Shown one piece after another: positions 1 to 64,000 of a DNA stretch of 64,000 bases. The position numbers and the translations under genes are program-made. Position 1 is the first letter of the stretch, and every line of letters begins with the position of its first letter. Source of the stretch: Candidatus Micrarchaeota archaeon (GTDB taxonomy: Archaea; Micrarchaeota; Micrarchaeia; Anstonellales; Bilamarchaeaceae); contig JBDRCX010000006.1 in NCBI GenBank assembly GCA_043821365.1, positions 480,001-544,000 on the forward strand. The letters run 5' to 3'. Under the pieces are notes generated by a model. That model was not told the origin of the DNA, made no database searches, and saw only the letters and a list, made by a program, of their open reading frames with translations.

Positions 1-350
1 TCATTATTTTTCTCTCTTGGTATATGTTCAAACGAAACCTTTATCCCGACACAGAGGTGGTCAACATGTTTTTTCAATAGAATAAGTTCTGGGTCCTTTA
101 CCTTGTACTGGTTGTTTAACTGTCTTATTGCAAGTTCACTATCACTTTTTATGTGAACTTCCATCTCACCCATATTATGAGCTGTTTCAAGTGCTTTTAT
201 TATTGCTTTATACTCTGCAATATTATTCGTTCCTTCACCCAAATATTCACTAAGCTGTTCAACTACAAAACCATCTTTTATTAGCACAACTCCTATTCCC
301 ATCGGACCTGGATTTCCGCTTGATGCACCATCGGTAAAAGCTATTATCAT
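1..350 (-). CDS. rnhA: Ribonuclease HI (3' end runs off the window)
   Basis: Not in the ORF track. Manual translation from ATG at 350: MIIAFTDGASSGNPGPIGIG...TNNIAEY...KSDSEL...FEHIPREKNN, showing RNase H type 1 catalytic D/E/D motifs. Confidence 0.9.
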   Translation of the reverse strand, partial: MIIAFTDGASSGNPGPMGIGVVLIKDGFVVEQLSEYLGEGTNNIAEYKAIIKALETAHNMGEMEVHIKSDSELAIRQLNNQYKVKDPELILLKKHVDHLCVGIKVSFEHIPREKNN

Positions 351-403
351 GTTTAAACTATCGACTAATCTGTTTTTAATTTGCATTATCCTACAACCAC
401 ATT

Positions 404-895
404 ATGGAAGAAATTGAATTTACAAATGATTTTCTTATACTAAGAAACAAATCACTCATACTTAAGTTAAGAAGTCTTGGTGCAGGTATAGAGGAAAGAG
501 AAGAAACAAAAATTACCTATCTTGAAGCAGCATATTTTGCTGATAGAAAAGTTTTGCCCATAGATAAAGAAAAATTACTTGAACATGCAGGAAAACAAGA
601 CAAACTATCTAAGGAAAAATATACAGTAATCAAATATCTGAGAGACCGGGGCTACATAGTAAGGCCTAGTTTGGATGGAACACCCTATTTGAGACTTCAT
701 AGAAAAGGATATCGTCCAGGAGAAGATAAAACATATTATCTGATACATGTTGTGCAAAAGGATTGGAAAGCAAGCATGGAAAATCTGATTCTTCCTCTTG
801 AAGCTGCAAGCAGATTACGTAAGGAGCTGGCAATTGCTGTTGTTGATGGTGAAGAACCAAGATTCTTGAAATTTGCCAGATTGAATTTTGACTAA
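404..895 (+). CDS. endA: tRNA-splicing endonuclease family subunit, probably structural (non-catalytic)
   Basis: YLRDRGYIV and RKELAIAVVD motifs of EndA; catalytic Tyr and His positions appear substituted. Confidence 0.8.
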   Translation: MEEIEFTNDFLILRNKSLILKLRSLGAGIEEREETKITYLEAAYFADRKVLPIDKEKLLEHAGKQDKLSKEKYTVIKYLRDRGYIVRPSLDGTPYLRLHRKGYRPGEDKTYYLIHVVQKDWKASMENLILPLEAASRLRKELAIAVVDGEEPRFLKFARLNFD

Positions 896-1001
896 AACAC
901 AGATTTATATATTCTATCATTGTTATAGTAAATTAGATTTGGTGTAAAAATGCTGGAGCATTTTTACTGCATCAAAATCTGAATTTTGATATGGTGTTAG
1001 A

Positions 1002-1451
1002 ATGACTGATATCGCACAATATGCACATTTAATAGTTGGAGCAAGAGTGGACCACTTTAAGGGAGCTGCAATAGGAGTTGCTTTTTTTCCAGATCCACCA
1101 GATAGAAAAACACTTACAAGAATGGGGTTCAACGTTGTCCAGACGATGGAACGTGTTCTAGTTGATGTTGATGCAGCTAAAGATGGTGCAGCGCAGGTTC
1201 CAAAAGAACCAACATTATTTTTCTTTGAAAGAGGCCCAAACAACCAAACCACATTTATAGCAAAACTAGAACCAGATGGTTCAATTGGTTCTGTAAAAAA
1301 AGAAGATCTTGGTCCATGCCATGTTATTCCAAGACTTTGTGGCAGCCAAGCTGAGAGATTAATTCCAAAACCTACTGGTCCCCAATTAGCCGATGCAAAA
1401 AAACTCGGGACTAAACCAGCAGGACAAAACGGACAAAGATTGCGCCGCTAG
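1002..1451 (+). CDS. Hypothetical protein with basic/Pro-rich C-terminal tail
   Basis: 149-aa ORF filling the gap between endA and the ATPase gene; no motif recognised. Confidence 0.6.
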   Translation: MTDIAQYAHLIVGARVDHFKGAAIGVAFFPDPPDRKTLTRMGFNVVQTMERVLVDVDAAKDGAAQVPKEPTLFFFERGPNNQTTFIAKLEPDGSIGSVKKEDLGPCHVIPRLCGSQAERLIPKPTGPQLADAKKLGTKPAGQNGQRLRR

Positions 1452-1482
1452 ACTTTTTAATTTCCCTTTCTAATTACTATTA

Positions 1483-2994
1483 ATGGAAGACTCCCTAGGA
1501 ATTATATTAGCTACTGAAGAATCCCCTTCGACTTCTGAATTTTCTTTTGTAGTCAAAGAGAAAAATATCAAAAAAGGGCAGTATGTGCAAGTTAAGCATT
1601 CAAATGGAATTCTTTTTGGTTTTATCTCAGAAGTTTTCAAATCAAACAGATATTTTGAACGTGCAGAAAGTGTTGCTGAATTTGAAAAAACAACATCAAT
1701 TCCATCTCAGTTTCCATCTGATTCATGGGAGTATGTTATCGGTGTTGTAAAAATTCTTGGTGTTTTTGATAATGAAAAATTCCAGCGTTCATTTACCCCA
1801 CCGTCACCAGGTGCAACAGTAAAACTAGCAGACAATGATTTACTCAAAAAATTCCTTGGTTTTCAGGATGATGGCATCCACATTGGATCAATAGAGCATC
1901 ATAATGTTGACGCAAAACTTTCAATGACTAAACTTCTCCAGAAGCACTTTGCAATTCTAGCGATGAGCGGTGCAGGTAAATCTCATCTTGCCAGCGTTTT
2001 ATTAGAAGAATTATTATTACGAGAAAAACAAGAGGGTAGGGTTGCAGTTGTTATCATCGATCTTCACGGTGAATATTGTGGTTTTTCACATGATTCTGTT
2101 TTTGGTTCAAAAACAAAAATAGTTGAAGGAAGTGAAATAAAATTTCCATTGAAAAAACTCTCATCTGAAATAATAAGTGGTTGGCTTCCCTATTTATCAG
2201 CACCTCAAAGAGATGTTCTAAGACATGCTCTGGTCAAATTAAAACAAGATAAAACAAATTCAGAAGGATATGGTTTCAAGGATCTTATTTCTGTTATTGA
2301 CTCTACTGATGTTTCAAAAGAAGAAGTGAAAAGAGCGCTTAAACGCAGTTTAAGTGAATTGAAGCGTTATCGTTTTATTTCAAAGAAAATTGAAAATCCA
2401 AAACTTCTATCAGATGTAAAACCTGGCCATATGCTTATTCTTGATTTCAATTCAATTGACTCTTTGAGAAAAAAACAAATCTTAGTTTCACTTGTTGCCC
2501 GTAGACTTTTCAGCTTGAGAAAAAAAGGCAAAATTCCTCCATTTTTGCTATTAATTGAAGAAGCACACAATTTCGCAAAAGAAAAGGCAGAAGAAAGTGC
2601 AGCAGTTTCAAGAAGCATAATAGAAACAATTGCAAGAGAAGGGAGGAAATTTGGTGCATCATTGTGTTTGATCAGCCAAAGACCAGTGAATTTGAGTACA
2701 ACTGCACTGAGCCAATGCAACACTCATATAATTTTACGTGTGACAAATCCAAATGATCTTGATCATATCCAAATGAGTTCTGAAGGTATTGATTCACGAG
2801 TTGCAAAAAGTATAACTGGACTTAAAGTTGGTGAAGCAATTGTTGTTGGAGAAGCAGTTAACTATCCTATTTTTGTAAGCGTTCGTGATAGGAAATCAAT
2901 TAAAAGAGAAAAAGGCGCACCTCTTCACATACAGGCAAAAGAATTTGAAGAAAAACAGGAAAAAAAGGAAAAAAACGTTGAAGCATTTTTGTGA
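1483..2994 (+). CDS. HerA-like (DUF87) P-loop ATPase with N-terminal HAS barrel
   Basis: Walker A AMSGAGKS, Walker B LLIEEAHNF, REGRKFG and ISQRP motifs. Confidence 0.9.
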   Translation: MEDSLGIILATEESPSTSEFSFVVKEKNIKKGQYVQVKHSNGILFGFISEVFKSNRYFERAESVAEFEKTTSIPSQFPSDSWEYVIGVVKILGVFDNEKFQRSFTPPSPGATVKLADNDLLKKFLGFQDDGIHIGSIEHHNVDAKLSMTKLLQKHFAILAMSGAGKSHLASVLLEELLLREKQEGRVAVVIIDLHGEYCGFSHDSVFGSKTKIVEGSEIKFPLKKLSSEIISGWLPYLSAPQRDVLRHALVKLKQDKTNSEGYGFKDLISVIDSTDVSKEEVKRALKRSLSELKRYRFISKKIENPKLLSDVKPGHMLILDFNSIDSLRKKQILVSLVARRLFSLRKKGKIPPFLLLIEEAHNFAKEKAEESAAVSRSIIETIAREGRKFGASLCLISQRPVNLSTTALSQCNTHIILRVTNPNDLDHIQMSSEGIDSRVAKSITGLKVGEAIVVGEAVNYPIFVSVRDRKSIKREKGAPLHIQAKEFEEKQEKKEKNVEAFL

Positions 2995-3032
2995 ATCAAT
3001 AATATAAACTTTATTACACTAAGTATAACAAC

Positions 3033-3827
3033 ATGCGCAAAAGATTAGTCATACCAGAACGTCCACGTGATACACTGTCAGATGCATCCTTTACAACTTC
3101 AATTGCTGGTTATACTGGTTCTAGGAGAAAAACAACAAGCATGCGCAAAACTTTTGGTATTTTCGATCCACTGGCATTTGGAAAACCACTACCTCTTAAT
3201 TCTCGGGTTGAACCAGAAGAACAGTTGCCAGATCGTCGTCTTCTTTATCGTGCATCTTATTTGGAAGGTTTTGTCGAAACAGAAATGCCTGGTTTTGTAG
3301 AGTTTACAAGAGATGGTCCAAAGGTTTTTACAATTGGGAAAGAAGGGGTAGCTCAACTTTATCCACACGATCTCCCAACAAATCTATTTGTTTCTCTAAA
3401 TCCAAAACTTGCAATGCTTTATGCTCAAGATCCACTTCTTTCCAGAAGAATCTGCTCTATGTTGCTTGCAACCAGTTCCCGTCCATTTGCAACATTTCTA
3501 ACAACTTCATTTGGATTACACGAAGATCATTCTAAATTTTTCATTGCATTATCAGATATTACTGATTTTCATCCTGTTGTTAGGCTTTCGATGAGAAATG
3601 CATCGTTCACTCTTGTACCTAGTCGTAATGATGCCAGTGCTCTTCACTGGGAAGGCAGGGCAGTTTTTTCATCACAAGTTGCATTTACGGTTGGTAGGGA
3701 GATCTATATATATCAAGAATTTGATCAATCAGCTGTTTCTTATTATTTAGGTAGTGGTGAGAATGTATTACGTTATCGTAGTCTGTATTTTGGACTATCT
3801 CACGATGGTAGACTATACATAAACTAA
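3033..3827 (+). CDS. Hypothetical protein
   Basis: 264-aa ORF, no recognisable motif. Confidence 0.6.
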   Translation: MRKRLVIPERPRDTLSDASFTTSIAGYTGSRRKTTSMRKTFGIFDPLAFGKPLPLNSRVEPEEQLPDRRLLYRASYLEGFVETEMPGFVEFTRDGPKVFTIGKEGVAQLYPHDLPTNLFVSLNPKLAMLYAQDPLLSRRICSMLLATSSRPFATFLTTSFGLHEDHSKFFIALSDITDFHPVVRLSMRNASFTLVPSRNDASALHWEGRAVFSSQVAFTVGREIYIYQEFDQSAVSYYLGSGENVLRYRSLYFGLSHDGRLYIN

Positions 3828-3877
3828 GTTTGGCACTAGAAGAGCAAATTTTTAATCCTTAATCAAGATATAAGCAC

Positions 3878-4684
3878 ATGCTCGGCAGATCTATAATATT
3901 CGTTTTACTTGCGTGTTCACTGTCTTTTGCACTTAATATTGTTTCACCCAGTTCTCATGCTATCGAAGATAGGGACATTATTGATCTCGGAACAATCGGT
4001 CCTGGTCAAACAGTTTCTATTCTCATTGATCCAAAAGTGAGCGATGGTGGTATTTTTGGCTCTGGTGGATTATACGACCAAGCAGTTGTAACTGATCTTC
4101 CAGCTGGGTGGGAAAGCACTGAAAGTAAGTTATATCAAAACCCACTTCAAGTTACAATAACTGCCGATCCCAATGCCCCAGAAGGGGATTATGCAATAAC
4201 TCTTGTAGCAATAGATGAAGCCAATGGTGAAAAATTAGGCAACGTTACTTTCTATGCAAAAGTCAGAATCACTTGGGATGTTATGGATTTTGAAGTTTCA
4301 CCATCCTATCTTGTAGCTGGTCCAGGTCAGCCAGCAAGGTTTGAAATAAAAATTACCAATCTTGGTTCAACAAGCGATGTTTTCCAAGTAAGTTCAGTTG
4401 GCTCAAAAAGATGGGAATTCAAAAAACCAATTTTTGTACCTGCACAATCATCCAAAACAATTTTTTATGAAGTTGTTGGAACTGAGGAAGAAACCTACCA
4501 AACATCAATCAAAGTTGTTTCTCTTGCAAGTGACAATATCGCAAGTGAAAAAAACGTTACAATGTTTGTAAGGTCAGATCTTCTTGGTGATTATAAAGCA
4601 ACAAACAATGGTGTGTTAGTATTCCCGATATTTGAATCACTTACCTATTCACTAGCTGGTTTATTGTCAAATTTCTTAGGCTGA
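3878..4684 (+). CDS. Secreted/surface protein with Ig-like beta-sandwich domains
   Basis: N-terminal signal peptide; beta-rich segments (APEGDYAITL, ITNLGSTSDVF); hydrophobic C-terminus. Confidence 0.6.
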   Translation: MLGRSIIFVLLACSLSFALNIVSPSSHAIEDRDIIDLGTIGPGQTVSILIDPKVSDGGIFGSGGLYDQAVVTDLPAGWESTESKLYQNPLQVTITADPNAPEGDYAITLVAIDEANGEKLGNVTFYAKVRITWDVMDFEVSPSYLVAGPGQPARFEIKITNLGSTSDVFQVSSVGSKRWEFKKPIFVPAQSSKTIFYEVVGTEEETYQTSIKVVSLASDNIASEKNVTMFVRSDLLGDYKATNNGVLVFPIFESLTYSLAGLLSNFLG

Positions 4685-4727
4685 TTCTTTTTTATGTGCT
4701 CATGCACTAAATAAAAGATGTGAAGTA

Positions 4728-6269
4728 ATGCATACCAAATCTCAAAAACAGGATAGAGAAAGTGCTGTTGATTTTATTATAAAAAAAATACTCGAAGGTG
4801 AGCGTAAGCTTGATAAATTAAAACGCCAGGCATCGCACATGTTCCATTGTTCATCATTAATAAAAAACCCAGAAATTTTAGAAAGATTTCCAAAAAATAA
4901 ACTAACAAAAGAAATCCAATTACTTCTTATAAAAAAACCCACTAGAACACTTTCTGGTGTGACTCCAATTGCAGTAATGATCAAGCCCCAGGGTTCCTGT
5001 TCTTATAATTGCATTTATTGTCCCATGCCAGACCTTGCTGCTAAAAGCTATACTGGTTTTGAACCAGCTGCTCTTCGTGCAAGGCAGTATGGTTTTGATC
5101 CATATATGCAGGCATTGAGTAGGGTGGAACAGTTTGAAGGCGGAGGTCATTCAACTGATAAATGCGAAGTTATTGTTATGGGCGGAACGTTCCTCCAGAT
5201 GAATCCAACTTATAAAAAAAGTTTCATAAAAGGAATCTATGATGGTTTGAATGGTTTTAAGTCACAATCCCTTGCCTCTGCAATGAAACATAATGAAACT
5301 GCAAAACACAGGGCAATCGGTCTTACAATAGAAACACGGCCAGATGTTTGTACAAAATATATCAATGAAATGCTATCATATGGTGCAACAAGAGTTGAAC
5401 TTGGAGTGCAACATCCAGATGATAAAATTTATGCTTTAGTTCAAAGGGGACACAAAGTTAAGGATGTTACTGATTCCACTAAAAAACTAAAAGATTCTGC
5501 TTTTAAGGTTCTTTATCATATCATGCCAGGGCTTCCTGGCTCCAGTCCAAAAAAAGATATTAAATTCGTAAAAAAATTATTTGCTGACGAAAATTTCAGA
5601 CCAGATATGCTGAAAATATACCCAACTCTTGTTGTTGGCGGAACAAAACTCGAAAGAATGGCAAAATCAGGAAAATACATTCCCTATTCTGCAGAAGAAG
5701 CTGCTGATATTATTTCTGAGTTCTATCGTTATATCCCAAATTATGTGAGAGTGATGCGTATCCAGAGGGATATACCATCACCAAAAATACAATCTGGTGT
5801 CAAAAAAAGCAATTTACGTGAACTTGTTGAAGCTAAAATTAGAGAGAAGAAAATAATTCCTAATGAAATTCGCTATCGCGAAGTTGGTTTACAAAAAAGA
5901 AAACTAGATCTTTCAGATTTTGAGCTAAAAATAACTGAATACAAAGCAAATGGTGGAAAGGAATTTTTTATTTCTTATGAGAATGAAGGTATTCTAGCAG
6001 GTTTTATTCGCCTGAGATTTCCAAAAAATTCATCAGCCTTAATTCGCGAACTTCATGTTTATGGGGCAGAAGTTCCACTTGATGGTGAAGGTAAAGTACA
6101 GCACATGGGTTTTGGTAATAATCTTTTGAAAAAAGCAGAAGAAATCTCCCAGGATAACAATAAAGATGAAATTTTGATAATTAGTGGGGTTGGGGTTAGG
6201 GAATATTACAGAAAAAAAGGTTACACTCTTTCAAAAACATACATGAGAAAAAAATTACCCCTTCACTGA
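4728..6269 (+). CDS. elp3: tRNA uridine(34) acetyltransferase Elp3 (radical SAM + GNAT)
   Basis: CSYNCIYCP cluster motif, TIETRPD, RVELGVQ, LKIYPTLV, IRELHVYG, QHMGFG. Confidence 0.95.
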   Translation: MHTKSQKQDRESAVDFIIKKILEGERKLDKLKRQASHMFHCSSLIKNPEILERFPKNKLTKEIQLLLIKKPTRTLSGVTPIAVMIKPQGSCSYNCIYCPMPDLAAKSYTGFEPAALRARQYGFDPYMQALSRVEQFEGGGHSTDKCEVIVMGGTFLQMNPTYKKSFIKGIYDGLNGFKSQSLASAMKHNETAKHRAIGLTIETRPDVCTKYINEMLSYGATRVELGVQHPDDKIYALVQRGHKVKDVTDSTKKLKDSAFKVLYHIMPGLPGSSPKKDIKFVKKLFADENFRPDMLKIYPTLVVGGTKLERMAKSGKYIPYSAEEAADIISEFYRYIPNYVRVMRIQRDIPSPKIQSGVKKSNLRELVEAKIREKKIIPNEIRYREVGLQKRKLDLSDFELKITEYKANGGKEFFISYENEGILAGFIRLRFPKNSSALIRELHVYGAEVPLDGEGKVQHMGFGNNLLKKAEEISQDNNKDEILIISGVGVREYYRKKGYTLSKTYMRKKLPLH

Positions 6270-7058
6270 AATTTTTTCCTCTTCCCAATATTCTTTGAGG
6301 AGCTCATCTTGTTGTTTTAACAAACCAAGATAATCTTTTTGCAATGTGCTAAAATGTCCTTCTTCTTCATCACCAAAAATCCGGATTTGTCTTTCAGCAT
6401 TTTTTAGCTGTATCTTGGCGTTGATTTCACTTATTCTTTTCAAATTCTCTTGAATTTCTATAAGTGCTTTTGGATTTATCCACACAGTTCTGTTTGATAT
6501 CTCGACTTTAACCTCGTTTTCTACTGTCTGGGTTGGCATATAATCTTTTTCAAAATCTGCTAAACCAAGTCCGCATCGTTTCATTATTTGCACAAGTTTC
6601 TTTTTGTCTGTTTCAGTGATTGATTCTACTTTCAATGGTTTTGCAAGACATCCAGCTGCAATAACATCAAGAACGGCTTTCCTCTCCTCAGTGTTCATCT
6701 TTGCTGCTATTAAGCATAATTTGGCTATTTCAAATCTGTTCTCATAATTTGTTTTGACTATTACTCCTCTTTCTTGAAGGATGTCATAAGCTTTTCCTTC
6801 TTTTGTTTTGATTGAATCTTTTATCTCTTCCTTTGTAAATCCGCTCAAAACCTTTGCCAATGCATCAAGTTTTCTCTGGTGTGGGTAAATAAGTTCTATA
6901 TTGCAGCTTTTTGCTTTGGCCATCAATTTTGCCCAATTAGCTTCAACTGACTTTAATTCGTGGGAGTCATCACAGTAAATATTTTTTTTGAACTCTAGTT
7001 CGGCCTTCTTCTTACTTAATTCGATGAGTCTTCCTATATCGCGGGCCGTTAGTTCCAT
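6255..7058 (-). CDS. Hypothetical coiled-coil protein
   Basis: 267-aa charged helical ORF overlapping the 3' end of the upstream protease gene. Confidence 0.6.
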   Translation of the reverse strand: MELTARDIGRLIELSKKKAELEFKKNIYCDDSHELKSVEANWAKLMAKAKSCNIELIYPHQRKLDALAKVLSGFTKEEIKDSIKTKEGKAYDILQERGVIVKTNYENRFEIAKLCLIAAKMNTEERKAVLDVIAAGCLAKPLKVESITETDKKKLVQIMKRCGLGLADFEKDYMPTQTVENEVKVEISNRTVWINPKALIEIQENLKRISEINAKIQLKNAERQIRIFGDEEEGHFSTLQKDYLGLLKQQDELLKEYWEEEKISVKG

Positions 7059-8670
7059 GTGATCTCCTTTTGGTTATAATTACTATAACAATAAATAAAA
7101 ATGCCATCCCAACAACAATCGGGGCATAACATTGGCTAATTTCCTCTTCAATCTCTATTATCTTCATTTTTCCTTCCATTTCAGTTGTTATCAAATCTAA
7201 TTCTTTTGCAAGTCTTGCTGTTCTATAAGCTAGTGAAGTTTGGTTCTGTGTATAAAAGTATGCAGCATGGGATTGGTATACATTTCCCCATAATGAGTTT
7301 CTGGTTTCATTCACTATTGATAGGCTTACATTATCTAAAACATCTTCTGATTGGACAATTACAAAAACTGCGTCGTAAATTGCAGCACCATACTCACCAT
7401 CCTGGAAAGCTTCTTCTGCAATTTCAAGTCTATCTTCAAGATTGCTTTCAAGACTTTGAATGTTTGAAGCCTCATTTAGTTTTCTCTCTGCAATATCTTT
7501 CCATTCGCTTTCATCTATTTTGTTTCCACTTTCATTGGTTGAATTCAGAAGACCTTTTGCAACTTCACACCATGCTTGAGCATACATAATGTCATTATAT
7601 GCAATGTACTTTTCTTCCTCAAGAAGATTATCTATTTCTGTATTTTCTAATTTATTCTGTGCCCAGTTCTGGCGTAAATCCGCTCCAATAACCCACTGAA
7701 AATTACTATCAGTGATGGTTGGTCTTTCTATATCACCAAGACACTCACTAATATCATCAACTTTCTCATCAAGATCCACATTTCCTTCAATTGTTGCATA
7801 TATTGTCCACAAATCAATATAATTTAGGAATGCTTCATTTGCAGCTGTGAACAAATATCCTTTTTCTAAAATTGCATTTTGTCTAAGAACCTCATTTTCA
7901 AAAAAACTTTTTATGATGGCAGTTTCATTATCATTTGCAGTGATATTTGCAACAAGTTGTTCTTCAAGATCAATCATTCTTTCTGCAACTTTTTCAAATT
8001 CCTTCATATTTGAATAATTGTAATATGGTACTTCTGGTATCTCTCTTTTCTTTGATGATAATTCTACTTCTTCTATTGTTTCATTGTAAAAAACAAATCC
8101 AATAATCTCATCCATGCTTTTTGCTTGTAACACTGTCAGATTAAGTTGTTCTTTCAAATCCTTTAGTAAAAATGTTTCATAGAGGTCTTCTTCTGGTGTT
8201 ATGAAGTATTTTGCACCTATTGTGGAAGCTCCTTTTGCCTTTTCATAGAGTCCGCCTACAGCACCAACATTGCCAAATATATCTACTGTTCCTGTTATCA
8301 TTGTGTCTTCCCTAAGTTCGATATTTTTGAACAATGAATATGCCATTATGCTGAACGAAGCTCCTCCGCTTGGTCCCTCTATAAGATTTCCTCCTTTGTC
8401 TGGGAAATTAACATAAACATTACAGTTTTCGTTTGAGTTGGATGCTTTTTTTGCATAGGTGATTGCATCTTCTATTGATTTTTGTGTACTAACACCTATC
8501 TTCGGAGTTATTGTTACATAGGTGTCACCTGATCCCTGTGCAAGCGACATGGTTACCTGAACAAGGTCTCCATCGTCTCCAACAACAGCTGGTATGTAGT
8601 GTGAAACCTCCCCACTACACGATGCAAAAGCAAGTGAGAGCATCCCAATTAAAAGTAGAAAAAATCGCAT
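7012..8670 (-). CDS. Secreted, membrane-anchored S16 (Lon-like proteolytic domain) serine protease without AAA module
   Basis: Signal peptide; IEGPSGG (catalytic Ser), MITGTV, VGAVGGLYEKAKGA (catalytic Lys); C-terminal TM helix. Confidence 0.85.
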   Translation of the reverse strand: MRFFLLLIGMLSLAFASCSGEVSHYIPAVVGDDGDLVQVTMSLAQGSGDTYVTITPKIGVSTQKSIEDAITYAKKASNSNENCNVYVNFPDKGGNLIEGPSGGASFSIMAYSLFKNIELREDTMITGTVDIFGNVGAVGGLYEKAKGASTIGAKYFITPEEDLYETFLLKDLKEQLNLTVLQAKSMDEIIGFVFYNETIEEVELSSKKREIPEVPYYNYSNMKEFEKVAERMIDLEEQLVANITANDNETAIIKSFFENEVLRQNAILEKGYLFTAANEAFLNYIDLWTIYATIEGNVDLDEKVDDISECLGDIERPTITDSNFQWVIGADLRQNWAQNKLENTEIDNLLEEEKYIAYNDIMYAQAWCEVAKGLLNSTNESGNKIDESEWKDIAERKLNEASNIQSLESNLEDRLEIAEEAFQDGEYGAAIYDAVFVIVQSEDVLDNVSLSIVNETRNSLWGNVYQSHAAYFYTQNQTSLAYRTARLAKELDLITTEMEGKMKIIEIEEEISQCYAPIVVGMAFLFIVIVIITKRRSHGTNGPRYRKTHRIK

Positions 8671-8721
8671 GTTATTTTCTTTTGGGTTATATTAATAAAT
8701 TAATCATCGTGATTATCATCT

Positions 8722-9222
8722 ATGGATAGCAGTCTTAAGAAAAAACTAATTGCCCTCCGGACCAGAATCCGCAAGCTTGACAGCGCAGTTATTGCATTTT
8801 CTGGAAGGCTTGACAGTACATTTCTTATGCGAATTTGTCGTGATGAACTTGGTGATAGGGCAGTTGCAGTTACATCTATTTCAGATGATTATCCAAGTTC
8901 AGAGTTAGTAATTGCAAAACGAATCGCAAAAATAATTGGCATAAAACACATTTTTCTTGATAATTCAGAAAGAGTATATCACAGTCCAAGAGTCTATAGT
9001 AATATGAAAAGTCTTGCAATGCGTATGCAATTTAAACATGTTGTGGACGGTTCTCATCGCGATGATGCAAAACGTCGAAATGCAAAATTCCTTGCTGCAA
9101 GAAGAGCACGAGTAAAGAGTCCGCTTCTTGAAACAAATCTTTCAAAAGCAGAAATAATGTTACTTGCAAAAGAATTGGGACTTCCTAATTTTGACAAAAA
9201 AAGAATCAAGAAAAAGAAATAG
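8722..9222 (+). CDS. Truncated LarE/PP-loop family protein
   Basis: VIAFSGRLDSTFL, LGDRAVAVT, VVDGS and VKSPLLE...SKAEI...AKELGLP match the LarE N-terminal half; only 166 aa. Confidence 0.7.
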   Translation: MDSSLKKKLIALRTRIRKLDSAVIAFSGRLDSTFLMRICRDELGDRAVAVTSISDDYPSSELVIAKRIAKIIGIKHIFLDNSERVYHSPRVYSNMKSLAMRMQFKHVVDGSHRDDAKRRNAKFLAARRARVKSPLLETNLSKAEIMLLAKELGLPNFDKKRIKKKK

Positions 9223-9813
9223 TTATTCCTTAGGGATATTTTTTTCTGGTTTGCCAAGTTTTTTGAATGCCATAATGCCTTTTTCTGTTCTTGAGAACTG
9301 GTAGTTTTCAGATAGGTATAATTTTTCTAATTGGCTTCCTGTTTCTGTTATATAATCAGCAATGTTACCTTTTGGTATGTCCTCATATAAATATCCCATG
9401 ACATATTCGTGTCCTGAAGCAGAAGCTTCTTTTTCTCTTTCTATGAGAAGAATTCTTCTTACTCCTCTTCCTTCATATGCTAACAATACTGCAGGGTCTT
9501 CAAGATAAAGTGCATTTGGCTGGTTGTTTGTTATCTTCATTTCCTTTACATCTAAGTAAGCTGGCCAGCTTAGCCCAACCCCTATAATCATACGATTTAC
9601 TGTTGCTCCAAAACTCTTCCCATATTGTAAGATATTCCCAACTTCAGCTTCTGTTACATCAAAAGCACATTTTCTCATTATTTTTACACTTTCTTCAACA
9701 TCATCCATGGTAAGCCTTTTTACCTCTATCTCATCCTCAGACATGAGGTTAATGAATCTTTTTTTAGGAGCTTCAATCTCCTTTTTTTTATCTGCCTGTT
9801 TGAATGATTCCAT
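9223..9813 (-). CDS. GNAT-fold acetyltransferase-like protein
   Basis: LYLEDPAVLLAYEGRGVRRILL resembles GNAT motif A. Confidence 0.55.
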   Translation of the reverse strand: MESFKQADKKKEIEAPKKRFINLMSEDEIEVKRLTMDDVEESVKIMRKCAFDVTEAEVGNILQYGKSFGATVNRMIIGVGLSWPAYLDVKEMKITNNQPNALYLEDPAVLLAYEGRGVRRILLIEREKEASASGHEYVMGYLYEDIPKGNIADYITETGSQLEKLYLSENYQFSRTEKGIMAFKKLGKPEKNIPKE

Positions 9814-9859
9814 TTTTTATCCCTTGTTTTTGTTTGTTGAAATTCGCTTTTGGTTGTTG

Positions 9860-9912
9860 ATCTGGCCATGGGCCAGATGGGGTTCGAGGGGCTACAGCCC
9901 CTCAAAGAACCA
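9860..9912. repeat. Intergenic twin-hairpin (REP-like) element, copy 1
   Basis: ATCTGGCC-atg-GGCCAGAT followed by GGTTC-GAGGGGCT-ac-AGCCCCTC-aaa-GAACC; flanks shared with 29167-29204. Confidence 0.75.
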
Positions 9913-9925
9913 AAAACAAACAAAA

Positions 9926-10231
9926 CTACATGAACTTTGCTTTGCACACTGGGCATTGAGTGTACATACAGTCCATTCTATACCCACAAATAGGACATAC
10001 ATAGGAAGTTTTATTAGCTCTTTCTAATTCAGCTTCAAAGTCGTAAAAGCATTTTACACATTTCTTAATGCTAAGTTCATTAAGTGCTTCACAATGTGGA
10101 CATCTTCTTCTAAACATACTTGATATTCTTACACCGCATTTTGGGCATCTTTCCATTTTTAGATTTATGTTCTCTCCGCAATTAGGACAATTATCCCCTG
10201 GTTTTTTCTTTCCTTTAAAAAAATCAAACAT
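9926..10231 (-). CDS. Double-zinc-ribbon repeat protein
   Basis: Six CxxC pairs (CPNC, CPKC, CPHC, CVKC, CPIC, CPVC); last gene of the coupled operon. Confidence 0.85.
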   Translation of the reverse strand: MFDFFKGKKKPGDNCPNCGENINLKMERCPKCGVRISSMFRRRCPHCEALNELSIKKCVKCFYDFEAELERANKTSYVCPICGYRMDCMYTQCPVCKAKFM

Positions 10232-10237
10232 TAAACA

Positions 10238-13200
10238 TCACGGTATGATAGTGCAGTTGATATCATAATTTCTTAACGGCATTATGCTCCTACCGCAGAA
10301 TTCAGTTGTATCCCCTAATTCATCTGCTATTGATCCAAAGCCGCAATCAGCATCAATATATCCAAGTTTTGAAAATACTAGTGGTTTGTTTAGAGGCGTC
10401 TGCAATGGTGTTCTCACATAAGTGTATTTTGTACTTGTACCTGTTATTGCATCTTCTATTTCAAGACAGCATTTATCTGGCTTCCCAAAGCCAGCCATCA
10501 CATCCATGTACAAGTCTGAGTCTATGTCGTCCATATCACCTGCTATAGTGTCTGTACTTCCATTCTGGAATGTTCTTGTACACTCATAAGTTCCTGATGT
10601 TTGATTACACTCATTACATCCTGCTATAGTTACCCCACCGGGTGGACATCTGAAGTTTACAATGTTTGGGTTGAAATATGGGCTTACTTCTGATGCCGTT
10701 GGATCAGCAGCTGGTAGATTACAATGTGATCCATCATCACATTCGTCTGTTCCACATAAACCTTGTGCAACATCTAATCCAGTACAAAGTGTACAATTAA
10801 CAGAAGCCTCTGCAAATTTCCTTTCAAGTACGGCGCTTGGAGGAGTAGAGGACATAAGTTGGAATGCAGTTTGCAATGCACAGAATTTTTCATCTTTTGT
10901 TCCAACCACCAAACCATCTGCTCCACTGGCAGAAGTTGTTACAAATGCCGAACTACCCGATCCTCTTACTGGACTGAAAATTATCCCCATTAATCCAGAT
11001 TTAACGAAAGTTCCTTGTTTGTTTGCTATTGCCTTAAGAAGTTCTTCGTAATTATTATCATTCCAATAGGCATTATTCGGTGCACTTAATCCAACTAGCA
11101 TAGTTGGTTTGTTTATTCTGGTGGCATTGAGTGCTGTCTGAGCATAGGATGAAATTTCATCAATTATCTGCTCCGAATTTTTATTAGGGACAGTATAATC
11201 AAAAGTAACAAGATCTATTCTGGTGCTTAATGATGGGTCATTTCCAAGGATCCCATCAATGATATCTCTGAAATTAGTCACACTGTTTGGATCAGATACA
11301 TGGAAAGCAACTAGACAACCATAACATTTGTCCTTCATTATAACTGCTCTCTCATCAATTGCAACTGCTTTAGCTGCCAATGCAGAAGTTGAGTAAGTGG
11401 AACTTCCATCTACTTCATATATTATTACTACTGCTGCACCCATACCACCTATTAATGGTTCAAAGTCATACTTACTATATTGACTTGGGGGGCTACTATC
11501 TGTTCCCCAGAAATCGCTCCAACCACTAACATCGTGGTGTTGCGGGTTGGTAAGATCCCATATGTTAGCATCACTCATCTCCAATACTGGCATTATCCCT
11601 GCTTTCATATAGTCACCAAGTCTTTCCTTCATTATGCTTGCATCTGGTATTGTTCTTGGGGCTCCCATTATACCGGGTGAATATCCATTGTAGTCACTCA
11701 TATCAGGTATATCTTCGTTATAGCATGTTGCATACTCATCCATTGTCGTATGCCAGAAATTGTAATCTGCTTCGATTTCACATATTCTTTCTGTGATCAT
11801 TTGAGATGTTGGATCAACATCTAGTTCATGGGTGACAGTTGGGAGATAAACATTATCATAGTTGTATATTTTTTGATATGCAAGTGTTGATGTTGTGCAT
11901 GGTTCACACCATCCTAATTCTCTTACAACTGGTTTGAACTCATCATCAAGTTTGCACGCGCTTCCAAATGTAGTTCCGTTGTGTTTGAACAAATATACAT
12001 AGTTGCTGAATGCAACATAATAAGCAGGTCTTCCACCGTACATTGATGGACCATAAGAATAATAGTCATATGCACGGTCCAAATATTCGTATTCTATTTG
12101 TTCCAATGTACATGCATCTGTTCCTCTGGTGGTAACCATCGGCTCGTTGAATATATTCCTTTTTCTGAATGCTTGTGCTGCAGATGAACTTAGGAGTTTT
12201 TTTGTGGAACTTGAATAATAGAGCCAATCTCCATCTCCACCATCTTCCCAATTTCCACTACCCATAAACAATTGTTCGTAATAAACTATCCATGGTATCG
12301 AGGTCAAAATTACGTCTGCAGGTATGACTTCCTCATTGCAGTCAGTGGCTGCTTTTGCTTTGAGTGCATTTATCCGTTCTGTGAAATATGGTTTAAATGC
12401 ATCCATGAGTTCCTGCCATTCAGAATCATCTATATCGTCTAAGCTGATTCGGATAAAGTCATCTGTTTCAACTCCACTTGTAACATTTACACCACAATGG
12501 TCAACAATAAACATGTCTTCGAAATCGCCTGGTATTGAAAGAGCATAACCAATAATTTCATTTCCTCTGAACTGAACTGTACCTGCATCCATCGAACCAA
12601 AAAACACAGCACCGCCTATTGGAGGTCCAGTTGCACTTTCTGTAATATCTGGATCCCATAACTCTCTGCTACAAGTATCAGCACTATAGTCATCTCTACA
12701 GTCCCAATAACTATCATAGCCCCAATAATCCCACCAATAAATCCTTGGAAATTCTATGCTTGACGGTGAGTTAATCATGTATTCATATGGGTAGTAACTG
12801 TATCGCCGTACATCATCATCCATATCATTAAAAGCATCATGAAATGTAAGGCTAAAGTTCCCCCACCATCCCCATAGTTTTTCTTTCCATGCATCATCTA
12901 TATCGCTATAATCAACATCGTCCAGTATGTGGTCACCAACAACTGCATTCATACTACCATTGACCTCAAAATACCCATATCTTACTGCTACCTCAGCATA
13001 GTCAAATGTTGGAGGGTTGTTTCCATTTAATGTCACATCCATAGTTGGATAACAAAATACTTTTTCCTGATCATTTTCATCTTTTGCAGCCACGCAATCA
13101 GTGACAATTTCGATTTCAGTATCTCCTACCTCCTGTATCATCACACCTCTATTGTAAACTGTATTGTCACATTTTCCTGAATAACACTCTGTTTTATCAA

Positions 13201-14218
13201 GTCTACATTCAAATGGCGCTCTTCCCTCTCCAGGCACAAGCCCATAAATCGATTCTGCATGTGCAATAGTCAGTTGTCTTTTGTAAAATCCTTCATCTAT
13301 TTTTTTGAATAATCTTAAGTACTCAGCATCATCATAGTAATATCCTTCATAATATCCTGACCAATCAGCAAAAAATCCATGTCGTAGATTCCTTGCAAAT
13401 TTGTAATTAGCACTATCAGCAACCACAGTTCCTGGGAGTGTATTATCTATGCTACTAGTCCAACCCGGAATTGTTATGGTTGATTCATCATAACTAACTG
13501 GTTCTGGTGGATCACTATCCATAACACAATTCTCAGTTATGTCATCTGCTGGATTGTCAAAATCTTGAAGTGTAGTAGGATTGATGTAATTCATATAACG
13601 ATCAACCTTAGTATCACCAGTCATGGTCATTGTTAATGCACAATATTTGTCAGATACTGGAAGCAGATATCTATATTGATCAAATTCATCAAATGATGCA
13701 CCTGCACCCATCCTAAATACATTTACTACTCCCTTTGATGATTTTATTATTTTTCCAAATTTTTCATCAAATGGTATGAATCTGCAATTTGCTTTGTAAA
13801 AATTCATAATTGCCGATGCTGATTCTGCCGGGGGGTCACCCTCTGCATCCTCTGCAGGGTTTGCATATCCTGGTGCAGGAGTTGGGTTAAATATGAAAGC
13901 ACCACAAACCATTGCAGTACAATTTGGATTTGTACATGGATTTTCAAAATCCTGTGAACAGATTGGTGTTAGTCTTGTTATTCCATCATCATATGTTGCA
14001 TTACATCCCGTTTGTGGATCGCATGTACCAACTATCGGGAGTTCTCCTCCATTGGGATCTATACCGTTTACTGCATTAAGTGGATAATATAATTTACATA
14101 CACTTGGAACATCACTTCCTTGTTCTCTCATACAACACCCAACTTGCGGTATCTCTTCTATACAACCAAACGCAATTATTGTGAAAACTAAAATCAAGAT
14201 AATTTTTCTATCCATCAA
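10238..14218 (-). CDS. Large Cys-rich, acidic/aromatic-rich surface lipoprotein with a putative C-terminal TIM-barrel-like domain
   Basis: Lipobox-like IIAFG/C signal; many Cys; alternating beta/alpha pattern near the C-terminus. Confidence 0.7.
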   Translation of the reverse strand: MMDRKIILILVFTIIAFGCIEEIPQVGCCMREQGSDVPSVCKLYYPLNAVNGIDPNGGELPIVGTCDPQTGCNATYDDGITRLTPICSQDFENPCTNPNCTAMVCGAFIFNPTPAPGYANPAEDAEGDPPAESASAIMNFYKANCRFIPFDEKFGKIIKSSKGVVNVFRMGAGASFDEFDQYRYLLPVSDKYCALTMTMTGDTKVDRYMNYINPTTLQDFDNPADDITENCVMDSDPPEPVSYDESTITIPGWTSSIDNTLPGTVVADSANYKFARNLRHGFFADWSGYYEGYYYDDAEYLRLFKKIDEGFYKRQLTIAHAESIYGLVPGEGRAPFECRLDKTECYSGKCDNTVYNRGVMIQEVGDTEIEIVTDCVAAKDENDQEKVFCYPTMDVTLNGNNPPTFDYAEVAVRYGYFEVNGSMNAVVGDHILDDVDYSDIDDAWKEKLWGWWGNFSLTFHDAFNDMDDDVRRYSYYPYEYMINSPSSIEFPRIYWWDYWGYDSYWDCRDDYSADTCSRELWDPDITESATGPPIGGAVFFGSMDAGTVQFRGNEIIGYALSIPGDFEDMFIVDHCGVNVTSGVETDDFIRISLDDIDDSEWQELMDAFKPYFTERINALKAKAATDCNEEVIPADVILTSIPWIVYYEQLFMGSGNWEDGGDGDWLYYSSSTKKLLSSSAAQAFRKRNIFNEPMVTTRGTDACTLEQIEYEYLDRAYDYYSYGPSMYGGRPAYYVAFSNYVYLFKHNGTTFGSACKLDDEFKPVVRELGWCEPCTTSTLAYQKIYNYDNVYLPTVTHELDVDPTSQMITERICEIEADYNFWHTTMDEYATCYNEDIPDMSDYNGYSPGIMGAPRTIPDASIMKERLGDYMKAGIMPVLEMSDANIWDLTNPQHHDVSGWSDFWGTDSSPPSQYSKYDFEPLIGGMGAAVVIIYEVDGSSTYSTSALAAKAVAIDERAVIMKDKCYGCLVAFHVSDPNSVTNFRDIIDGILGNDPSLSTRIDLVTFDYTVPNKNSEQIIDEISSYAQTALNATRINKPTMLVGLSAPNNAYWNDNNYEELLKAIANKQGTFVKSGLMGIIFSPVRGSGSSAFVTTSASGADGLVVGTKDEKFCALQTAFQLMSSTPPSAVLERKFAEASVNCTLCTGLDVAQGLCGTDECDDGSHCNLPAADPTASEVSPYFNPNIVNFRCPPGGVTIAGCNECNQTSGTYECTRTFQNGSTDTIAGDMDDIDSDLYMDVMAGFGKPDKCCLEIEDAITGTSTKYTYVRTPLQTPLNKPLVFSKLGYIDADCGFGSIADELGDTTEFCGRSIMPLRNYDINCTIIP

Positions 14219-15270
14219 ATCACTTTACTAAACATTTTTGTCAGATCTGTTGAATCTGCTCCAAGTACAGTCATTATATACCTAACAAATACCATAGTTA
14301 GGAAAAATGCAATCAATGGGTGGAGTATGAGTTGCGAATAAACTTTAGATAATTCGCTTTTTACATCTCCAAGTGCTAGTCCGCTCGATCCTCCTTCACC
14401 ACTATTCATACTAGTAAGAACTGAAACGGCGGTACTCATAGTAGGGTAACAATATTGGTCCTGTACTGTTTGTGTGTTTTCAATTGGCGGAGGGGCAGGA
14501 ACAAAACTAGGATCAAGAAGAACATAGAAAACTGGAAAAATGTAATAAAATCCAATTCCTATGGACATCATAAGTGCTCCTGCTCCGCGAGTAAAGTAAA
14601 AACTTCTTAGTAAAAGACCAAGTGGAATAAACACCCCTAGCATGTTATTCTGAATGTAACGAATGAGTTCCGCTTGTGCATTTAATGTTATCAGCATATT
14701 TGTTAAGAGATTATTTGCTATTCTAAGTCTCTCTGCACGTTGATAATATGATGTAACCCAACCTCCCTGGAAAAATGTAATTCCCAAGGCACTAAGTTGA
14801 AGATCAAGTAAGAAAAATGTGTTGTATGTTTCTGATCCTGCACTCCCATCAAGTATGCCTTCCTGTGCTTCTGCAAGTGCCAATGCCTTTTCCTGGATTT
14901 TGCACCGAATTCCATCATATGCTTGATCCATCACGGTGTTACTAGTGTCTGTGGCAGTATTCTCAATATTTATCGATTCGCCTCTACAGTTAATCGTTCC
15001 GTGTATAGTGTTCCCTGCCACTTCCAGGGCACCGCCTAGTATCAACAAGAAAAAAATCGCCATGAATCCGTTTGCAGCTGATTGTAACAATTCTGATTTT
15101 GCATAGTTTTCAAGTTCTCTTATGCTAAAAGCACGTGCAATCATCAACAGTATGTTGTAAATAGCTATAGAGGTCATGACTGCAAGTAAACATAGGAAAA
15201 TCCAATGGCTCTGCCAATTGGTAAGAATATCCACCAATAATACTGGATTTGTTATGTTCGCAACCATCAC
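14215..15270 (-). CDS. Multi-pass membrane protein, paralog 6 of tandem family (VirB6/TraG_N-like)
   Basis: Shared blocks ELENYAKSELLQ, FIPLGLLLRSFYFTRGAG and LGADSTDLTKM. Confidence 0.75.
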   Translation of the reverse strand: MMVANITNPVLLVDILTNWQSHWIFLCLLAVMTSIAIYNILLMIARAFSIRELENYAKSELLQSAANGFMAIFFLLILGGALEVAGNTIHGTINCRGESINIENTATDTSNTVMDQAYDGIRCKIQEKALALAEAQEGILDGSAGSETYNTFFLLDLQLSALGITFFQGGWVTSYYQRAERLRIANNLLTNMLITLNAQAELIRYIQNNMLGVFIPLGLLLRSFYFTRGAGALMMSIGIGFYYIFPVFYVLLDPSFVPAPPPIENTQTVQDQYCYPTMSTAVSVLTSMNSGEGGSSGLALGDVKSELSKVYSQLILHPLIAFFLTMVFVRYIMTVLGADSTDLTKMFSKVI

Positions 15271-15278
15271 TACACCAC

Positions 15279-15321
15279 ATCGAAATTATATTTCGATTTA
15301 ATAAAATATTTCATATTTTAT
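15279..15321. repeat. Two adjacent perfect palindromes with 3-nt loops
   Basis: ATCGAAAT-tat-ATTTCGAT (15279-15297) and ATAAAATAT-ttc-ATATTTTAT (15301-15321). Confidence 0.7.
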
Positions 15322-16397
15322 ACCATCTGTACTATTTTACTTAAATCTATTTCATCACCGTATAATCTTGATAAGTATGAAACACTTGCTATTGTTGCAA
15401 GCAATGCAACTGTCGGGAAAAATCCTCCTCCAATGTAAGCATGCGCAGCATATTCCAATGCATATGGTATGTCTCCCAGGCGTTCATCATTACATGGTTC
15501 TGCATATGAATTATCTATGGCTAAATAGGCACATTTTACCGGGTCTTCACCCCATGTGCTCATGGCAAAGAATTCACCGTCTGATCTTTCAAGTGCGGCT
15601 TCGCCTTCATGGAATTCAGCAGCTCCGATTCCACTTGGTTCTTCAAAAAGCACATCTCCCATCAAATAAAATACGGCAAGGACTGTTGGATAGACAATCA
15701 TAAATGCCATAGAAACTGATATCAAAACTGCTCCAAGATTTCTCATATATGGAATACACCTTACAAATATTCCAACAGGTAAGAAAACAAATGCAAATCC
15801 TTTGTATACAAATATCAGAATAAAAAGATAACTAAGCTCAGTGAAATATGTTATTACTAGTCCATTATATGCAACGTTTAGGGCAGCCATACCTGCTCCA
15901 TATCCACCATATGGTTGCATATTCTGTCCACCCCAACCAAACCAACAACCAAGCCCAACTCGGCCTATTGAGAAGTCACATATAAATCCACTATAATATG
16001 ATAGCACTGTGTATGCTTCAAGCTGATATCTGCTTACAACCATTGCATCATGAGTGAACTCAAGTCCATCACGTAAGAAATATCCCGCAGCTTCAAATAT
16101 GTTTGCACTTGGTATCCCAGTTACATCAACTACGCCTGCAATTTCAGATATGTCAATGCTGCAAAATGACGATACTGTTAGTGTAATCACTGCTATTGTA
16201 GCTATTGAAATTCCAAGTTGGATAATCTCTGTTTTTGCCCAAAGAGATAATTTTGGATTTGAAAGAGCTTTGCTTGCCATATAACTTAATGCTATCAAAA
16301 TCGCAGTTGTGACTGCTGCCAAACCAACAAGTGGAAATATTGTGGTGTCCATGAAAGTTGTAAACGGTCCGCCACACATCAGTTGGGTATCCATCAT
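15318..16397 (-). CDS. Multi-pass membrane protein, paralog 5
   Basis: PKLSLWAKTEIIQ, FLPVGIFVRCIPYMRNLG, LYGDEIDLSKI. Confidence 0.75.
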   Translation of the reverse strand: MMDTQLMCGGPFTTFMDTTIFPLVGLAAVTTAILIALSYMASKALSNPKLSLWAKTEIIQLGISIATIAVITLTVSSFCSIDISEIAGVVDVTGIPSANIFEAAGYFLRDGLEFTHDAMVVSRYQLEAYTVLSYYSGFICDFSIGRVGLGCWFGWGGQNMQPYGGYGAGMAALNVAYNGLVITYFTELSYLFILIFVYKGFAFVFLPVGIFVRCIPYMRNLGAVLISVSMAFMIVYPTVLAVFYLMGDVLFEEPSGIGAAEFHEGEAALERSDGEFFAMSTWGEDPVKCAYLAIDNSYAEPCNDERLGDIPYALEYAAHAYIGGGFFPTVALLATIASVSYLSRLYGDEIDLSKIVQMV

Positions 16398-17353
16398 GTA
16401 AACCTCGCAATTGCACTTACATCTACTTCAGCACCCATAAGCGAACTCAATCCTCTGATTGTACCTGCGACTATCAACAATGCTATCACAGGTCCAAGTG
16501 TTGCTCTAAGTAGAATTGATTTTAAGTAGGCCTTTATCCCAGTCCTTATATCCATATACGAACTTTTTGCTTTGTTATCATTACTTCCCCATGGATCATC
16601 TGCATCGCAAGTTGTTAAACTTCCAGGGCTTCCACTATAAGCTCCTGCAGCTGCTGAACCATCAAATGTTTCTGCTAACATCTCATTGAATATAATCCCC
16701 AATGGAAGCATTATATGAAGTGAAATTGCAAGTGCAATGAAAAATCCACCTGCACCTCTTGTCAGTTTAAATGTTCTTAATAAAATTCCAATCGGAAGCA
16801 AAACTTTGAGTGCATATTCTCCTGCTATTGTAACTAATTTTTCCATTCCACTAACTTCAGCATATGCAAATCCAATAATCCCACCTGCCATACCCAGAGG
16901 TGGATTAAGCATGCTATAAGCACCACAACTGCTTACAGAGTAACCCATACCAAATAAACTACACTGGAATGCTTTTGATGCTTCACGTGATGCTGATGAA
17001 TCCAAACTAGTTACGGTGTTAAGCATCGTTTTTGCATCACTACTCCAACTTGCTAATATCACTTCTGCTTTGTCTTGTATATTGCCGCTTCCGCCGGTGA
17101 ATGCACCATTTTCTGAAATTCCATCAAGAATATTTACTGATCCATAGAAAACTGCAATCATCACAAGAAGTACAAGAAGTTGGAAGAACTCTTCCTTTGC
17201 TATCATCTTTAGTTCGTTTATGTCCATACCAAAGCCAACTGCATAAACCATCGCTAGTAATGTTGCTGCGGTGAATATTGCAAGTGCTGCTGTTGTTTGC
17301 CATGCAGCAAAAGCCAAAGGCACAAACAAAAGTAAAAGAAGCAGTTTCTTCAT
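16394..17353 (-). CDS. Multi-pass membrane protein, paralog 4
   Basis: Signal peptide; NELKMIAKEEFFQ, LLPIGILLRTFKLTRGAG, LMGAEVDVSAI. Confidence 0.75.
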   Translation of the reverse strand: MKKLLLLLLFVPLAFAAWQTTAALAIFTAATLLAMVYAVGFGMDINELKMIAKEEFFQLLVLLVMIAVFYGSVNILDGISENGAFTGGSGNIQDKAEVILASWSSDAKTMLNTVTSLDSSASREASKAFQCSLFGMGYSVSSCGAYSMLNPPLGMAGGIIGFAYAEVSGMEKLVTIAGEYALKVLLPIGILLRTFKLTRGAGGFFIALAISLHIMLPLGIIFNEMLAETFDGSAAAGAYSGSPGSLTTCDADDPWGSNDNKAKSSYMDIRTGIKAYLKSILLRATLGPVIALLIVAGTIRGLSSLMGAEVDVSAIARFT

Positions 17354-17354
17354 G

Positions 17355-19601
17355 TCAGAACACCTTTGATAATCCTGGGATTTCTATGTCCCCGCCTAAG
17401 GTGTGCGACAAGCTTCTTATGAATATAAGTGTGGCAACAACATTGAACAATGGAAGTAGATAGACTGGCACCATATACTTTGCCAAATCTGTTATTACTG
17501 GTCGGCCAACTAATCCGGTGTCTCCTACTTTTGTAAATGTGCTAAGGTCCTGATCTGGTCTTGTATTTGCTGGTTTGCATAAATCCTGACAATGAGCATT
17601 TATTGGTGGGGAATACATATATTCTTCTTCTGCAAAAATACACATCTCACAAGCAGTTCTTGGTATCGCAAGTCTATATTCTGATGGACATATGTCAAGA
17701 CCACAACTTAATCCTGCAGTATAAGTTACTGGGAGTGCAGGTGAATTTGACAAAATCATTTTTTGTGCTGGACAAAGAGTGCACTCTCCCTCAGCCATTG
17801 CTTCAATTTTTAGATCTTCTAATTCATCAAGATCAACTTTGCATCCATCTGGACAACTATTACAATCTGATATGATGTCATCCCCATCTCCATCATCTGT
17901 CCTACAACTACTGGGAACTAGATTCCAATATGTACTGCCATCATGTGCATTCAAGAATTCTTGAATTCTACATTCTGGTTTGCAAGTACCGCATAAATCA
18001 TTACACACTCCAGTTGGTGGCAACACGTAGACACAATTATTTTCTGCATTATTAATATCAGCATTACAATATTGTGCTCGTTCGCATCTTTCTTCTGCGT
18101 CATCATCTGCATTTTCTTTTGTTGGTCTCCAAGTTGGGTTATTTGATTTCGTAACTCTACAATCGTAACTTGATTGCAAACATAAATCATAATCTTCTTC
18201 GTCATCTCCATTATCGCTTGCTAGATATAAGTCTATCTCGGTTATGGTAGTATCATATCTACAATCTGATGCCAGCGGAGGTATTACCTTACATGTAGTT
18301 GGGCATTTTGCTACCTCTTCAGGTATAGTTACCTGCACTGTTCGTTTTATCTTACAATGTTCTGACATCAAAGCACATGATAGCGGGACATTAATATCTT
18401 CACTATTATTATGATTTCGTTTAATACAATCTGGTGCTGTGGGGTATGGCAATTCTCTGCAACCAACTGGGCATGTTCCCCATAATCCCCAATTACAAGA
18501 GTATGCCTGCCCACCTGAATACGGGCTACTGCTATTCTGAACAGGCATACCAGTATTTGGCAATCCTGCTCCAGGAGCCCAAATTGGAAGAGTCCCATTT
18601 ACAAATTGTTCAGCTATTGTGGCATCATTAAATAATAATTTTACTTCATCACTTTGATTAAACACTGTTACCTGCCCACTCTTTACAACAAATGCAAGTG
18701 GTGGTGGTATTTTACATTCTGCAGGGCACCCACTACTATATTCTTCTGATACTCCATCTCCACTTATTGAAATTTGTAATGTAAACCAGTTAAATATATA
18801 CATTCCCGGGAAAAAAAACATGGCACCTATGGCTACCGCCATCAGAAGTCCACCAAGCTTTCTACTGAAAAAGAAGCTTCTTGCGACTATACCTATGGCA
18901 AGAATAACTGGTCCCATCTTTCCGGCTATCTCCTTCACAAAGAATTTTTGAGCGCCTACAAATGAAAGTAAGGTTGTGTAATTTTCGAAGAGTATTGCGT
19001 TCATGTCTGCGTAAAGAGCATAATATCCTCCAAAGCCCATATTTATTCCAAGTTGTGCACAATATATCAGACTCAAGCAGTTCAGACCAAATCTTCTTCC
19101 TATCCATTGTATGTCATTTGCATTACTATCAAGAACATTTTTTGCATTTGATTTTATGTTACTATAAATTTGGTCATCAAGATAATATTCTGTGACATCC
19201 TGAAGGCATTCTATACTTCCTTTTTGTGTGCCGCCATATGCTAAGTTACATCCTGCTATTGGTATTCCATCTGGTCCAGTGTCAGTCATTATTCCAATAA
19301 CAAGAAGATCTATGAATGCGATTGTTGCAATAAGGGCAACAACTATTATGGCATTTGTAAATACTTGTACAAATTCTGTTTTTGCCCATGCTTGCAATTC
19401 TGGCATCTCCAGTCCACTCCCAAACATATAGGCTATTGAAACCAGTGTGATTGATATGATAAGAGCAAGAACAGTCAGTACTTGCCAATTATTTGCTATC
19501 TCTAATATAGAATTTTCTGTAGTGTCTTCAAATACTTCGTCTGCAGTATCTGCGAAAGCAATTACAGAAAATAATAATAACAACAGCAAGATTTTTCTCA
19601 T
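17355..19601 (-). CDS. Multi-pass membrane protein, paralog 3, with ~390-aa Cys-rich extracellular insertion
   Basis: PELQAWAKTEFVQ, ILAIGIVARSFFFSRKLG, LGGDIEIPGL; CxxCPxxC-rich insert. Confidence 0.75.
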   Translation of the reverse strand: MRKILLLLLLFSVIAFADTADEVFEDTTENSILEIANNWQVLTVLALIISITLVSIAYMFGSGLEMPELQAWAKTEFVQVFTNAIIVVALIATIAFIDLLVIGIMTDTGPDGIPIAGCNLAYGGTQKGSIECLQDVTEYYLDDQIYSNIKSNAKNVLDSNANDIQWIGRRFGLNCLSLIYCAQLGINMGFGGYYALYADMNAILFENYTTLLSFVGAQKFFVKEIAGKMGPVILAIGIVARSFFFSRKLGGLLMAVAIGAMFFFPGMYIFNWFTLQISISGDGVSEEYSSGCPAECKIPPPLAFVVKSGQVTVFNQSDEVKLLFNDATIAEQFVNGTLPIWAPGAGLPNTGMPVQNSSSPYSGGQAYSCNWGLWGTCPVGCRELPYPTAPDCIKRNHNNSEDINVPLSCALMSEHCKIKRTVQVTIPEEVAKCPTTCKVIPPLASDCRYDTTITEIDLYLASDNGDDEEDYDLCLQSSYDCRVTKSNNPTWRPTKENADDDAEERCERAQYCNADINNAENNCVYVLPPTGVCNDLCGTCKPECRIQEFLNAHDGSTYWNLVPSSCRTDDGDGDDIISDCNSCPDGCKVDLDELEDLKIEAMAEGECTLCPAQKMILSNSPALPVTYTAGLSCGLDICPSEYRLAIPRTACEMCIFAEEEYMYSPPINAHCQDLCKPANTRPDQDLSTFTKVGDTGLVGRPVITDLAKYMVPVYLLPLFNVVATLIFIRSLSHTLGGDIEIPGLSKVF

Positions 19602-20611
19602 CCAATCGCCCTCAATCCCTTATGCACGGCATTCATAAATGCCACAATTATTACTATTGTCAAGTTCGGGAAAAAGAACGCAAAAGGTAATAATTTCCCC
19701 ACATTCCAGAAACCAATTGAATTACTGCATGCGTTTCCACCGCCAGAACATCCTCCATCTACAACCCTATCACATACTGCATCTTCAAAATCATCACAAT
19801 CGTCTTCGTCTATGATATCATACATAGCTAATTCAAAAACATACATGAATGGAATTATGATATAAATTCCCAAACACAAGGCTATCAATAAATCCCCCAT
19901 CTGCCGTGTTGGTATGAATATTCTAAGTAAAAATGCTACTGGCAGCAGCCATTGAACTATGTTTTCTTTTATGAAACCAAGCATTAGTTTTTGCATGTTA
20001 ATGCTTACCAGTGCGGGTATCAAAAGTGAGCTGAATATCATTTCGTATTGGCTTGATCGTATCCTTTTGTATGCTGCCCCGGTTAGAGTATAACTGTTTA
20101 CTAAAGGCATAGCAAAGCTCCAGGCAAATGACGAGTCCATCATCTCTGATATTTGCCTATCAACATATGATTTTGTTATATCCTCTGCATCCTGGCTAAG
20201 CTTGTCAAGATAACAGTATGCTACGTCATTCATACTTGCACTGTTGCAGGACAATGCACCAAAAGTTGTTCCCAAATTCGTAAGAAGTAGTTGTGAGAAT
20301 CCTTCCATCGTGTAACATGTTCCAATAAGTATACCACTAAAAGCCATAAGAAAAACAATTGAGAAGCCAAGATGGTACATTTCGTCTTTAGAAAATACTA
20401 GAAAATTAGCATTTGTAAAAACTGTTCCGATCATGTACGTAATTGCTATCAATAATATGGTGAATGCTATTACTATGCTTATCAACACTCCCTGTTCTGC
20501 GAAAATACCAACTGTTGAATTATCTATGCAGTTGGTTGTGGAATCTATTGTCCACACTCCTGCTGCAGTTGCAAATGAAACAAAAATCAAAAATGCAAGT
20601 AATTTTTTCAT
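19598..20611 (-). CDS. Multi-pass membrane protein, paralog 2
   Basis: Signal peptide; NFLVFSKDEMYH, LLPVAFLLRIFIPTRQMG. Confidence 0.75.
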   Translation of the reverse strand: MKKLLAFLIFVSFATAAGVWTIDSTTNCIDNSTVGIFAEQGVLISIVIAFTILLIAITYMIGTVFTNANFLVFSKDEMYHLGFSIVFLMAFSGILIGTCYTMEGFSQLLLTNLGTTFGALSCNSASMNDVAYCYLDKLSQDAEDITKSYVDRQISEMMDSSFAWSFAMPLVNSYTLTGAAYKRIRSSQYEMIFSSLLIPALVSINMQKLMLGFIKENIVQWLLPVAFLLRIFIPTRQMGDLLIALCLGIYIIIPFMYVFELAMYDIIDEDDCDDFEDAVCDRVVDGGCSGGGNACSNSIGFWNVGKLLPFAFFFPNLTIVIIVAFMNAVHKGLRAIG

Positions 20612-21825
20612 ATCAGTCTTTGCACCCCGAACATGTATGCTTCTCCTCCAAGTGCGGTAGATAAGCTTTTTGCCCCTGAGATTGTTATTATTGCTATTAT
20701 TATCAGATCAATGTAGGTCAGAAAAACCAAATTATTAACAGCTTCAAGGAATGGTATCACAACATCAAATGCATTTAGCCAATATGGATCACCAGCCATG
20801 ACAATTGGTTCCCATAATAATGTAAACACAGTAAAAAGTACCTGAAAAATAATTTGTATTATTGGATAGACAACATTTTGTACAAGAGTAACACAACCAG
20901 GATAGGCAGCCTGGCCACCAGGAATGAATAATAAAAATAAACAAACTATCAATGCAAAAGGATAATCCCCAAGCCCGAGCAAAACTCGTATTGGTTCTAC
21001 TTCACAAAATCCAGCGGATGCTCCCATTACCCATGTTGCACCATTAAGGGTACTTTGATCAATTGATGGATTTGGCATGGTTATGCTTTGGTTGAGTTGA
21101 TCAACTATAATTACCGATAATGGAAGGAAAACATAGGCTGCTATTGCTATTGAAATAAGTGTGTTGCCAAGTTTTCTTGTAAAAGGGATAACACGTACTA
21201 TGAATGCACCCGGAAGCAAAATTGCTGGTACTATGACATCAGCATAAACAATAAGTAATCTTATTCCTTCAGATAGAAATATTGCATTTGTCAATGCTTG
21301 TGTTGCAATCGTGAGTGGTGTCAATAACAACATAGTACCTGATAGTGGGTTTGTTGCATAGCTTATGGACACATACCATAAAGGAATACTCAGATATGGT
21401 GAATAGGTTGATGCTGTTCTTATCTTTCCTCCAGCTTCTATTGCTTCCTTGAAGGCGTCATCAAATTCATCTATCCAATCATCTATTATCCCTACTGATG
21501 TTGTTATGTAATTTGATCCTGCAGCATTACCAGCTAATATTTCACCAATATCTCCGGATGTTACTGCACCAGTTACAACAATTGAAATTAGCGATATTAT
21601 TATGAGTGCAACTCCAAATTCTCTGAGTTCTGTTTTTACCCATGCATTTAATTTTGGGTCTGATGTCATCTCAGCTATCATTTTTGTTATTGCAAGTAAA
21701 ATTACAACAACCATTGCAGCTATTGGCACTGAGATTTTTATCTCATCTCCTATTGGAGTTACCAATCCAGCATGCAGAACTGATAACAATGTTAAAATTA
21801 ACAATCCAGCACGCCAAAGAACCAT
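20608..21825 (-). CDS. Multi-pass membrane protein, paralog 1
   Basis: PKLNAWVKTELRE, LLPGAFIVRVIPFTRKLG, LGGEAYMFGV. Confidence 0.75.
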   Translation of the reverse strand: MVLWRAGLLILTLLSVLHAGLVTPIGDEIKISVPIAAMVVVILLAITKMIAEMTSDPKLNAWVKTELREFGVALIIISLISIVVTGAVTSGDIGEILAGNAAGSNYITTSVGIIDDWIDEFDDAFKEAIEAGGKIRTASTYSPYLSIPLWYVSISYATNPLSGTMLLLTPLTIATQALTNAIFLSEGIRLLIVYADVIVPAILLPGAFIVRVIPFTRKLGNTLISIAIAAYVFLPLSVIIVDQLNQSITMPNPSIDQSTLNGATWVMGASAGFCEVEPIRVLLGLGDYPFALIVCLFLLFIPGGQAAYPGCVTLVQNVVYPIIQIIFQVLFTVFTLLWEPIVMAGDPYWLNAFDVVIPFLEAVNNLVFLTYIDLIIIAIITISGAKSLSTALGGEAYMFGVQRLI

Positions 21826-21932
21826 AGCTAGACTTCTACCTTGTTAATTTAAATCTTTTTGATTTTGATCTGTTGAATCCTCGCAAAGTTTACCGAACAA
21901 ATAATTATAAATCTACTAAAGTGTATTATAAC
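21826..21932. promoter_or_regulatory. Divergent promoter region with two TATA-like boxes
   Basis: TTTAAAT at ~21847-21853 lies ~22 nt from the minus-strand ATG (21825); TTATAAAT at 21905-21912 lies ~20 nt before ATG 21933. Spacing fits leaderless archaeal transcripts. Confidence 0.45.
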
Positions 21933-24900
21933 ATGAAATATGGTCTCGCTATTTTAGGAGTGCTCTTTTTTGTTAATTTAATTTCTGCAACAGACTGTCT
22001 TGATTGTGATGATCTTAACGAAGCATTACAAGGAAAGTTATTTACGTTAACACATACTTATGAAAAAACTATAGAAATTTATGCCTATTACGAAAATAAT
22101 TCTGCTCCTGATCCAAGAGTCGCATTAAACAACACCGCAATAATAATAGAAATTACCAATGCTTCAAATAGTGGTAATTTTCCTCAGTTGCACAAAGTCT
22201 ACACTGATCAAACTGGCAAAGCAGAATTTGATTTTTCTGAGTGGGCTGACGATTCAACTAGTGGATGCTTCAATATGAAAGTTCTCTACTGTCCTTTTTG
22301 TACTGTTGATTCTTCACACTGTGGTTTTGCAGAGTGTCTTTCTTTTTCAAGTATACGCAATACCTCTGGCTATTATAGTAATATAATTGGGGACATTGAA
22401 AACATAGATGATATTGAAGGCCCATCTGCTCCTGCAGTAGTTAACAACGGGACTTATCTTCCACAGGTTACTCTTGTTTCATTCTGTTCTCCACCGCCAC
22501 CAGCCGCAACTACTCCTGCTTTTTGCCTTCCATTAATTCTTGTTTTTGCTTTACTAGGTGGTGCACTTTATCTTTCTGGACAGAATCCATTTGGTGTATT
22601 CAATCTTGGTTCTCCAAGAGTTGGAAGACATATTCGTTATCAAGCAAGAGCAAGAGGATTTTCATTTAGTGTTATGTCTGTTATTCAAGCTGCAGGATCA
22701 ATTGCATCAACAGTAAGTCAAGTAAAAAAAGCAAAAGCAGAAGCAAAAAAAGAAGGAAAGAGTATGTCTACTGGTGATGCAATAAAAAAAGTGGAGAGCA
22801 ATAGGGCAAGTTATAATATTATTGGTGCCTCCTCAGTGAATAGGATAAAGATGGGTATTGGTGGTTTTAAATCAGCACGGGCAAAAGCAGCTGCAAAGGG
22901 AGGAACAGCTCAAGGTCAAGCCATGCGCTCAGGACAAGATGCCGGAACTGGTGGTCGTGGTGTACAATTTTTAGGACCTGGACAAATGAGAATGCCTGGA
23001 GAGGGGTATGGAAATACTGGTGGCAAGTTAATGGCTAAATGGGGTGGAGGCAAGGGGGCATCTGGTTATTTTGGAAAGATGGCAGCTGGATTTACTGCAA
23101 TGGGGGTAGGACTCTTATCAAGTTTGCCAATTTTCTATTCGTTTAGTGCAATTGCTACTGCTTGCGGCGCAGATACTAATATTATGGCAAGAATTGAAAG
23201 AGGATCTAGAGATCCTGCTAGAGCTCAAGCAGAACTAAACCAAAGACTTGGTCAAGACGGAAATCCAATAATTACTTTGTCTGATGGTGAAACAGAAGCA
23301 ACTATGACTATGGCAGCAGGAGAAGAAACAACAACTGTTGGACTTACTGCCATACCAGTACCAGGTGAATCTCAACCAGAACAACCACCAGCAGAGAAAC
23401 AAGCACAAGTTACAATGGACAATGAGACTGGAGAGGTAAAAGCTGTTTCTTACGAAGCCCCAGCAACTGCTAAGAATCCTGAAACAGGAGAAGCAACTGC
23501 TGGTCAAAAAGTAGCTGTTTCTGGAACATCTGGAGATGCAACTGTTAAAGTTGAAGCAGGAGGAACTACTACGGAATATAAAATTACTCAAGTTTCTCCA
23601 ACTCCAGTTACTGGCGCAGAAGCAGATGCAGTAAAAGCATTAGCAGCACCAGGTGCAACACCGGCAGACGGACAAACAGTGGTTGTAGTTACTGCTCCAG
23701 ATGGGGGAACAAAAATAAGGATAGATGGTGGAGATCAGGCAGGAACTTATAGTGTTGGAGCTGATGGTTCTGTTGCTAGAATCCAACCAGATGTTATTAC
23801 TAAAACTGAACCTATTACTGGTCCTGCAGCAGACCAGATAAGGACTTTATGCAGTCCAACTACCGGTCCTTTACCAGAAGGTAATGTATCAGTTGTGGCA
23901 GGTCCTAATGGGGAACAGCAGTTCAAAATTGATGGTGGACCAAATGCAGGAACTTATACTTTTGGTGCAGATGGCTCGGTTACTAGAATTGAAACTGTTA
24001 CTGGCCCTGCAGCAGATGCAGTAAAAGCATTAGCAGCACCAGGACTTACTGGTGATGGTATTATTGGCGGGTTTAAGGTTGGAGATACTCCAACAATGCC
24101 AGCTGATCGTTGGGCTGGTCAAATGACTCCAGCTGAAATAGCAAAATTAGAAGCACAAGGGCAATATGTTGGTGATCTCCAAAAACAAGACACATTCCTT
24201 GCATCATGTGCAGAGACTGTTATAGGTGTACAAGAAGCTATTGATCATGTTAAATCAACAACTCAGGCAGCAGCTGGAGATAGACACGATGAGATTGCAA
24301 CTGCTATATCTGCTCCTGAAGGAAAAGCTCTTCTTGATGCTGCGTTAGATAGGGAAGCAACTACTGCTGCATCATTGGCATTTGGGAAACCAGTTGAACC
24401 AGAAGAAGCAACCAAACTCACAACTGGGGTTGCAAAAACAATTGAAGAAACTGATCTTTATCGCGGGGGGTTTGGAGCAGATGCTGTCAGAACTGTCTGG
24501 GATGAACATAATCCGGTTATGGGTGATGATAAAAGACAAGCACTAGAACGGGCTGGAATGGCCATCGATCAGATAGTTGCCAGTTTGCCAGTTGGTGATC
24601 TTGCAGAAATGACCCCAGCTAAATTACAAGGCCACTTAGAACAAAGATTGGGAGAAGGTGCTGCAACAGTACTCGAACATATAAAACTAGATCATGTATC
24701 CGGAAATATTCAAAGAGAGGCAGGAGAATTCAAACAAGAACTAACTGCACGATTAGGTGAAACTACAGCTTCCCAATTATTATCTACACCTCAAGAACAA
24801 TTTCAAATATTGCGTGAGTCTTCTAATCGTATTTACGAAGCACGAGCTGATCCTAGTGGAACAGAAGCAGTTAGTTTAGTTATGAGAGATCCATCTAAAC

Positions 24901-25841
24901 TTCCAGCAGATTTACAACTTTCTGTTGCCGAATATCATACTTATTCAGCTGCAGCTACTGAGGCAGCTATGATGTCAACTAGTATATATGATGACAATCG
25001 TGCAGCAAGCGGCGATACAACACAAGTGTTAAAGTATGGTGAAACGCAAGCAAATATTGCTCCTCATCTCGAAGAAGATGTTCTCCATGGAGCACAAATG
25101 GATTTACAAAGGGTCATGATCAAACAAGTAGATACACTTGATGAATCAAACAAAGCATTATTGCCTTCAGAATATGGTACGATGACTCGAAAGTATGATG
25201 ATGGGTTCCAGCAAATAGGCGAAGCAAATCAAATGCAAGTTGCTTTCATGTCCGCTGGATTATTGGACCCAAGCAATCCTAGTACTTCTCCAACTAGTGC
25301 AGCACTTTCTACTGCATTATTCACAGAACTGGAGGTTAATAGAGCCTTGGATAAATCAAGGGACATATATCAAGACCTTGGTGTTGGCGGTGCTGTTGCT
25401 GATACTGGCCCTGTCGGTATGACTAAAGTTGGTACTCTACCAGATATAGATTATAACGCAGCAACTGCGAAATTAGCTCAAGAAGCTTATAGATATCATA
25501 CTCTGGGAATGCCTGATGTTGCGCAAGCATATACTGAAGTTTTACATCATGTTACAGAAGCAAGAGATGCACCCAACAGTACTGAACGAGATGAACATTT
25601 GACACAAGCACGTCAAACATTATCTATAATGTCTATTGCCCCTACAACTCCTGATCAAGTTGGTCCTCAAGGACATATTTATGAAGCAGTTCATGGTGCA
25701 GAAACACACATAGAAGAAGCATATGATCTAGGACGACAAAGAATTGCAGAAGGAGATAGATACGCTGAGAAAGTGACTCAAAAAGTTCAAAAGATTATCG
25801 AAAAACAAAGGCGTGAAGATACAGAAAGGCATGGTATGTGA
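21933..25841 (+). CDS. Large membrane-anchored protein with internal repeats (~1302 aa from the likely start at 21933)
   Basis: Signal peptide MKYGLAILGVLFF; Cys-rich N-domain; TM FCLPLILVFALLGGALYL; Gly/Lys-rich region; Thr/Gly/Pro repeats. Confidence 0.75.
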   Translation: MKYGLAILGVLFFVNLISATDCLDCDDLNEALQGKLFTLTHTYEKTIEIYAYYENNSAPDPRVALNNTAIIIEITNASNSGNFPQLHKVYTDQTGKAEFDFSEWADDSTSGCFNMKVLYCPFCTVDSSHCGFAECLSFSSIRNTSGYYSNIIGDIENIDDIEGPSAPAVVNNGTYLPQVTLVSFCSPPPPAATTPAFCLPLILVFALLGGALYLSGQNPFGVFNLGSPRVGRHIRYQARARGFSFSVMSVIQAAGSIASTVSQVKKAKAEAKKEGKSMSTGDAIKKVESNRASYNIIGASSVNRIKMGIGGFKSARAKAAAKGGTAQGQAMRSGQDAGTGGRGVQFLGPGQMRMPGEGYGNTGGKLMAKWGGGKGASGYFGKMAAGFTAMGVGLLSSLPIFYSFSAIATACGADTNIMARIERGSRDPARAQAELNQRLGQDGNPIITLSDGETEATMTMAAGEETTTVGLTAIPVPGESQPEQPPAEKQAQVTMDNETGEVKAVSYEAPATAKNPETGEATAGQKVAVSGTSGDATVKVEAGGTTTEYKITQVSPTPVTGAEADAVKALAAPGATPADGQTVVVVTAPDGGTKIRIDGGDQAGTYSVGADGSVARIQPDVITKTEPITGPAADQIRTLCSPTTGPLPEGNVSVVAGPNGEQQFKIDGGPNAGTYTFGADGSVTRIETVTGPAADAVKALAAPGLTGDGIIGGFKVGDTPTMPADRWAGQMTPAEIAKLEAQGQYVGDLQKQDTFLASCAETVIGVQEAIDHVKSTTQAAAGDRHDEIATAISAPEGKALLDAALDREATTAASLAFGKPVEPEEATKLTTGVAKTIEETDLYRGGFGADAVRTVWDEHNPVMGDDKRQALERAGMAIDQIVASLPVGDLAEMTPAKLQGHLEQRLGEGAATVLEHIKLDHVSGNIQREAGEFKQELTARLGETTASQLLSTPQEQFQILRESSNRIYEARADPSGTEAVSLVMRDPSKLPADLQLSVAEYHTYSAAATEAAMMSTSIYDDNRAASGDTTQVLKYGETQANIAPHLEEDVLHGAQMDLQRVMIKQVDTLDESNKALLPSEYGTMTRKYDDGFQQIGEANQMQVAFMSAGLLDPSNPSTSPTSAALSTALFTELEVNRALDKSRDIYQDLGVGGAVADTGPVGMTKVGTLPDIDYNAATAKLAQEAYRYHTLGMPDVAQAYTEVLHHVTEARDAPNSTERDEHLTQARQTLSIMSIAPTTPDQVGPQGHIYEAVHGAETHIEEAYDLGRQRIAEGDRYAEKVTQKVQKIIEKQRREDTERHGM
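23608..24043 (+). repeat. Intragenic tandem repeats (~60-70 aa units)
   Basis: Exact 33-nt repeat AGCAGATGCAGTAAAAGCATTAGCAGCACCAGG at 23621 and 24011; protein units [VI]TG[AP]xAD[AQ][VI] and IDGGxxAGTYxxGADGSVxRI. Confidence 0.85.
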
Positions 25842-25845
25842 GCTT

Positions 25846-26157
25846 ATGAGTTTTGCAACTGCCCCAATCAAAAGATTAAAACGATTGCTCACATCTGGAA
25901 ATCTCTGGCTTTACATTCTCTCCTTGTTAAGAAATCAGAAAATCTATGCCTATGAAATGGACAATATGATTGAAAAAGAATTCTTCTTTAAACCAGATAA
26001 AATCATGATTTATATAGTTCTCTATCGTTTGGAAAATGAAAAACTCATAACTTCAAAATTCCAACAAAGAAGAAAATACTATTCAATAACAAAAAAAGGA
26101 AAAGAAACACTGGATTCTGCAAGGGAATATTTCAAAGTTTTATCAAATAAATTGTAA
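25846..26157 (+). CDS. PadR-family transcriptional regulator
   Basis: LWLYILSLL...YAYEM...IYIVLYRLENEKLI...RRKYYSITKKG; likely start ATG 25846. Confidence 0.85.
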   Translation: MSFATAPIKRLKRLLTSGNLWLYILSLLRNQKIYAYEMDNMIEKEFFFKPDKIMIYIVLYRLENEKLITSKFQQRRKYYSITKKGKETLDSAREYFKVLSNKL

Positions 26158-26197
26158 GTGTTAAATTTAAATTAACAACTGTTATATATTATTTAAC

Positions 26198-26803
26198 ATG
26201 TTAGAAAAACTTCTGCGTTCAAAAGCAGGTGTCAAGCTTATTGGTACAGTCCTATTCAACGATGGTCTTCATCTAAGGGAATTGGCCAGAAAGGCAAATA
26301 TTTCACCATTTGAAGCAAAAAGAGAATTAGATATATTGTTAGATCTGGATCTATTGACTCGTAAGAAAGTGGGCAATCAGGTTTTTTTCTATACTAACAA
26401 AGAGTGTTCTTTTCTTCAGGATCTTAAAAATCTCTATCAAAAAACAGAGGGGTTTTTTATGGTTTTGAAAGAAGCACTGTTGCCACTTAACCTAAAGTAT
26501 GCTTTCGTATTTGGTAGTATTGCAAAAGGAACAGAGATAAAGAATAGTGATCTAGATCTGTTAGTGATAGGTGATGAATCAGATACTAACCTGTCAAATA
26601 TTATCTTCAAAACTCAGAAAAAGTTCAATAGAGACATAAATTTCATATTATGGTCAAGAAAAGATTTTCAGGAAAAACTAAACTCTAAAAACATGTTTCT
26701 ATTTAATATTTTAAATCAAAAAATAATTTGGATTATGGGGGATGAGTATGAGTTTAGCAGAATTGTTAAAGAAGGATTTGGTAAGAAAATCAGAACCAGA
26801 TAG
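26198..26803 (+). CDS. HTH-fused minimal nucleotidyltransferase (MNT antitoxin)
   Basis: N-terminal wHTH (LHLRELARKA); FVFGSIAKG...SDLDLLVIG. Confidence 0.85.
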   Translation: MLEKLLRSKAGVKLIGTVLFNDGLHLRELARKANISPFEAKRELDILLDLDLLTRKKVGNQVFFYTNKECSFLQDLKNLYQKTEGFFMVLKEALLPLNLKYAFVFGSIAKGTEIKNSDLDLLVIGDESDTNLSNIIFKTQKKFNRDINFILWSRKDFQEKLNSKNMFLFNILNQKIIWIMGDEYEFSRIVKEGFGKKIRTR

Positions 26804-27170
26804 AAATCAAGCACTAGAACTTTTGGCTTCAGCAGAACGAGATCTTAAAGCGGCAAATGATAATTTGGCCAGCTCAAATTATGATTGGGCACTTGCAATT
26901 TCTTATAATTCAATGCTCTCCAGTGGAAGGGCGCTCATGGCAAATAAAGGATATATACCAGTGACCGAGGCTCATCATCTTGCGGTCGTACGATTTTGTG
27001 ATGCTGTTTTACAATCTAAAACTAATTTTGGGGGAACGTTCAATAAATATAGAGTTCGTCGTCATAATGTGGTATATGGAGCTGCTGGAAGTGTTGGGAG
27101 GGAAGAAGCAGAAACATCTATTAAGAATGCAGAATTATTCTACAAATGCATACGAGGGACTATAAAATGA
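26742..27170 (+). CDS. HEPN domain protein (toxin of MNT-HEPN pair)
   Basis: AERDLKAA, YNSMLSSGRAL, H...VV, RRHNVVY; overlaps the MNT gene. Confidence 0.85.
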   Translation: MSMSLAELLKKDLVRKSEPDRNQALELLASAERDLKAANDNLASSNYDWALAISYNSMLSSGRALMANKGYIPVTEAHHLAVVRFCDAVLQSKTNFGGTFNKYRVRRHNVVYGAAGSVGREEAETSIKNAELFYKCIRGTIK

Positions 27171-27682
27171 GAATAATCATAACAGGAACTCCAGGAACAG
27201 GAAAATCAATAATTGCAAAGAAACTTGCAGATGAATTAAACCTGGAGCTTATAGACATAAAAAAACTTGTTCTAGCTAAAAAACTCAGAAACAAAAAACA
27301 TGAAGTTGATATCAAAAAATTAGCACAAAATCTCAAGTTTCTAAAAACCAAAAAAGACTATGTTGTTGAAGGGCATCTTGCATGTGAGTTGTTTTTACCG
27401 AACGACTTCGTCGTTGTTTTACGTACAAATCCAAAAGTTCTCAAAAAAAGACTTGAAAAAAGAAAATACAGCAAAAGAAAAACACAAGAGAACTTGGCAG
27501 TTGAAATATTAGATTATTGTACTCAGAGGGTGATGATGTTCTATAAGAGAAAACCACTTGAGCTTGACACTTCCCAAAGGTCTCTCCAATCAAATATCCT
27601 TGAGATAAAAAAAGCAATAAAGCAAAAGAAGAAAAAGATTGACTGTGTTGACTATTCTGGATTTATCATTGAGGGATATTGA
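27167..27682 (+). CDS. Adenylate kinase, AK6/Fap7 family
   Basis: IIITGTPGTGKS; VVEGHLA; LRTNPKVLKKRLEKRKY. Confidence 0.88.
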   Translation: MRIIITGTPGTGKSIIAKKLADELNLELIDIKKLVLAKKLRNKKHEVDIKKLAQNLKFLKTKKDYVVEGHLACELFLPNDFVVVLRTNPKVLKKRLEKRKYSKRKTQENLAVEILDYCTQRVMMFYKRKPLELDTSQRSLQSNILEIKKAIKQKKKKIDCVDYSGFIIEGY

Positions 27683-28185
27683 TGGAAAAGGAAGAAAAAA
27701 AACTTATCGAAGCTGCTCTTTTCATCAGCTCCCGTGCCATGACCATCGAGGAATTCCGTACTCTTACTGGTATCGGTGCTCTTGGTTATCTTCAAACTGT
27801 TGTTGATGAATTAAAAAAAGATTATGAAGATCGTGCAATCGAAATAATAGAAATAGAAGGAAAGTACTCCATGCAAGTAAAAAATAATTATTTACAAAGA
27901 GTAAAGCAATTTGCACAGGATATTGAAATAAGCAAGTCTGCACTTCGTACTTTGGCGTATATTTCAAAAAATGATGGAATCTTGAAATCACTTTTAGTAA
28001 AACGAATTGGTACAAAAGTATACTCAGATGTTCATGAGTTGGTTGATGCTGGGTTTGTAAAAGCCCACAAAGCAGGAAGAACCAAGAAACTAACCCTAAC
28101 CGAGAAGTTTAAGAAATATTTTGTTCAACAAAAACAACCTGTTGATGAAACTCAGTCAACACCAGAGACACAACAAACAGAATGA
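27679..28185 (+). CDS. scpB: Segregation and condensation protein B
   Basis: LIEAALF, LRTLAYI, RTKKLTLTEKFKKYF. Confidence 0.88.
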   Translation: MMEKEEKKLIEAALFISSRAMTIEEFRTLTGIGALGYLQTVVDELKKDYEDRAIEIIEIEGKYSMQVKNNYLQRVKQFAQDIEISKSALRTLAYISKNDGILKSLLVKRIGTKVYSDVHELVDAGFVKAHKAGRTKKLTLTEKFKKYFVQQKQPVDETQSTPETQQTE

Positions 28186-28214
28186 TGGTTGTTAACACTT
28201 TTTTTATTCATTTA

Positions 28215-28296
28215 GCTGAGGTCGCATAACCTGGTAGTGCGCCGGTCTTGAAAACCGGTCCCTTCGGGATCGCAGGTTCAAATCCTGCCCTCAGCG
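28215..28296 (+). tRNA. tRNA-Ser(UGA), intronless, CCA not encoded
   Basis: Acceptor GCTGAGG/CCTCAGC; anticodon arm CCGGT-CT TGA AA-ACCGG; long variable arm TCCC-TTC-GGGA; T arm GCAGG-TTCAAAT-CCTGC. Confidence 0.97.
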
Positions 28297-28331
28297 TTCC
28301 ATTTTTTTGAAAAAAAACTTATTATTAAAAA

Positions 28332-29108
28332 TCAACTAAAAACCAATCCTATTCCTAAGACAACAATCAAAATCCCCAAAGCAAAAATTATCTTATAAAA
28401 GTCCTTTCTTGCAGCAATTTTCAATAAATAATCAATAGTAATAAAACCAACAACTGCTGCGACAATGCCTCCAAAGATCAATTCACCAGAAATGGAAAAA
28501 TCTCCTTTTATTAGTGGCAAAGCCAATTCTACCCCCAAAACAGTTGGAATGCTCATCAAGAAGCTTAGTTTTAGTGATTCTTTTAATGAAAAATCTCTTC
28601 CAAGCAGTGCAACTAATGTAACCCCAGATCTACTTACACCTGGGAGTGCAGAAAGCCCCTGTGCCAACCCAACCAAAATTGCATTTTTACTAGTTAATTC
28701 TGCACCGAAATTTTCATTTCTATTTCTGTGCAAATATGCTATTATAATCAAAACAAATCCTATAAAAATTGTAAAAACTGAATCAGGAAATTCAAAATTA
28801 AGAGCAATAAATAATAATGGCAATCCAATAATCCCAGTCATCAAGGTTGTTATTATCAAAAAAACCAAAAGCTCTTTTTTTCCTTTTCTAAAGACACTCT
28901 TAATTATCTCAATTATGTCTTTTCTAAAATAAACAATGGCAGCCAAAAGAGTTCCACTGTGTAAAAATATTGCAGTGCTTAAAGCATCCTGGTAGCTCAT
29001 ACCAAAAAGAAATTTACCAACTAAAGCAACCATTGCTTTTGAACTGACTGGCAGCCATTCAGTTATGCCCTGTATAATTCCTAAGATGATGGCTTGTAAT
29101 ATGTCCAT
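28332..29108 (-). CDS. uppP: Undecaprenyl-diphosphate phosphatase (BacA/UppP family)
   Basis: GIIQGITEWLPVSS, LHSGTLLA, QGLSALPGVSRSG, SFLMSIP. Confidence 0.92.
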   Translation of the reverse strand: MDILQAIILGIIQGITEWLPVSSKAMVALVGKFLFGMSYQDALSTAIFLHSGTLLAAIVYFRKDIIEIIKSVFRKGKKELLVFLIITTLMTGIIGLPLLFIALNFEFPDSVFTIFIGFVLIIIAYLHRNRNENFGAELTSKNAILVGLAQGLSALPGVSRSGVTLVALLGRDFSLKESLKLSFLMSIPTVLGVELALPLIKGDFSISGELIFGGIVAAVVGFITIDYLLKIAARKDFYKIIFALGILIVVLGIGLVFS

Positions 29109-29136
29109 ATAATTCGATTTCTCTTATGATTTTAAA

Positions 29137-29204
29137 ATGGGGTTCTGAAGGGGCTTGCCCTTACAAATGGGGTTCGAGGGGTTTCCGAACCCCTCAAAGA
29201 ACCA
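29137..29204. repeat. REP-like palindromic element, copy 2 plus a degenerate tandem unit
   Basis: AAATGGGGTTCTGAAGGGGCTTGCCCTTAC then ATGGGGTTCGAGGGG-tttccgaa-CCCCTCAAAGAACCA. Confidence 0.75.
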
Positions 29205-29367
29205 TTATCCGCAGAATTCGGAGCTATTTCATTCTTTTTGGGGGATGAATGAGCGAGCTTGACGAAAACCGCTTTGGAAACATATATTATTGTTGTGCAA
29301 GTTTAAAAATTAAGGCAAAATTAAAAACACAACGGTTATTTTATATATCATTGCCCTATATTTAAAG

Positions 29368-29769
29368 GTGAATTCTATGGAAGCAAACCGAATCGTTGTA
29401 GAACTTTTTTTGGAAAAGCCAAATTTTCAAGAAGTTTCGACAGTTTCTCGTGCTCTTGAAACTGCAGGTATTGTGCCAATCATGATGCCGCCAGAAGACC
29501 GTGAGATAAATACTCATCTTGTTGTTGAAAAGGCTGATTTAGAACTTGCAAGGGCCAAAATAAAAGAACTTGGATTAAAAGCAATTGAAAAAGAAGTAAT
29601 AATTATTACCCTTGAAAACAAACCCGGAACAATGGCCGAGGCTGCAGGAAAGATTTCTGCATCTGGTATTAACCTTACATATGCCTTTTCCGTTACTATG
29701 ACTCCGACATTGTCCTATGTTCTTTTGGGAACTGCAGATAATGAAGCTGCTTTGAAAGCTCTTCAATAA
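29368..29769 (+). CDS. Tandem ACT-domain protein
   Basis: LENKPGTMAEAAGKISASGINL ACT signature. Confidence 0.85.
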   Translation: MNSMEANRIVVELFLEKPNFQEVSTVSRALETAGIVPIMMPPEDREINTHLVVEKADLELARAKIKELGLKAIEKEVIIITLENKPGTMAEAAGKISASGINLTYAFSVTMTPTLSYVLLGTADNEAALKALQ

Positions 29770-29787
29770 TTTTCATTAATTGTTTAA

Positions 29788-31964
<2,177 letters not shown>

Positions 31965-31978
<14 letters not shown>

Positions 31979-32327
31979 AGCCCTTCATTTTCTCCTGAAG
32001 CTTCTTTTGTGTGTCCATCACAACACTTCGGAGTTTTTCTTCTTGTTTTGCTATTGCATTCAACTTAACTCCAACAAGTTCATCTCTTTCTTTAAGATCT
32101 TTTTCTGCATGTTCTTTTGTTGTATGGACTAAAATAGAACCAACAGAATGGTAAACGTCACCTTTTGATTTCTTTAGTTCTTCCAATGCATGTTTTATCT
32201 CATTTAACTGCATCTGAAGTTGGTGTTTTTGGATTAGTAAAACTTCTAGTTGTTTTTCCATATTTTCATATTCTACAAGTTCTCTATTCAGATCATCTGC
32301 ATTTTCTTTCATTTTTGCGCACCTCAT
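31965..32327 (-). CDS. pfdB: Prefoldin beta subunit
   Basis: Coiled coil with VYHSVGSILV hairpin; position in the exosome superoperon. Confidence 0.92.
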
Positions 32328-32587
32328 ATTGATTGAAATATTTGCAATGCCCTAAGAAAGGCATTTGCTGTTGCCCTTAGAGCAACAACATCATTAGCAT
32401 CTATGTCAATTGTTAATACACTTCCTTTTTTAGTTATTTTTGTTTTTGAGCGATTTCCAATCTCTCCCTCATGCAAAATTGCTTTTTCAGCTGCATTTGC
32501 AGTATTTTCATCAGGAAACTCGAAAGTCATCGAGCATTTTGATCTAATGCCTATCACTCCGTTTGAAATTTTGCATTCCATTTCCAT
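32324..32587 (-). CDS. pcc1: KEOPS complex subunit Pcc1
   Basis: LTIDIDANDVVALRATANAFLR; synteny. Start uncertain. Confidence 0.85.
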   Translation of the reverse strand: MEMECKISNGVIGIRSKCSMTFEFPDENTANAAEKAILHEGEIGNRSKTKITKKGSVLTIDIDANDVVALRATANAFLRALQIFQSI

Positions 32588-32805
32588 CTTCCAAGTTCAT
32601 CGATTTCTATTGTTACTGGTCCATTACCATCAACAACATTTATCTTCTCTTCACCCTTTCTTCTGGCAAATGCAACAAGTTGTTCAATTGTTTTTTTCCC
32701 TCTTGCAACATAAAGTTCGTTGTTTTCCTTTGCTAGTTTCTTTGCAATTTCTCTTGTTTCTATTGATGCATATCTGCTTGTGGTATACATATAGTACCTT
32801 GCCAA
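32554..32805 (-). CDS. Short Brix/Imp4-like protein
   Basis: YTTSRYASIETR and YVARGKKTIEQL match the Brix N-terminal half; synteny. Confidence 0.7.
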   Translation of the reverse strand: MARYYMYTTSRYASIETREIAKKLAKENNELYVARGKKTIEQLVAFARRKGEEKINVVDGNGPVTIEIDELGRWKWNAKFQTE

Positions 32806-32829
32806 TCAAGAAAGTAAGACTTCCTTGGT

Positions 32830-32961
32830 TTAATCAGTATTGACTTCTTTTGCTATTGGTGGGCGTGCCTTTAGTAAAATTTTTGCTCCACTTGTTGGAA
32901 ATGCAAATTTTTCACCAGTAGAAACACTAACCCCACTTTTTTGATCTTTGTATTCTCCCAT
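32830..32961 (-). CDS. rpo12: RNA polymerase subunit Rpo12 (RpoP) lacking zinc cysteines
   Basis: MGEYK...FPTSGAKILLKARPPIAKEV matches the Rpo12 C-terminus; canonical position between rpl37ae and Brix. An in-frame upstream ATG exists at 33027. Confidence 0.75.
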   Translation of the reverse strand: MGEYKDQKSGVSVSTGEKFAFPTSGAKILLKARPPIAKEVNTD

Positions 32962-33042
32962 AAGAATTTCACCTTCATTTTTCTCTCTGAAATTTTTATA
33001 ATTGAACGGAACGCCGTCCAATCCCATGAAAATTTCCTCCTC
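32959..33042 (-). promoter_or_regulatory. Structured leader shared with rps15
   Basis: Sense sequence ATTGGACGGCGTTCCGTTCAATTATAAAAATTTCAGAGAGAAAAATGAAGGTGAAATTCTTATG. Confidence 0.6.
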
Positions 33043-33080
33043 ATATGATTATGTTAAATTTTCAATCAAACTTCCTGCGA

Positions 33081-33317
33081 TTATGCTGCTTTTGAATATT
33101 CAGCAACAATACGTGCAGCAATTTCTCCAGCTTCGCTTTTGAATGAATAAGCTCCACCAGCAAATACAGCATCGCATGATTTACATACCCACAATGCATT
33201 ACTTTTTCTTGTTACTCTGAGCTTGTGACATTTTGGGCACTCGTACTTGGTACGTTTTGCCTTTATTGCTTTATTGAACAATTTTCTATTTGAAGCGCCA
33301 AATCTTGCGGTATCCAT
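33081..33317 (-). CDS. rpl37ae: 50S ribosomal protein L37Ae (eL43)
   Basis: YECPKC...WVCKSC...FAGGAY. Confidence 0.95.
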   Translation of the reverse strand: MDTARFGASNRKLFNKAIKAKRTKYECPKCHKLRVTRKSNALWVCKSCDAVFAGGAYSFKSEAGEIAARIVAEYSKAA

Positions 33318-33345
33318 TTTCTCTCCTCCTTTTTGTATATAAAAA

Positions 33346-34149
33346 CTAACTTTTGAGGATTTTTCTTATGTCGTCTCCTCTTTTAAAAGCTATCTCCATA
33401 GCTTCGACGAGTTCCTCTTTAGTTATTGCACCCTTTCCTTTTTGCATAGCACAAACGTGCTCTTCTGTTGTTCCTATAGTCAATTCAGTTTCAAGAACCC
33501 GTTCCTCATCTCTTGTTGGATCAACAAGCCAGTTGTTCCCTACTTTAACCATGGTTGTTGTAATTGGAAGCTTTGATGGTGCAAGTGGTTTTGAATATTC
33601 CCCTCTTACTAAAGCACCATCTTCTATCTTTGGTATTTTTGTGTCTAAAAGAGCAGCAGTTGCAGCTAATGTTGCAGCGTCTGTATAATTCCCTGCATGG
33701 TTCATAACATATATGTCCATGTAAAGTCCAAGAACTTTATCTGTTTCTATGAAAAATGAATCAAGGTCAACACATTCTGCACTTCTAATTGCCCTATCAA
33801 CAACTCTTGCAACTTCTACTGAATGTTCATTTGGAGGACCAGTTTCAAAGGTTGGTGATGCAGTTGGTAAAAGTTCTGCATTTGACATCATCACTCCCTG
33901 GGTTGGTCTATCTGCAAATGGTTTAACAACATCAAATTTATTTGCTACAAGGACTACTGTTTGCCCTATCTTTGCTATTGCAGATCCTTCTGCTGTTTTT
34001 ATTACCCCTTGCTGGACTTCTATTGGTCGGTATTCATCAAACTTTCTACCGTCAAATCTAACTCCTTTTTCAAGTGTATTGTTTAGTACGTCTCTTCTTA
34101 CCTGAGCCATTATAACGTCTTTTGTTTCGTCTCCCATGAATATCACCAC
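33346..34149 (-). CDS. rrp42: Exosome complex component Rrp42
   Basis: RFDGRKFDEYRPI, AEGSAIAKIG, RVVDRAIR. Confidence 0.95.
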   Translation of the reverse strand: MVIFMGDETKDVIMAQVRRDVLNNTLEKGVRFDGRKFDEYRPIEVQQGVIKTAEGSAIAKIGQTVVLVANKFDVVKPFADRPTQGVMMSNAELLPTASPTFETGPPNEHSVEVARVVDRAIRSAECVDLDSFFIETDKVLGLYMDIYVMNHAGNYTDAATLAATAALLDTKIPKIEDGALVRGEYSKPLAPSKLPITTTMVKVGNNWLVDPTRDEERVLETELTIGTTEEHVCAMQKGKGAITKEELVEAMEIAFKRGDDIRKILKS

Positions 34150-34898
34150 TTAACTGATTCATCTTCGCCTTTTTCGTAGAATTTCTTCAAGGCGTCTGAT
34201 TGGATTTTATTGATTTTTTCACAGCCTCTTTCAGCCATCTCAACCATATCAACAATTTCTTGCTTGGTCAACAAACCATCCATCTGTATTAGTAATATTT
34301 TTTTCTCCCTGTGTGATATTGCCATTGGCATATCAGATTGACCTAAATTGTCTTCTGCTTTATTTAGATCTAAAACAAGTTTATCTCCAGCCTTTCCAGC
34401 TGCAACTGATCCGATCATATCTTTCATAGGTATTCCTGCATTTGCAAGCGCAACTGTTGCTGCAGTTATGGAGGCAGTTCTTGTTCCTCCGTTAGCTTGG
34501 AGAACATCAATGTAAATTTCTATTTGTGTATTTGGAAATTTTTCTACAATTATAACATTCTCAAAAGCTTCTTTTATCACTTTAGAAAGTTCAGTGCTTC
34601 TTCTTGATGGTCCGCTTCTGCTGTGCTCTTCCAATGATGCAAATGGTGACATCATATATCTGCACTTTAAAATTGCATGATAAGGGCTTGCATAGTGTCT
34701 TGGTATACATTCTCGTGGACCATATACACCACACAATATCTTGTTTCCGCCCCATTCAATGTATGATGAACCATCTGCTTCTGGAATTATTCCAACTTCT
34801 ATGCGGATGTCTCTTAAATCTTCAAGATCTCTACCATCAACTCTTTTTCCATTTACAATTAGTGGTACTGTACTTTTACTATCAGACATATTCTTCAC
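34143..34898 (-). CDS. rrp41: Exosome complex exonuclease Rrp41
   Basis: RVDGR, ADGSSYIEWG, PSRRSTELS, GGTRTAS. Confidence 0.95.
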   Translation of the reverse strand: MKNMSDSKSTVPLIVNGKRVDGRDLEDLRDIRIEVGIIPEADGSSYIEWGGNKILCGVYGPRECIPRHYASPYHAILKCRYMMSPFASLEEHSRSGPSRRSTELSKVIKEAFENVIIVEKFPNTQIEIYIDVLQANGGTRTASITAATVALANAGIPMKDMIGSVAAGKAGDKLVLDLNKAEDNLGQSDMPMAISHREKKILLIQMDGLLTKQEIVDMVEMAERGCEKINKIQSDALKKFYEKGEDESVKW

Positions 34899-35526
34899 CT
34901 TGTTCTGTGGATTGAGGTCTTTCGCCTTTTTCCAACTTTAACATATTTGCAACTTCGTCTGTTAATCCAGATTTGTGTGCTTTTCTTTCGATTAATTTTA
35001 TGGTCTTCAATAAAAGTGGCATGTCGCATTTTTCACTCATCCAAACATACCCATTATTTCCGACCATCATGTCTCCTCCTGAATAATCTTTCAGAAGGTT
35101 AAGCATGCTGCTTTTTCTCCCTATAAGCCTTGGAACTTTTGCCGAAGGAAAGTCTATTATCTTTCCCTTTGGTAATCTTCTGACTTCGCCAAGGTCAACA
35201 TCCCCAACTTCATTTACTGATTTTATTTTGCATATTACAAAATCTCCAAGTTGGAGTGTAAGTCTAATATCTCTTGTTGGAATGAAACCACCATCAGACA
35301 AATTTAAATCAACCTCATATCCAGCATGTCTTACGTCGGTTACCATACCGACAACAACATCGCCGACTGTTGGTTTATATCTGTTTTCAAGTGGTACATA
35401 TCTTCCTTCTTCATCCAGTATACCAATTACTGCCGCATATGTTGCAGCTCCATCAGAATAGGTATTCGGAGCAGTTATTCTGCCTTCAGCTATTCTTTCG
35501 CCTGGTAAAACAATTTTCTTTTCCAT
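34882..35526 (-). CDS. rrp4: Exosome RNA-binding protein Rrp4
   Basis: IVLPGE, S1 domain, KH motif VPRLIGRKSSM, VGNNGYVW; likely start 35526. Confidence 0.93.
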   Translation of the reverse strand: MEKKIVLPGERIAEGRITAPNTYSDGAATYAAVIGILDEEGRYVPLENRYKPTVGDVVVGMVTDVRHAGYEVDLNLSDGGFIPTRDIRLTLQLGDFVICKIKSVNEVGDVDLGEVRRLPKGKIIDFPSAKVPRLIGRKSSMLNLLKDYSGGDMMVGNNGYVWMSEKCDMPLLLKTIKLIERKAHKSGLTDEVANMLKLEKGERPQSTEQGEEYV

Positions 35527-35710
35527 TTTTCCCCTCTTAAAAGGAACCATCTAAACATGTTCCAGTTATGTTTGTCCTTCTCATAGACTACAACGAGTAC
35601 AAGAGTAAGAACATATTATATAGAATTTAGCACCTGCTATTTTCTCTATCAGCTCTAACTATGAAAGAAAAGATTTTTAAGGGCCACACAGACATTTTTT
35701 ATTCTAATAT

Positions 35711-36001
35711 GTGATATTATACTGGGTGTTTTTAATGAATGCATCATTCCTTCTTGAAGCTGTTTTTAAAGTTGGCACCCACACCATACTAACTGGCACT
35801 GTGAAAGAAGGGGTTCTAAAACCTGGTATGAAATTTGATCTCAATGGCAAATCGCTTATTATAGAAAAAATTGAAAGTATGGGAGTTCAACTTCATTCTG
35901 CACCAGCTGATTCTAAAGTGGGAATCTCATTCAAGAATTTATCTCCATCTGATCTCCCAGATCTTAAACTGCTTATCAAAAATAGGTTATTTTTCTCTTA
36001 A
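35711..36001 (+). CDS. Stand-alone EF-Tu/SelB domain-2-like beta-barrel protein
   Basis: VFKVGTHTILTGTVKEGVLKPGM...IEKIES...A...KVGI pattern. Confidence 0.7.
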   Translation: MILYWVFLMNASFLLEAVFKVGTHTILTGTVKEGVLKPGMKFDLNGKSLIIEKIESMGVQLHSAPADSKVGISFKNLSPSDLPDLKLLIKNRLFFS

Positions 36002-36047
36002 TTTTAAAAGTAAACATTGATTTATAAGCATCTTTTACCACATCTCT

Positions 36048-36386
36048 ATGATGAATTCAAGGAAAATGGTGAGTAGTGAAATAATTGGCAGTGCCACTGT
36101 TAAAATCAGATTTTCAAAATATCTTCTTTTTTCAACAACTCACCAGGCAATTTTGTTTAGATATAGTGCCAATGGCTACAATTCGACTGTATTTGCCATT
36201 GCAAAAGATAGAAAAGGTGATCGAGTTCTAGGTATAGTTAAGGATCAAAATCCAGTGGCAGGTGGTACGTATCATCTAGACATTACCCTTCCAAGCAAGT
36301 CTTATTTGGCAACTATGCTTTCAGTTTTCCGCCAATTGGTTCAGGATCCTCATTCCCCATTCCGTTCAAGAGAACCATTAGCCTAG
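36048..36386 (+). CDS. Hypothetical protein
   Basis: 112-aa ORF, no motif. Confidence 0.45.
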   Translation: MMNSRKMVSSEIIGSATVKIRFSKYLLFSTTHQAILFRYSANGYNSTVFAIAKDRKGDRVLGIVKDQNPVAGGTYHLDITLPSKSYLATMLSVFRQLVQDPHSPFRSREPLA

Positions 36387-37082
36387 TAATTTTGTTTCAA
36401 CTTGTCCTGATGTTAATTTGTTTAATTTATCTAGAAATTCACCCTGAAGTCCCCCAAAAATCTCTACAACCACAATCAAATCTCCATTTTTCGTCCACTC
36501 CTCTTTTTCAATTCCGTAGTTTTTTAGAGTTCCATAACTTCTATGTGAAAATGAGGCAGGAACTTTAACTGCAATTTTAACTTTTTCAAATTTCATGGGC
36601 AAAACTGGACGAAGTGCTTTGACAACGTCTTCAAGCTGTTCTCTCGGGTCTTTGAAAGGATCAACATGTATCTTTACTTGATCAAGTGCATTCTCCACCC
36701 TTATCTGTGTGTGTGGTGTTTTTGTTCTTGGGTCAATTGCTTCTCTCAATAAGATTGCAATTATCTGTTTTCTTTTTTCCTCAACTTTCTTTTTTCGTTG
36801 TTCTGTTGTAAGTTGAACTTCACCATTCTTCATGACGAACTCCAAAATCTCCATAATGTCACTGGTACCAAATATCTTTTGAATATCAGAAGGTTTTGCT
36901 TTCTCTGCTTTTTTTGCATCTGAATAAATCTCTTCTGCAACAAGCATGTTTTTTACATCTGTTTTTTGTTTATCTAAATAAGCATATGCTGCATCAGGAT
37001 CAACGTACAATTCGAATCTTTTTCCCTCTTTTTCATAACTTGCTATTATAGCCCTATCCAAACTAACCATAAAATCAGCCAC
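36378..37082 (-). CDS. sdo1: Ribosome maturation protein SBDS/Sdo1
   Basis: GKRFELYVDP, IFGT, VQLTTEQR, IDPRTKTPH. Confidence 0.96.
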   Translation of the reverse strand: MADFMVSLDRAIIASYEKEGKRFELYVDPDAAYAYLDKQKTDVKNMLVAEEIYSDAKKAEKAKPSDIQKIFGTSDIMEILEFVMKNGEVQLTTEQRKKKVEEKRKQIIAILLREAIDPRTKTPHTQIRVENALDQVKIHVDPFKDPREQLEDVVKALRPVLPMKFEKVKIAVKVPASFSHRSYGTLKNYGIEKEEWTKNGDLIVVVEIFGGLQGEFLDKLNKLTSGQVETKLLG

Positions 37083-37224
37083 TCTTAATTATTCTATAAA
37101 TATTATAATAATTTGGTCTTTCATTAAACATTCCGATAGTAACAATTCAAAAGGTTTATATATTTGCAAGCACCAGATATGAAAATCTAAGGCAGCAGTA
37201 TGAAATCTAATTAGAGGTGATATA

Positions 37225-38271
37225 TTGACGAATAAAGAGAGTGCTGTTAAGGTCAGCAAAGAAATGCTCTATGGCATTGTAATTGTATTCCTGACAGCTT
37301 TACTCGTAGTGTCAGTTATGACACAAGGATTTGGACTTAGTCCATCTGTTTCTAATAATCAAACACAAAGTGTGAAATTATCAGATGCAGAACTAAAGTC
37401 AAAGGCACAAAGCTACATTAATACTAATCTTCTTGCTTCTGATTATACATCTGAAGCAACTGGAATCAAACCATATGATAGCTATCTTAGTGAAGTCACT
37501 ATAAACATAAAACAAGGAACCACTGTTCTTGAAACAACAGAGGTTTATATCTCAAATGATGGTTCAACTATATTTGTTGGAAAATTGTTCCAACTAAATG
37601 CGAGTGTCCCAACAACAAACACTTCAACAACACAAACAAATGTTTCTCAAACGGCAAAACCAAAAGCACAAGTGTTTGTCATGGCATTCTGTCCGTATGG
37701 TTTGCAATTCCTAAAAGCATACATTCCAGTTATGGAACTTCTAGGAAATAGCTCAGATCTTGAAGTTAACTTTGTTGACTATGCAATGCATGGTAAAACT
37801 GAAGTTGATGGGAACAGCTACCTATATTGTGTCCAGAAAGAAGAAAAGACAAAGTTTACAAACTACCTGAGATGCTTTGTTGAAGAAGGGGATTATCAAG
37901 GTTGTGTTGCAACTGCTGGAATTGAACAGAGCAAGATTGATGTTTGTGTTGCTCAGCTTGATACACAGTATAATCTAACTGGGCTTTTCAATGACCAATC
38001 AACTTGGGTAAGTGGTTACTATCCACAGTATCCAGTTGAAGCTGCACTTAATACACAATATGGTGTGCAAGGGTCACCGACATTCATTCTAAATGGCCAG
38101 AAAGTAAGTGTGAGCAGAAGTGCTGAATCAATAAAACAAGCAGTTTGTAATGCATTTACACAAGCACCAGCAGAATGTTCAACAACGTTGAGAACTGCTA
38201 CTGAAGCACCAGGTCTTGGTTCAGTTGGTTCTGGAACAACATCAAGTCCATCTTCAGCTGAATGTGGTTAA
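37225..38271 (+). CDS. Membrane-anchored DsbA/thioredoxin-like protein
   Basis: N-terminal TM; VFVMAFCPYG; cis-Pro motif VQGSPTFILNG. Confidence 0.75.
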   Translation: MTNKESAVKVSKEMLYGIVIVFLTALLVVSVMTQGFGLSPSVSNNQTQSVKLSDAELKSKAQSYINTNLLASDYTSEATGIKPYDSYLSEVTINIKQGTTVLETTEVYISNDGSTIFVGKLFQLNASVPTTNTSTTQTNVSQTAKPKAQVFVMAFCPYGLQFLKAYIPVMELLGNSSDLEVNFVDYAMHGKTEVDGNSYLYCVQKEEKTKFTNYLRCFVEEGDYQGCVATAGIEQSKIDVCVAQLDTQYNLTGLFNDQSTWVSGYYPQYPVEAALNTQYGVQGSPTFILNGQKVSVSRSAESIKQAVCNAFTQAPAECSTTLRTATEAPGLGSVGSGTTSSPSSAECG

Positions 38272-38282
38272 TTTTTTTATTT

Positions 38283-38807
38283 TTATTTTTTTAATTTAAA
38301 ACTAGCCAGAGTTATGTATTTTGGTCCTTCTGGAGACAAAATACTTTGGATTAATTCAAACTTTTCTGCAGTAAAAGTACCAAATTCTGTTTGTTCATTT
38401 TTTATAAGGAATTCTTTCAAATCAATTTTCTTTTTTACTCTTGCTATTGTTAAGTGTGCAGAAAATTTTCTGTCATTGCTACCATAATTAATTAAAGCAT
38501 CCTTAACCAGATCAGCAAGTTTTTCTATTCTATGCCCGCTTTCTATTCCAGTCCAAACTACTTTTATGTAACTTTCATTTGGGAATACGCCTACTCCAGA
38601 TACTTTACATTCAAATTTGTTGTATTCTATTTTTTCCAGGATTTTTTTTATCTGTTCTGCCTGCTCATTTTCACCTATGAATTTCAAGGTCAGATGCATG
38701 TTCTCTGGTTTTACATTCATTACTCCGTCTTGAGCTATATCATTTCCAAACAAAGCAACTTTTTTTCTTATGTCCTCAGGAACAGGGATGGCAACAAAAA
38801 GTCTCAT
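38283..38807 (-). CDS. thpR: RNA 2',3'-cyclic phosphodiesterase (2H family)
   Basis: MRLFVAI; two HxT motifs (MHLTL, AHLTI); likely start 38807. Confidence 0.93.
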   Translation of the reverse strand: MRLFVAIPVPEDIRKKVALFGNDIAQDGVMNVKPENMHLTLKFIGENEQAEQIKKILEKIEYNKFECKVSGVGVFPNESYIKVVWTGIESGHRIEKLADLVKDALINYGSNDRKFSAHLTIARVKKKIDLKEFLIKNEQTEFGTFTAEKFELIQSILSPEGPKYITLASFKLKK

Positions 38808-38840
38808 AATTTTAAATTGAACATAATACTTAACAATTAT

Positions 38841-40067
38841 ATGCTTGAACATGAAATTTATTCATCCATTTCAAATTCCACGAGCCTTGTTTTCAGTGGT
38901 GGTGAGCTTAAAACAAAGGAAATAGATTCATCCTCTGGGCATGGTGTTAGGGTACTCCATGATGAGAAGGTTGGTTTTTCATACTGTCAGAATGATTCTG
39001 ATATTAAAAAAACACTTGAAAAAGCAAAAACCGCATCAAAGTTTTCAGTGAAATCAAAATTTTCATTTGCACCAAAATCAAATTTTAATAATCTAAATAT
39101 TTTTGATAAATCAATCAATCCTCAAGATTTTAATGAATTGATGGAATTTGTTGATTGTGCAAGATCATCAGCAGAAACCCACGGTGGCAAATCACGTGTA
39201 ATTTGCTCCTCTGAAATCGAATCTGTTAAAATTGAAAATACAAACGATTTTTTTGGCGAGTATAAAAAATCAGTATTTTCTATTTATTCAGAATGTATGT
39301 ATGATGATGGTTTTGGTTTTGCCTATTCCTCATCTATAAATAAACCAAACTTACAAAAAGTTTCTGAAGTTGGAATGAAAGCAGCAAACATGGCAAAAAA
39401 CATGAGAGGAGCAAAGAAACCAGAGCCTGGAAACTATCTTCTAGTTGTCAATACAGAAGCACTTGATGGCATATTGGATCCTTTACTATCTTCATTTTCA
39501 GGTGATTGGAAAAGAAGGGGAATAACAAAAATATCAAAAACAAGAATGTTTTCTGATGTGCTTTCTATTTTTGAAGATGGAACCACATTAGCGCCCGAAG
39601 CCAGACCGTTTGATGATGAAGGGGTATGTTCAAGAAAAAATTCTCTTGTTGAAAATGGTGAAGTAAGATCATTTTTATATGATCGTGAAACTGCAGCATT
39701 GTCGAATGTTGATAATTCTGGGTTTTGCTCGCGTTCATCCTATTCATCCTCTCCTGGTATAGGCTCATCAACTATTATTGTTGATAAGGGGAAATGTAAG
39801 GATTTAGTGGAATTAGGTAAACATATTGAACTTATATCTGCCCATGGTTCTCACACAGCGAATCTCACCAGTGGAGACATTGGTCTTGAAGTCAGTAATG
39901 CATTTTTAGTTGGAAACGGAGAAAGAAAACCAATAAAAGGTTTTATGATCAGTACGAATTTATTCGATTTATTTGCCAATATCAAAGCAATCGAAGCAAA
40001 GCAAAATATTCATGGTTCTTTGATTGCACCGAGAATAGCATTTAAGGATGTGAAGGTCATTTCGTAA
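38841..40067 (+). CDS. TldD/PmbA-family protein
   Basis: GHGVRVLHDEKVGFSY; RPFDDEG; HTANLTSGD. Likely start 38841, not 38532. Confidence 0.88.
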   Translation: MLEHEIYSSISNSTSLVFSGGELKTKEIDSSSGHGVRVLHDEKVGFSYCQNDSDIKKTLEKAKTASKFSVKSKFSFAPKSNFNNLNIFDKSINPQDFNELMEFVDCARSSAETHGGKSRVICSSEIESVKIENTNDFFGEYKKSVFSIYSECMYDDGFGFAYSSSINKPNLQKVSEVGMKAANMAKNMRGAKKPEPGNYLLVVNTEALDGILDPLLSSFSGDWKRRGITKISKTRMFSDVLSIFEDGTTLAPEARPFDDEGVCSRKNSLVENGEVRSFLYDRETAALSNVDNSGFCSRSSYSSSPGIGSSTIIVDKGKCKDLVELGKHIELISAHGSHTANLTSGDIGLEVSNAFLVGNGERKPIKGFMISTNLFDLFANIKAIEAKQNIHGSLIAPRIAFKDVKVIS

Positions 40068-40110
40068 AAATTGATTAAGCTTAAATATTTCATCTTATTT
40101 GAATTATGCG

Positions 40111-42087
40111 ATGAAATTCAAGAGTACGGCAGAAGTCACTGTCCCAGAAAAACTTATTGACCAAATAATTGGTCAGGTTAAAGCAGTTGACATAATAAAA
40201 AAAGCTGCAAAACAAAAACGAAATGTTCTACTTATCGGTCCACCTGGTACTGGGAAAAGTATGATGGCCCAGGCAATGGCAGAACTCATGCAAAAAGAAG
40301 AACTCGAGGATGTTCTTGTTTATCCTAATCTAAATAATGAGAACCAACCATTAGTTCGTGTATTGAAAACCTATCCAACACACGAATATTTATCTAAGAA
40401 TAAAGATTTGCTTAAATATTACACCCCGTTGGAATTAAGCAAAATAAAAAATATCACTGATAGGCCGCGTCTTGCAAAAATTCTCAGAGCTGGTCTTGGC
40501 AGAAGACTGGTTAATCATCAAAAACCAAAAGAAGAACAGAAAAATCCACCTTCATTACTTATTATCGGTATACTTGGTCTTATTCTTCTTGCAATAATGT
40601 TCAGTGATCAAGTTCCAGAAAATGCAAAAATGCTTATCACAATTGCTGTTCTTGGTCTTGGGCTTCTTTACATAGTATCAAATGCAACTGCAGGGTTAGG
40701 GAGACGTTTAATGGTGACTGAGCAGGTTGGTCCAAAACTTATCATAGATAATAGTGACCGTTCTACTGCACCTTTTGTTGATGGTACTAGTTCAAGAGCA
40801 GGTTCATTGCTAGGAGATATTAAACATGATCCGCTTCAAAGCGGTGGTCTTGGAACTCCGCCTCATCTTCGTGTTGAAGCTGGTGCAATACACCAATCCA
40901 ACAAGGGTGTTTTGTTTATTGATGAAATTGCAGCTATGAAAATAAATTGGCAACAGGAAATTCTAACTGCAATGCAAGAAAAAAAATATCCAATTACTGG
41001 CCAGAGTGAAATGAGTTCTGGTGCACTTGTAAAAACACAACCAGTGCCAACTGATTTTGTTCTTGTTGCATCTGGAAATCTTCCAGATATGGCAAATATA
41101 CATCCAGCATTGCGTTCAAGAATTCGTGGTGCAGGATATGAAGTTTATGTTGAAGATTCAATGGATGATAATAAGGAAAATGAAGAAGCCCTTATTTGTT
41201 TCATTGCCCAGGAAATAAAGAAAGACGGTAAGATTCCTCACTTTGCCATAGACGCTGCCATGGAAATAGTTGAAGAAGCAAGAAGAATGTCAGGAAGAAG
41301 GAAAAAATTTACACTTAATTTGCGTGAACTTGGCGGACTTGTACGTGCAGCAGGTGATATTGCAAGGGAAAAAGAACTTCAACTTGTAACAAAAGCAGAA
41401 GTAATGGAAGCAAAAAAATTATCCTCTTCTATAGAAAGTCAGCTTGGTGCAAAACTTATTGAACACAAAAAAGAATATCAGACAATTGTTACAAAAGGAA
41501 GTGAAATTGGCAGGGTAAATGGTCTTGCAGTTCTTGGTGATTCTCGTGCTGGTCTTGTCCTTCCAATTGTTGCAGAAGCAACTCCAGCAGCGTCAAAAAG
41601 CGAAGGAAAAGTTATTGCAACAGGAAAACTTGGAGTGATAGCAAAAGAAGCAGTTGATAATGTTTCTGCAATCTTCAAAAAATATATTGGAACTACAATT
41701 GCAAAAAAAGATCTTCACATACAGTTTCTACAAACCTATGAAGGTGTTGAGGGTGATAGCGCCTCCATATCAACAGCAGTTGCAGTTATTTCTGCTTTGG
41801 CAAGCATTCCAGTGGAACAATCTGTTGCCATGACTGGTTCCATTGATGTACGTGGGAGAGTGTTGCCAGTTGGAGGTATAACCTCAAAGATAGAAGCGGC
41901 AATAGAGGCAGGTATAAAGAAAATCCTCATTCCAAAAGCAAATGCACGAGACGTTTATGCAAAAGTAAGAAAGAGAGGCATAGAAATTGTTGAAGTTGAC
42001 AATATCACTCAAGTTCTCGAGCATGCTCTTTCAAACTGTGCAGCTAAGAAAAAACTACTTCAAAAAATCAAAAGACAATCTAATTAG
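40111..42087 (+). CDS. lonB: Archaeal membrane-bound Lon protease (LonB)
   Basis: GPPGTGKS, two TM helices in the AAA domain, LFIDEI, EGDSAS, PVGG..SKIEAA. Confidence 0.97.
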
Positions 42088-42110
42088 TTTATAGAACTGA
42101 AAGGAGATTA

Positions 42111-42240
42111 GAAAAGGACCTCGCTCAAAATGCCTTGCATTTTGGGTGTACAAAACCTGCGGTTTTGAACATGGTCCTTTTCATTCTTCTGATTAAAAAA
42201 AGGAGATTGAAAGAACCTTGGTTCTTTCATTCTTCTGATT
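42111..42240. terminator. Multi-hairpin element between convergent genes (possible bidirectional terminator or repeat scar)
   Basis: Outer stem GAAAAGGACC/GGTCCTTTTC enclosing CAAAATGC-ctt-GCATTTTG and CAAAACC-tgc-GGTTTTG; third palindrome TGAAAGAACC-tt-GGTTCTTTCA. Confidence 0.5.
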
Positions 42241-43468
42241 TCAAAACCACATTATCATCAACAGAACTAACTGCGGACATTGGTATTGAATATCTTTTTT
42301 CAAATACATTTTGTATGATGAGTTTTCCTTTTTTTGCATCAATGCCAACTATCTTACCCAGGTAACTGCCGTGTTCTGATATTGCTTCTTTACCCTCTAT
42401 CTTCATATCAAGCAAAACTTCTTTCCTATACCAGTTGACAAATAAAGTTACAAAATAACCAACAACCAGTGATATGCCTATACAGAGTAAAAATGTTCCA
42501 AAATCAATATATGGTTCGCTTATATTTGCCACCCACATACTACCGACGAGAAGAACAAAGCTGGTTAGGCCAGCTGCAGCTGAATAAAGCATATGCTTTG
42601 CTATTCTGTATTTTTTCTTTTCCATTAAAGCATCAATGCTTTTTGCAACTAAAATTAGCAACATACTCGTAAAAACAATCCATATAGTATTACCAACAAA
42701 AAGTGCAACTATTTTCTCATTGGCAAGACCCATGCTAATTCCATTCTGAAGTGTTTGGTATCCAACAAAAATACCAATTGTGAGAATTGCAAGTGCACCT
42801 ATATATCCTATCCAGCTTGTTCGTTCAAATGAGAATCTAAAGTCTTTTATTACACCTGCAAAAATCTCTTCAAGTCCTGATATTCTGAACAAAAGAGCAA
42901 GGCCAATTATAATTCCAACTATCTGCCAACCCAAACCAAGATAACTTGAAATAGATAAAAGTATTATCAAAACAGCTGGGATTCCAATAACTATTTTTGC
43001 AAAATATGGATCACGTAATTTTTCCAATAAAACAAAATATGTTTTTTCCAGTTCCTTTGCCTGTTTAATGAATACAATCTTTGTTGAATCGACTTTTATT
43101 CTTGATTTTATGATTGGTAGGATTTCTTCATCAGAAGCACCATCAGAAACAAGAATACATGAAGTCGGATTAAATTCCATAACAATTTTTTCAAGTTGGT
43201 TACTTATTTCTTTGTCAGCCTGGTAACCAAGACTTTTGTGTCCTGTTAATGTTGCAACTACTACGTTATGTCCATCTGCTTTCATTTTGTCATGGACTTT
43301 GACTGAATAATAAATTGCATTTGAATCAGGGTCTTCTGGATCTGCCAGTGACAATGCAAGTGCCCCATCAAGGTTCTTTTCCCTTCCTATCAATGGTCCA
43401 CTTACTTTTGCTTTTTCGTAAAGATCGTTATCCCGATCTATGCACAAAACCAATATCGGTCGTTTCAT
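42227..43468 (-). CDS. DUF373 family membrane protein with C-terminal PRC-barrel-like domain
   Basis: LVLCIDRDNDL, DPEDPDSN, LVSDGASDE, KQAKELEKTY. Confidence 0.88.
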   Translation of the reverse strand: MKRPILVLCIDRDNDLYEKAKVSGPLIGREKNLDGALALSLADPEDPDSNAIYYSVKVHDKMKADGHNVVVATLTGHKSLGYQADKEISNQLEKIVMEFNPTSCILVSDGASDEEILPIIKSRIKVDSTKIVFIKQAKELEKTYFVLLEKLRDPYFAKIVIGIPAVLIILLSISSYLGLGWQIVGIIIGLALLFRISGLEEIFAGVIKDFRFSFERTSWIGYIGALAILTIGIFVGYQTLQNGISMGLANEKIVALFVGNTIWIVFTSMLLILVAKSIDALMEKKKYRIAKHMLYSAAAGLTSFVLLVGSMWVANISEPYIDFGTFLLCIGISLVVGYFVTLFVNWYRKEVLLDMKIEGKEAISEHGSYLGKIVGIDAKKGKLIIQNVFEKRYSIPMSAVSSVDDNVVLKSEE

Positions 43469-43540
43469 TGAAATTCCACTAACATTTAACTTTCCAATAT
43501 CCTTTTTATATTCTTCTTTTTATTAGTCTATCCTCTTTAG

Positions 43541-44227
43541 ATGGTTAAAATGGAAAAAAAACTAGTTCTACCTGGAGATCATCTTTCAAGTGCAGAAGAA
43601 GCTGAGCCAGGAGAGAACACATATTCGGAAAATGATGAAGTTTATTCAACTGCAGTGGGAGAGAATTTATCGTCTCCTGGTCATGCGTTAGTCAAATCCA
43701 AAGGAAGAAAGCTGAAAGTTCCTCAGATGGGGGATATTGTCTACTGTTTGATATTCAAAGCAACTGCAAACAAAGCAATAGGTACCTGTGTATCTGCAGA
43801 TGAAGTTGAAGGTAATGGTAGGGGGGTTTCATTTGATGCCGTTCTTCCAGTAACTGCAATAAGACATTCATATGTACGTGAAATAAGAGATGAAGTTCGT
43901 ATCGGTGATATAGTCAAAGGCAAGATTCAAAAAATAATGAAATCAGGCATAGATATAAGCATATTGGATAATGATTGTGGTGTTGTTTGTGCATTTTGCC
44001 CACGTTGCAGGCAAAAGATGGACTTGAAAGAAAAAGTATTTATTTGCGGAAGTTGCGGATGGAAAGATTATAAAAAAACTCCACTTGCAGAAGGTGAATC
44101 GCCTCCTCCAACTCGTAGTAGACGGGAGTATGGGGATGGAGATCGCAGAGGGGGCTTTAGGCAAAACCGTGGATATAGTAACAGAAATAATAACAGGGGT
44201 TCTTATGGACGTAAAAGTTTTGGTTAA
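43541..44227 (+). CDS. csl4: Exosome component Csl4
   Basis: LVLPGDHL, S1 domain IGDIVKGKI, zinc ribbon CPRC...CGSC. Confidence 0.92.
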   Translation: MVKMEKKLVLPGDHLSSAEEAEPGENTYSENDEVYSTAVGENLSSPGHALVKSKGRKLKVPQMGDIVYCLIFKATANKAIGTCVSADEVEGNGRGVSFDAVLPVTAIRHSYVREIRDEVRIGDIVKGKIQKIMKSGIDISILDNDCGVVCAFCPRCRQKMDLKEKVFICGSCGWKDYKKTPLAEGESPPPTRSRREYGDGDRRGGFRQNRGYSNRNNNRGSYGRKSFG

Positions 44228-44480
44228 TGACAAGAATATTATTGAGCTTGATCTTGGTAAAACCGATCAATCTTTGGCACAACTGTTAGTTGAAAAGCTT
44301 AATGAAGATAGTGATGTTGAGTTTGCATCGTATAAAGTGGAACATCCAATTACGGCTACTCCAAAAATTTATCTTCGTACAAAAAAAGGAGATCCAAGCA
44401 AGCTTTTACTTGAAAAACTCGATGAAATCAAAAACGAAGTATCTGACTTTAAAAAACAATTCCTCGATATTGTGAAATAA
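44205..44480 (+). CDS. rpo11: RNA polymerase subunit Rpo11 (RpoL)
   Basis: From ATG 44205: ...DVEFASYKVEHPITATPKIYLRT; canonical position after csl4. Confidence 0.9.
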   Translation: MDVKVLVNDKNIIELDLGKTDQSLAQLLVEKLNEDSDVEFASYKVEHPITATPKIYLRTKKGDPSKLLLEKLDEIKNEVSDFKKQFLDIVK

Positions 44481-45475
44481 TGTTTGATATCAAGGAGAAT
44501 CTTAAAAAGTCGAAATTTCAAATTGCAGTGCTGCTTGTTACTCTTGTACTTTTTCTTATTACTAATCATCTTTTGAGAGACTCTTCTCTTGGTTTCATTC
44601 CGACTATTATTGCAATTCTTATTGTGCTCGAGATAGTTGCATTTGTTGCAATCGAAGTTAAAGATGGTGCAAAAAAACACGGCTGGCAGCATGAAATTGT
44701 AGATACTATTATTGCACTTGCAATCGCAGTTGCAATATGGTTTGGCCTTTCTTTTGTTCTTAATACCAATTCCCCAATATCTGGAGTTGTTTCTTGCAGC
44801 ATGCTTCCAAATTTACAACGTGGTGATTTTGTTATTGTTCAAGGGGCACCAGTTGCTGCCTACGAAATCTCAATGTCTCAAAATGAAATGAATTCACTTA
44901 CTCAAGATGCAATAGTCTTCTATGGGGGTAAAAATACCACTATAAAAGGTTCTATTTTTTCATATTGTGTCCAGCATGATGGTAATGAAATGTGCAATTT
45001 CTTTGTTAACTATCCAGAAAATCTTACTGAAGTAAAAGGAGTTTTTACGTATAAATATGAAACATGCGATCTCATATACTCTAATGGAATAGAAAAAACC
45101 GAACCATGTTTGAAATCAGTTTCTTTCAAAGGTAAAGAATATCTGACAAATTTCTCGAATGATGTAATTGTCTACCAACCTGTTATTGGTGATCTTTATT
45201 CAATGATAGGTGATATTGTACATAGGACAATGTTCAAAATAAATGTTGAAGATAAAATTTATTATCTCACACGGGGAGACAACAATCCTATTCTTGATCT
45301 TCAGGTCTATGATTATACAAATGAAATTGGTAATGGTCCTGTGCCATCTGAAAACGCACGTGGGAAAGTCATCCTAAGAATTCCTTATTTAGGTTATTTC
45401 AAATTATTTATCTCTGGCTATTTACAAGAAGATGCACAATGTAAGACGCAACTGGAATTTACACACACTGAGTGA
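44480..45475 (+). CDS. sec11: Signal peptidase I (S26, Sec11-type) with a large insertion
   Basis: VVSCSMLPNLQRGD, IVHR, TRGDNNP..D, IPYLG. Confidence 0.88.
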   Translation: MFDIKENLKKSKFQIAVLLVTLVLFLITNHLLRDSSLGFIPTIIAILIVLEIVAFVAIEVKDGAKKHGWQHEIVDTIIALAIAVAIWFGLSFVLNTNSPISGVVSCSMLPNLQRGDFVIVQGAPVAAYEISMSQNEMNSLTQDAIVFYGGKNTTIKGSIFSYCVQHDGNEMCNFFVNYPENLTEVKGVFTYKYETCDLIYSNGIEKTEPCLKSVSFKGKEYLTNFSNDVIVYQPVIGDLYSMIGDIVHRTMFKINVEDKIYYLTRGDNNPILDLQVYDYTNEIGNGPVPSENARGKVILRIPYLGYFKLFISGYLQEDAQCKTQLEFTHTE

Positions 45476-45477
45476 GT

Positions 45478-46260
45478 TTACCTATAATGGTTGCTGCTTA
45501 TGTCTCTGCTCATATGATCTTTTAGACGTAGTCTGATTTCATCTTTTTCTTTGTTAGTCATTTTTGTTTTATCTAATCTTTTATCCCATTCTAAAAGAGC
45601 ACTTAAAACACGGCTGAAAGTTCTATCATTGTCTGTATATTCAGCATAATCCATAAGAGCTCTAAGTGCGTATACTGATTCTGATTCTCCAAGAGCTTTT
45701 AATATCGCTGAACGAAGCATGTGGTTTGCCTCATTTTCCATCATACATAAACGGGAGAAATGGTATGTTAGTAATTTTGCCGCATCATCATTTATGTTCA
45801 ATTTTCCAAGTAACCTAAAAATCTCCATTATTCCTTCCAATGATGTGTGGTAATTGAACATAGAGCGGTAAACATTCATCCTCAGCTGCCCTGGATCTTT
45901 ATTGGGATTTTTTAATTTAAAATAATCAAAAGTATGCATAAGCCTAAACTCTGAACTTGCAGTTAGGCTTTCATGAAGCATATACAGTATGAGATGGCGT
46001 ACAGTCTCATTTTCTTTCCTATAAATTTCTTCTAATTTTTCTAATGAACTATTCTTTGATTCTTCAGTTACTGCAACTGGGTAAAATCGTAGTGCATATA
46101 TCATTCCTTCTATTTCCTTTACTTTTGCATTCAGCCCCTCCTGTTTCTTGATTTGCTCCGGGGTTAATTGTGGTTTTTGTATTGGTACTTGCGGAGGTTG
46201 TTTTCCATGAATATTAGCCTTTTCTACTGGTTCTTTTTTTGTTGATTTATTATTTTTCAT
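45478..46260 (-). CDS. Hypothetical helical (HEAT-like) protein
   Basis: 260-aa helical ORF; LRSAILKALGESESVYALRAL resembles a HEAT unit. Confidence 0.55.
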   Translation of the reverse strand: MKNNKSTKKEPVEKANIHGKQPPQVPIQKPQLTPEQIKKQEGLNAKVKEIEGMIYALRFYPVAVTEESKNSSLEKLEEIYRKENETVRHLILYMLHESLTASSEFRLMHTFDYFKLKNPNKDPGQLRMNVYRSMFNYHTSLEGIMEIFRLLGKLNINDDAAKLLTYHFSRLCMMENEANHMLRSAILKALGESESVYALRALMDYAEYTDNDRTFSRVLSALLEWDKRLDKTKMTNKEKDEIRLRLKDHMSRDISSNHYR

Positions 46261-46358
46261 TATGCCACCATTCGTAGTCCATTGATCTCAAATATGTTTT
46301 AAATACTAAGGGACCGGTTGTTTAATATCTTCTTGTTTTATATTTCTTTGGTGATTAT

Positions 46359-46913
46359 TTGGACGTTTATTTTGCTACAAGTAATAAGCACAAAGTTGAA
46401 GAAGTAACAAAGATTCTAAAGGAATTTAAGATTACGGTGAAGCATTTCCCGTTTAATCACCGTGAGATTCGTTCAGATTCTTTGGAAGAGATATCTCGGG
46501 TGGCAACTGCTGCTGCATATAAACAATGTCGTGAACCTGTGTTTGTTGAAGATACTGGTCTTTTCATCGAAGAATTAAACGGGTTTCCAGGTGCCTTTTC
46601 AGCATGGGCTTTAGAAAAAATAGGGTTGCAGGGCATATTAAAACTCATGGAAAACAAGACAAATCGCCATGCTTATTTTGAAACCTGTATTGGATTCAAA
46701 AGAGATGCAAGTCACATTTCTATATTCACAGGGAAGTGTACTGGGAGAATTTCAACAGGAAAGCGTGGTAGTGGTGGGTTTGGATATGATTCTATCTTCA
46801 TACCTGAAGGCGAGCATCAGACGTTCGCTGAAAGCATAACCTTAAAAAACAAGCTATCACATAGATATAAATCTCTTTTAGAATTCTCTAAACTTTTAAC
46901 TAGCAGAAGGTGA
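46359..46913 (+). CDS. rdgB: Non-canonical purine NTP pyrophosphatase (RdgB/HAM1)
   Basis: FATSNKHK, VEDTGL, GFGYDSIF, KLSHR; TTG start with GGTGA SD. Confidence 0.96.
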   Translation: MDVYFATSNKHKVEEVTKILKEFKITVKHFPFNHREIRSDSLEEISRVATAAAYKQCREPVFVEDTGLFIEELNGFPGAFSAWALEKIGLQGILKLMENKTNRHAYFETCIGFKRDASHISIFTGKCTGRISTGKRGSGGFGYDSIFIPEGEHQTFAESITLKNKLSHRYKSLLEFSKLLTSRR

Positions 46914-46921
46914 ATTCTTTT

Positions 46922-47003
46922 AAGGTGATTTTTTTATGACATTGAACGGCAATTCGTTCAATAATAAAATTTCCATATAGGAAAGAGGAGATGAAATTTT
47001 ATG
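46922..47003 (+). promoter_or_regulatory. Structured leader / uORF upstream of rps15, shared with rpo12
   Basis: ATTGAACG-gcaatt-CGTTCAAT; AAAATTTC...GAAATTTT encloses the SD; uORF 46936-46980 (MTLNGNSFNNKISI*). Confidence 0.6.
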
Positions 47004-47456
47004 GCAAGATTACATTCAAAGAAAAAAGGAAAATCAGGTACAAAGAGACCAAAGGGCAACACTGCCCCTAGCTGGACTACTCTGAAACCAGCTGAAATCA
47101 AAGAACACATCTTGAAAATGGCACGTGAAGGTGTTCCACCAGCTAAAATAGGTATAATTTTACGTGATCACTATTCTGTTGCAAACCTAAGAGCACAGTT
47201 GGGAATGACCTTGAAAGCATTTCTGAAAAAAGAAGATGCTCTTGGTGAATACCCAGAAGATCTTTTGAATTTGATCAAAAAAGCTGTAAGAATGGCAAAT
47301 CATATAAAATCCACAAAGAATGACACATCAAACAACGTTAAGCTTGTTCATGTGGAATCTAAAATTCAAAGATTGGCAAAATACTACTTATCAAAAGGAA
47401 TGCTACCGTCAGGTTGGAAATACAATCGTGAGACTGCAGCATTATTAGTAAAGTAA
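47001..47456 (+). CDS. rps15: 30S ribosomal protein S15 (uS15)
   Basis: MARLHSKKKGKSGTKRP; PEDLLNLIKKA; ESKIQRLAKYY. Confidence 0.97.
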   Translation: MARLHSKKKGKSGTKRPKGNTAPSWTTLKPAEIKEHILKMAREGVPPAKIGIILRDHYSVANLRAQLGMTLKAFLKKEDALGEYPEDLLNLIKKAVRMANHIKSTKNDTSNNVKLVHVESKIQRLAKYYLSKGMLPSGWKYNRETAALLVK

Positions 47457-47466
47457 CGGTGATTAA

Positions 47467-48057
47467 TTGGCTGGCAAAAAAGTTAAAATTGTTGATAAAT
47501 GGAAATCAAAGAAATGGTATTCTGTTAAAGCCCCCTCCTTATTTGAATCAAAGGAGATCTGCGAACTTGTAGCTGCAGATGAAGCAAAACTTATCAATAG
47601 GGTTGTCAAAGCAAGTTTGATGGAATTGGGTGTAAGCGGGTCTCAAATGGCAATGTTTACTGCATTGCGTTTTAGAATCAAAGAAGTCAATGGAAACGAT
47701 GCAAATACAACTTTGCTTGGCCATGAAATATCTCCTTCTTTTATAAGAACCTTTGCAAGAAGAGGAAGATCTCTTATTCATCAAGTTGTTGATGGAAAAA
47801 CCAAAGATAATGAGGAACTAAGACTGAAAATTATTGCAGTAACTGGTTCAAGAGTCAGTATGAATACAAAAAAGAATCTCAGAGCTCTTGTTGTTGAAGA
47901 AGCCAAAAGTGCCATTGTTGATAAGAATTTTGATGAAGTTATTCAAGATGTTATCTATGGCAGAGTCTCATCAAAAATATTCAGCAGATTAAAACAAATT
48001 ACAAAAATGAAACGTGTTGAAATTCGCAGATCAGAAAGAGGCGAAGAGTTCAAATGA
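47467..48057 (+). CDS. rps3ae: 30S ribosomal protein S3Ae (eS1)
   Basis: DKWKSKKWYSVKAP; RVEIRRSE; TTG start. Confidence 0.96.
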   Translation: MAGKKVKIVDKWKSKKWYSVKAPSLFESKEICELVAADEAKLINRVVKASLMELGVSGSQMAMFTALRFRIKEVNGNDANTTLLGHEISPSFIRTFARRGRSLIHQVVDGKTKDNEELRLKIIAVTGSRVSMNTKKNLRALVVEEAKSAIVDKNFDEVIQDVIYGRVSSKIFSRLKQITKMKRVEIRRSERGEEFK

Positions 48058-48099
48058 AGCGTTGCATATGTCAATCTAACGGCAAAGTTTTATCAAAGG

Positions 48100-48146
48100 C
48101 AAGAAATCAACGCTTTCTTGACTGTCTTGAAAGCATAGCTTTCAAG
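48100..48146. terminator. Two intergenic hairpins after rps3ae
   Basis: CAAGAAA-tcaacgc-TTTCTTG and CTTGAAAGC-ata-GCTTTCAAG. Confidence 0.4.
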
Positions 48147-48182
48147 CAAAAGATCATTAGATAATATTAGTGGGGTATTCCT

Positions 48183-48515
48183 ATGATGCCAGGTGGAATG
48201 GATCCGAAAAAAATGCAAGCTATGATGAAACAGATGGGTATTAAGAGTGAAGAAATCCCATCATCAAAAGTTGTAATTGAAACTTCTTCTGGTTCTATAG
48301 TGATAGAAGAGCCGCAGGTTGTCCAAGTAACTATGCAAGGACAAAAATCATTTCAAATAAGTGGAAATATACGTGTTGAAGAAAAAGCAAGCGGTGAAGA
48401 TATAAAGATGGTTATGGAACAGTCTAATTGTTCTGAAGAAGAGGCAAAACAAGCATTAGAAAAGTCAAATGGAGATATTGCAGAGGCAATTCTCTCTCTT
48501 TCTGGAGAAAAATAA
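48183..48515 (+). CDS. nac: Nascent polypeptide-associated complex protein
   Basis: MDPKKMQAMMKQMGI; QGQKSFQI; C-terminal UBA (GDIAEAIL). Confidence 0.96.
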   Translation: MMPGGMDPKKMQAMMKQMGIKSEEIPSSKVVIETSSGSIVIEEPQVVQVTMQGQKSFQISGNIRVEEKASGEDIKMVMEQSNCSEEEAKQALEKSNGDIAEAILSLSGEK

Positions 48516-48664
48516 TTAATCAGAATCATTTGTTACCTACGTAGCAGTTGTACTATATTTGTCTGCGTACATTGTAATAAACTCACTAATACGCCTGTTT
48601 TTGACTAAAGCAGAATCTTTAGGTATACACTAAGGAATAAAAATCTTCATTGGGTTAGTGGATT

Positions 48665-49240
48665 ATGGAGATTAGGCGCGAGGTCATGCTAATCATATTC
48701 CTGCTTCTCGTAATAATCGTACTTGTAAAGCTGATTGAATTTTTTCAAGTTAATATTGTTGAGGCAGATGCAAGCAAATTTGTAAGTGAAGATCTTGCTT
48801 CCAAATATCCAACTGCAGATATTGAAATTATGACAATTATTCCAAAAGAAGGTCCCTATGGCAAATATTTTGAAGTAAAAGCAAGAGTTACTCAAGATTT
48901 TGAATCTACTTGTCCTCTGCGTACTCATATATTTTATAATTACCCAACTCAAAACTTTGTCCCTCAACTTCCAGAAGTAATAACAAGTAATTGCGTAGTT
49001 TGTAATGTTGGTATTTGCACAATAGCATTTCCAGAAGAAGCAATTATTGCATCACATACATTTGCAGGCACTTCGGATATTAAATCATATATTCTTGCTA
49101 ATCCAAATGCCACACCACAGGTTAAAGAAAAACAAGAATCCTGGGAAGTAACCTGGAATTCACAAACATCCAGCTATTATTTTGTGATTGAGCTTCACAG
49201 AAATGGAACTATCCTTAGTATGGAGAAGATTGGCAAGTAA
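48665..49240 (+). CDS. Hypothetical membrane-anchored protein
   Basis: N-terminal TM; four Cys in the extracellular part. Confidence 0.6.
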   Translation: MEIRREVMLIIFLLLVIIVLVKLIEFFQVNIVEADASKFVSEDLASKYPTADIEIMTIIPKEGPYGKYFEVKARVTQDFESTCPLRTHIFYNYPTQNFVPQLPEVITSNCVVCNVGICTIAFPEEAIIASHTFAGTSDIKSYILANPNATPQVKEKQESWEVTWNSQTSSYYFVIELHRNGTILSMEKIGK

Positions 49241-50189
49241 TTGTTTTATCATCAATATCTATTTTTTTGTCTAAGAATTTTAGTATTATTTCTTTGTTTG
49301 TACTAAAGTGTTCTGTTATCCTACTTGTTTTGTATTTTGTTTTACCATCAGACAAAACAGCATAAATCAGAAGCTGGTCCGCAAGATGACAATCAACATC
49401 CTCATTTTCAGAATTTAGTATATCTAGAGCTTCTTTTGCAACTTCTTCTGCTCGTTTTCCTTTTTCACCAAGAACATATGCTCCTCTATATCCTTTCCAA
49501 GTAGTTACTGAATTCCCTGGTGAAAGTGCTGGGTTTTGCCTTATGAAAACCTTTTCAATCTCATTTTGTACAAATATTTTTTTCTCTCGAATTGCAATGG
49601 AGGATGGCAATTCCGATACTCTTAACATGGCAAAAATTTCATTACTTTGTTGCCAGGATTCACAACCAGCAAGTTTGGATGGTTTTATTTTTACTTCTAT
49701 TTCTCCACCGCCTCTTGGATAATATCCTGGTTTTACCATTTCTGATTCAACTATTGCACCGAATTTAGAAATTGCAGGTAGAAATACTTTTTCAAAATAA
49801 TCATATCCTGGTGATTTTATGACATGTGTTCCACCTATTATTCTTATTTCGCTTTCCTTGTTTGCATCAAGAAGAATTGGTATTATCGTCTGTGCAACAA
49901 GAGTTACTGAACCAGCAGTTCCAATGTCAAATTGATATTTTCCACCAACAATTTCTCCAGGATTGAATCTTATTTCGCTACTTTCAAGTTCTGCTCCTTC
50001 AAGTGTTCCGCGGCAGACACTTCGTACAGCACGTGCAGCAGTTAAATGTTGCATTTGTAATCCTGGCTTTGGTCGGTTTGCTCGTATATTAAAAATTCTC
50101 ACTGGTTTTTTTGTAATTGCTGAAAGTGTTAGAGAGGTTCGGATTACTTGACCGCCTCCCTCCCCAAAACTACCATCGATCTCAATCAT
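49215..50189 (-). CDS. rtcA: RNA 3'-terminal phosphate cyclase
   Basis: IDGSFGEGGGQVIR, RPKPGLQMQH, GYYPRGGG, HLADQL, catalytic His in TEHFSTN. Confidence 0.96.
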   Translation of the reverse strand: MIEIDGSFGEGGGQVIRTSLTLSAITKKPVRIFNIRANRPKPGLQMQHLTAARAVRSVCRGTLEGAELESSEIRFNPGEIVGGKYQFDIGTAGSVTLVAQTIIPILLDANKESEIRIIGGTHVIKSPGYDYFEKVFLPAISKFGAIVESEMVKPGYYPRGGGEIEVKIKPSKLAGCESWQQSNEIFAMLRVSELPSSIAIREKKIFVQNEIEKVFIRQNPALSPGNSVTTWKGYRGAYVLGEKGKRAEEVAKEALDILNSENEDVDCHLADQLLIYAVLSDGKTKYKTSRITEHFSTNKEIILKFLDKKIDIDDKTITCQSSPY

Positions 50190-50193
50190 AAAC

Positions 50194-50661
50194 TCACTTT
50201 ATCAAGTCTGTCTGTTCTGCATTATTAGACCTTATGATTTCTAAAGGAGCAATCTTTGTTAATGCGTTTTGCGATCCACCGCCACTATAAACTATTGTTT
50301 TTGTCATTACTGAAGTATCTATGAAAAAAATCGCAGCATATCCGAATGATGGAGTGCCTCCCATCGGATAACCTGTTTTTTGAAGTATCTCTTCAGCATT
50401 GGCAAATCTTAGTTTTTTTGTTTCAATTTTGAGAGCCAACTTTTTTAGATCAAGTTTTTTGTGTCCCGGAACAATGCAAACAATAAGTGAATTGTCTGTT
50501 TCATTAATTATGCATACATTTTTTACAAAATCTTCTGGAGTTGCATTTGCTGATGCAGCTGCTTCTTCTACACTGTGGCAGGAAGTCTGAAAAACAAGAT
50601 GTTCTGCAGTTATGTTGTTATTAGTAATATAATTAACTAATTTGGATTCGTATTCATTCAT
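50194..50661 (-). CDS. YbaK/EbsC family aminoacyl-tRNA editing protein
   Basis: HSVEEAA, FVKNV, GYPMGGTPSF, VYSGGG; likely start 50661. Confidence 0.88.
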   Translation of the reverse strand: MNEYESKLVNYITNNNITAEHLVFQTSCHSVEEAAASANATPEDFVKNVCIINETDNSLIVCIVPGHKKLDLKKLALKIETKKLRFANAEEILQKTGYPMGGTPSFGYAAIFFIDTSVMTKTIVYSGGGSQNALTKIAPLEIIRSNNAEQTDLIK

Positions 50662-50710
50662 TACATATTCAAGATGCCTTTTATTTATAATTCTAATTAA
50701 CAAAACCGCT

Positions 50711-50765
50711 GTCGCTGAAGGCAATTAAAAATTAGGCCAGCGCATCGCTGCGCTGGCAAGGCGAC
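50711..50765. repeat. GC-rich intergenic hairpin
   Basis: GCCAGCGCA-tcgc-TGCGCTGGC (50736-50757) inside an outer GTCGC/GCGAC pair. Confidence 0.5.
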
Positions 50766-50933
50766 CAGTTATCCTCCCATGCACTCAAAACGAGCGTGAG
50801 TACTTAAAAATTTTAGACCAACAATATATATAAATGTTATGGAATTTGTGTTCTTATGTTAATTTTCATGTTTTCTAGTTAAAATTGAACCGCAACCAAC
50901 CACTTTTTAACATTTTCTGATTAATTCTTTACC

Positions 50934-51524
50934 GTGACCAGAGACACTAAAGAACTTGTCAGGCGTGTTCTTGATCAAAGAGCTACAGCAATACGCGATT
51001 TTGCCAGTTCTGTTAGAGATGCTGTTTTAAAAGATAAGTTAACTGCTCCATTTAACATGCGAGCAGAAGGCCTAACTGCAATGTGGAATCTTACTCAAAT
51101 TCGCCGTGAAATGTCTGATGAAATTCATTCTTTGGCAATTCTATTCAAGGATAAGGAAGCTACTAAGGATGAAAAAACTACAGAAGATTGCCGCTTACGT
51201 ATTGCAAGAATCTCAATTGCAAGGTATTTTATTGATCTTGTTGAGAAGATGCAAAAAGCTTCTACAGAAAACGGAAGTCCTGCAGCCAATGCTATTTTTC
51301 AATCTGCAGTTAGTGCAATAAAGCATATCCTTGATGATAAATTTTTTACAAAAGATAAAGATCAGATTATTAATGATCATCTTGATGTTGAACCAGTTAT
51401 TGCTGCAGCATGTTCTGCATTTTCCATACCAACAAGTACTCTTTATGACGCAGTGGGAAGCCATGAAGGCAAGGTTGCTCAGGATATTGATAGAGAAATC
51501 GGCAGAATCAGAGCAGAAACATAA
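50934..51524 (+). CDS. Hypothetical helical protein, paralog A
   Basis: Shares a C-terminal motif with 51566..52078. Confidence 0.65.
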   Translation: MTRDTKELVRRVLDQRATAIRDFASSVRDAVLKDKLTAPFNMRAEGLTAMWNLTQIRREMSDEIHSLAILFKDKEATKDEKTTEDCRLRIARISIARYFIDLVEKMQKASTENGSPAANAIFQSAVSAIKHILDDKFFTKDKDQIINDHLDVEPVIAAACSAFSIPTSTLYDAVGSHEGKVAQDIDREIGRIRAET

Positions 51525-51565
51525 ATTTCAAAAGATTTTTATTCAACTAGGACGTTATCTTTTCT

Positions 51566-52078
51566 ATGCCAACTGATCCATCTGATATTCTAAATGCTCA
51601 TCAAAAGAAAAAAACAGATGCCATTGCATTTTTCAAAGAGCTTGCCCATATGAATTCTGGTCCAATCTCTCAAAATGTGATTAATATAGATAAAAATTCA
51701 AAATCACTTGCAGAAACAAATTTATTATTTGAAAAAAAATTGTCTGAATTTTCAAAATCAAATATGGATAGTCTTGCTATCTCTAGATTCTGTCTGGCAC
51801 TTTTTTTTATTGAACGTACTAATGAAATACATAATATTGTCTTAACTAAGAATGTGGGTGGGTTATACTCTTTATATACTTCTTTAAGAAACCAAGTTTG
51901 TGATTTATTAAATGAAAAGTATTATTCAGCTTCCAAAGATTATATTCTCTCTTTTTATCTTGATCTTGAACCTTTACTGTGTGCATCTTCTGACTTGTGC
52001 GAATTGCCTGTTCCTGAGATCACAACTATCATGGAAACTTACAAATCAAAAATTGCGGATAGACTTGAGAAACTCTGA
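51566..52078 (+). CDS. Hypothetical helical protein, paralog B
   Basis: Shares a C-terminal motif with 50934..51524. Confidence 0.65.
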   Translation: MPTDPSDILNAHQKKKTDAIAFFKELAHMNSGPISQNVINIDKNSKSLAETNLLFEKKLSEFSKSNMDSLAISRFCLALFFIERTNEIHNIVLTKNVGGLYSLYTSLRNQVCDLLNEKYYSASKDYILSFYLDLEPLLCASSDLCELPVPEITTIMETYKSKIADRLEKL

Positions 52079-52987
52079 TCATCTCATGTTTCTAATCCCA
52101 TTCCAACCAGGACTAAAATCTACTGGGTTTCCAATTTCTCTAGTGTGAAGCCCATTTCTTCCTATAACTCTCTCATAGAATTTCAATTCATGTGAATTAC
52201 TATCCATATAGAAAAATGGCGACCTCCCACTTCTAAAAGTAGAATAACCTGTGTTTATTCCATAATCCAAGCTTAACATTGCTTCAGGCATTAATCTTAC
52301 TTCAACCCCAAGTCTTTCATATTTCTTAACTAACATCCTTTGTGTTAATACGTCAATGTCGGTCATGTCTGTTTTTTTATCATAATATTTTGGTTGTATA
52401 AGTAATATTGGTCTACTACCATCATTCACTAAAAATAATCTTCTTCTAAATACAAAATCATCAGCACTGTCTTCTCTTGCAACTATCTGTTTTATCCATG
52501 GTAGTTCTATTGTGCCTACTACTCCGCCTATATGGAAAGTTGGTTGATGTGGTTCTTGGCAATTTGGATGTCCACGTACTAATCCACCATATAATGCAGT
52601 TTCAAAATCTCCAACTTCACCAACTAACAGATTGCCTATAGTGGCAGTTGTTTCTTGTCTCCATGCTACAAAAAGGGCTTCGCCTCTTTCTCTTCCCATC
52701 AAATTATGAAGTTCTCTACGGAACTCTTCTGAGAATTTGAATTCCTGAAATTTATGTGCTAAGTATGCAGAAAATGCATCATCAAGCACAGCTATTGCTT
52801 CTTGAAATGCCTCTTTTCTTCCTCTATAATCAATTCCAACATTTTTTGGGTCATTTAATTTTGTTAAATTTGCTCTTATTATACCAACGTCTGTAGTTAT
52901 CCTATCAACCACTACCTCTCTCCGAGAAAATTTATCTTGTGTATGTGAAAATTGCACTAATCTTTTTGGAGGTTGTCGTCTATCCAT
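52079..52987 (-). CDS. Stand-alone paralog of the giant protein's C-terminal domain
   Basis: FQEFKFSEEF, NCQ, TFHIGGVVGTIELPWIKQIV, RRRLFL, QPKY and SGRSPFFYMDSN are all mirrored in the giant ORF. Confidence 0.8.
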   Translation of the reverse strand: MDRRQPPKRLVQFSHTQDKFSRREVVVDRITTDVGIIRANLTKLNDPKNVGIDYRGRKEAFQEAIAVLDDAFSAYLAHKFQEFKFSEEFRRELHNLMGRERGEALFVAWRQETTATIGNLLVGEVGDFETALYGGLVRGHPNCQEPHQPTFHIGGVVGTIELPWIKQIVAREDSADDFVFRRRLFLVNDGSRPILLIQPKYYDKKTDMTDIDVLTQRMLVKKYERLGVEVRLMPEAMLSLDYGINTGYSTFRSGRSPFFYMDSNSHELKFYERVIGRNGLHTREIGNPVDFSPGWNGIRNMR

Positions 52988-53027
52988 ACTATTCTCTTGT
53001 TACGTAAAGTTTAATAATCTACCACAA

Positions 53028-53564
53028 TTAGCCTACTGCTGTCCTATTCCTTCCACCAGTTCCATACTGTCTTCTTCCGATACTTGCCCTTAGACCTAAA
53101 TCTGGTTTTTTGAGTACTCCATTCTGTCTTACTAAAAGAATTGCTTGTGCTGAAAACTCTCTATCACTAATCATCTTCAGTAGCTGTATAGTTGTTTTAT
53201 TAAGGGCAAAACCAGAACTTGTTACTTTTGATAGTAGTTCTAAACCATATTTTGTAAGTTCCTTTTTTGTTTCTTTATGTCCAACCATCTCAAGTGCTCT
53301 TGTCAATAATACCTGTCCACTAACTTCTACGAATTTCATCCAGTAATCTGTTGATGGAAATTTGTCAAACATCTCACTGATTTTACTAAGTTCTGAGGTT
53401 GAGGTTTCGCCTTTTACTACTGCCACAATTGTTTGGCCAATAATTGCAAGTTTTTTTACATTTTCATTATGATCTCTTGACAACACTTCAACAATTTTGT
53501 TTCCATCCACTTCTCCTGAGTACCATATTAAAGTGAAAAACATTGTTCTTGTATCATCATCCAT
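53028..53564 (-). CDS. Small helical hypothetical protein (candidate immunity protein or chaperone)
   Basis: Starts 9 nt after the giant ORF's stop; lies between the giant CT domain and its stand-alone copy. Confidence 0.55.
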   Translation of the reverse strand: MDDDTRTMFFTLIWYSGEVDGNKIVEVLSRDHNENVKKLAIIGQTIVAVVKGETSTSELSKISEMFDKFPSTDYWMKFVEVSGQVLLTRALEMVGHKETKKELTKYGLELLSKVTSSGFALNKTTIQLLKMISDREFSAQAILLVRQNGVLKKPDLGLRASIGRRQYGTGGRNRTAVG

Positions 53565-53572
53565 AAAACCAC

Positions 53573-56500
53573 CTAATCCTTAATCAGTTCCCCTGTGATG
53601 TCACGCCTTTCGTTCCAGCCTTTTTGAAATATGTCTGGCTGTCTGTATCCCTCACTTGTACCTGGTTCTCTATAATGCAATCCATGGCGTGCAAAGACTA
53701 TACCTTCTCTTCCTGCTCTAACTACATAACCATTACTATCCATATAATAATATGGCGATCTACCACTTGTGAATGTTCTATATCCTGCATTTGGACCAAT
53801 GTCATTTGCATATGCGTGATCAATGTCTCTTACTCCTATTCCCATCTCTTCATATCTTGTGCGGATGCTTGCCATTACTGCAGTATCTATTTCTGCCAAG
53901 CCTGGCATATCCTTTGCTCCATATTTTGGTTGTGCAACTAATATTGGATTGCCGTCGTCTCCTTGCATGAGGAATATTCTTCTTCTGTATATTATTTCCC
54001 CTGCTGGATTTTTGATCACAATCTGTTTTATCCATGGCAATTCTACTGTTCCAACTATTCCTGCAATGTGGAATGTCTGTTGTGATATATCTTGACAGGT
54101 GCGTTCTCCTCTAACTCGTCCGCCATAAAATCCATCTTCAAAACTTCCAGTTTCAAGTATAGTGTGGGTTGCATCTCCAACTGTTACTTGATCTGCAGTA
54201 TGATTCTGTCTCCAAGTTTCAAATATTCTGCTTCCTCTTTCTTCCCCAACTAAACTAATTAATTCTCCTCTAAATTCGTCGCTAAACTTAAATTCTTGGA
54301 ATCTTCCTTCTGCCATTGCCCTAATTGCTTGATCAAAAACAATAGCAGCCTCTCCGAAACCTTCTTGTGGTCCATAATAGCCAACCAAGTTTTGTGTTGA
54401 TCTTGGTGCAGCTTCCGTAAGATTACCACGATATTGTGTATAATCCATTATCAAATCAATATTTTCTAATATAAATGCAGCTGGAAGTTGGACATCAGAA
54501 GGTATGAACAATTTGCCAATTTCAGAACTAACTGTTTGTGTAAAAGCATCGATTGGAAGAACCCCACCATCGGGCCCAATGAGGTTTCTGCTTATCCTTG
54601 CAAGATCTGCGGGTGATACCTTTCCATCTAAGTATGCATTGTATATAAGGTCCATATAATCTATCTTCCCTCTTGTTCTACTACTTCCTAAAAATTCTGC
54701 TTTATCTGCTTTTGTTGCTCCATCTCTTGCAATATATTCCAATTCTGCTCCTACTAATCTTAACCATGGTTCTACTGTTGTGTTCCCACTTGAATTGAAG
54801 ATATTGTCCATTAAATCTGCAACTTGTCTGAAATTTGCATGACTTCTTAGTTCCTTTCTTATAGCATCGCTACTCAATGCACGCAATACTAAACTTCTTG
54901 GAACTGGTCCAGTTTCAGGTAGTAAATATGTTGCAAAAGGAAGCCTATTTGGTCTTACACTTAGTTGGTCTGCTCTATCTGCAGTTATATCACCAAGAAG
55001 TATTGTTTCTTGCCTTGTTTTTCTCCCAACCTTAACATCAACTCTTATAGCAAGTGCTTCACTAAGAACCCCAAAATCTAAATTGTCTAAATTGCTTCCA
55101 ATCAATTGCATATATGCTTCTCTTGATTCTGCAGTTGGAAGTCTACTAACATCATCAAATAGATATTCGAAAATATGTTTTACTACAGCTCCTCTTGCAT
55201 CCGGATCTGTTATCTGATCTAGTGGAATTCTATCGAGTAGTCTTCTGCTTGTTTCTGTTGCTTGCTCAAGCATTCTGAAACTATCAACATCAGTTGGCCT
55301 GAAATTATCAAGCAGTCCATTTCTAACTCCTGGTTTGACCTCATGTGAGAGCAGGGGTACTGGATCCACTCCAAGTAAATGAAGTTTTGCTGCAAATCCA
55401 AGAACATTACCAATTTGTCCTATAGTTATAAATCCTTCAACCTGCGCATAATGCAAATGTTCATCAAGTGCTGCAACTGTTCTTGAATATGCCTCAAGCA
55501 TCTGCACTCTTGTTTCTTCTGGTGCTGTTCTTCTGATTGTTTTTGCACCTGCCATGACAGCATCCCTCATCATCTCAGGACTGCTGGAAAGAGATTGGTC
55601 AAGTGTGTCTAAAATGTGTGTTTCTTTTGCACTATTAACTTCTCTACTTATTTCTCCTTCGTAATATGTGCGTAATTCTGCAGGTGTCATTCCATCGTCA
55701 GCTATTCTGACCAAGAGTATATTCTCTACGCCATCATATTCAAAATTAAACTGAACATTCCCATCTTCTCTAATTACTGCTTCATATGTTACTCTGCTTG
55801 GAAGATCACTTTCTTCCATCCCTAATATTGATCTGCTTGGTGGTTTTGTTACATCTGGTCTTTTTACTACGACTTCTCTTCCTGCATAAACATCATCTGC
55901 TGCTTGAGAAATTGGATTTCTTAATATTGTGGTTCTGTCTCTTCCATTTGTGAAATCAGTTGGCACATGTGAATCATCAGCAACACCAATCAAGTGGGGG
56001 CTATCTTCTGGTGCTCTGCTAGTATGGAGTCTTGCAGGGGCTGTTTTTCTAAGTGGATCTATTACAACAAATCCACTTCCTCTTCCATATGCCTCACTCA
56101 TGCTTGCATCTAAATTGGTAACATATCCTCCAGCTGCCCTAACTCCTTTTCCTCTGGAATGGCCAACATAAATATGATCAACACCAAGTGCTTCTCTCCA
56201 TTGAGCTGCAATCTCCTGGCTCATAATTGGTGCCCATCCATGCCTTCCTTCAACATATGCAGAAGAGTAATCTCCACTTTCCATAACTCGTATGTCTCCA
56301 AATACTGTTCCCCAATGGTTATCTGCAGTAGTAAATAATCTTTGGAAATGTGCATCCAACATTTCAGGACTTGTAATTAACTGCCCATCACTTTGCAATA
56401 CTGGTCCACCATGTGTGAAATAATTATTATCTATTATTACTGCTGCTCTTGACTGTTCAATGAAATGCATGAAACTTCCTTCTATTACTCTTCCTTGCTG

Positions 56501-59500
56501 ATCATAATTTTCATGTATGAAATTTTCCCAACTTCCATATCTTTCAATAATCGATTCAAATGTTTGGTCCACACCAACACGGCTCCACTGCTTCATGGCA
56601 CCCATTATGTCATCTGCATTGGCCTTCCCTTCAAATACGGCTCTAACCTCTTGATCGCTTGAACCTCTATAAAATTCTACAAATCTTCTAAACAATTCTT
56701 CATGATTGCCTCTCAATGCATGCACCCTAGTTCCTGTTTGCCCACCATCTGATTTCATCTGGCTTACTAATTCCACAACATCTACGCTTGTTGGTCCACG
56801 ATCAATATAATCTCCCATAAAAACAATCTGGCTTCCTTCTGGTAAATCTGGGTTTAGTCTATACCTCTTGGCAGGTGGAACATATCTTGGATCAGTTTTT
56901 GGCAATGTTCTTGGTATCCCTTCCATAGTGTCAATTAAGATTCCTTGTCTAAGGAATTGGTCAACAACACCATAAACATCTCCATGCACATCACCAATTG
57001 CTATTACCTGACGTGCATTTTGGATTACATCAACATAAGCACCTTGTTTCATGGTTGGTGGTGAACTTTCTATTGCTTCAAGGACTGTTCCATATCTATC
57101 TGCTATTGCAATTGCTTCATCTAAACTCCCAGTTCTAATTGCTTCTTGGTACGTTGCATCACTACCAAGTTGTTCAGCAAGCATTCTTTCGTTTGCAGTT
57201 CCTAATTTACTATCTTCAGCAATTAAATGAAGGCGGCGTCCTAATTTTGTACTTTCTGGTATCCTTTTTCCAAGTTGTTGTTCTTGTACTGCTAATTCTA
57301 CTTCTCTTTCTTGTTGTCTAACTCTATACCTATATGCATGGTCTGGTTCACCAGTTCTTTTTTGTACTGGTGCTAATCTCGGTGCATCATCAACTATTGC
57401 AAGTGACATTCCGTCTGGTGATCTTGTTATTGCCTGGCGCCTTATTTCAAATGTTCTACCCTCGGTTAATACAAAGTCTTGAAATGCTTCAAGCATATCA
57501 GCTCCACGTGGTTCTGGTAATCTCCTAAGTTTAATTACAAGATCCTCTACTTTCCGTAATTGTGGATTTTTTCTTATTACTTCAGTAATGTCCCTAAGTT
57601 TACCAAGCCCTAATCTTGTTAATGTATCATCATTACCTATTGCCATTGCAGCAATAATCGCATCTGCACTATCATAATTTTCTGAACCCCACAACATCCT
57701 CAAGCGTCCATTTGATATTGATGCCATTGCATCTGCAAAGTTTGCGTTTTCAATTGGTACTGCTCCTTGTTTTTGTACACTCATTTTTACTCCTGCACTA
57801 TGTAATTGTTCATCGATAACTCTTGCCATCACAGTTGCATCAGCAGGTGTTCCGCCTTCAATCACATATTTCATTGTTCCTAAACGTCTTACTGTGACAC
57901 CGTGTTCTGTTGCATATCTTGCAACTGCAGCTTCTACAGTACTAACAAGGTAATTTGCACCATCATGGCCAAGGAATGTATTGAATCCACGCAAACCAAA
58001 TGCATTTCTTTCTACTTCTGCATATCCTTTTCCTGTTATCTCTAAGTATGGTGTTTCAACTGTTCTTTCTACTCCTGGAAGTCTTCCTCCTATATCAACA
58101 TAAGCTTGATTATCATCTATTTGGAGCCTTACTTCAAATGCAGTTCCGCTAACTGTTTCTCCATCTCCAACCTGCCCTATTGATTCTGATAGTTTCCATC
58201 CAACTCCTGTTCTTACCCCTAATCTTTCTCTAAGTGATGGTGCAAAACTCAAAGAACCATCTTCTTCTGCTCTAGTTATTAGCCCTTCTAAAAACCCTAT
58301 TCTGCTTTCAGAACGCTGCAACATGGCATCGCTTCCATCAGCATGTACTGCAACTGCTCTTCCGTCTTCTGCTCTTCCAACTGTTACTGGTCTGCTAATA
58401 TCATATGATGCTTCAATTAATCTAAGTGGGTCTGTCATTAATGAAAGTGAATATCTTAATCTTCCAGAACCATCTGATGCCGTGCTAATTCTTTGGAATT
58501 CAGCATCAGTAACTGCTCTCATTTCTTGTCCTAGTCTTGTTCTAACGTCTTCTCCTTTTCCTTTTGGTACTATTATGATTCCTACTGCTTCATCCCCACC
58601 TCCACTTGGTGGGCGTATTATGTGTGCAGTTTGTTCTTGACTATCCCCAATGATCCTTCTTACTGCTCCTTGTATTATGTCTTGATAAACTCCAAGAGCT
58701 TGATCCCCAACTTCTTCTCCAAACATTTTATTGATCTGACTTAGTGATTTTTTATCTGGTCGTATTACGATGACATCCATTTCTTGTCCTTGCATTGCGT
58801 CCGACAGAATCACATCTTCGATTGATCTAACCATTCTTCCAATTGAAACTTCTTCGCCAGCAACAGCTTCATGTCCAATCAACCATTCGGGTTGCCCTGT
58901 TCGTACTAACTCACCATCAATCAACTCAACTCCTGCACGTCTGAGAACATGTCCAACTACATCATCAGTTTTGAAAAGTTCGCGACTAGGTCGCAATCTT
59001 ACAAATTCACCTGCTTCAATTGATTCTGGTTCAACTACTGGTGCCCTAGTTTCTGGTTCAACTACTTTTGTTTCTGGTCCTCTTGTTCTACGTCCTTTGC
59101 TAATAGGAGTAGGTTCAATACCCTCTGCTCCAACAGCAATTGGCATCGCTGTTTCAGTAACTCTTGCTTGTGCACCTACTTTTCTTGGGTGCCCAACCAT
59201 AAGTTTTATCACAATTGTTGGGCTCCCTTCTATATCTTGAGATACTGCAAAACATCTTGCTTTTGCTTCTGGTGTATCTGGTATCTCACCACGTATGGCT
59301 GCTTGATCAACAAGATCTTCAAATTTTATTTCTGCTACTGGTCTTCCTGTTCTTTTTGATGCTTCTAAAACAATTTCTGATGTTTCAAAGCCAGCCATTC
59401 TTCGTAATGCTTTCAAATTCTTTCCTGGTTTTGTTGGGCTGAGTTCTCCTCTTTGTATCCCACTGCCCATTGCTATTTTTGCTTCTTCAAATAATGTGAA

Positions 59501-62500
59501 TTCACCTTCATATTTTCTTACCAAATGAGCAGGTCTTCCTGAAACTAGTGAGTAAGTATCTTCAGATGTTGTTAATCTTCTTACTAATGAATGTATTGCA
59601 GTTCTTCCTGCTTGTCCTTCTTGAGTTGCACCAAACAATCCAATTCTTAGTTCTCCTCTTGGTGTTCTGCTTGCAGTTGCAAATGCAACTATTCTTCCAC
59701 CCTCTCTTGCTACAAACCAAATTGGTGTTACTTCTGTAAATAATTTTTCAGGATTACTATAATGTAAGTCTGCAGCACCATAAGCTTCATCATAAAGTCT
59801 TTTTATCTCAGGCCAAGCTGCTGCTCGTTCTTGTTCAGTTATTTCAGACCATGGTCTTTTACCATCAACTTCAATATCAGTAATTGCTCTTTTTCTTTCA
59901 ACAAATTCCTGGCTTTCATCATGCCTAACTGGTTCAAGTGTTCGTAATTTTGCAGCCAATTTTTCAGTTCCTTGCTCAATTCTTGTTGCAAATTCCTCTA
60001 GTTGTTTTGCTCTTGCTGTTTCTCCTGCCTCGCGTAAAACCTTTGCTTCACCTCTGAATCTACTTACATTTGCTTTTCTTCTTGTTATAGTTTCTCTTAG
60101 ATTCTCTACTGTTACTGGTCTTTCTAGTAATCGTTGTTCTTCAGACATTGCCCTTATTACTATAGCTTCTGGTTGCCTTGCTATTTCTGGTATTTTCATT
60201 GCTGCATCAAGACCAAATTCCAACTGTCTTGCTCTGCTTTTTCGATTAGCTAAATATTCAGGATTTAATGCAAGTTCCATTGCATGCCTCTGAACTTTTT
60301 CAGGTTGCCCTCTAAGTGCTTCTGCCACAAATGCTCTTTTTTGTTCTGGGGGCAATGAAGCAAATTCTGGATTATTAAGAATTCTCTCTGCACTACTTAC
60401 AATTCTCAGTGCAGTATCAACATGTTCAGAAGAATAAGTTTTTTGTTCTTCTCCTCTCCCTAATCTATATGTTGTTCCATCTTCACCGGGTTCTATGAAT
60501 CTACTTTTTAATTGTGCATGCAAAACTTGTTCTGCTGCTCTTTCACGACGTTCCCGCATTTCTGTTGTTCTATCTACAGGGGCATCTTGTTCTGCATCGT
60601 GGGGATGTCCTCCTGGTATCTCAGCTTCTGGAGGATTAAGGAAATATACTTCGGCTTCTGCCAAAAATTTCTCAGTTGCTGCAGCACCTAGTGGTCTAAA
60701 TTCAGTTCTTCCGCCAACTTTTCTTGTTGGTATTCTATCCATGAATACCAATCCTTCTTCTGGTGTAAGACTTCTTCCTAATCGCAATTCCATCTGGCCA
60801 TACAAAGTTTTTTGTGTCTCACCAAGTTGGCCGAATCTTTTTCCATGTTGGGCTCTTAGTGCGGTTGTCTCTGCAAGGCTCATTGTATGAACGGTTTCTC
60901 CAGTCAGGCCAGTCATCACTCCTCTGAAAATTTTTGCTCCTCTTGTGTCTTGGGATGTTCCAGCAACTCTCCATGCTCTTGCAGTTCTTGTTGGTGCAAC
61001 ATGCGCTCCAACTGGTGCTGTTGCTTGTACTACACCAAGTACACCAGTTGTAAAGAATTCTAATCCACCTATATCTCCATGTATCCATGCTTTTCCAGAT
61101 TCATAGGCTCCATAACCTGCCATTCCAAGGCCGCCTGCCATTAGCCCCCCACCAAGGACGGTGATTCCTCTCCCACCAGTTCCCATCATACTACTAAACA
61201 TTGTCACTCTGCCAACTGCAAGAGATTCATTTGCAATTCCACTTAAACTACCAAGTGCTGCACCACCAAAACCCAAAACAACTCCACCTACTCCAAGTAC
61301 TTGTTCTGCTGTACCCATCTGCGAAAATCCACCTGATCTTCGGCTATTTTCTGCTAGATCATGAAGTGCCTTTGTTCCAAATCCAACACCAACAACTGCT
61401 CCAAAACCAGTTGCAGTAAGTCCTAGTGCAAGAGTAAGTTCAACTCCTGCCTGTATCCCTCTTGCAGTACTTTCAGAACTCTGGCCTTCTTTTAAAAGGC
61501 GGCCATAGTCTGTATCATATTGTCCTGCAAAATCTGATGTTTCTGCATACAATCCTTGAATGTATTCATCAGTAGCTGGTTTTCCACCTTGTAATCTATT
61601 CTGCAAAACTCCATTTATAACTTCTAAATCATGATCTGCATAAGTAGCTACAACATCATACATTTGTTTTCTTTCACTATATGACCAAATTGTTGTAAGT
61701 CCAAGATGAACTCCGAAATAATCGCCAAGCAATTGGCTTATACCTTTTATGTCTTTTGTCCCTGTTGCATGCGCAAGAACAACTTTGTGTTCTTCTGGTG
61801 TGAGGCGTACCTGGGTCCATCCATCATCTTCGTCCCAGGCTATTCCCATTTTTGCAAATGTTGCAGTTGTGTATAAGTCAGCTAATTTTATTGGTTCGCG
61901 ATGTGCTGCAAGAGCAAACCTGTCTCCTTCAACATGTTTAAATCCAACAGAATATGTTTGTAGCGAATCTAGATATCCATGCATGGCAGCGTATAATGCA
62001 TGTGGAATGTCATCATAATCAGCACCGGCACTAATTTTAGCATCATCATAAACTCCGTCTCGGTCTCTTATCTTTACCTCTATTGCCGGTAGACTGACCT
62101 GCCCCCCGCTTAATATTTTGCGTGTGATTCCTTCAGGATCAGATGCAGCTGCTCTTCCAATTTGGAGTAAGTCTGCTGCTCTCCATCTTAGATTCATGTT
62201 AAAAGGGCTGTAACCATGGGTTCTTACGTACTGGTCAACATTATCAAATAGCATTATTGAATCTTCCAAACAACTCATGGCAAGTTGAGCACCAGCATTG
62301 AATTGATCCACTCGTGTACTAATTCTACTAAACTCAAGATCAGCTGTTAATTGTGCATGCAATCCGGGTCTTATCTGATCATGTTCTTGAAGATAAGCCA
62401 ACCCCTTTCTCATTGGTGTGCCATCTTCTACCATTTCTTCATAAACTGCCTGGCCTCCTTTTTCTATTCTTCTTTGATTATATATCCTACCATTAAATCC

Positions 62501-64000
62501 ATTTGTGGCTTGATATATCCCCCATATCAAATCCCTACTATATTCTGGTTTGAATGTATCTGCATATCCTTCTGTTAACATTACATCAATTGATGTTCCA
62601 AGCACTCTTGAGGTTTGTACTAAATCTTCTCTGACTTCTTTTGCATTTCCTGCAAGGGCTCTTGTTATTCCTGTGGCAAGTACAGCATCCAAAACTTGCT
62701 GGTGTGCTCCTATTGCTGCATAATCTATTTTTTCATCACCTTGTGGTATCTCTTGTGGTTTTCCAAATTCGCCTAAGTTGTGTTCAAGTCTTGTAAGTTC
62801 AACTTCTCGTTGTCTTAAGTATTCCATCTGACTAAGTCTTTGCATTCCTACCTGGTAGACTGAAGCAAAACTAGCAAAACGTTGATTGGTTTCATCGATT
62901 GTTCCGTCCAGTTCTCCTGAACCTACTCCTCCACGGCTTAGTTCTGCAATATCACCATCAATTAGATGAACAACCTCAGCAGTCTGAAGTCTTAAGTGAT
63001 GAGCAGTATCAGATAATTCACTTGCGTGATGGACTATTATTTCTCCTATTTCTCCCTCTTTCATCTCACCGTGTGTTCTTTCGATTTTATCTTCCATACT
63101 AGCTAATCTTCCTGCATTCACTTCCAAACCAGTTTTTTGATACATTCTTCTAATCATTAACGGTTGGTTTGCTGTAAATTGATCTAGTTGTATTCTAACG
63201 TATTCAAGTTGTTGATCTATTGATTCAGGTGTACTTGTTCCGTTCACCATTCTATCAATTTCATCATCAACTTTTCCTGCAGCTGCATCAAGCTCTGCTG
63301 CTAAAGTTGCCGCACCACTTGCAATAATTTGCCGTGATTCTTGTGTTCTCTCTTTTGTTTCTGGTTCCATTCCCTTTCCTTCGGTGGTGTCTGCATATTG
63401 TTGCATTAATGCTTCTGCCTGTCTTTCAAATGATCCTCTTTCCAACAATAACATCTGTGATTGCTGTGCAAACTCAACTCTTTTTGGGAATGTTGCAAGT
63501 CTTAGTTCAACTTCCCTAAAGTTTCCTGTGGCCCTGGTCATATCAATGCTATAAACTTCTTCCATAAGGCCACGGTAATCAAATCCCACAACTACTGGTT
63601 CACCATCATTGCCAGTTTTTATCTCAGTTCTTAATACCTCTCCATCTCTTTGGCTGTCATCAGCCATATCAAATAACATTGCATGTTGCTGGTGAATGTC
63701 TACTTTTCTCTGATCTAATTGAATTCCAAAAACCGCACTTTTCAATGTTTTCTGAGCGTGTCCAAATCTTTCTCTTCTTGCATATCTTTTCGCAAGTTCA
63801 AGTTCTTGCATTCTTGCCTGTGTATCAAGTAAAGGAGTGCCTGCTTCTATTGTTGCACCAGCATGTTCTACAGTTGCTGCTAAGGTTATCGCACCCTCTT
63901 CTCTCCCGCTTCCATGTTGCTGGTCAAGTTCTCTAAGTCTTGCTTGTTCTGCTTCTATGCTTTTTACAAAACGTGCAACAGTATGCTGTATCTGTCTTTC
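53573..64000 (-). CDS. Giant multidomain protein (>3475 aa, N-terminus outside the window): hydrophobic Gly-rich segment, GNAT-like, GGDEF-like x2, metallophosphoesterase, duplicated C-terminal domain
   Basis: The frame stays open from the track's Met at 63811 to position 64000 (ERQIQHTVARF...TQAR-MQELEL). Motifs: INKMFGEEVGDQAL/GGDEA; GDVHG/GDYIDRG/GNHE/THGG/GHS. Confidence 0.85.
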   Translation of the reverse strand, partial: ERQIQHTVARFVKSIEAEQARLRELDQQHGSGREEGAITLAATVEHAGATIEAGTPLLDTQARMQELELAKRYARRERFGHAQKTLKSAVFGIQLDQRKVDIHQQHAMLFDMADDSQRDGEVLRTEIKTGNDGEPVVVGFDYRGLMEEVYSIDMTRATGNFREVELRLATFPKRVEFAQQSQMLLLERGSFERQAEALMQQYADTTEGKGMEPETKERTQESRQIIASGAATLAAELDAAAGKVDDEIDRMVNGTSTPESIDQQLEYVRIQLDQFTANQPLMIRRMYQKTGLEVNAGRLASMEDKIERTHGEMKEGEIGEIIVHHASELSDTAHHLRLQTAEVVHLIDGDIAELSRGGVGSGELDGTIDETNQRFASFASVYQVGMQRLSQMEYLRQREVELTRLEHNLGEFGKPQEIPQGDEKIDYAAIGAHQQVLDAVLATGITRALAGNAKEVREDLVQTSRVLGTSIDVMLTEGYADTFKPEYSRDLIWGIYQATNGFNGRIYNQRRIEKGGQAVYEEMVEDGTPMRKGLAYLQEHDQIRPGLHAQLTADLEFSRISTRVDQFNAGAQLAMSCLEDSIMLFDNVDQYVRTHGYSPFNMNLRWRAADLLQIGRAAASDPEGITRKILSGGQVSLPAIEVKIRDRDGVYDDAKISAGADYDDIPHALYAAMHGYLDSLQTYSVGFKHVEGDRFALAAHREPIKLADLYTTATFAKMGIAWDEDDGWTQVRLTPEEHKVVLAHATGTKDIKGISQLLGDYFGVHLGLTTIWSYSERKQMYDVVATYADHDLEVINGVLQNRLQGGKPATDEYIQGLYAETSDFAGQYDTDYGRLLKEGQSSESTARGIQAGVELTLALGLTATGFGAVVGVGFGTKALHDLAENSRRSGGFSQMGTAEQVLGVGGVVLGFGGAALGSLSGIANESLAVGRVTMFSSMMGTGGRGITVLGGGLMAGGLGMAGYGAYESGKAWIHGDIGGLEFFTTGVLGVVQATAPVGAHVAPTRTARAWRVAGTSQDTRGAKIFRGVMTGLTGETVHTMSLAETTALRAQHGKRFGQLGETQKTLYGQMELRLGRSLTPEEGLVFMDRIPTRKVGGRTEFRPLGAAATEKFLAEAEVYFLNPPEAEIPGGHPHDAEQDAPVDRTTEMRERRERAAEQVLHAQLKSRFIEPGEDGTTYRLGRGEEQKTYSSEHVDTALRIVSSAERILNNPEFASLPPEQKRAFVAEALRGQPEKVQRHAMELALNPEYLANRKSRARQLEFGLDAAMKIPEIARQPEAIVIRAMSEEQRLLERPVTVENLRETITRRKANVSRFRGEAKVLREAGETARAKQLEEFATRIEQGTEKLAAKLRTLEPVRHDESQEFVERKRAITDIEVDGKRPWSEITEQERAAAWPEIKRLYDEAYGAADLHYSNPEKLFTEVTPIWFVAREGGRIVAFATASRTPRGELRIGLFGATQEGQAGRTAIHSLVRRLTTSEDTYSLVSGRPAHLVRKYEGEFTLFEEAKIAMGSGIQRGELSPTKPGKNLKALRRMAGFETSEIVLEASKRTGRPVAEIKFEDLVDQAAIRGEIPDTPEAKARCFAVSQDIEGSPTIVIKLMVGHPRKVGAQARVTETAMPIAVGAEGIEPTPISKGRRTRGPETKVVEPETRAPVVEPESIEAGEFVRLRPSRELFKTDDVVGHVLRRAGVELIDGELVRTGQPEWLIGHEAVAGEEVSIGRMVRSIEDVILSDAMQGQEMDVIVIRPDKKSLSQINKMFGEEVGDQALGVYQDIIQGAVRRIIGDSQEQTAHIIRPPSGGGDEAVGIIIVPKGKGEDVRTRLGQEMRAVTDAEFQRISTASDGSGRLRYSLSLMTDPLRLIEASYDISRPVTVGRAEDGRAVAVHADGSDAMLQRSESRIGFLEGLITRAEEDGSLSFAPSLRERLGVRTGVGWKLSESIGQVGDGETVSGTAFEVRLQIDDNQAYVDIGGRLPGVERTVETPYLEITGKGYAEVERNAFGLRGFNTFLGHDGANYLVSTVEAAVARYATEHGVTVRRLGTMKYVIEGGTPADATVMARVIDEQLHSAGVKMSVQKQGAVPIENANFADAMASISNGRLRMLWGSENYDSADAIIAAMAIGNDDTLTRLGLGKLRDITEVIRKNPQLRKVEDLVIKLRRLPEPRGADMLEAFQDFVLTEGRTFEIRRQAITRSPDGMSLAIVDDAPRLAPVQKRTGEPDHAYRYRVRQQEREVELAVQEQQLGKRIPESTKLGRRLHLIAEDSKLGTANERMLAEQLGSDATYQEAIRTGSLDEAIAIADRYGTVLEAIESSPPTMKQGAYVDVIQNARQVIAIGDVHGDVYGVVDQFLRQGILIDTMEGIPRTLPKTDPRYVPPAKRYRLNPDLPEGSQIVFMGDYIDRGPTSVDVVELVSQMKSDGGQTGTRVHALRGNHEELFRRFVEFYRGSSDQEVRAVFEGKANADDIMGAMKQWSRVGVDQTFESIIERYGSWENFIHENYDQQGRVIEGSFMHFIEQSRAAVIIDNNYFTHGGPVLQSDGQLITSPEMLDAHFQRLFTTADNHWGTVFGDIRVMESGDYSSAYVEGRHGWAPIMSQEIAAQWREALGVDHIYVGHSRGKGVRAAGGYVTNLDASMSEAYGRGSGFVVIDPLRKTAPARLHTSRAPEDSPHLIGVADDSHVPTDFTNGRDRTTILRNPISQAADDVYAGREVVVKRPDVTKPPSRSILGMEESDLPSRVTYEAVIREDGNVQFNFEYDGVENILLVRIADDGMTPAELRTYYEGEISREVNSAKETHILDTLDQSLSSSPEMMRDAVMAGAKTIRRTAPEETRVQMLEAYSRTVAALDEHLHYAQVEGFITIGQIGNVLGFAAKLHLLGVDPVPLLSHEVKPGVRNGLLDNFRPTDVDSFRMLEQATETSRRLLDRIPLDQITDPDARGAVVKHIFEYLFDDVSRLPTAESREAYMQLIGSNLDNLDFGVLSEALAIRVDVKVGRKTRQETILLGDITADRADQLSVRPNRLPFATYLLPETGPVPRSLVLRALSSDAIRKELRSHANFRQVADLMDNIFNSSGNTTVEPWLRLVGAELEYIARDGATKADKAEFLGSSRTRGKIDYMDLIYNAYLDGKVSPADLARISRNLIGPDGGVLPIDAFTQTVSSEIGKLFIPSDVQLPAAFILENIDLIMDYTQYRGNLTEAAPRSTQNLVGYYGPQEGFGEAAIVFDQAIRAMAEGRFQEFKFSDEFRGELISLVGEERGSRIFETWRQNHTADQVTVGDATHTILETGSFEDGFYGGRVRGERTCQDISQQTFHIAGIVGTVELPWIKQIVIKNPAGEIIYRRRIFLMQGDDGNPILVAQPKYGAKDMPGLAEIDTAVMASIRTRYEEMGIGVRDIDHAYANDIGPNAGYRTFTSGRSPYYYMDSNGYVVRAGREGIVFARHGLHYREPGTSEGYRQPDIFQKGWNERRDITGELIKD

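What the first reader, a model, noticed from the sequence alone, without database searches (positions are those of the whole stretch)
9926..21825. Operon of six tandem paralogous membrane proteins plus a giant lipoprotein: candidate contact/translocation machine
Six consecutive genes share three blocks. The first is an N-terminal TM followed by [PN]xL..[WYF]xKxE..Q. The second is a central P.G..[LV]R.[FI]..[TS]RxxG..L[IM] re-entrant/TM cluster. The third is a C-terminal TM ending L.G.[ED]. Their extracellular loops are highly divergent. Junctions show translational coupling: 4-nt overlaps at 20608-11, 19598-601, 16394-97 and 14215-18, a 1-nt gap at 17354 and a 6-nt gap before the zinc-ribbon gene. 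The central block resembles the P-(x)n-TR hydrophobic motif of VirB6/TrbL/TraG_N channel proteins, the family that also includes crenarchaeal CedA. Tandem VirB6 paralog arrays are known from the Rickettsiales type IV system. No VirB4/VirD4, relaxase or pilin is in the locus. Inference: a hetero-oligomeric membrane channel or adhesion complex used by a symbiotic archaeon to engage its host.
Basis: partly seen in the sequence, partly recalled or inferred. Interest (0 to 1): 0.85.

Follow-up and report, generated by a model that had tools for sequence, protein, structure and literature searches.

The report
Six-paralog VirB6-like array, Micrarchaeota
Six neighbouring genes of a tiny host-dependent archaeon (Micrarchaeota) encode old, diverged copies of one five-helix membrane protein that, with a giant sugar-enzyme-like lipoprotein, most likely form the surface-exposed base of an apparently unpublished conjugation-like (type IV secretion / Ced-like) machine whose motor and pilin genes lie elsewhere in this genome.

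Summary
Six translationally coupled paralogs (window 14215-21825, minus strand) share the K-x-E, R..TR..G and C-terminal blocks, and a 1326-aa lipoprotein gene follows.

The family has no Pfam or NCBIfam name. It is large (2934 cluster representatives) and was found in 111 of 121 sampled Micrarchaeota genomes.

A tree shows strict positional orthology: six ancient paralogs in fixed order, then a whole-array duplication. This genome holds arrays A and B plus one lone copy.

In closed genomes of three other families, the array sits in one operon with candidate VirB2/TrbC-like pilin genes (one of the three), two 2-TM genes and a CedB/VirB4-like ATPase. In this genome that motor module is detached.

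- **Topology:** it matches VirB6.
- **Profile comparison:** a comparison with Agrobacterium VirB6 found nothing.
- **Subunit contact:** p4 and p5 are predicted to bind head-to-tail (0.69 against 0.00 for controls).
- **Lipoprotein:** it carries a clan GH-A TIM barrel without a conserved catalytic pair.
- **Zinc ribbon:** it is not a conserved member.

Verdict: a new variant of a T4SS/Ced-like system, with cargo unknown. This scan has already found the same system in at least eight other Micrarchaeota genomes. I found no paper describing it.

The parts
20608..21825 (-). p1, first of six VirB6-like 5-TM paralogs (405 aa)
   Evidence: Family HMM E 2e-74. Falls in the p1 clade with the p1 genes of five other genomes.
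19598..20611 (-). p2 paralog (337 aa), signal peptide; lacks the C-terminal L.G.E tail
   Evidence: Family HMM E 3e-56. p2 clade with SH-aLRT 97-98. 4-nt overlap with p1.
17355..19601 (-). p3 paralog (748 aa) with a Cys-rich insert of about 420 aa in the extracellular loop between TM4 and TM5
   Evidence: The alignment A1 places the insert between block 2 and the last TM. p3 orthologues in other genomes are 574-1380 aa long.
16394..17353 (-). p4 paralog (319 aa), the copy that was folded
15318..16397 (-). p5 paralog (359 aa)
   Evidence: Family HMM E 9e-91. Predicted to bind p4: ipSAE 0.69 against 0.00 for the best control.
14215..15270 (-). p6 paralog (351 aa)
   Evidence: Family HMM E 1e-79. 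p6 clade with SH-aLRT 99.
10238..14218 (-). Giant Cys-rich lipoprotein (1326 aa), the conserved seventh gene of array A
   Evidence: Orthologues lie directly after p6 in all five other genomes examined. Lipobox ..G-C then CC, at 20-27% identity.
10709..11821 (-). Clan GH-A-like TIM-barrel domain of the lipoprotein (about residues 800-1170)
   Evidence: AF2 model with pLDDT 69.8 overall and about 82-94 over most of the barrel core. Foldseek gives 162 PDB hits at E<=1e-3, and the 50 rows shown are all TIM-barrel glycoside hydrolases. Atlas TM 0.50-0.57. No invariant Glu pair in A7.
9926..10231 (-). Zinc-ribbon gene (101 aa). It is 6 nt downstream but not a conserved member of the module
   Evidence: Pfam DZR 6e-9. 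A homologue was found only in G026, on the other side of the array and paired with a homologue of ORF 9223-9813.

Best explanation
The six genes encode six distinct subunits of one 5-TM membrane protein family. The family has the topology and overall helix order of VirB6/TrbL/CedA. The N-terminus is outside. TM1, a cytoplasmic K-x-E loop and TM2 form a pilin-like hairpin. A loop of about 100 aa lies outside, followed by TM3, a cytoplasmic R..TR..G loop and TM4. A variable outer loop comes next, then TM5 and a cytoplasmic tail.

The subunits most likely pack side by side, head-to-tail, into a hetero-oligomeric platform or channel in the cytoplasmic membrane. This would be the membrane base of a chromosomal, vertically inherited machine descended from type IV secretion, of the Ced/Ted kind.

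Its other parts are VirB2/TrbC-like pilins, 2-TM proteins that always precede the motor, a CedB/VirB4-like ATPase, and small cytoplasmic accessory proteins. In other Micrarchaeota families these are co-operonic with the array. In this genome they are detached, at G000:C6:342-346 kb, with pilin genes at C2:173.7 kb and C6:184.3 kb.

Array A adds a giant, fast-evolving, Cys-rich lipoprotein with a probably non-catalytic GH-A-type sugar-binding barrel. Together with the Cys-rich loop of p3, this would form the exposed, partner-recognising part.

Shown here: the paralogy, the fixed order, the phylum-wide conservation, the operon link to the ATPase and pilin, and the GH-A fold. Inferred: homology to VirB6, ring assembly, and the cargo (DNA or other macromolecules moved between the symbiont and its host or neighbours).
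For: **Family and distribution.**
- The family has 2934 cluster representatives.
- It was found in 111 of 121 sampled Micrarchaeota genomes.
- All hits with a name are 'hypothetical protein' of Micrarchaeota.

**Positional orthology.**
- In six genomes of six families, every position p1-p6 forms one clade (p4 forms two).
- Each position clade splits into arrays A and B with one gene per genome. The tree needs 6 label changes against a shuffled mean of 51.7.
- With three more distant families added, p3, p5, p6 and the lone copy stay single clades. The tree then needs 8 changes against 64.3.

**Operon context.**
- In G126, G042 and G063 the gene order is p1-p6, then two 2-TM genes, then an ATPase orthologous to the G000 module at C6:342-346k, then its accessory genes.
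- In G063 the ATPase was placed by the CedB model alone, because my ORF filter dropped its frame.
- The best NCBIfam hits of the ATPases are CedB (2e-26 and 6.5e-21) and the VirB4-like CD1110 family (5e-24 and 5.5e-19). Both score above HerA.

**Lone paralog.** It lies next to the second ATPase module in G000 and in many relatives.

**Pilins.**
- ORFs just upstream of p1 (G126) and of the lone copy (G042) hit Pfam TrbC at 1e-4 and T4SS_pilin at about 2e-4.
- Their G000 homologues include two modules fused to array-B p2.
- The pilin profile aligns to the family's TM1-TM2 hairpin with P 7.6e-4. This matches what PMC9905601 reports for CedA/CedA1 and VirB6/VirB2.

**Fold.**
- The first named Atlas neighbours are the TrbL and TrbL_2 families, TM 0.47 and 0.40.

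**Topology and motif.** Five TM segments are collinear with Agrobacterium VirB6. The same P-x7-F-x2-T-R motif sits at the TM3 end.

**Predicted complex.** For p4 with p5, ipSAE was 0.69 (runs 0.69, 0.66 and 0.78) and the best control 0.00.
- The mark was reached by 58 of 80 solved complexes and by 2 of 110 mismatched pairs.
- The runs agree in at least 89% of contacts, and the partner's pLDDT is at least 73.
- My own alignments were used, so those counts hold only roughly.
- The interface is asymmetric, as expected for a ring.

**Lipoprotein.** It is conserved after p6 in 6 of 6 genomes and has a GH-A fold.
Against: - No sequence-level link to VirB6 was found. Pfam TrbL gives no hit on any of the 75 members, and PDB sequences give none.
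- hhalign against an Agrobacterium-type VirB6 profile gives 0.2% probability and does not align the shared motif.
- The pilin Pfam hits are below the gathering cut-offs.
- The pilin-to-hairpin hhalign probability is only 25%.
- The CedB match is far below the equivalog cut-off (93 against 700 bits).
- The 2-TM protein's likeness to the CedB N-terminus rests on 1 of 9 members at E 0.007.
- In this genome neither array has an ATPase or pilin gene nearby. In 2 of 5 closed genomes of other families the array is not next to an ATPase.
- The complex prediction could pass because paralogs look like a homo-oligomer.
Confidence: 0.7

Rival explanations
1. The family is not a VirB6/CedA homologue. It would be an unrelated, Micrarchaeota-specific membrane protein family recruited to work with a VirB4-like motor and pilins, an analogue that fills the VirB6 slot by convergence.
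For: No profile or HMM link to TrbL/VirB6 was found. The fold scores are within helical-bundle noise.
Against: - The family has the same five-TM order, the same large TM2-TM3 outer loop and the same P-x7-F-x2-T-R motif at the TM3 end as Agrobacterium VirB6.
- VirB6 is the only full-length PDB match.
- TrbL families are the first named Atlas neighbours.
- The N-terminal hairpin is pilin-like, as in CedA and VirB6 (PMC9905601).
Confidence: 0.17
2. In this genome the arrays act on their own, without the motor. They would serve as a membrane scaffold that displays variable adhesin-like ectodomains and the giant lipoprotein for attachment to host cells.
For: - Neither array in G000 has an ATPase or pilin gene nearby.
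- The outer loops and the lipoprotein diverge very fast: the barrel domain was detectable in only 11 of 46 genomes of the same family.
- Cys-rich inserts sit on outer loops.
Against: - The ancestral arrangement joins the array to the motor in one operon in three other families.
- The detached motor module is kept in all 31 genomes searched among relatives in the order.
- The most conserved blocks are the cytoplasmic loops (K-x-E, R..TR..G, the tail). That is unexpected for a passive scaffold.
Confidence: 0.1
3. The operon is part of an integrated conjugative plasmid or other mobile element.
For: T4SS-type components are usually carried on mobile elements.
Against: - Each position is inherited as one gene per genome per array across families.
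- The family is present in 111 of 121 sampled genomes.
- G+C is 0.36-0.39, as in the flanks.
- Neighbours are housekeeping genes in both arrays, and none of those scanned hit a relaxase or integrase family.
Confidence: 0.02

Closest known systems
Ced (Sulfolobales) and Ted (Thermoproteales) DNA-import systems: CedA/TedA (VirB6-like), CedA1/TedC (VirB2-like pilin), CedB/TedB (VirB4-like ATPase); PMC9905601
   Same: - It is a chromosomal, vertically inherited, 'domesticated' T4SS derivative in archaea.
- It has a polytopic VirB6-like protein whose N-terminal hairpin resembles the pilin.
- The ATPase's best named match is CedB.
- No relaxase or coupling protein is in the loci.
   Different: - There are six fixed paralogs of the channel protein, and twelve plus a lone copy in this order, instead of one or two.
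- The motor is preceded by separate 2-TM genes and is possibly split.
- Array A carries a giant GH-A-barrel lipoprotein and Cys-rich ectodomains.
- No detectable sequence similarity to CedA models was found, and the CedB match is far below the family cut-off.
- The host organism is a DPANN symbiont.
Bacterial VirB6/TrbL (Pfam PF04610; TrwI of R388, PDB 7o3v/8rtd)
   Same: - It has five TM segments, with the N-terminus outside and the C-terminus inside.
- It has a large outer loop between TM2 and TM3.
- It has the P-x7-F-x2-T-R motif at the TM3 end.
- TrwI is the only full-length PDB fold match.
- It works with VirB4 and VirB2.
   Different: - No HMM or profile match was found.
- TrwI forms a homo-pentamer under VirB5, whereas here six different subunits are predicted to pack head-to-tail.
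- No VirB5, VirB7-10 or VirB11 was seen.
Tandem VirB6 paralog arrays of Rickettsiales (rvhB6a-e)
   Same: Several diverged VirB6-like genes lie in a row in a reduced genome of a host-dependent organism, some with very large extensions.
   Different: - The Rickettsiales copies are recognisable TrbL-family members in a diderm T4SS.
- Here the set of six is fixed in order across a phylum and duplicated as a whole.
- This comparison rests on my own knowledge and was not tested here.
Chromosomal T4SS of Patescibacteria (PMC12102498) and the VirB4/TraG-bearing giant 'SPEARE' proteins of Nanohaloarchaeota (PMC10266531)
   Same: Ultra-small episymbionts keep a T4SS-derived machine on the chromosome, linked to giant surface proteins and proposed to serve host interaction.
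   Different: - The lineages and architectures differ.
- In nanohaloarchaea the ATPase is fused to the giant protein.
- In Patescibacteria VirB6 is a single gene.

Membership tests
VirB6/TrbL (Pfam PF04610, PF19478) | Match to the family HMM at or near the gathering score | tested here: not met
   There is no TrbL hit on the six paralogs (E<=1) or on the 75 family members (E<=0.01). A six-frame search of the genome with PF04610 at E<=10 hits none of the 13 copies.
VirB6/TrbL | Profile-profile similarity to a VirB6 alignment | tested here: inconclusive
   hhalign of A2 against a 20-sequence Agrobacterium-type VirB6 alignment gave probability 0.2%. That profile is narrow (Neff 3.3) and no secondary structure was used. 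CedA, TedA and PrgH profiles were not available.
VirB6/TrbL | Five TM segments, N-terminus outside, C-terminus inside, large extracytoplasmic loop between TM2 and TM3 | tested here: met
   The helix pattern comes from the pLDDT 90.9 model. The hydropathy segments are collinear with Agrobacterium VirB6. Signal peptides, Cys-rich outer loops and a basic TM3-TM4 loop set the orientation.
VirB6/TrbL | Fold like solved VirB6 (TrwI, R388) | tested here: inconclusive
- Foldseek gives E 0.14, probability 0.8, TM 0.30.
- Atlas TrbL clusters give TM 0.47 and 0.40.
- All these values are within the range of chance for helical models.
T4SS / Ced-Ted type system | Channel protein encoded with a VirB4/CedB-like ATPase | tested here: met
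   - The array and the ATPase lie in one operon in G126, G042 and G063.
- The lone copy lies beside an ATPase in G000, its genus, G025, G026 and G042.
- The ATPases' best families are CedB and VirB4-like CD1110.
T4SS / Ced-Ted type system | VirB2/TrbC/CedA1-type pilin encoded with the system | tested here: inconclusive
   - Small ORFs next to p1 (G126) and next to the lone copy (G042) hit TrbC at 1e-4 and T4SS_pilin at about 2e-4. Both are below the cut-offs.
- Homologues exist in G000, two of them fused to array-B p2.
- None is in the window.
Ced system (NCBIfam equivalog CedB NF041017) | Score above the equivalog cut-off (700 bits) | tested here: not met
   The scores are 92.7 and 74.6 bits. 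This makes it a relative of the CedB/VirB4 group, not a CedB orthologue.
Ced system | Imports DNA | not testable with these tools
   No functional data are available, and no RNA run was listed.
Clan GH-A glycoside hydrolases (lipoprotein domain, about residues 800-1170) | (beta/alpha)8 barrel fold | tested here: met
   Foldseek PDB gives 162 matches at E<=1e-3. The 50 shown are all TIM-barrel glycoside hydrolases (heparanase 1e-5, GH5, GH53, GH10, GH2), each with probability at least 0.98. Atlas TM is 0.50-0.57 to GH5/GH53/GH42 clusters.
Clan GH-A glycoside hydrolases | Conserved catalytic Glu pair (acid/base after strand 4, nucleophile after strand 7) | tested here: inconclusive
   No invariant Glu or Asp appears in the 12-sequence alignment A7. 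Only E65 and D202 are nearly invariant. No residue-level structural superposition was possible.
Mobile conjugative element | Relaxase, coupling protein and integrase in or beside the locus | tested here: not met
   None of the neighbouring genes scanned with Pfam (ten around array A, two beside array B) hit a relaxase, coupling-protein or integrase family. The rest of the genome was not searched for relaxases.

The most novel reading that the evidence does not exclude
The six different VirB6-like subunits form a hetero-hexameric ring that matches the six-fold symmetry of the VirB4/CedB-like motor. With pilin and the giant lectin-like lipoprotein, this ring would be the long-sought conduit through which Micrarchaeota take DNA or other macromolecules from their hosts. 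The duplicated arrays A and B would give one motor two interchangeable surface specificities.
Probability: 0.3. Interest if true: 0.9.

Novelty: new variant of a known kind. Interest (0 to 1): 0.74.

Why it matters
How DPANN archaea physically exchange material with their hosts is an open question. Micrarchaeota genomes of about 1 Mb spend seven to fifteen or more genes on this machine and keep it almost phylum-wide, so it is probably central to their lifestyle.

It would extend the T4SS/Ced lineage to DPANN. It would also give the first case of a fixed six-paralog VirB6-type set, which would be a natural experiment on how a homo-oligomeric channel becomes an obligate hetero-oligomer.

It names concrete targets for proteomics, cryo-ET and genetics in the few cultivated Micrarchaeota co-cultures: p1-p6, the lipoprotein, the split motor and the pilins.

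All members are currently annotated as hypothetical proteins and have no Pfam family.

Tried and rejected
- **Pfam, NCBIfam and PHROGs on the paralogs:** no family.
- **PDB sequence search with profiles A1 and A2:** only chance hits to AcrZ.
- **hhalign against Agrobacterium VirB6:** tried with default and permissive settings; nothing.
- **Pfam PF27251 (CedA1):** it is not in the held library, so the Atlas lead could not be checked directly. That lead was a Micrarchaeota cluster in which 23% of members carry CedA1, with feature scores 0.88-0.89.
- **The search for related loci with A2:** failed because no stretch was conserved enough.
- **2-TM proteins upstream of the ATPases:** only 1 of 9 hits the CedB N-terminus (E 0.007), and there is no PDB relative. 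Calling them VirB3/VirB4-N is a guess.
- **Pilin profile against PDB:** nothing.
- **TrbC and T4SS_pilin Pfam models on this genome, six-frame:** nothing significant. The pilins were found only through the G126 protein.
- **Divergent 1322-aa gene (21873-25841):** it has no family and no likeness to the operon's accessory membrane proteins. A homologue sits near the array only in G026, so it is not counted as a part.
- **Expression:** no RNA holder was listed.
- **Homologues of the lipoprotein barrel:** only 3 came from the protein collection and 11 of 46 from family genomes. The fold therefore rests on 12 sequences.
- **First tree attempts:** the mixture-model run and a later MAFFT run timed out. 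The trees reported are LG+G4 quick searches.
Full report
**1. Observation**

The minus strand of window 9926-21825 holds eight tightly packed ORFs: six paralogs (p1-p6), a 1326-aa gene and a zinc-ribbon gene.
- The paralogs are p1 20608-21825, p2 19598-20611, p3 17355-19601, p4 16394-17353, p5 15318-16397 and p6 14215-15270.
- The 1326-aa gene is at 10238-14218 and the 101-aa zinc-ribbon gene at 9926-10231.
A 47-nt gap between p5 and p6 was not mentioned.

The six proteins align at 19-22% identity to the first.
- Invariant residues are K64/E66, R211, R217, G220 and P235.
p2 lacks the C-terminal L.G.E tail.
- Each copy hits a family HMM at E 1e-56 to 1e-91, so the paralogy is real.

**2. The family**

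- Pfam, NCBIfam and PHROGs give nothing for the paralogs.
- An exhaustive profile search finds 2934 cluster representatives at E<=1e-3.
- Every hit that carries a name is a hypothetical protein of Micrarchaeota. The closest named one is from Candidatus Bilamarchaeum, at 67% identity.
- The genome is 1.2 Mb in 6 contigs and 87% complete. It holds 13 copies: this array (A), a second six-gene array (B) at C6:594659-602309, and a lone copy at C6:146025-147128.
- All 31 genomes searched among relatives in the order carry the family. Each of the five examined in detail, from five other families, has two six-gene arrays, and four of the five also have a lone copy.
- In a phylum-wide sample, 111 of 121 genomes have the family. 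Several families carry a single array, and five families (10 genomes) gave no match.

**3. History of the six**

I built a maximum-likelihood tree of the 77 proteins from six genomes (IQ-TREE, LG+G4, quick search).
- It groups the genes by position, not by genome. p1, p2, p3, p5 and p6 are each one clade of 12, and p4 forms two clades.
- Each position clade splits into an array-A and an array-B clade with one gene per genome.
- The lone copies form their own clade (SH-aLRT 100).
- The tree needs six label changes, the minimum possible, against a shuffled mean of 51.7.

Adding three distant single-array genomes (96 rows) keeps p3, p5, p6 and the lone copy as single clades. That tree needs 8 changes against a shuffled mean of 64.3.

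The history is therefore one gene becoming six ordered paralogs, then a duplication of the whole array, then vertical descent. Retention of six non-interchangeable copies in fixed order in genomes of about 1 Mb argues for an obligate hetero-oligomer.

**4. Structure and topology**

p4 was folded with a 75-sequence alignment and gave pLDDT 90.9 and pTM 0.83.
- The model has long helices and a beta-hairpin in the loop after TM2.
- The orientation follows from signal peptides, Cys-rich outer loops and the basic TM3-TM4 loop.
- The resulting path has the N-terminus outside, followed by TM1.
- Next come a cytoplasmic K-x-E loop, TM2 and an outer loop of about 100 aa.
- Then come TM3, the cytoplasmic R..TR..G loop and TM4.
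- Last come a variable outer loop (420 aa and Cys-rich in p3), TM5 and a cytoplasmic tail.
- By my knowledge this is the published topology of A. tumefaciens VirB6. The hydropathy segments are collinear with it, and both have P-x7-F-x2-T-R at the end of TM3.

Fold searches gave the following.
- Foldseek on the PDB gives nothing significant. TrwI/VirB6 appears at E 0.14, probability 0.8.
- In the ESM Atlas, the first named neighbours after the family's own clusters are TrbL (TM 0.47) and TrbL_2 (TM 0.40).
- These values are suggestive but within the noise for helical proteins.

Sequence tests are negative.
- Pfam TrbL gives no hit.
- PDB sequences give none.
- hhalign against an Agrobacterium-type VirB6 profile gives 0.2% probability.

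**5. Context: the strongest evidence**

The lone copy lies in a gene row with:
- a 260-aa 2-TM protein;
- an alpha/beta hydrolase;
- a 517-aa ATPase;
- a coiled-coil protein that may end in a winged helix.

The ATPase's best NCBIfam matches are CedB (2e-26) and the VirB4-like CD1110 family (5e-24). Both score well above HerA (1e-12).

A paralogous module lies at C6:342-346 kb with no family member nearby. It comprises:
- a 271-aa 2-TM protein;
- a 526-aa ATPase (CedB 6.5e-21; Pfam P-loop_TraG);
- a 140-aa protein;
- a coiled-coil protein;
- an 854-aa membrane protein.

In closed or near-closed genomes of three other families (G126, G042, G063), this second module is directly downstream of the six-gene array, on the same strand and tightly spaced.
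- The order is p1-p6, then two 2-TM genes, then the ATPase, then its accessory genes.
- In G063 the ATPase was placed by the CedB model alone, because my ORF filter dropped its frame.
- The array and the VirB4-like motor are thus one conserved operon that has been split in this genome's order.
- In G042 the lone copy also sits directly upstream of a 2-TM gene and an ATPase.

**6. Pilins**

Notes from earlier follow-ups in this scan pointed me to pilins, and I tested the lead.
- Two small ORFs just upstream of p1 in G126, and one upstream of the lone copy in G042, hit Pfam TrbC/VirB2 (1e-4) and T4SS_pilin (about 2e-4). Both are below the gathering scores.
- The G126 pilin has homologues in this genome at C2:173739-174026 (E 2e-16) and C6:184278-184499.
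- Two further tandem copies are fused to the N-terminus of array-B p2.
- A pilin profile aligns to the family's TM1-loop-TM2 hairpin: positions 42-105 against 20-84, P 7.6e-4, probability 25%.
- PMC9905601 reports this relation for CedA/CedA1 and VirB6/VirB2. It would also explain the Atlas cluster in which 23% of members carry the CedA1 domain.

**7. Assembly**

I submitted p4 and p5, each with an alignment of its own orthologues, for complex prediction.
- The score was 0.69 (runs 0.69, 0.66 and 0.78) and the best of three controls scored 0.00.
- That mark was reached by 58 of 80 solved complexes and by 2 of 110 mismatched pairs.
- The runs agree in at least 89% of contacts, and the partner's pLDDT is at least 73.
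- My own alignments were used, so those counts hold only roughly.
- The interface has about 220 contacts and uses different faces of the two chains. p4 contributes the outer-loop helices, the hairpin, TM3 and the TR loop. p5 contributes TM2, TM4 and TM5.
- Such an asymmetric interface is what a ring or a helical stack needs.
- This supports binding but does not show it. Paralogs of a homo-oligomer may pass by likeness alone.

**8. The giant lipoprotein**

- An orthologue follows p6 of array A in all six genomes examined. Each has a lipobox ..G-C and a CC motif about ten residues later, at only 20-27% identity.
- It evolves fast. The barrel domain was detectable in only 11 of 46 genomes of the same family.
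- Residues 800-1170 were folded with 12 sequences. The model has pLDDT 69.8 overall and about 82-94 over most of the barrel core.
- Foldseek gives 162 PDB matches at E<=1e-3. The 50 shown are all TIM-barrel glycoside hydrolases, almost all of clan GH-A. Atlas neighbours are GH5, GH53 and GH42 at TM 0.50-0.57.
- No Glu or Asp is invariant in the alignment, so a lectin-like role is more likely than hydrolysis.
- Array B has no such partner in this genome; a PIN gene and a tRNA synthetase gene flank it.

**9. What is not part of the system**

- The zinc-ribbon gene has a homologue only in G026. There it lies on the other side of the array and is paired with a homologue of ORF 9223-9813.
- The divergent 1322-aa gene has a homologue near the array only in G026. 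It has no family and no likeness to the accessory membrane proteins of the motor module.

**10. Reading**

Taken together, array A is the membrane and surface half of a chromosomal, vertically inherited machine of the T4SS/Ced-Ted kind. The parts would be:
- VirB2-like pilins;
- six VirB6-like subunits;
- a VirB4/CedB-like motor with separate 2-TM partners;
- cytoplasmic accessory proteins;
- for array A, a giant sugar-binding lipoprotein.

It is not a mobile element.
- Inheritance is one gene per genome.
- G+C matches the flanks.
- Neighbours are housekeeping genes, and none of those scanned hit a relaxase or integrase family.

The cargo is unknown. DNA import by analogy with Ced, or another exchange with the host, are inferences.

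**11. Novelty**

- Searches of the paper library returned nothing on this system. The terms were DPANN or Micrarchaeota combined with VirB6, CedA, VirB4, T4SS or Ced.
- The nearest published ideas are the VirB4-bearing giant proteins of nanohaloarchaea (PMC10266531) and the chromosomal T4SS of Patescibacteria (PMC12102498).
- This scan has already reported the same system from at least eight other Micrarchaeota genomes, with concordant readings. Those are unchecked AI notes, and I re-derived the main points here independently.
- I class it as a new variant of a known kind.

Noticed in passing
G000:C6:595953-597518 (L016:7954-9519, + strand), outside the window: Array-B p2 (521 aa) carries two tandem VirB2/TrbC-like pilin modules fused in front of its VirB6-like core. 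Free-standing homologues lie at G000:C2:173739-174026 and C6:184278-184499.
   Followed up: partly
G000:C6:342-346 kb (L033) and C6:142-147 kb (L015), outside the window: There are two paralogous motor modules. Each has a 2-TM protein of 260-271 aa, a CedB/VirB4-like ATPase of about 520 aa and a coiled-coil protein that may end in a winged helix. The 2-TM proteins are 37% identical to each other and the coiled-coil proteins 31% identical. One module sits beside the lone paralog.
   Followed up: yes
window 53573-64000, minus strand: A giant ORF of at least 3412 aa runs off the window end. Its only Pfam hit is a calcineurin-like phosphoesterase domain at residues 2269-2431 (E 7e-9). It is another huge probable surface protein.
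   Followed up: no
window 21873-25841, plus strand: A 1322-aa membrane protein is transcribed divergently, 47 nt from p1. It has no family, and a homologue near the array was seen only in G026.
   Followed up: partly
window 9223-10231, minus strand: The double zinc-ribbon gene and the 196-aa ORF after it recur as an adjacent pair in G026, in a different position relative to the array. They look like a unit of their own.
   Followed up: partly
window 26198-27170, plus strand: A nucleotidyltransferase (NTP_transf_2) gene and a HEPN gene overlap, in the arrangement typical of a toxin-antitoxin-like pair.
   Followed up: no
window 7012-8670, minus strand: A 552-aa protein has a signal-peptide-like N-terminus and a Lon protease C-terminal proteolytic domain (E 3e-12) but no ATPase domain hit.
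   Followed up: no
L028 (G029), L030 (G023), L020 (G025): Large inserts are not confined to p3. In other genomes p1 (680 aa), p2 (834 aa) and p5 (1062 aa) are also greatly enlarged. I did not map where their extra residues lie.
   Followed up: no

Follow-up and report, generated by a model that had tools for sequence, protein, structure and literature searches.

The GNAT toxins of toxin–antitoxin systems (TacT, AtaT, and ItaT) are canonical acetyl-CoA enzymes of about 170 residues that come with an upstream, DNA-binding antitoxin. HlyC and ApxC are likewise small and GNAT-like, acyltransferases without the canonical CoA motif that are encoded beside a giant protein, and HlyC acylates lysines of its giant substrate. 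On a larger scale, the MARTX toxins described by Satchell and the polyvalent proteins of mobile elements described by Iyer and colleagues in 2017 are reportedly giant polypeptides with interchangeable enzyme modules set between constant regions. Polymorphic toxins, finally, are defined by the replacement of their toxin domains from standalone cassettes while the remaining architecture is kept, and the survey of these systems makes no mention of GNAT or acetyltransferase toxins (Zhang et al., 2012, PMC3482391).

The locus analyzed here lies in a 64,000-nucleotide stretch of a Micrarchaeota genome (the window), where the C-terminal domain of a giant protein recurs, one small gene further on, as a free-standing protein of 302 residues. 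The sequence-only reading saw in this order of giant C-terminus, small gene, and orphan C-terminus a toxin–immunity–orphan cassette. That view is partly supported: the strict linkage of the small gene to the giant (17 of 17) is in keeping with it, whereas the constant end and variable interior of the giants, and the free copies' forming one clade without a partner, speak against it. On balance we favor a conserved chromosomal operon in which a GNAT-fold domain at the giant's constant end is accompanied by a 1:1 solenoid partner and an old duplicate, rather than a toxin–immunity–orphan array.

Locus and genomic context

The giant, the 178-residue partner, and the 302-residue free copy are encoded co-directionally on the minus strand at the positions given in Table 1, and the giant's open frame amounts to 4461 codons in the genome. 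The source genome (1.2 Mb, 36% GC) belongs to the Bilamarchaeum group of the Micrarchaeota, within DPANN; it encodes the archaeal markers S3Ae, S15, LonB, and Elp3, and its relatives are named Micrarchaeota or Bilamarchaeum. Given such a small, AT-rich DPANN genome, Haloferax is an unsuitable host for a toxicity assay. In several species the locus is flanked by RtcA, a membrane protein, and S3Ae, and because of this synteny beside RtcA and S3Ae, we rejected the idea of a mobile island. The end domain occurs in only two copies in its own genome, one in the giant and one in the free gene; separately, the interior (palm) region of the giant has one match on another contig. A plus-strand ORF at 51566–52078, which abuts the free copy, was considered as its partner and rejected, as it belongs to a different small helical family and is absent beside other free copies.

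Table 1. Features of the locus within the window
Feature	Position	Strand	Basis
Free copy (paralogue of the end domain), 302 aa (P0001)	52079..52987	minus	homology, fold model, tree
TATA-like TTATTAAA, within the 40-nt spacer, at −30 to −23 relative to the ATG of the free copy	53010..53017	minus	sequence reading, inference only
Partner gene, 178 aa (P0002)	53028..53564	minus	ORF, fold model, conserved linkage
Giant's C-terminal domain, last 295 aa: helical subdomain and GNAT-like core	53576..54460	minus	alignment
Helical pre-terminal region, ~360 aa	54461..55563	minus	alignment of query 3800–4455 to 17 giants
Giant mosaic ORF; runs off the window; stop at 53573	53573..64000	minus	ORF, Pfam, composition

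A giant with a constant end and a variable interior

Residues 3800–4455 of the query align with the C-terminal end of 17 giants, a constant block of about 650 residues that comprises the pre-terminal region and the end domain and whose constancy is measured on giants found via that very block. Further inside, the giants compared either lack the GNAT-like, palm, and PPP modules or have them in another order. When giants are instead found via the PPP module, 8 of 13 are missing the end domain; several appear truncated, though not the one from Ca. Bilamarchaeum dharawalense, and the tails of those without it match interior segments of other giants or nothing in the set. The sequence-only reading had looked to alternative C-termini on homologous giants as the mark of a polymorphic toxin, and here it finds no support, with no shared alternative end domain seen among the PPP-found giants and the last ~650 residues constant in the 17. 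Rather than a variable C-terminal toxin domain on a conserved remainder, the giants compared combine a constant end with a shuffled interior, and are therefore the reverse of a polymorphic toxin.

Giants bearing the end domain range from 3,500 to 7,250 residues. In the 3412 residues of the present giant that were scanned, downstream of the ~1,000 N-terminal ones outside the window, Metallophos is the sole Pfam match, and no pre-toxin or trafficking domain (RHS, PT-TG, PT-HINT, filamentous haemagglutinin, and the like) was detected. Its composition is skewed, with 3.6% lysine, 8.2% arginine, and six cysteines in the frame. The lysine count of related giants falls to as little as 5 in 5,122 residues. 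Lysine makes up 0–0.9% of 9 of 14 giant end-domains, 3–6% of the free copies, and 6–14% of the partners.

An undescribed family with a GNAT-like fold

By BLASTP, the 302-residue protein matches the last 599 residues of the giant with 124 of 281 identities (44%), 58% positives, and an E value of 4e-66, which excludes chance as the source of the likeness; the by-eye estimate of roughly 40% was thus close, and every sequence motif listed with it is present. The shared unit consists of the last ~270 residues of the ~4,400-residue giant, and about 60 family members are detectable, with end-domain identities of 33–55% across relatives. Nine polar residues are invariant in 28 family members (in P0001 numbering, E92, E124, C143, Q198, Y223, T250, R255, Y260, and D262). 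The Cys, Glu, and Asp originally proposed as invariant are therefore confirmed, together with Gln, Tyr, Thr, and Arg; the proposed His, that of “FHI”, is not, being V, L, or P in several of the 28. The cysteine (codons at 52559–52561 in the free copy and 54095–54097 in the giant) is the only one in P0001 and the only one in 13 of 14 giant end-domains. With its nine invariant polar residues, a lone Cys among them, the domain does look, judging from its sequence, like an uncharacterized enzyme, as was first suggested.

More distant homologues, which retain the core signature E / CQ / GR(S/A)PxxYxD, form the C-termini of unrelated large proteins. A small partner gene was looked for downstream of them and none was found. 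One of them carries a sub-threshold PT-TG match (E 8.5e-4; 19.7 bits, where the cutoff is 23.5). For none of three queries (free copy, partner, and the giant's last 599 residues) did Pfam (E ≤ 1) or PADLOC return a match; the family profile produced only a chance match among PDB sequences (E 2), and neither of these sequence searches (Pfam at E ≤ 1; PDB sequences) linked it to a curated GNAT family. Nor did we find a description of the family in the literature on Micrarchaeota giant proteins, DPANN polyvalent proteins, or Bilamarchaeum.

It is structure that reveals the kinship. A fold prediction had been proposed as a check, and the AlphaFold2 model, built from 28 sequences (pLDDT 93.5, pTM 0.91), consists of a helical subdomain and a divergent GNAT-like core in the order β1-α1-α2-β2-β3-β4-α3-β5, followed by a C-terminal sheet. 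The best Foldseek matches are all GNATs (E 2e-3, probability 0.99–1.0). In an independent VIA search of 48,161 chains, the top 50 all have the GNAT fold and nearly all are acetyltransferases, with 105–161 residues aligned at Z 5.4–8.1 (5.4–7.3 before the second look), middling values in a range where Z < 8 may reflect merely a common arrangement. The best structural neighbor is NatD/Naa40 (4u9v, 4u9w), with Z 8.1, an rmsd of 4.3, and 149 residues aligned in a second look. The model has the GNAT core fold with α4 missing, and in place of α4 stands a conserved loop, GYxTFxSGRSPxxYxDSN. Motif A (the pyrophosphate-binding Q/R-x-x-G-x-G/A of the β4–α3 loop) is not recognizable at model positions 173–180, where no position has glycine in more than 8 of the 28 sequences. 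Conserved residues map in the model to the α1–α2 loop, to β4, and after β5. The end domain is thus an undescribed family without a Pfam entry, having a GNAT-like fold minus the CoA loop. A Cys–His protease was also considered and rejected, because the His varies and the fold is neither papain- nor caspase-like.

The partner gene

The partner begins 8 nt past the giant's stop codon, preceded by GGTGG. Its model comprises eight helices forming an ARM/HEAT-like α-solenoid (pLDDT 87.5), then a disordered basic tail. All 17 giants bearing the end domain are followed by such a gene at 8–20 nt, giants and their 17 partners being confined to an identical set of 12 genomes out of 61, and the 49 searched genomes without the end domain contain no orphan partner gene. 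The partner has no invariant polar residue, and its members share only 19–36% identity, compared with 33–55% for the end domain. Structural matches are restricted to helical-repeat proteins of a generic kind (designed repeats, ARM/HEAT, 14-3-3), whose Z values are usual for helical models and among which there is no DNA-binding fold. A chain of a CDI complex (5t87_A, Z 7.7) also appears in this list, and is not meaningful alone. The partner is, in sum, a fast-evolving, non-enzymatic helical-repeat protein that accompanies the giant's end domain without exception at the 17 loci.

A small gene directly downstream is the layout expected of a polymorphic toxin. Co-folding of end domain and partner gave a median ipSAE of 0.49 against 0.15 for the best of three controls, in runs that used our own alignments as input, agree in 74% or more of their contacts, and have a partner pLDDT of at least 77. 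Of 80 solved complexes, 58 attain the mark, as do 2 of 110 mismatched pairs; at ipSAE ≤ 0.60, however, one finds only 7 of those 80 complexes, plus both passing mismatches. The pass is a weak one, because a score in this range misleads in most cases where the pairing was not already probable, and the models hint at, rather than establish, binding of the partner by the end domain.

The free paralogue

Homology to the giant begins only at about residue 30–38 of the free protein, and its first ~30 residues (MDRRQPPKR...) thus constitute a private basic leader, as the sequence-only reading held; the start is conserved in P0005, a 73%-identical relative. The element TTATTAAA may serve a leaderless transcript as its archaeal TATA box, a weak point given that the genome is AT-rich. 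Together, the conserved start and the TATA-like box make the independent expression that had been suggested for this gene plausible.

Free copies are present in 6 of the 12 carrier genomes. They are intact and full length, the present one retaining all 20 invariant family positions, and they form one clade (support 100/99) of thirteen members with 41–75% identity. With distant homologues as outgroup, this clade falls within the giant end-domains, with the G000/G025 giants as its sister group, which points to one old duplication. None of the free copies has a partner-family gene of its own beside it, and they do not constitute standalone cassettes with alternative toxins and their own immunity genes. 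In 4 of the 6 genomes other genes separate the free copy from the operon, at varying distance and with varying neighbors.

A proposed mechanism and its rivals

In the account that we favor, the locus would form the 3′ end of an operon that is chromosomal and conserved in Micrarchaeota of the Bilamarchaeum group. The giant would be a mosaic multi-enzyme protein whose constant block ends, in its last ~270 residues, with a divergent GNAT-fold domain, and the ~180-residue α-solenoid, translationally coupled, would serve that domain as a dedicated 1:1 partner. A single ancient duplication of the end domain, in one sub-lineage, would have yielded a stand-alone gene that keeps all the invariant residues. 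The domain may be an enzyme of the acyl- or aminoacyl-transfer type, with a cleft predicted to be lined by the Cys of the α1–α2 loop, a Glu of β1, a Gln of β4, and the Arg/Tyr/Asp loop that replaces α4, and with a donor that is possibly not acetyl-CoA bound in the canonical way. The solenoid could bind the giant's copy as a holder, mask, or adaptor. The free paralogue might perform the same chemistry in trans under a different constraint; as it is less depleted of Lys and Cys than the giant's domain, it probably acts elsewhere or on another target.

Could the end domain nonetheless be a true toxin, a warhead delivered into a host or competitor, with the solenoid as its immunity protein and the free copy as a second, independently expressed toxin under the same immunity? 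The constancy of the domain among the giants compared makes this unlikely, as do the single old clade of free copies, which lack partners and of which the present one is merely 44% identical to the giant's domain. An enzyme-like C-terminal domain with a small downstream gene in strict 1:1 association does resemble a toxin–immunity pair, and the partner evolves faster than the end domain and co-folds with it, if weakly (0.49 versus 0.15); yet there are no orphan partner genes in the 49 genomes without the domain, no trafficking or pre-toxin Pfam domain in the 3412 residues of the giant, and no PADLOC hit. Distant homologues cut both ways, for they end unrelated large proteins, one with the sub-threshold PT-TG match, but lack the small downstream partner. 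The composition is a further point in favor of a toxin: a Lys-normal partner beside a giant domain that is nearly Lys-free in most relatives could reflect a part that stays and a part that leaves.

The absence of the canonical CoA loop and the replacement of α4 by another loop mean that the end domain could instead be a non-catalytic, GNAT-like binding module. As a dimerization or docking unit, it would heterodimerize with the free copy and, together with the solenoid, cap, anchor, or oligomerize the giant. The acyl-CoA N-acyltransferase fold includes non-enzymatic members, such as ornithine decarboxylase antizyme, and many GNATs dimerize; a constant block in an otherwise shuffled protein is also what one would expect of an assembly or handling unit. 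We consider this reading rather unlikely, as nine invariant polar residues including a single Cys are hard to explain via packing alone, and the heterodimer cannot be essential because the free copy is missing from half of the carrier genomes; it moreover lies apart from the operon in 4 of 6 genomes. That the free copy is simply decaying and without function, left over from a second giant gene or a partial duplication, seems very improbable: although it sits at the operon's edge with variable distance and neighbors, its ORF is intact, its start is conserved, no invariant family position has been lost, and its thirteen-member clade persists across deep divergence.

Relative to these alternatives, the conserved operon with an old duplicate remains our preferred explanation, and it would correct a tempting misannotation as a polymorphic-toxin cassette. 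A whole class of mosaic, lysine-poor giants is marked at its constant end by the end-domain family, which is accompanied by a dedicated partner and, in some lineages, a soluble paralogue. As the free copy (300 residues) and partner (178 residues) are of expressible size, they provide an experimental handle on otherwise intractable giants. This matters since DPANN host manipulation is poorly understood and giant proteins are its main candidates. One quite doubtful extension is that a giant effector delivered from the DPANN symbiont carries out Cys-dependent acyl transfer onto lysines of host proteins, the giants having purged their own lysines, with the partner as the producer's safeguard and the paralogue acting at home. 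If so, the purge would let the giants escape self-modification or Lys-directed tagging by the host.

Comparison with known systems

The likeness to polymorphic toxin and CDI systems consists of a large multidomain protein, an enzyme-like C-terminal domain, an adjoining downstream gene, and a nearby extra copy of the end domain. The differences lie in the constant end and varying interior, and in standalone genes that are full-length, monophyletic members of the same family and have no immunity-like gene of their own. Like MARTX toxins and polyvalent proteins, the present giants shuffle enzyme modules beside a constant part; unlike them, the giant is archaeal and chromosomal, syntenic with ribosomal-protein and RtcA genes, and its constant module is GNAT-like with its own partner gene. 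No RTX repeats or CPD were found in it. With TacT, AtaT, and ItaT the locus shares the pairing of a GNAT-fold protein with a small partner gene, which in those systems is neutralizing, but the present domain has no CoA motif and is fused to a giant, its partner is an α-solenoid encoded downstream, and PADLOC gave no match. HlyC and ApxC offer a possible model for a free copy that works on or with the giant, even though the present giant, unlike a lysine-acylated substrate, is Lys-poor; the HlyC family gave no Pfam match and is not among the top structural matches listed. Measured against the GNAT fold itself, the end domain lacks the Q/RxxGxG/A CoA loop, has a loop for α4 and an invariant Cys, and is fused to giants. 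It nevertheless resembles NatD/Naa40 in the N-terminal helical extension that wraps the core, and its conserved residues sit in the α1–α2 loop, on β4, and after β5, where GNATs bind their substrates.

The end domain and its predicted fold

The last ~270 residues of the giant mosaic protein (the end domain) are repeated in the free copy, a stand-alone paralogue (P0001); a BLASTP alignment of the latter with the giant's last 599 residues holds 124 identities over 281 positions (44%, E 4e-66), which bears out the likeness noticed in the sequence-only reading, every one of whose shared motifs is present in both proteins. Aligning 28 end domains and free copies leaves 20 invariant positions, nine of them polar (E92, E124, C143, Q198, Y223, T250, R255, Y260 and D262 in free-copy numbering), so that of the invariant Cys, His, Glu and Asp once proposed, all but the His stand. 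The invariant Cys is the sole Cys in 13 of 14 giant end domains.

Searches of Pfam, PADLOC and PDB sequences gave no match for the end domain or the free copy. AlphaFold2, run on the 28-sequence alignment, predicts an alpha/beta core preceded by five N-terminal helices (pLDDT 93.5, pTM 0.91). The top Foldseek matches of this model in the PDB are all GNAT acetyltransferases (E about 2e-3, probability 0.99-1.0), and the best 50 in an independent VIA all-against-all search are all GNAT-fold proteins, nearly all acetyltransferases, at Z 5.4-7.3; a second look with VIA gave NatD a Z of 8.1. Because these Z values are middling, we claim for the model a shared GNAT fold and not family membership. The canonical loop for the CoA pyrophosphate, expected between beta4 and alpha3, is missing from the family alignment, and a conserved GYxTFxSGRSPxxYxDSN loop stands in place of helix alpha4. 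Judged from their place in the predicted secondary structure, the nine invariant polar residues fall on beta1, the alpha1-alpha2 loop, beta4 and the post-beta5 loop, and would line the cleft in which GNATs usually bind their substrates. As modelled, then, this is an undescribed, divergent GNAT-fold domain, its active site probably centred on Cys and Glu; acyl transfer as its chemistry is possible, if on balance somewhat doubtful.

Searched against 1.84 billion representatives, the end-domain profile retrieved 61 proteins, the strongest 34 being giants of Micrarchaeota type, free copies and fragments. The weaker matches, which still keep the motifs (E 1e-21 to 1e-4), are C-termini of unrelated proteins of 750-2,800 aa, among them one from another archaeon, one from Omnitrophota, a Gram-negative bacterial protein with DUF4116 repeats and a kinase-like protein in which PT-TG matches below threshold. 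No partner-like gene lies downstream of the distant homologues on the three contigs inspected. It seems to be a rare domain of effector type that ends large proteins of host-associated microbes. The bacterial protein P0051 (1,383 aa) combines a kinase-like domain and a sub-threshold PT-TG match with a distant end-domain copy, and its gene adjoins those of a caspase-family peptidase and an AAA ATPase.

A companion gene

The partner (P0002) is a strict 1:1 companion of the end domain: every giant ending in the domain is followed, after 8-20 nt, by a homologue, and among 61 genomes domain and partner occur in the identical 12, all of one genus, with 17 giants matched by as many partners. The 49 domain-less genomes yielded no partner gene, and in the 61-genome sample no free copy has one of its own next to it. 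The short gap between giant and partner, with its GGTGG, suggests that the two are translationally coupled.

Members of the partner family share 19-36% pairwise identity, as against 33-55% for the end domain, and no invariant polar residue; a profile run against 5.8 billion proteins found six members only, the window's included. The predicted fold is an alpha-solenoid of eight helices that ends in a basic, disordered tail, and its structural neighbours are generic repeat proteins only. Co-folded from alignments made in this analysis, end domain and partner reach a median ipSAE of 0.49 versus 0.15 for the best of three controls. For comparison, 58 of 80 solved complexes attained the mark, as did 2 of 110 mismatched pairs; at 0.60 or under, it was attained by only 7 of those 80 complexes, against both passing mismatches. 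The runs have at least 74% of contacts in common, with partner pLDDT at least 77, and weakly favour a complex. In our reading the partner is dedicated to binding the giant's end domain, and might serve as inhibitor, chaperone or adaptor.

Origin of the free copy

Six of the 12 carrier genomes have a free copy, directly after the partner gene in two and set apart from it by other genes in four (the intervening gene being on the opposite strand in three, and RtcA on the same strand in one). A maximum-likelihood tree built from 47 sequences groups the 13 true free copies as a single clade (support 100/99), two further short "free" rows being giant fragments on short contigs. Rooted with distant homologues, this clade is nested inside the giant end domains, its sister being the clade with the window genome's giant. 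The duplication is real and ancient: a single nested clade indicates that the stand-alone gene arose once, long ago, by duplication of the end of the giant, and has been inherited intact since. The start of the free copy is conserved in a relative at 73% identity, and TTATTAAA at -30 to -23 is a weak candidate for a TATA box of its own, the genome being AT-rich.

Genomic setting and composition

The window has genes for S3Ae and S15 (ribosomal proteins of archaeal type), archaeal LonB, Elp3 and RtcA, the genome is 1.2 Mb at ~36% GC, and the named protein relatives come from Micrarchaeota, including Ca. Bilamarchaeum; together these mark the organism as a DPANN archaeon rather than a haloarchaeon. 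The locus lies on the chromosome and is syntenic, corresponding giants being flanked by RtcA, S3Ae and a conserved membrane protein in several species. The giant's open frame runs to 4461 codons in the genome, and giant, partner and free copy are co-directional.

Coordinates of the features discussed (window positions unless a locus is named)
Feature	Position	Strand	Basis
Giant ORF	stop at 53573; extends beyond window	-	ORF listing
Giant stop to partner ATG, 8 nt, with GGTGG	53565-53572		
Partner ORF, 178 aa	53028-53564	-	ORF listing
Free-copy ORF, 302 aa	52079-52987	-	ORF listing
Small ORF	51566-52078	+	
Small ORF, paralogous to preceding	50934-51524	+	
Members of two recurrent ~180-210-aa families	L014 3288-3923; L004 2384-3004; L021 5958-6536; L009 2866-3477		
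Also members of these families	L016 5565-6107; L006 358-936		
Frameshifted giant (G007:C16)	L015 2-4775; overlapping frames 4197-4474		
P0051	L027 4001-8152		

Lys makes up 3.6% and Arg 8.2% of the giant (proteome medians 8.4% and 3.8%), and many relatives are nearly Lys-free, down to 0.10% (5 Lys in 5,122 residues), with Arg at 9-13% in the Lys-poor ones. Lys is 0-0.9% in 9 of 14 giant end domains, 3-6% in free copies, which have up to 8 Cys, and 6-14% in partners. These differences place giant, partner and free copy under different constraints, and suggest a Lys-directed hazard that acts on the giant, not on the partner and largely not on the free copy; it could stem from the chemistry of the giant itself or from a tagging system of the host. 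The window's giant and the proteins P0013, P0024, P0027, P0032, P0036 and P0037 are Lys-poor to near Lys-free and very Cys-poor. GC is 38.5-41.8% within the giant ORF (54001-64000) versus 34-36% in flanking genes (44001-52000), probably a consequence of Arg-for-Lys composition rather than of foreign origin, which the conserved synteny disfavours.

The two small plus-strand ORFs, convergent with the free copy and without Pfam match, have four homologues in tandem ~2 kb from the giant of contig G023:C10 (locus L019) and one more in L016, and perhaps make up another accessory family of giant loci. Two other families, mostly on the opposite strand, recur beside free copy or partner elsewhere; tblastn of the window's own genome found neither. 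At L015 an orthologous giant is frameshifted inside the end domain, yet partner and free copy are intact, with RtcA between them.

Relation to polymorphic toxins

The order of giant C-terminus, small gene and orphan copy had been likened to toxin-immunity-orphan cassettes. In a comparison of the giant with 17 full-length relatives, however, the last 600-650 residues are the common part, and the modules of GNAT-like, palm and PPP type are missing, duplicated or in a different order. Of 13 giants retrieved via the PPP module five have the end domain; the tails of the others, where they match at all, correspond to interior segments of end-domain-bearing giants, and several are therefore probably truncated. 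Among the giants compared no alternative end domain common to several was seen, and the scanned part of the giant yielded no trafficking or pre-toxin domain. Ca. Bilamarchaeum dharawalense has a complete syntenic giant without end domain, partner or free copy, a joint absence implying that the module is gained or lost as a unit. Its locus (L026, CABMJJ010000011.1) has the giant called as two abutting ORFs (>2,699 aa and 3,193 aa), followed by four small minus-strand ORFs in place of partner and free copy.

The locus is best read as a conserved module at the end of a mosaic, effector-like giant, for which the partner would act as holder protein and the free copy as soluble paralogue; in this architecture and its evolution we have good, though not full, confidence. 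In polymorphic toxins the C-terminal toxin domain is swapped in from standalone cassettes and the remaining architecture kept (PMC3482391), whereas in the giants compared here the end is constant, the interior shuffled and the free copies a single clade. Only in layout does the analogy with toxin, immunity and orphan genes fit, and its replacement logic runs the other way round: there the end varies and the rest is constant.
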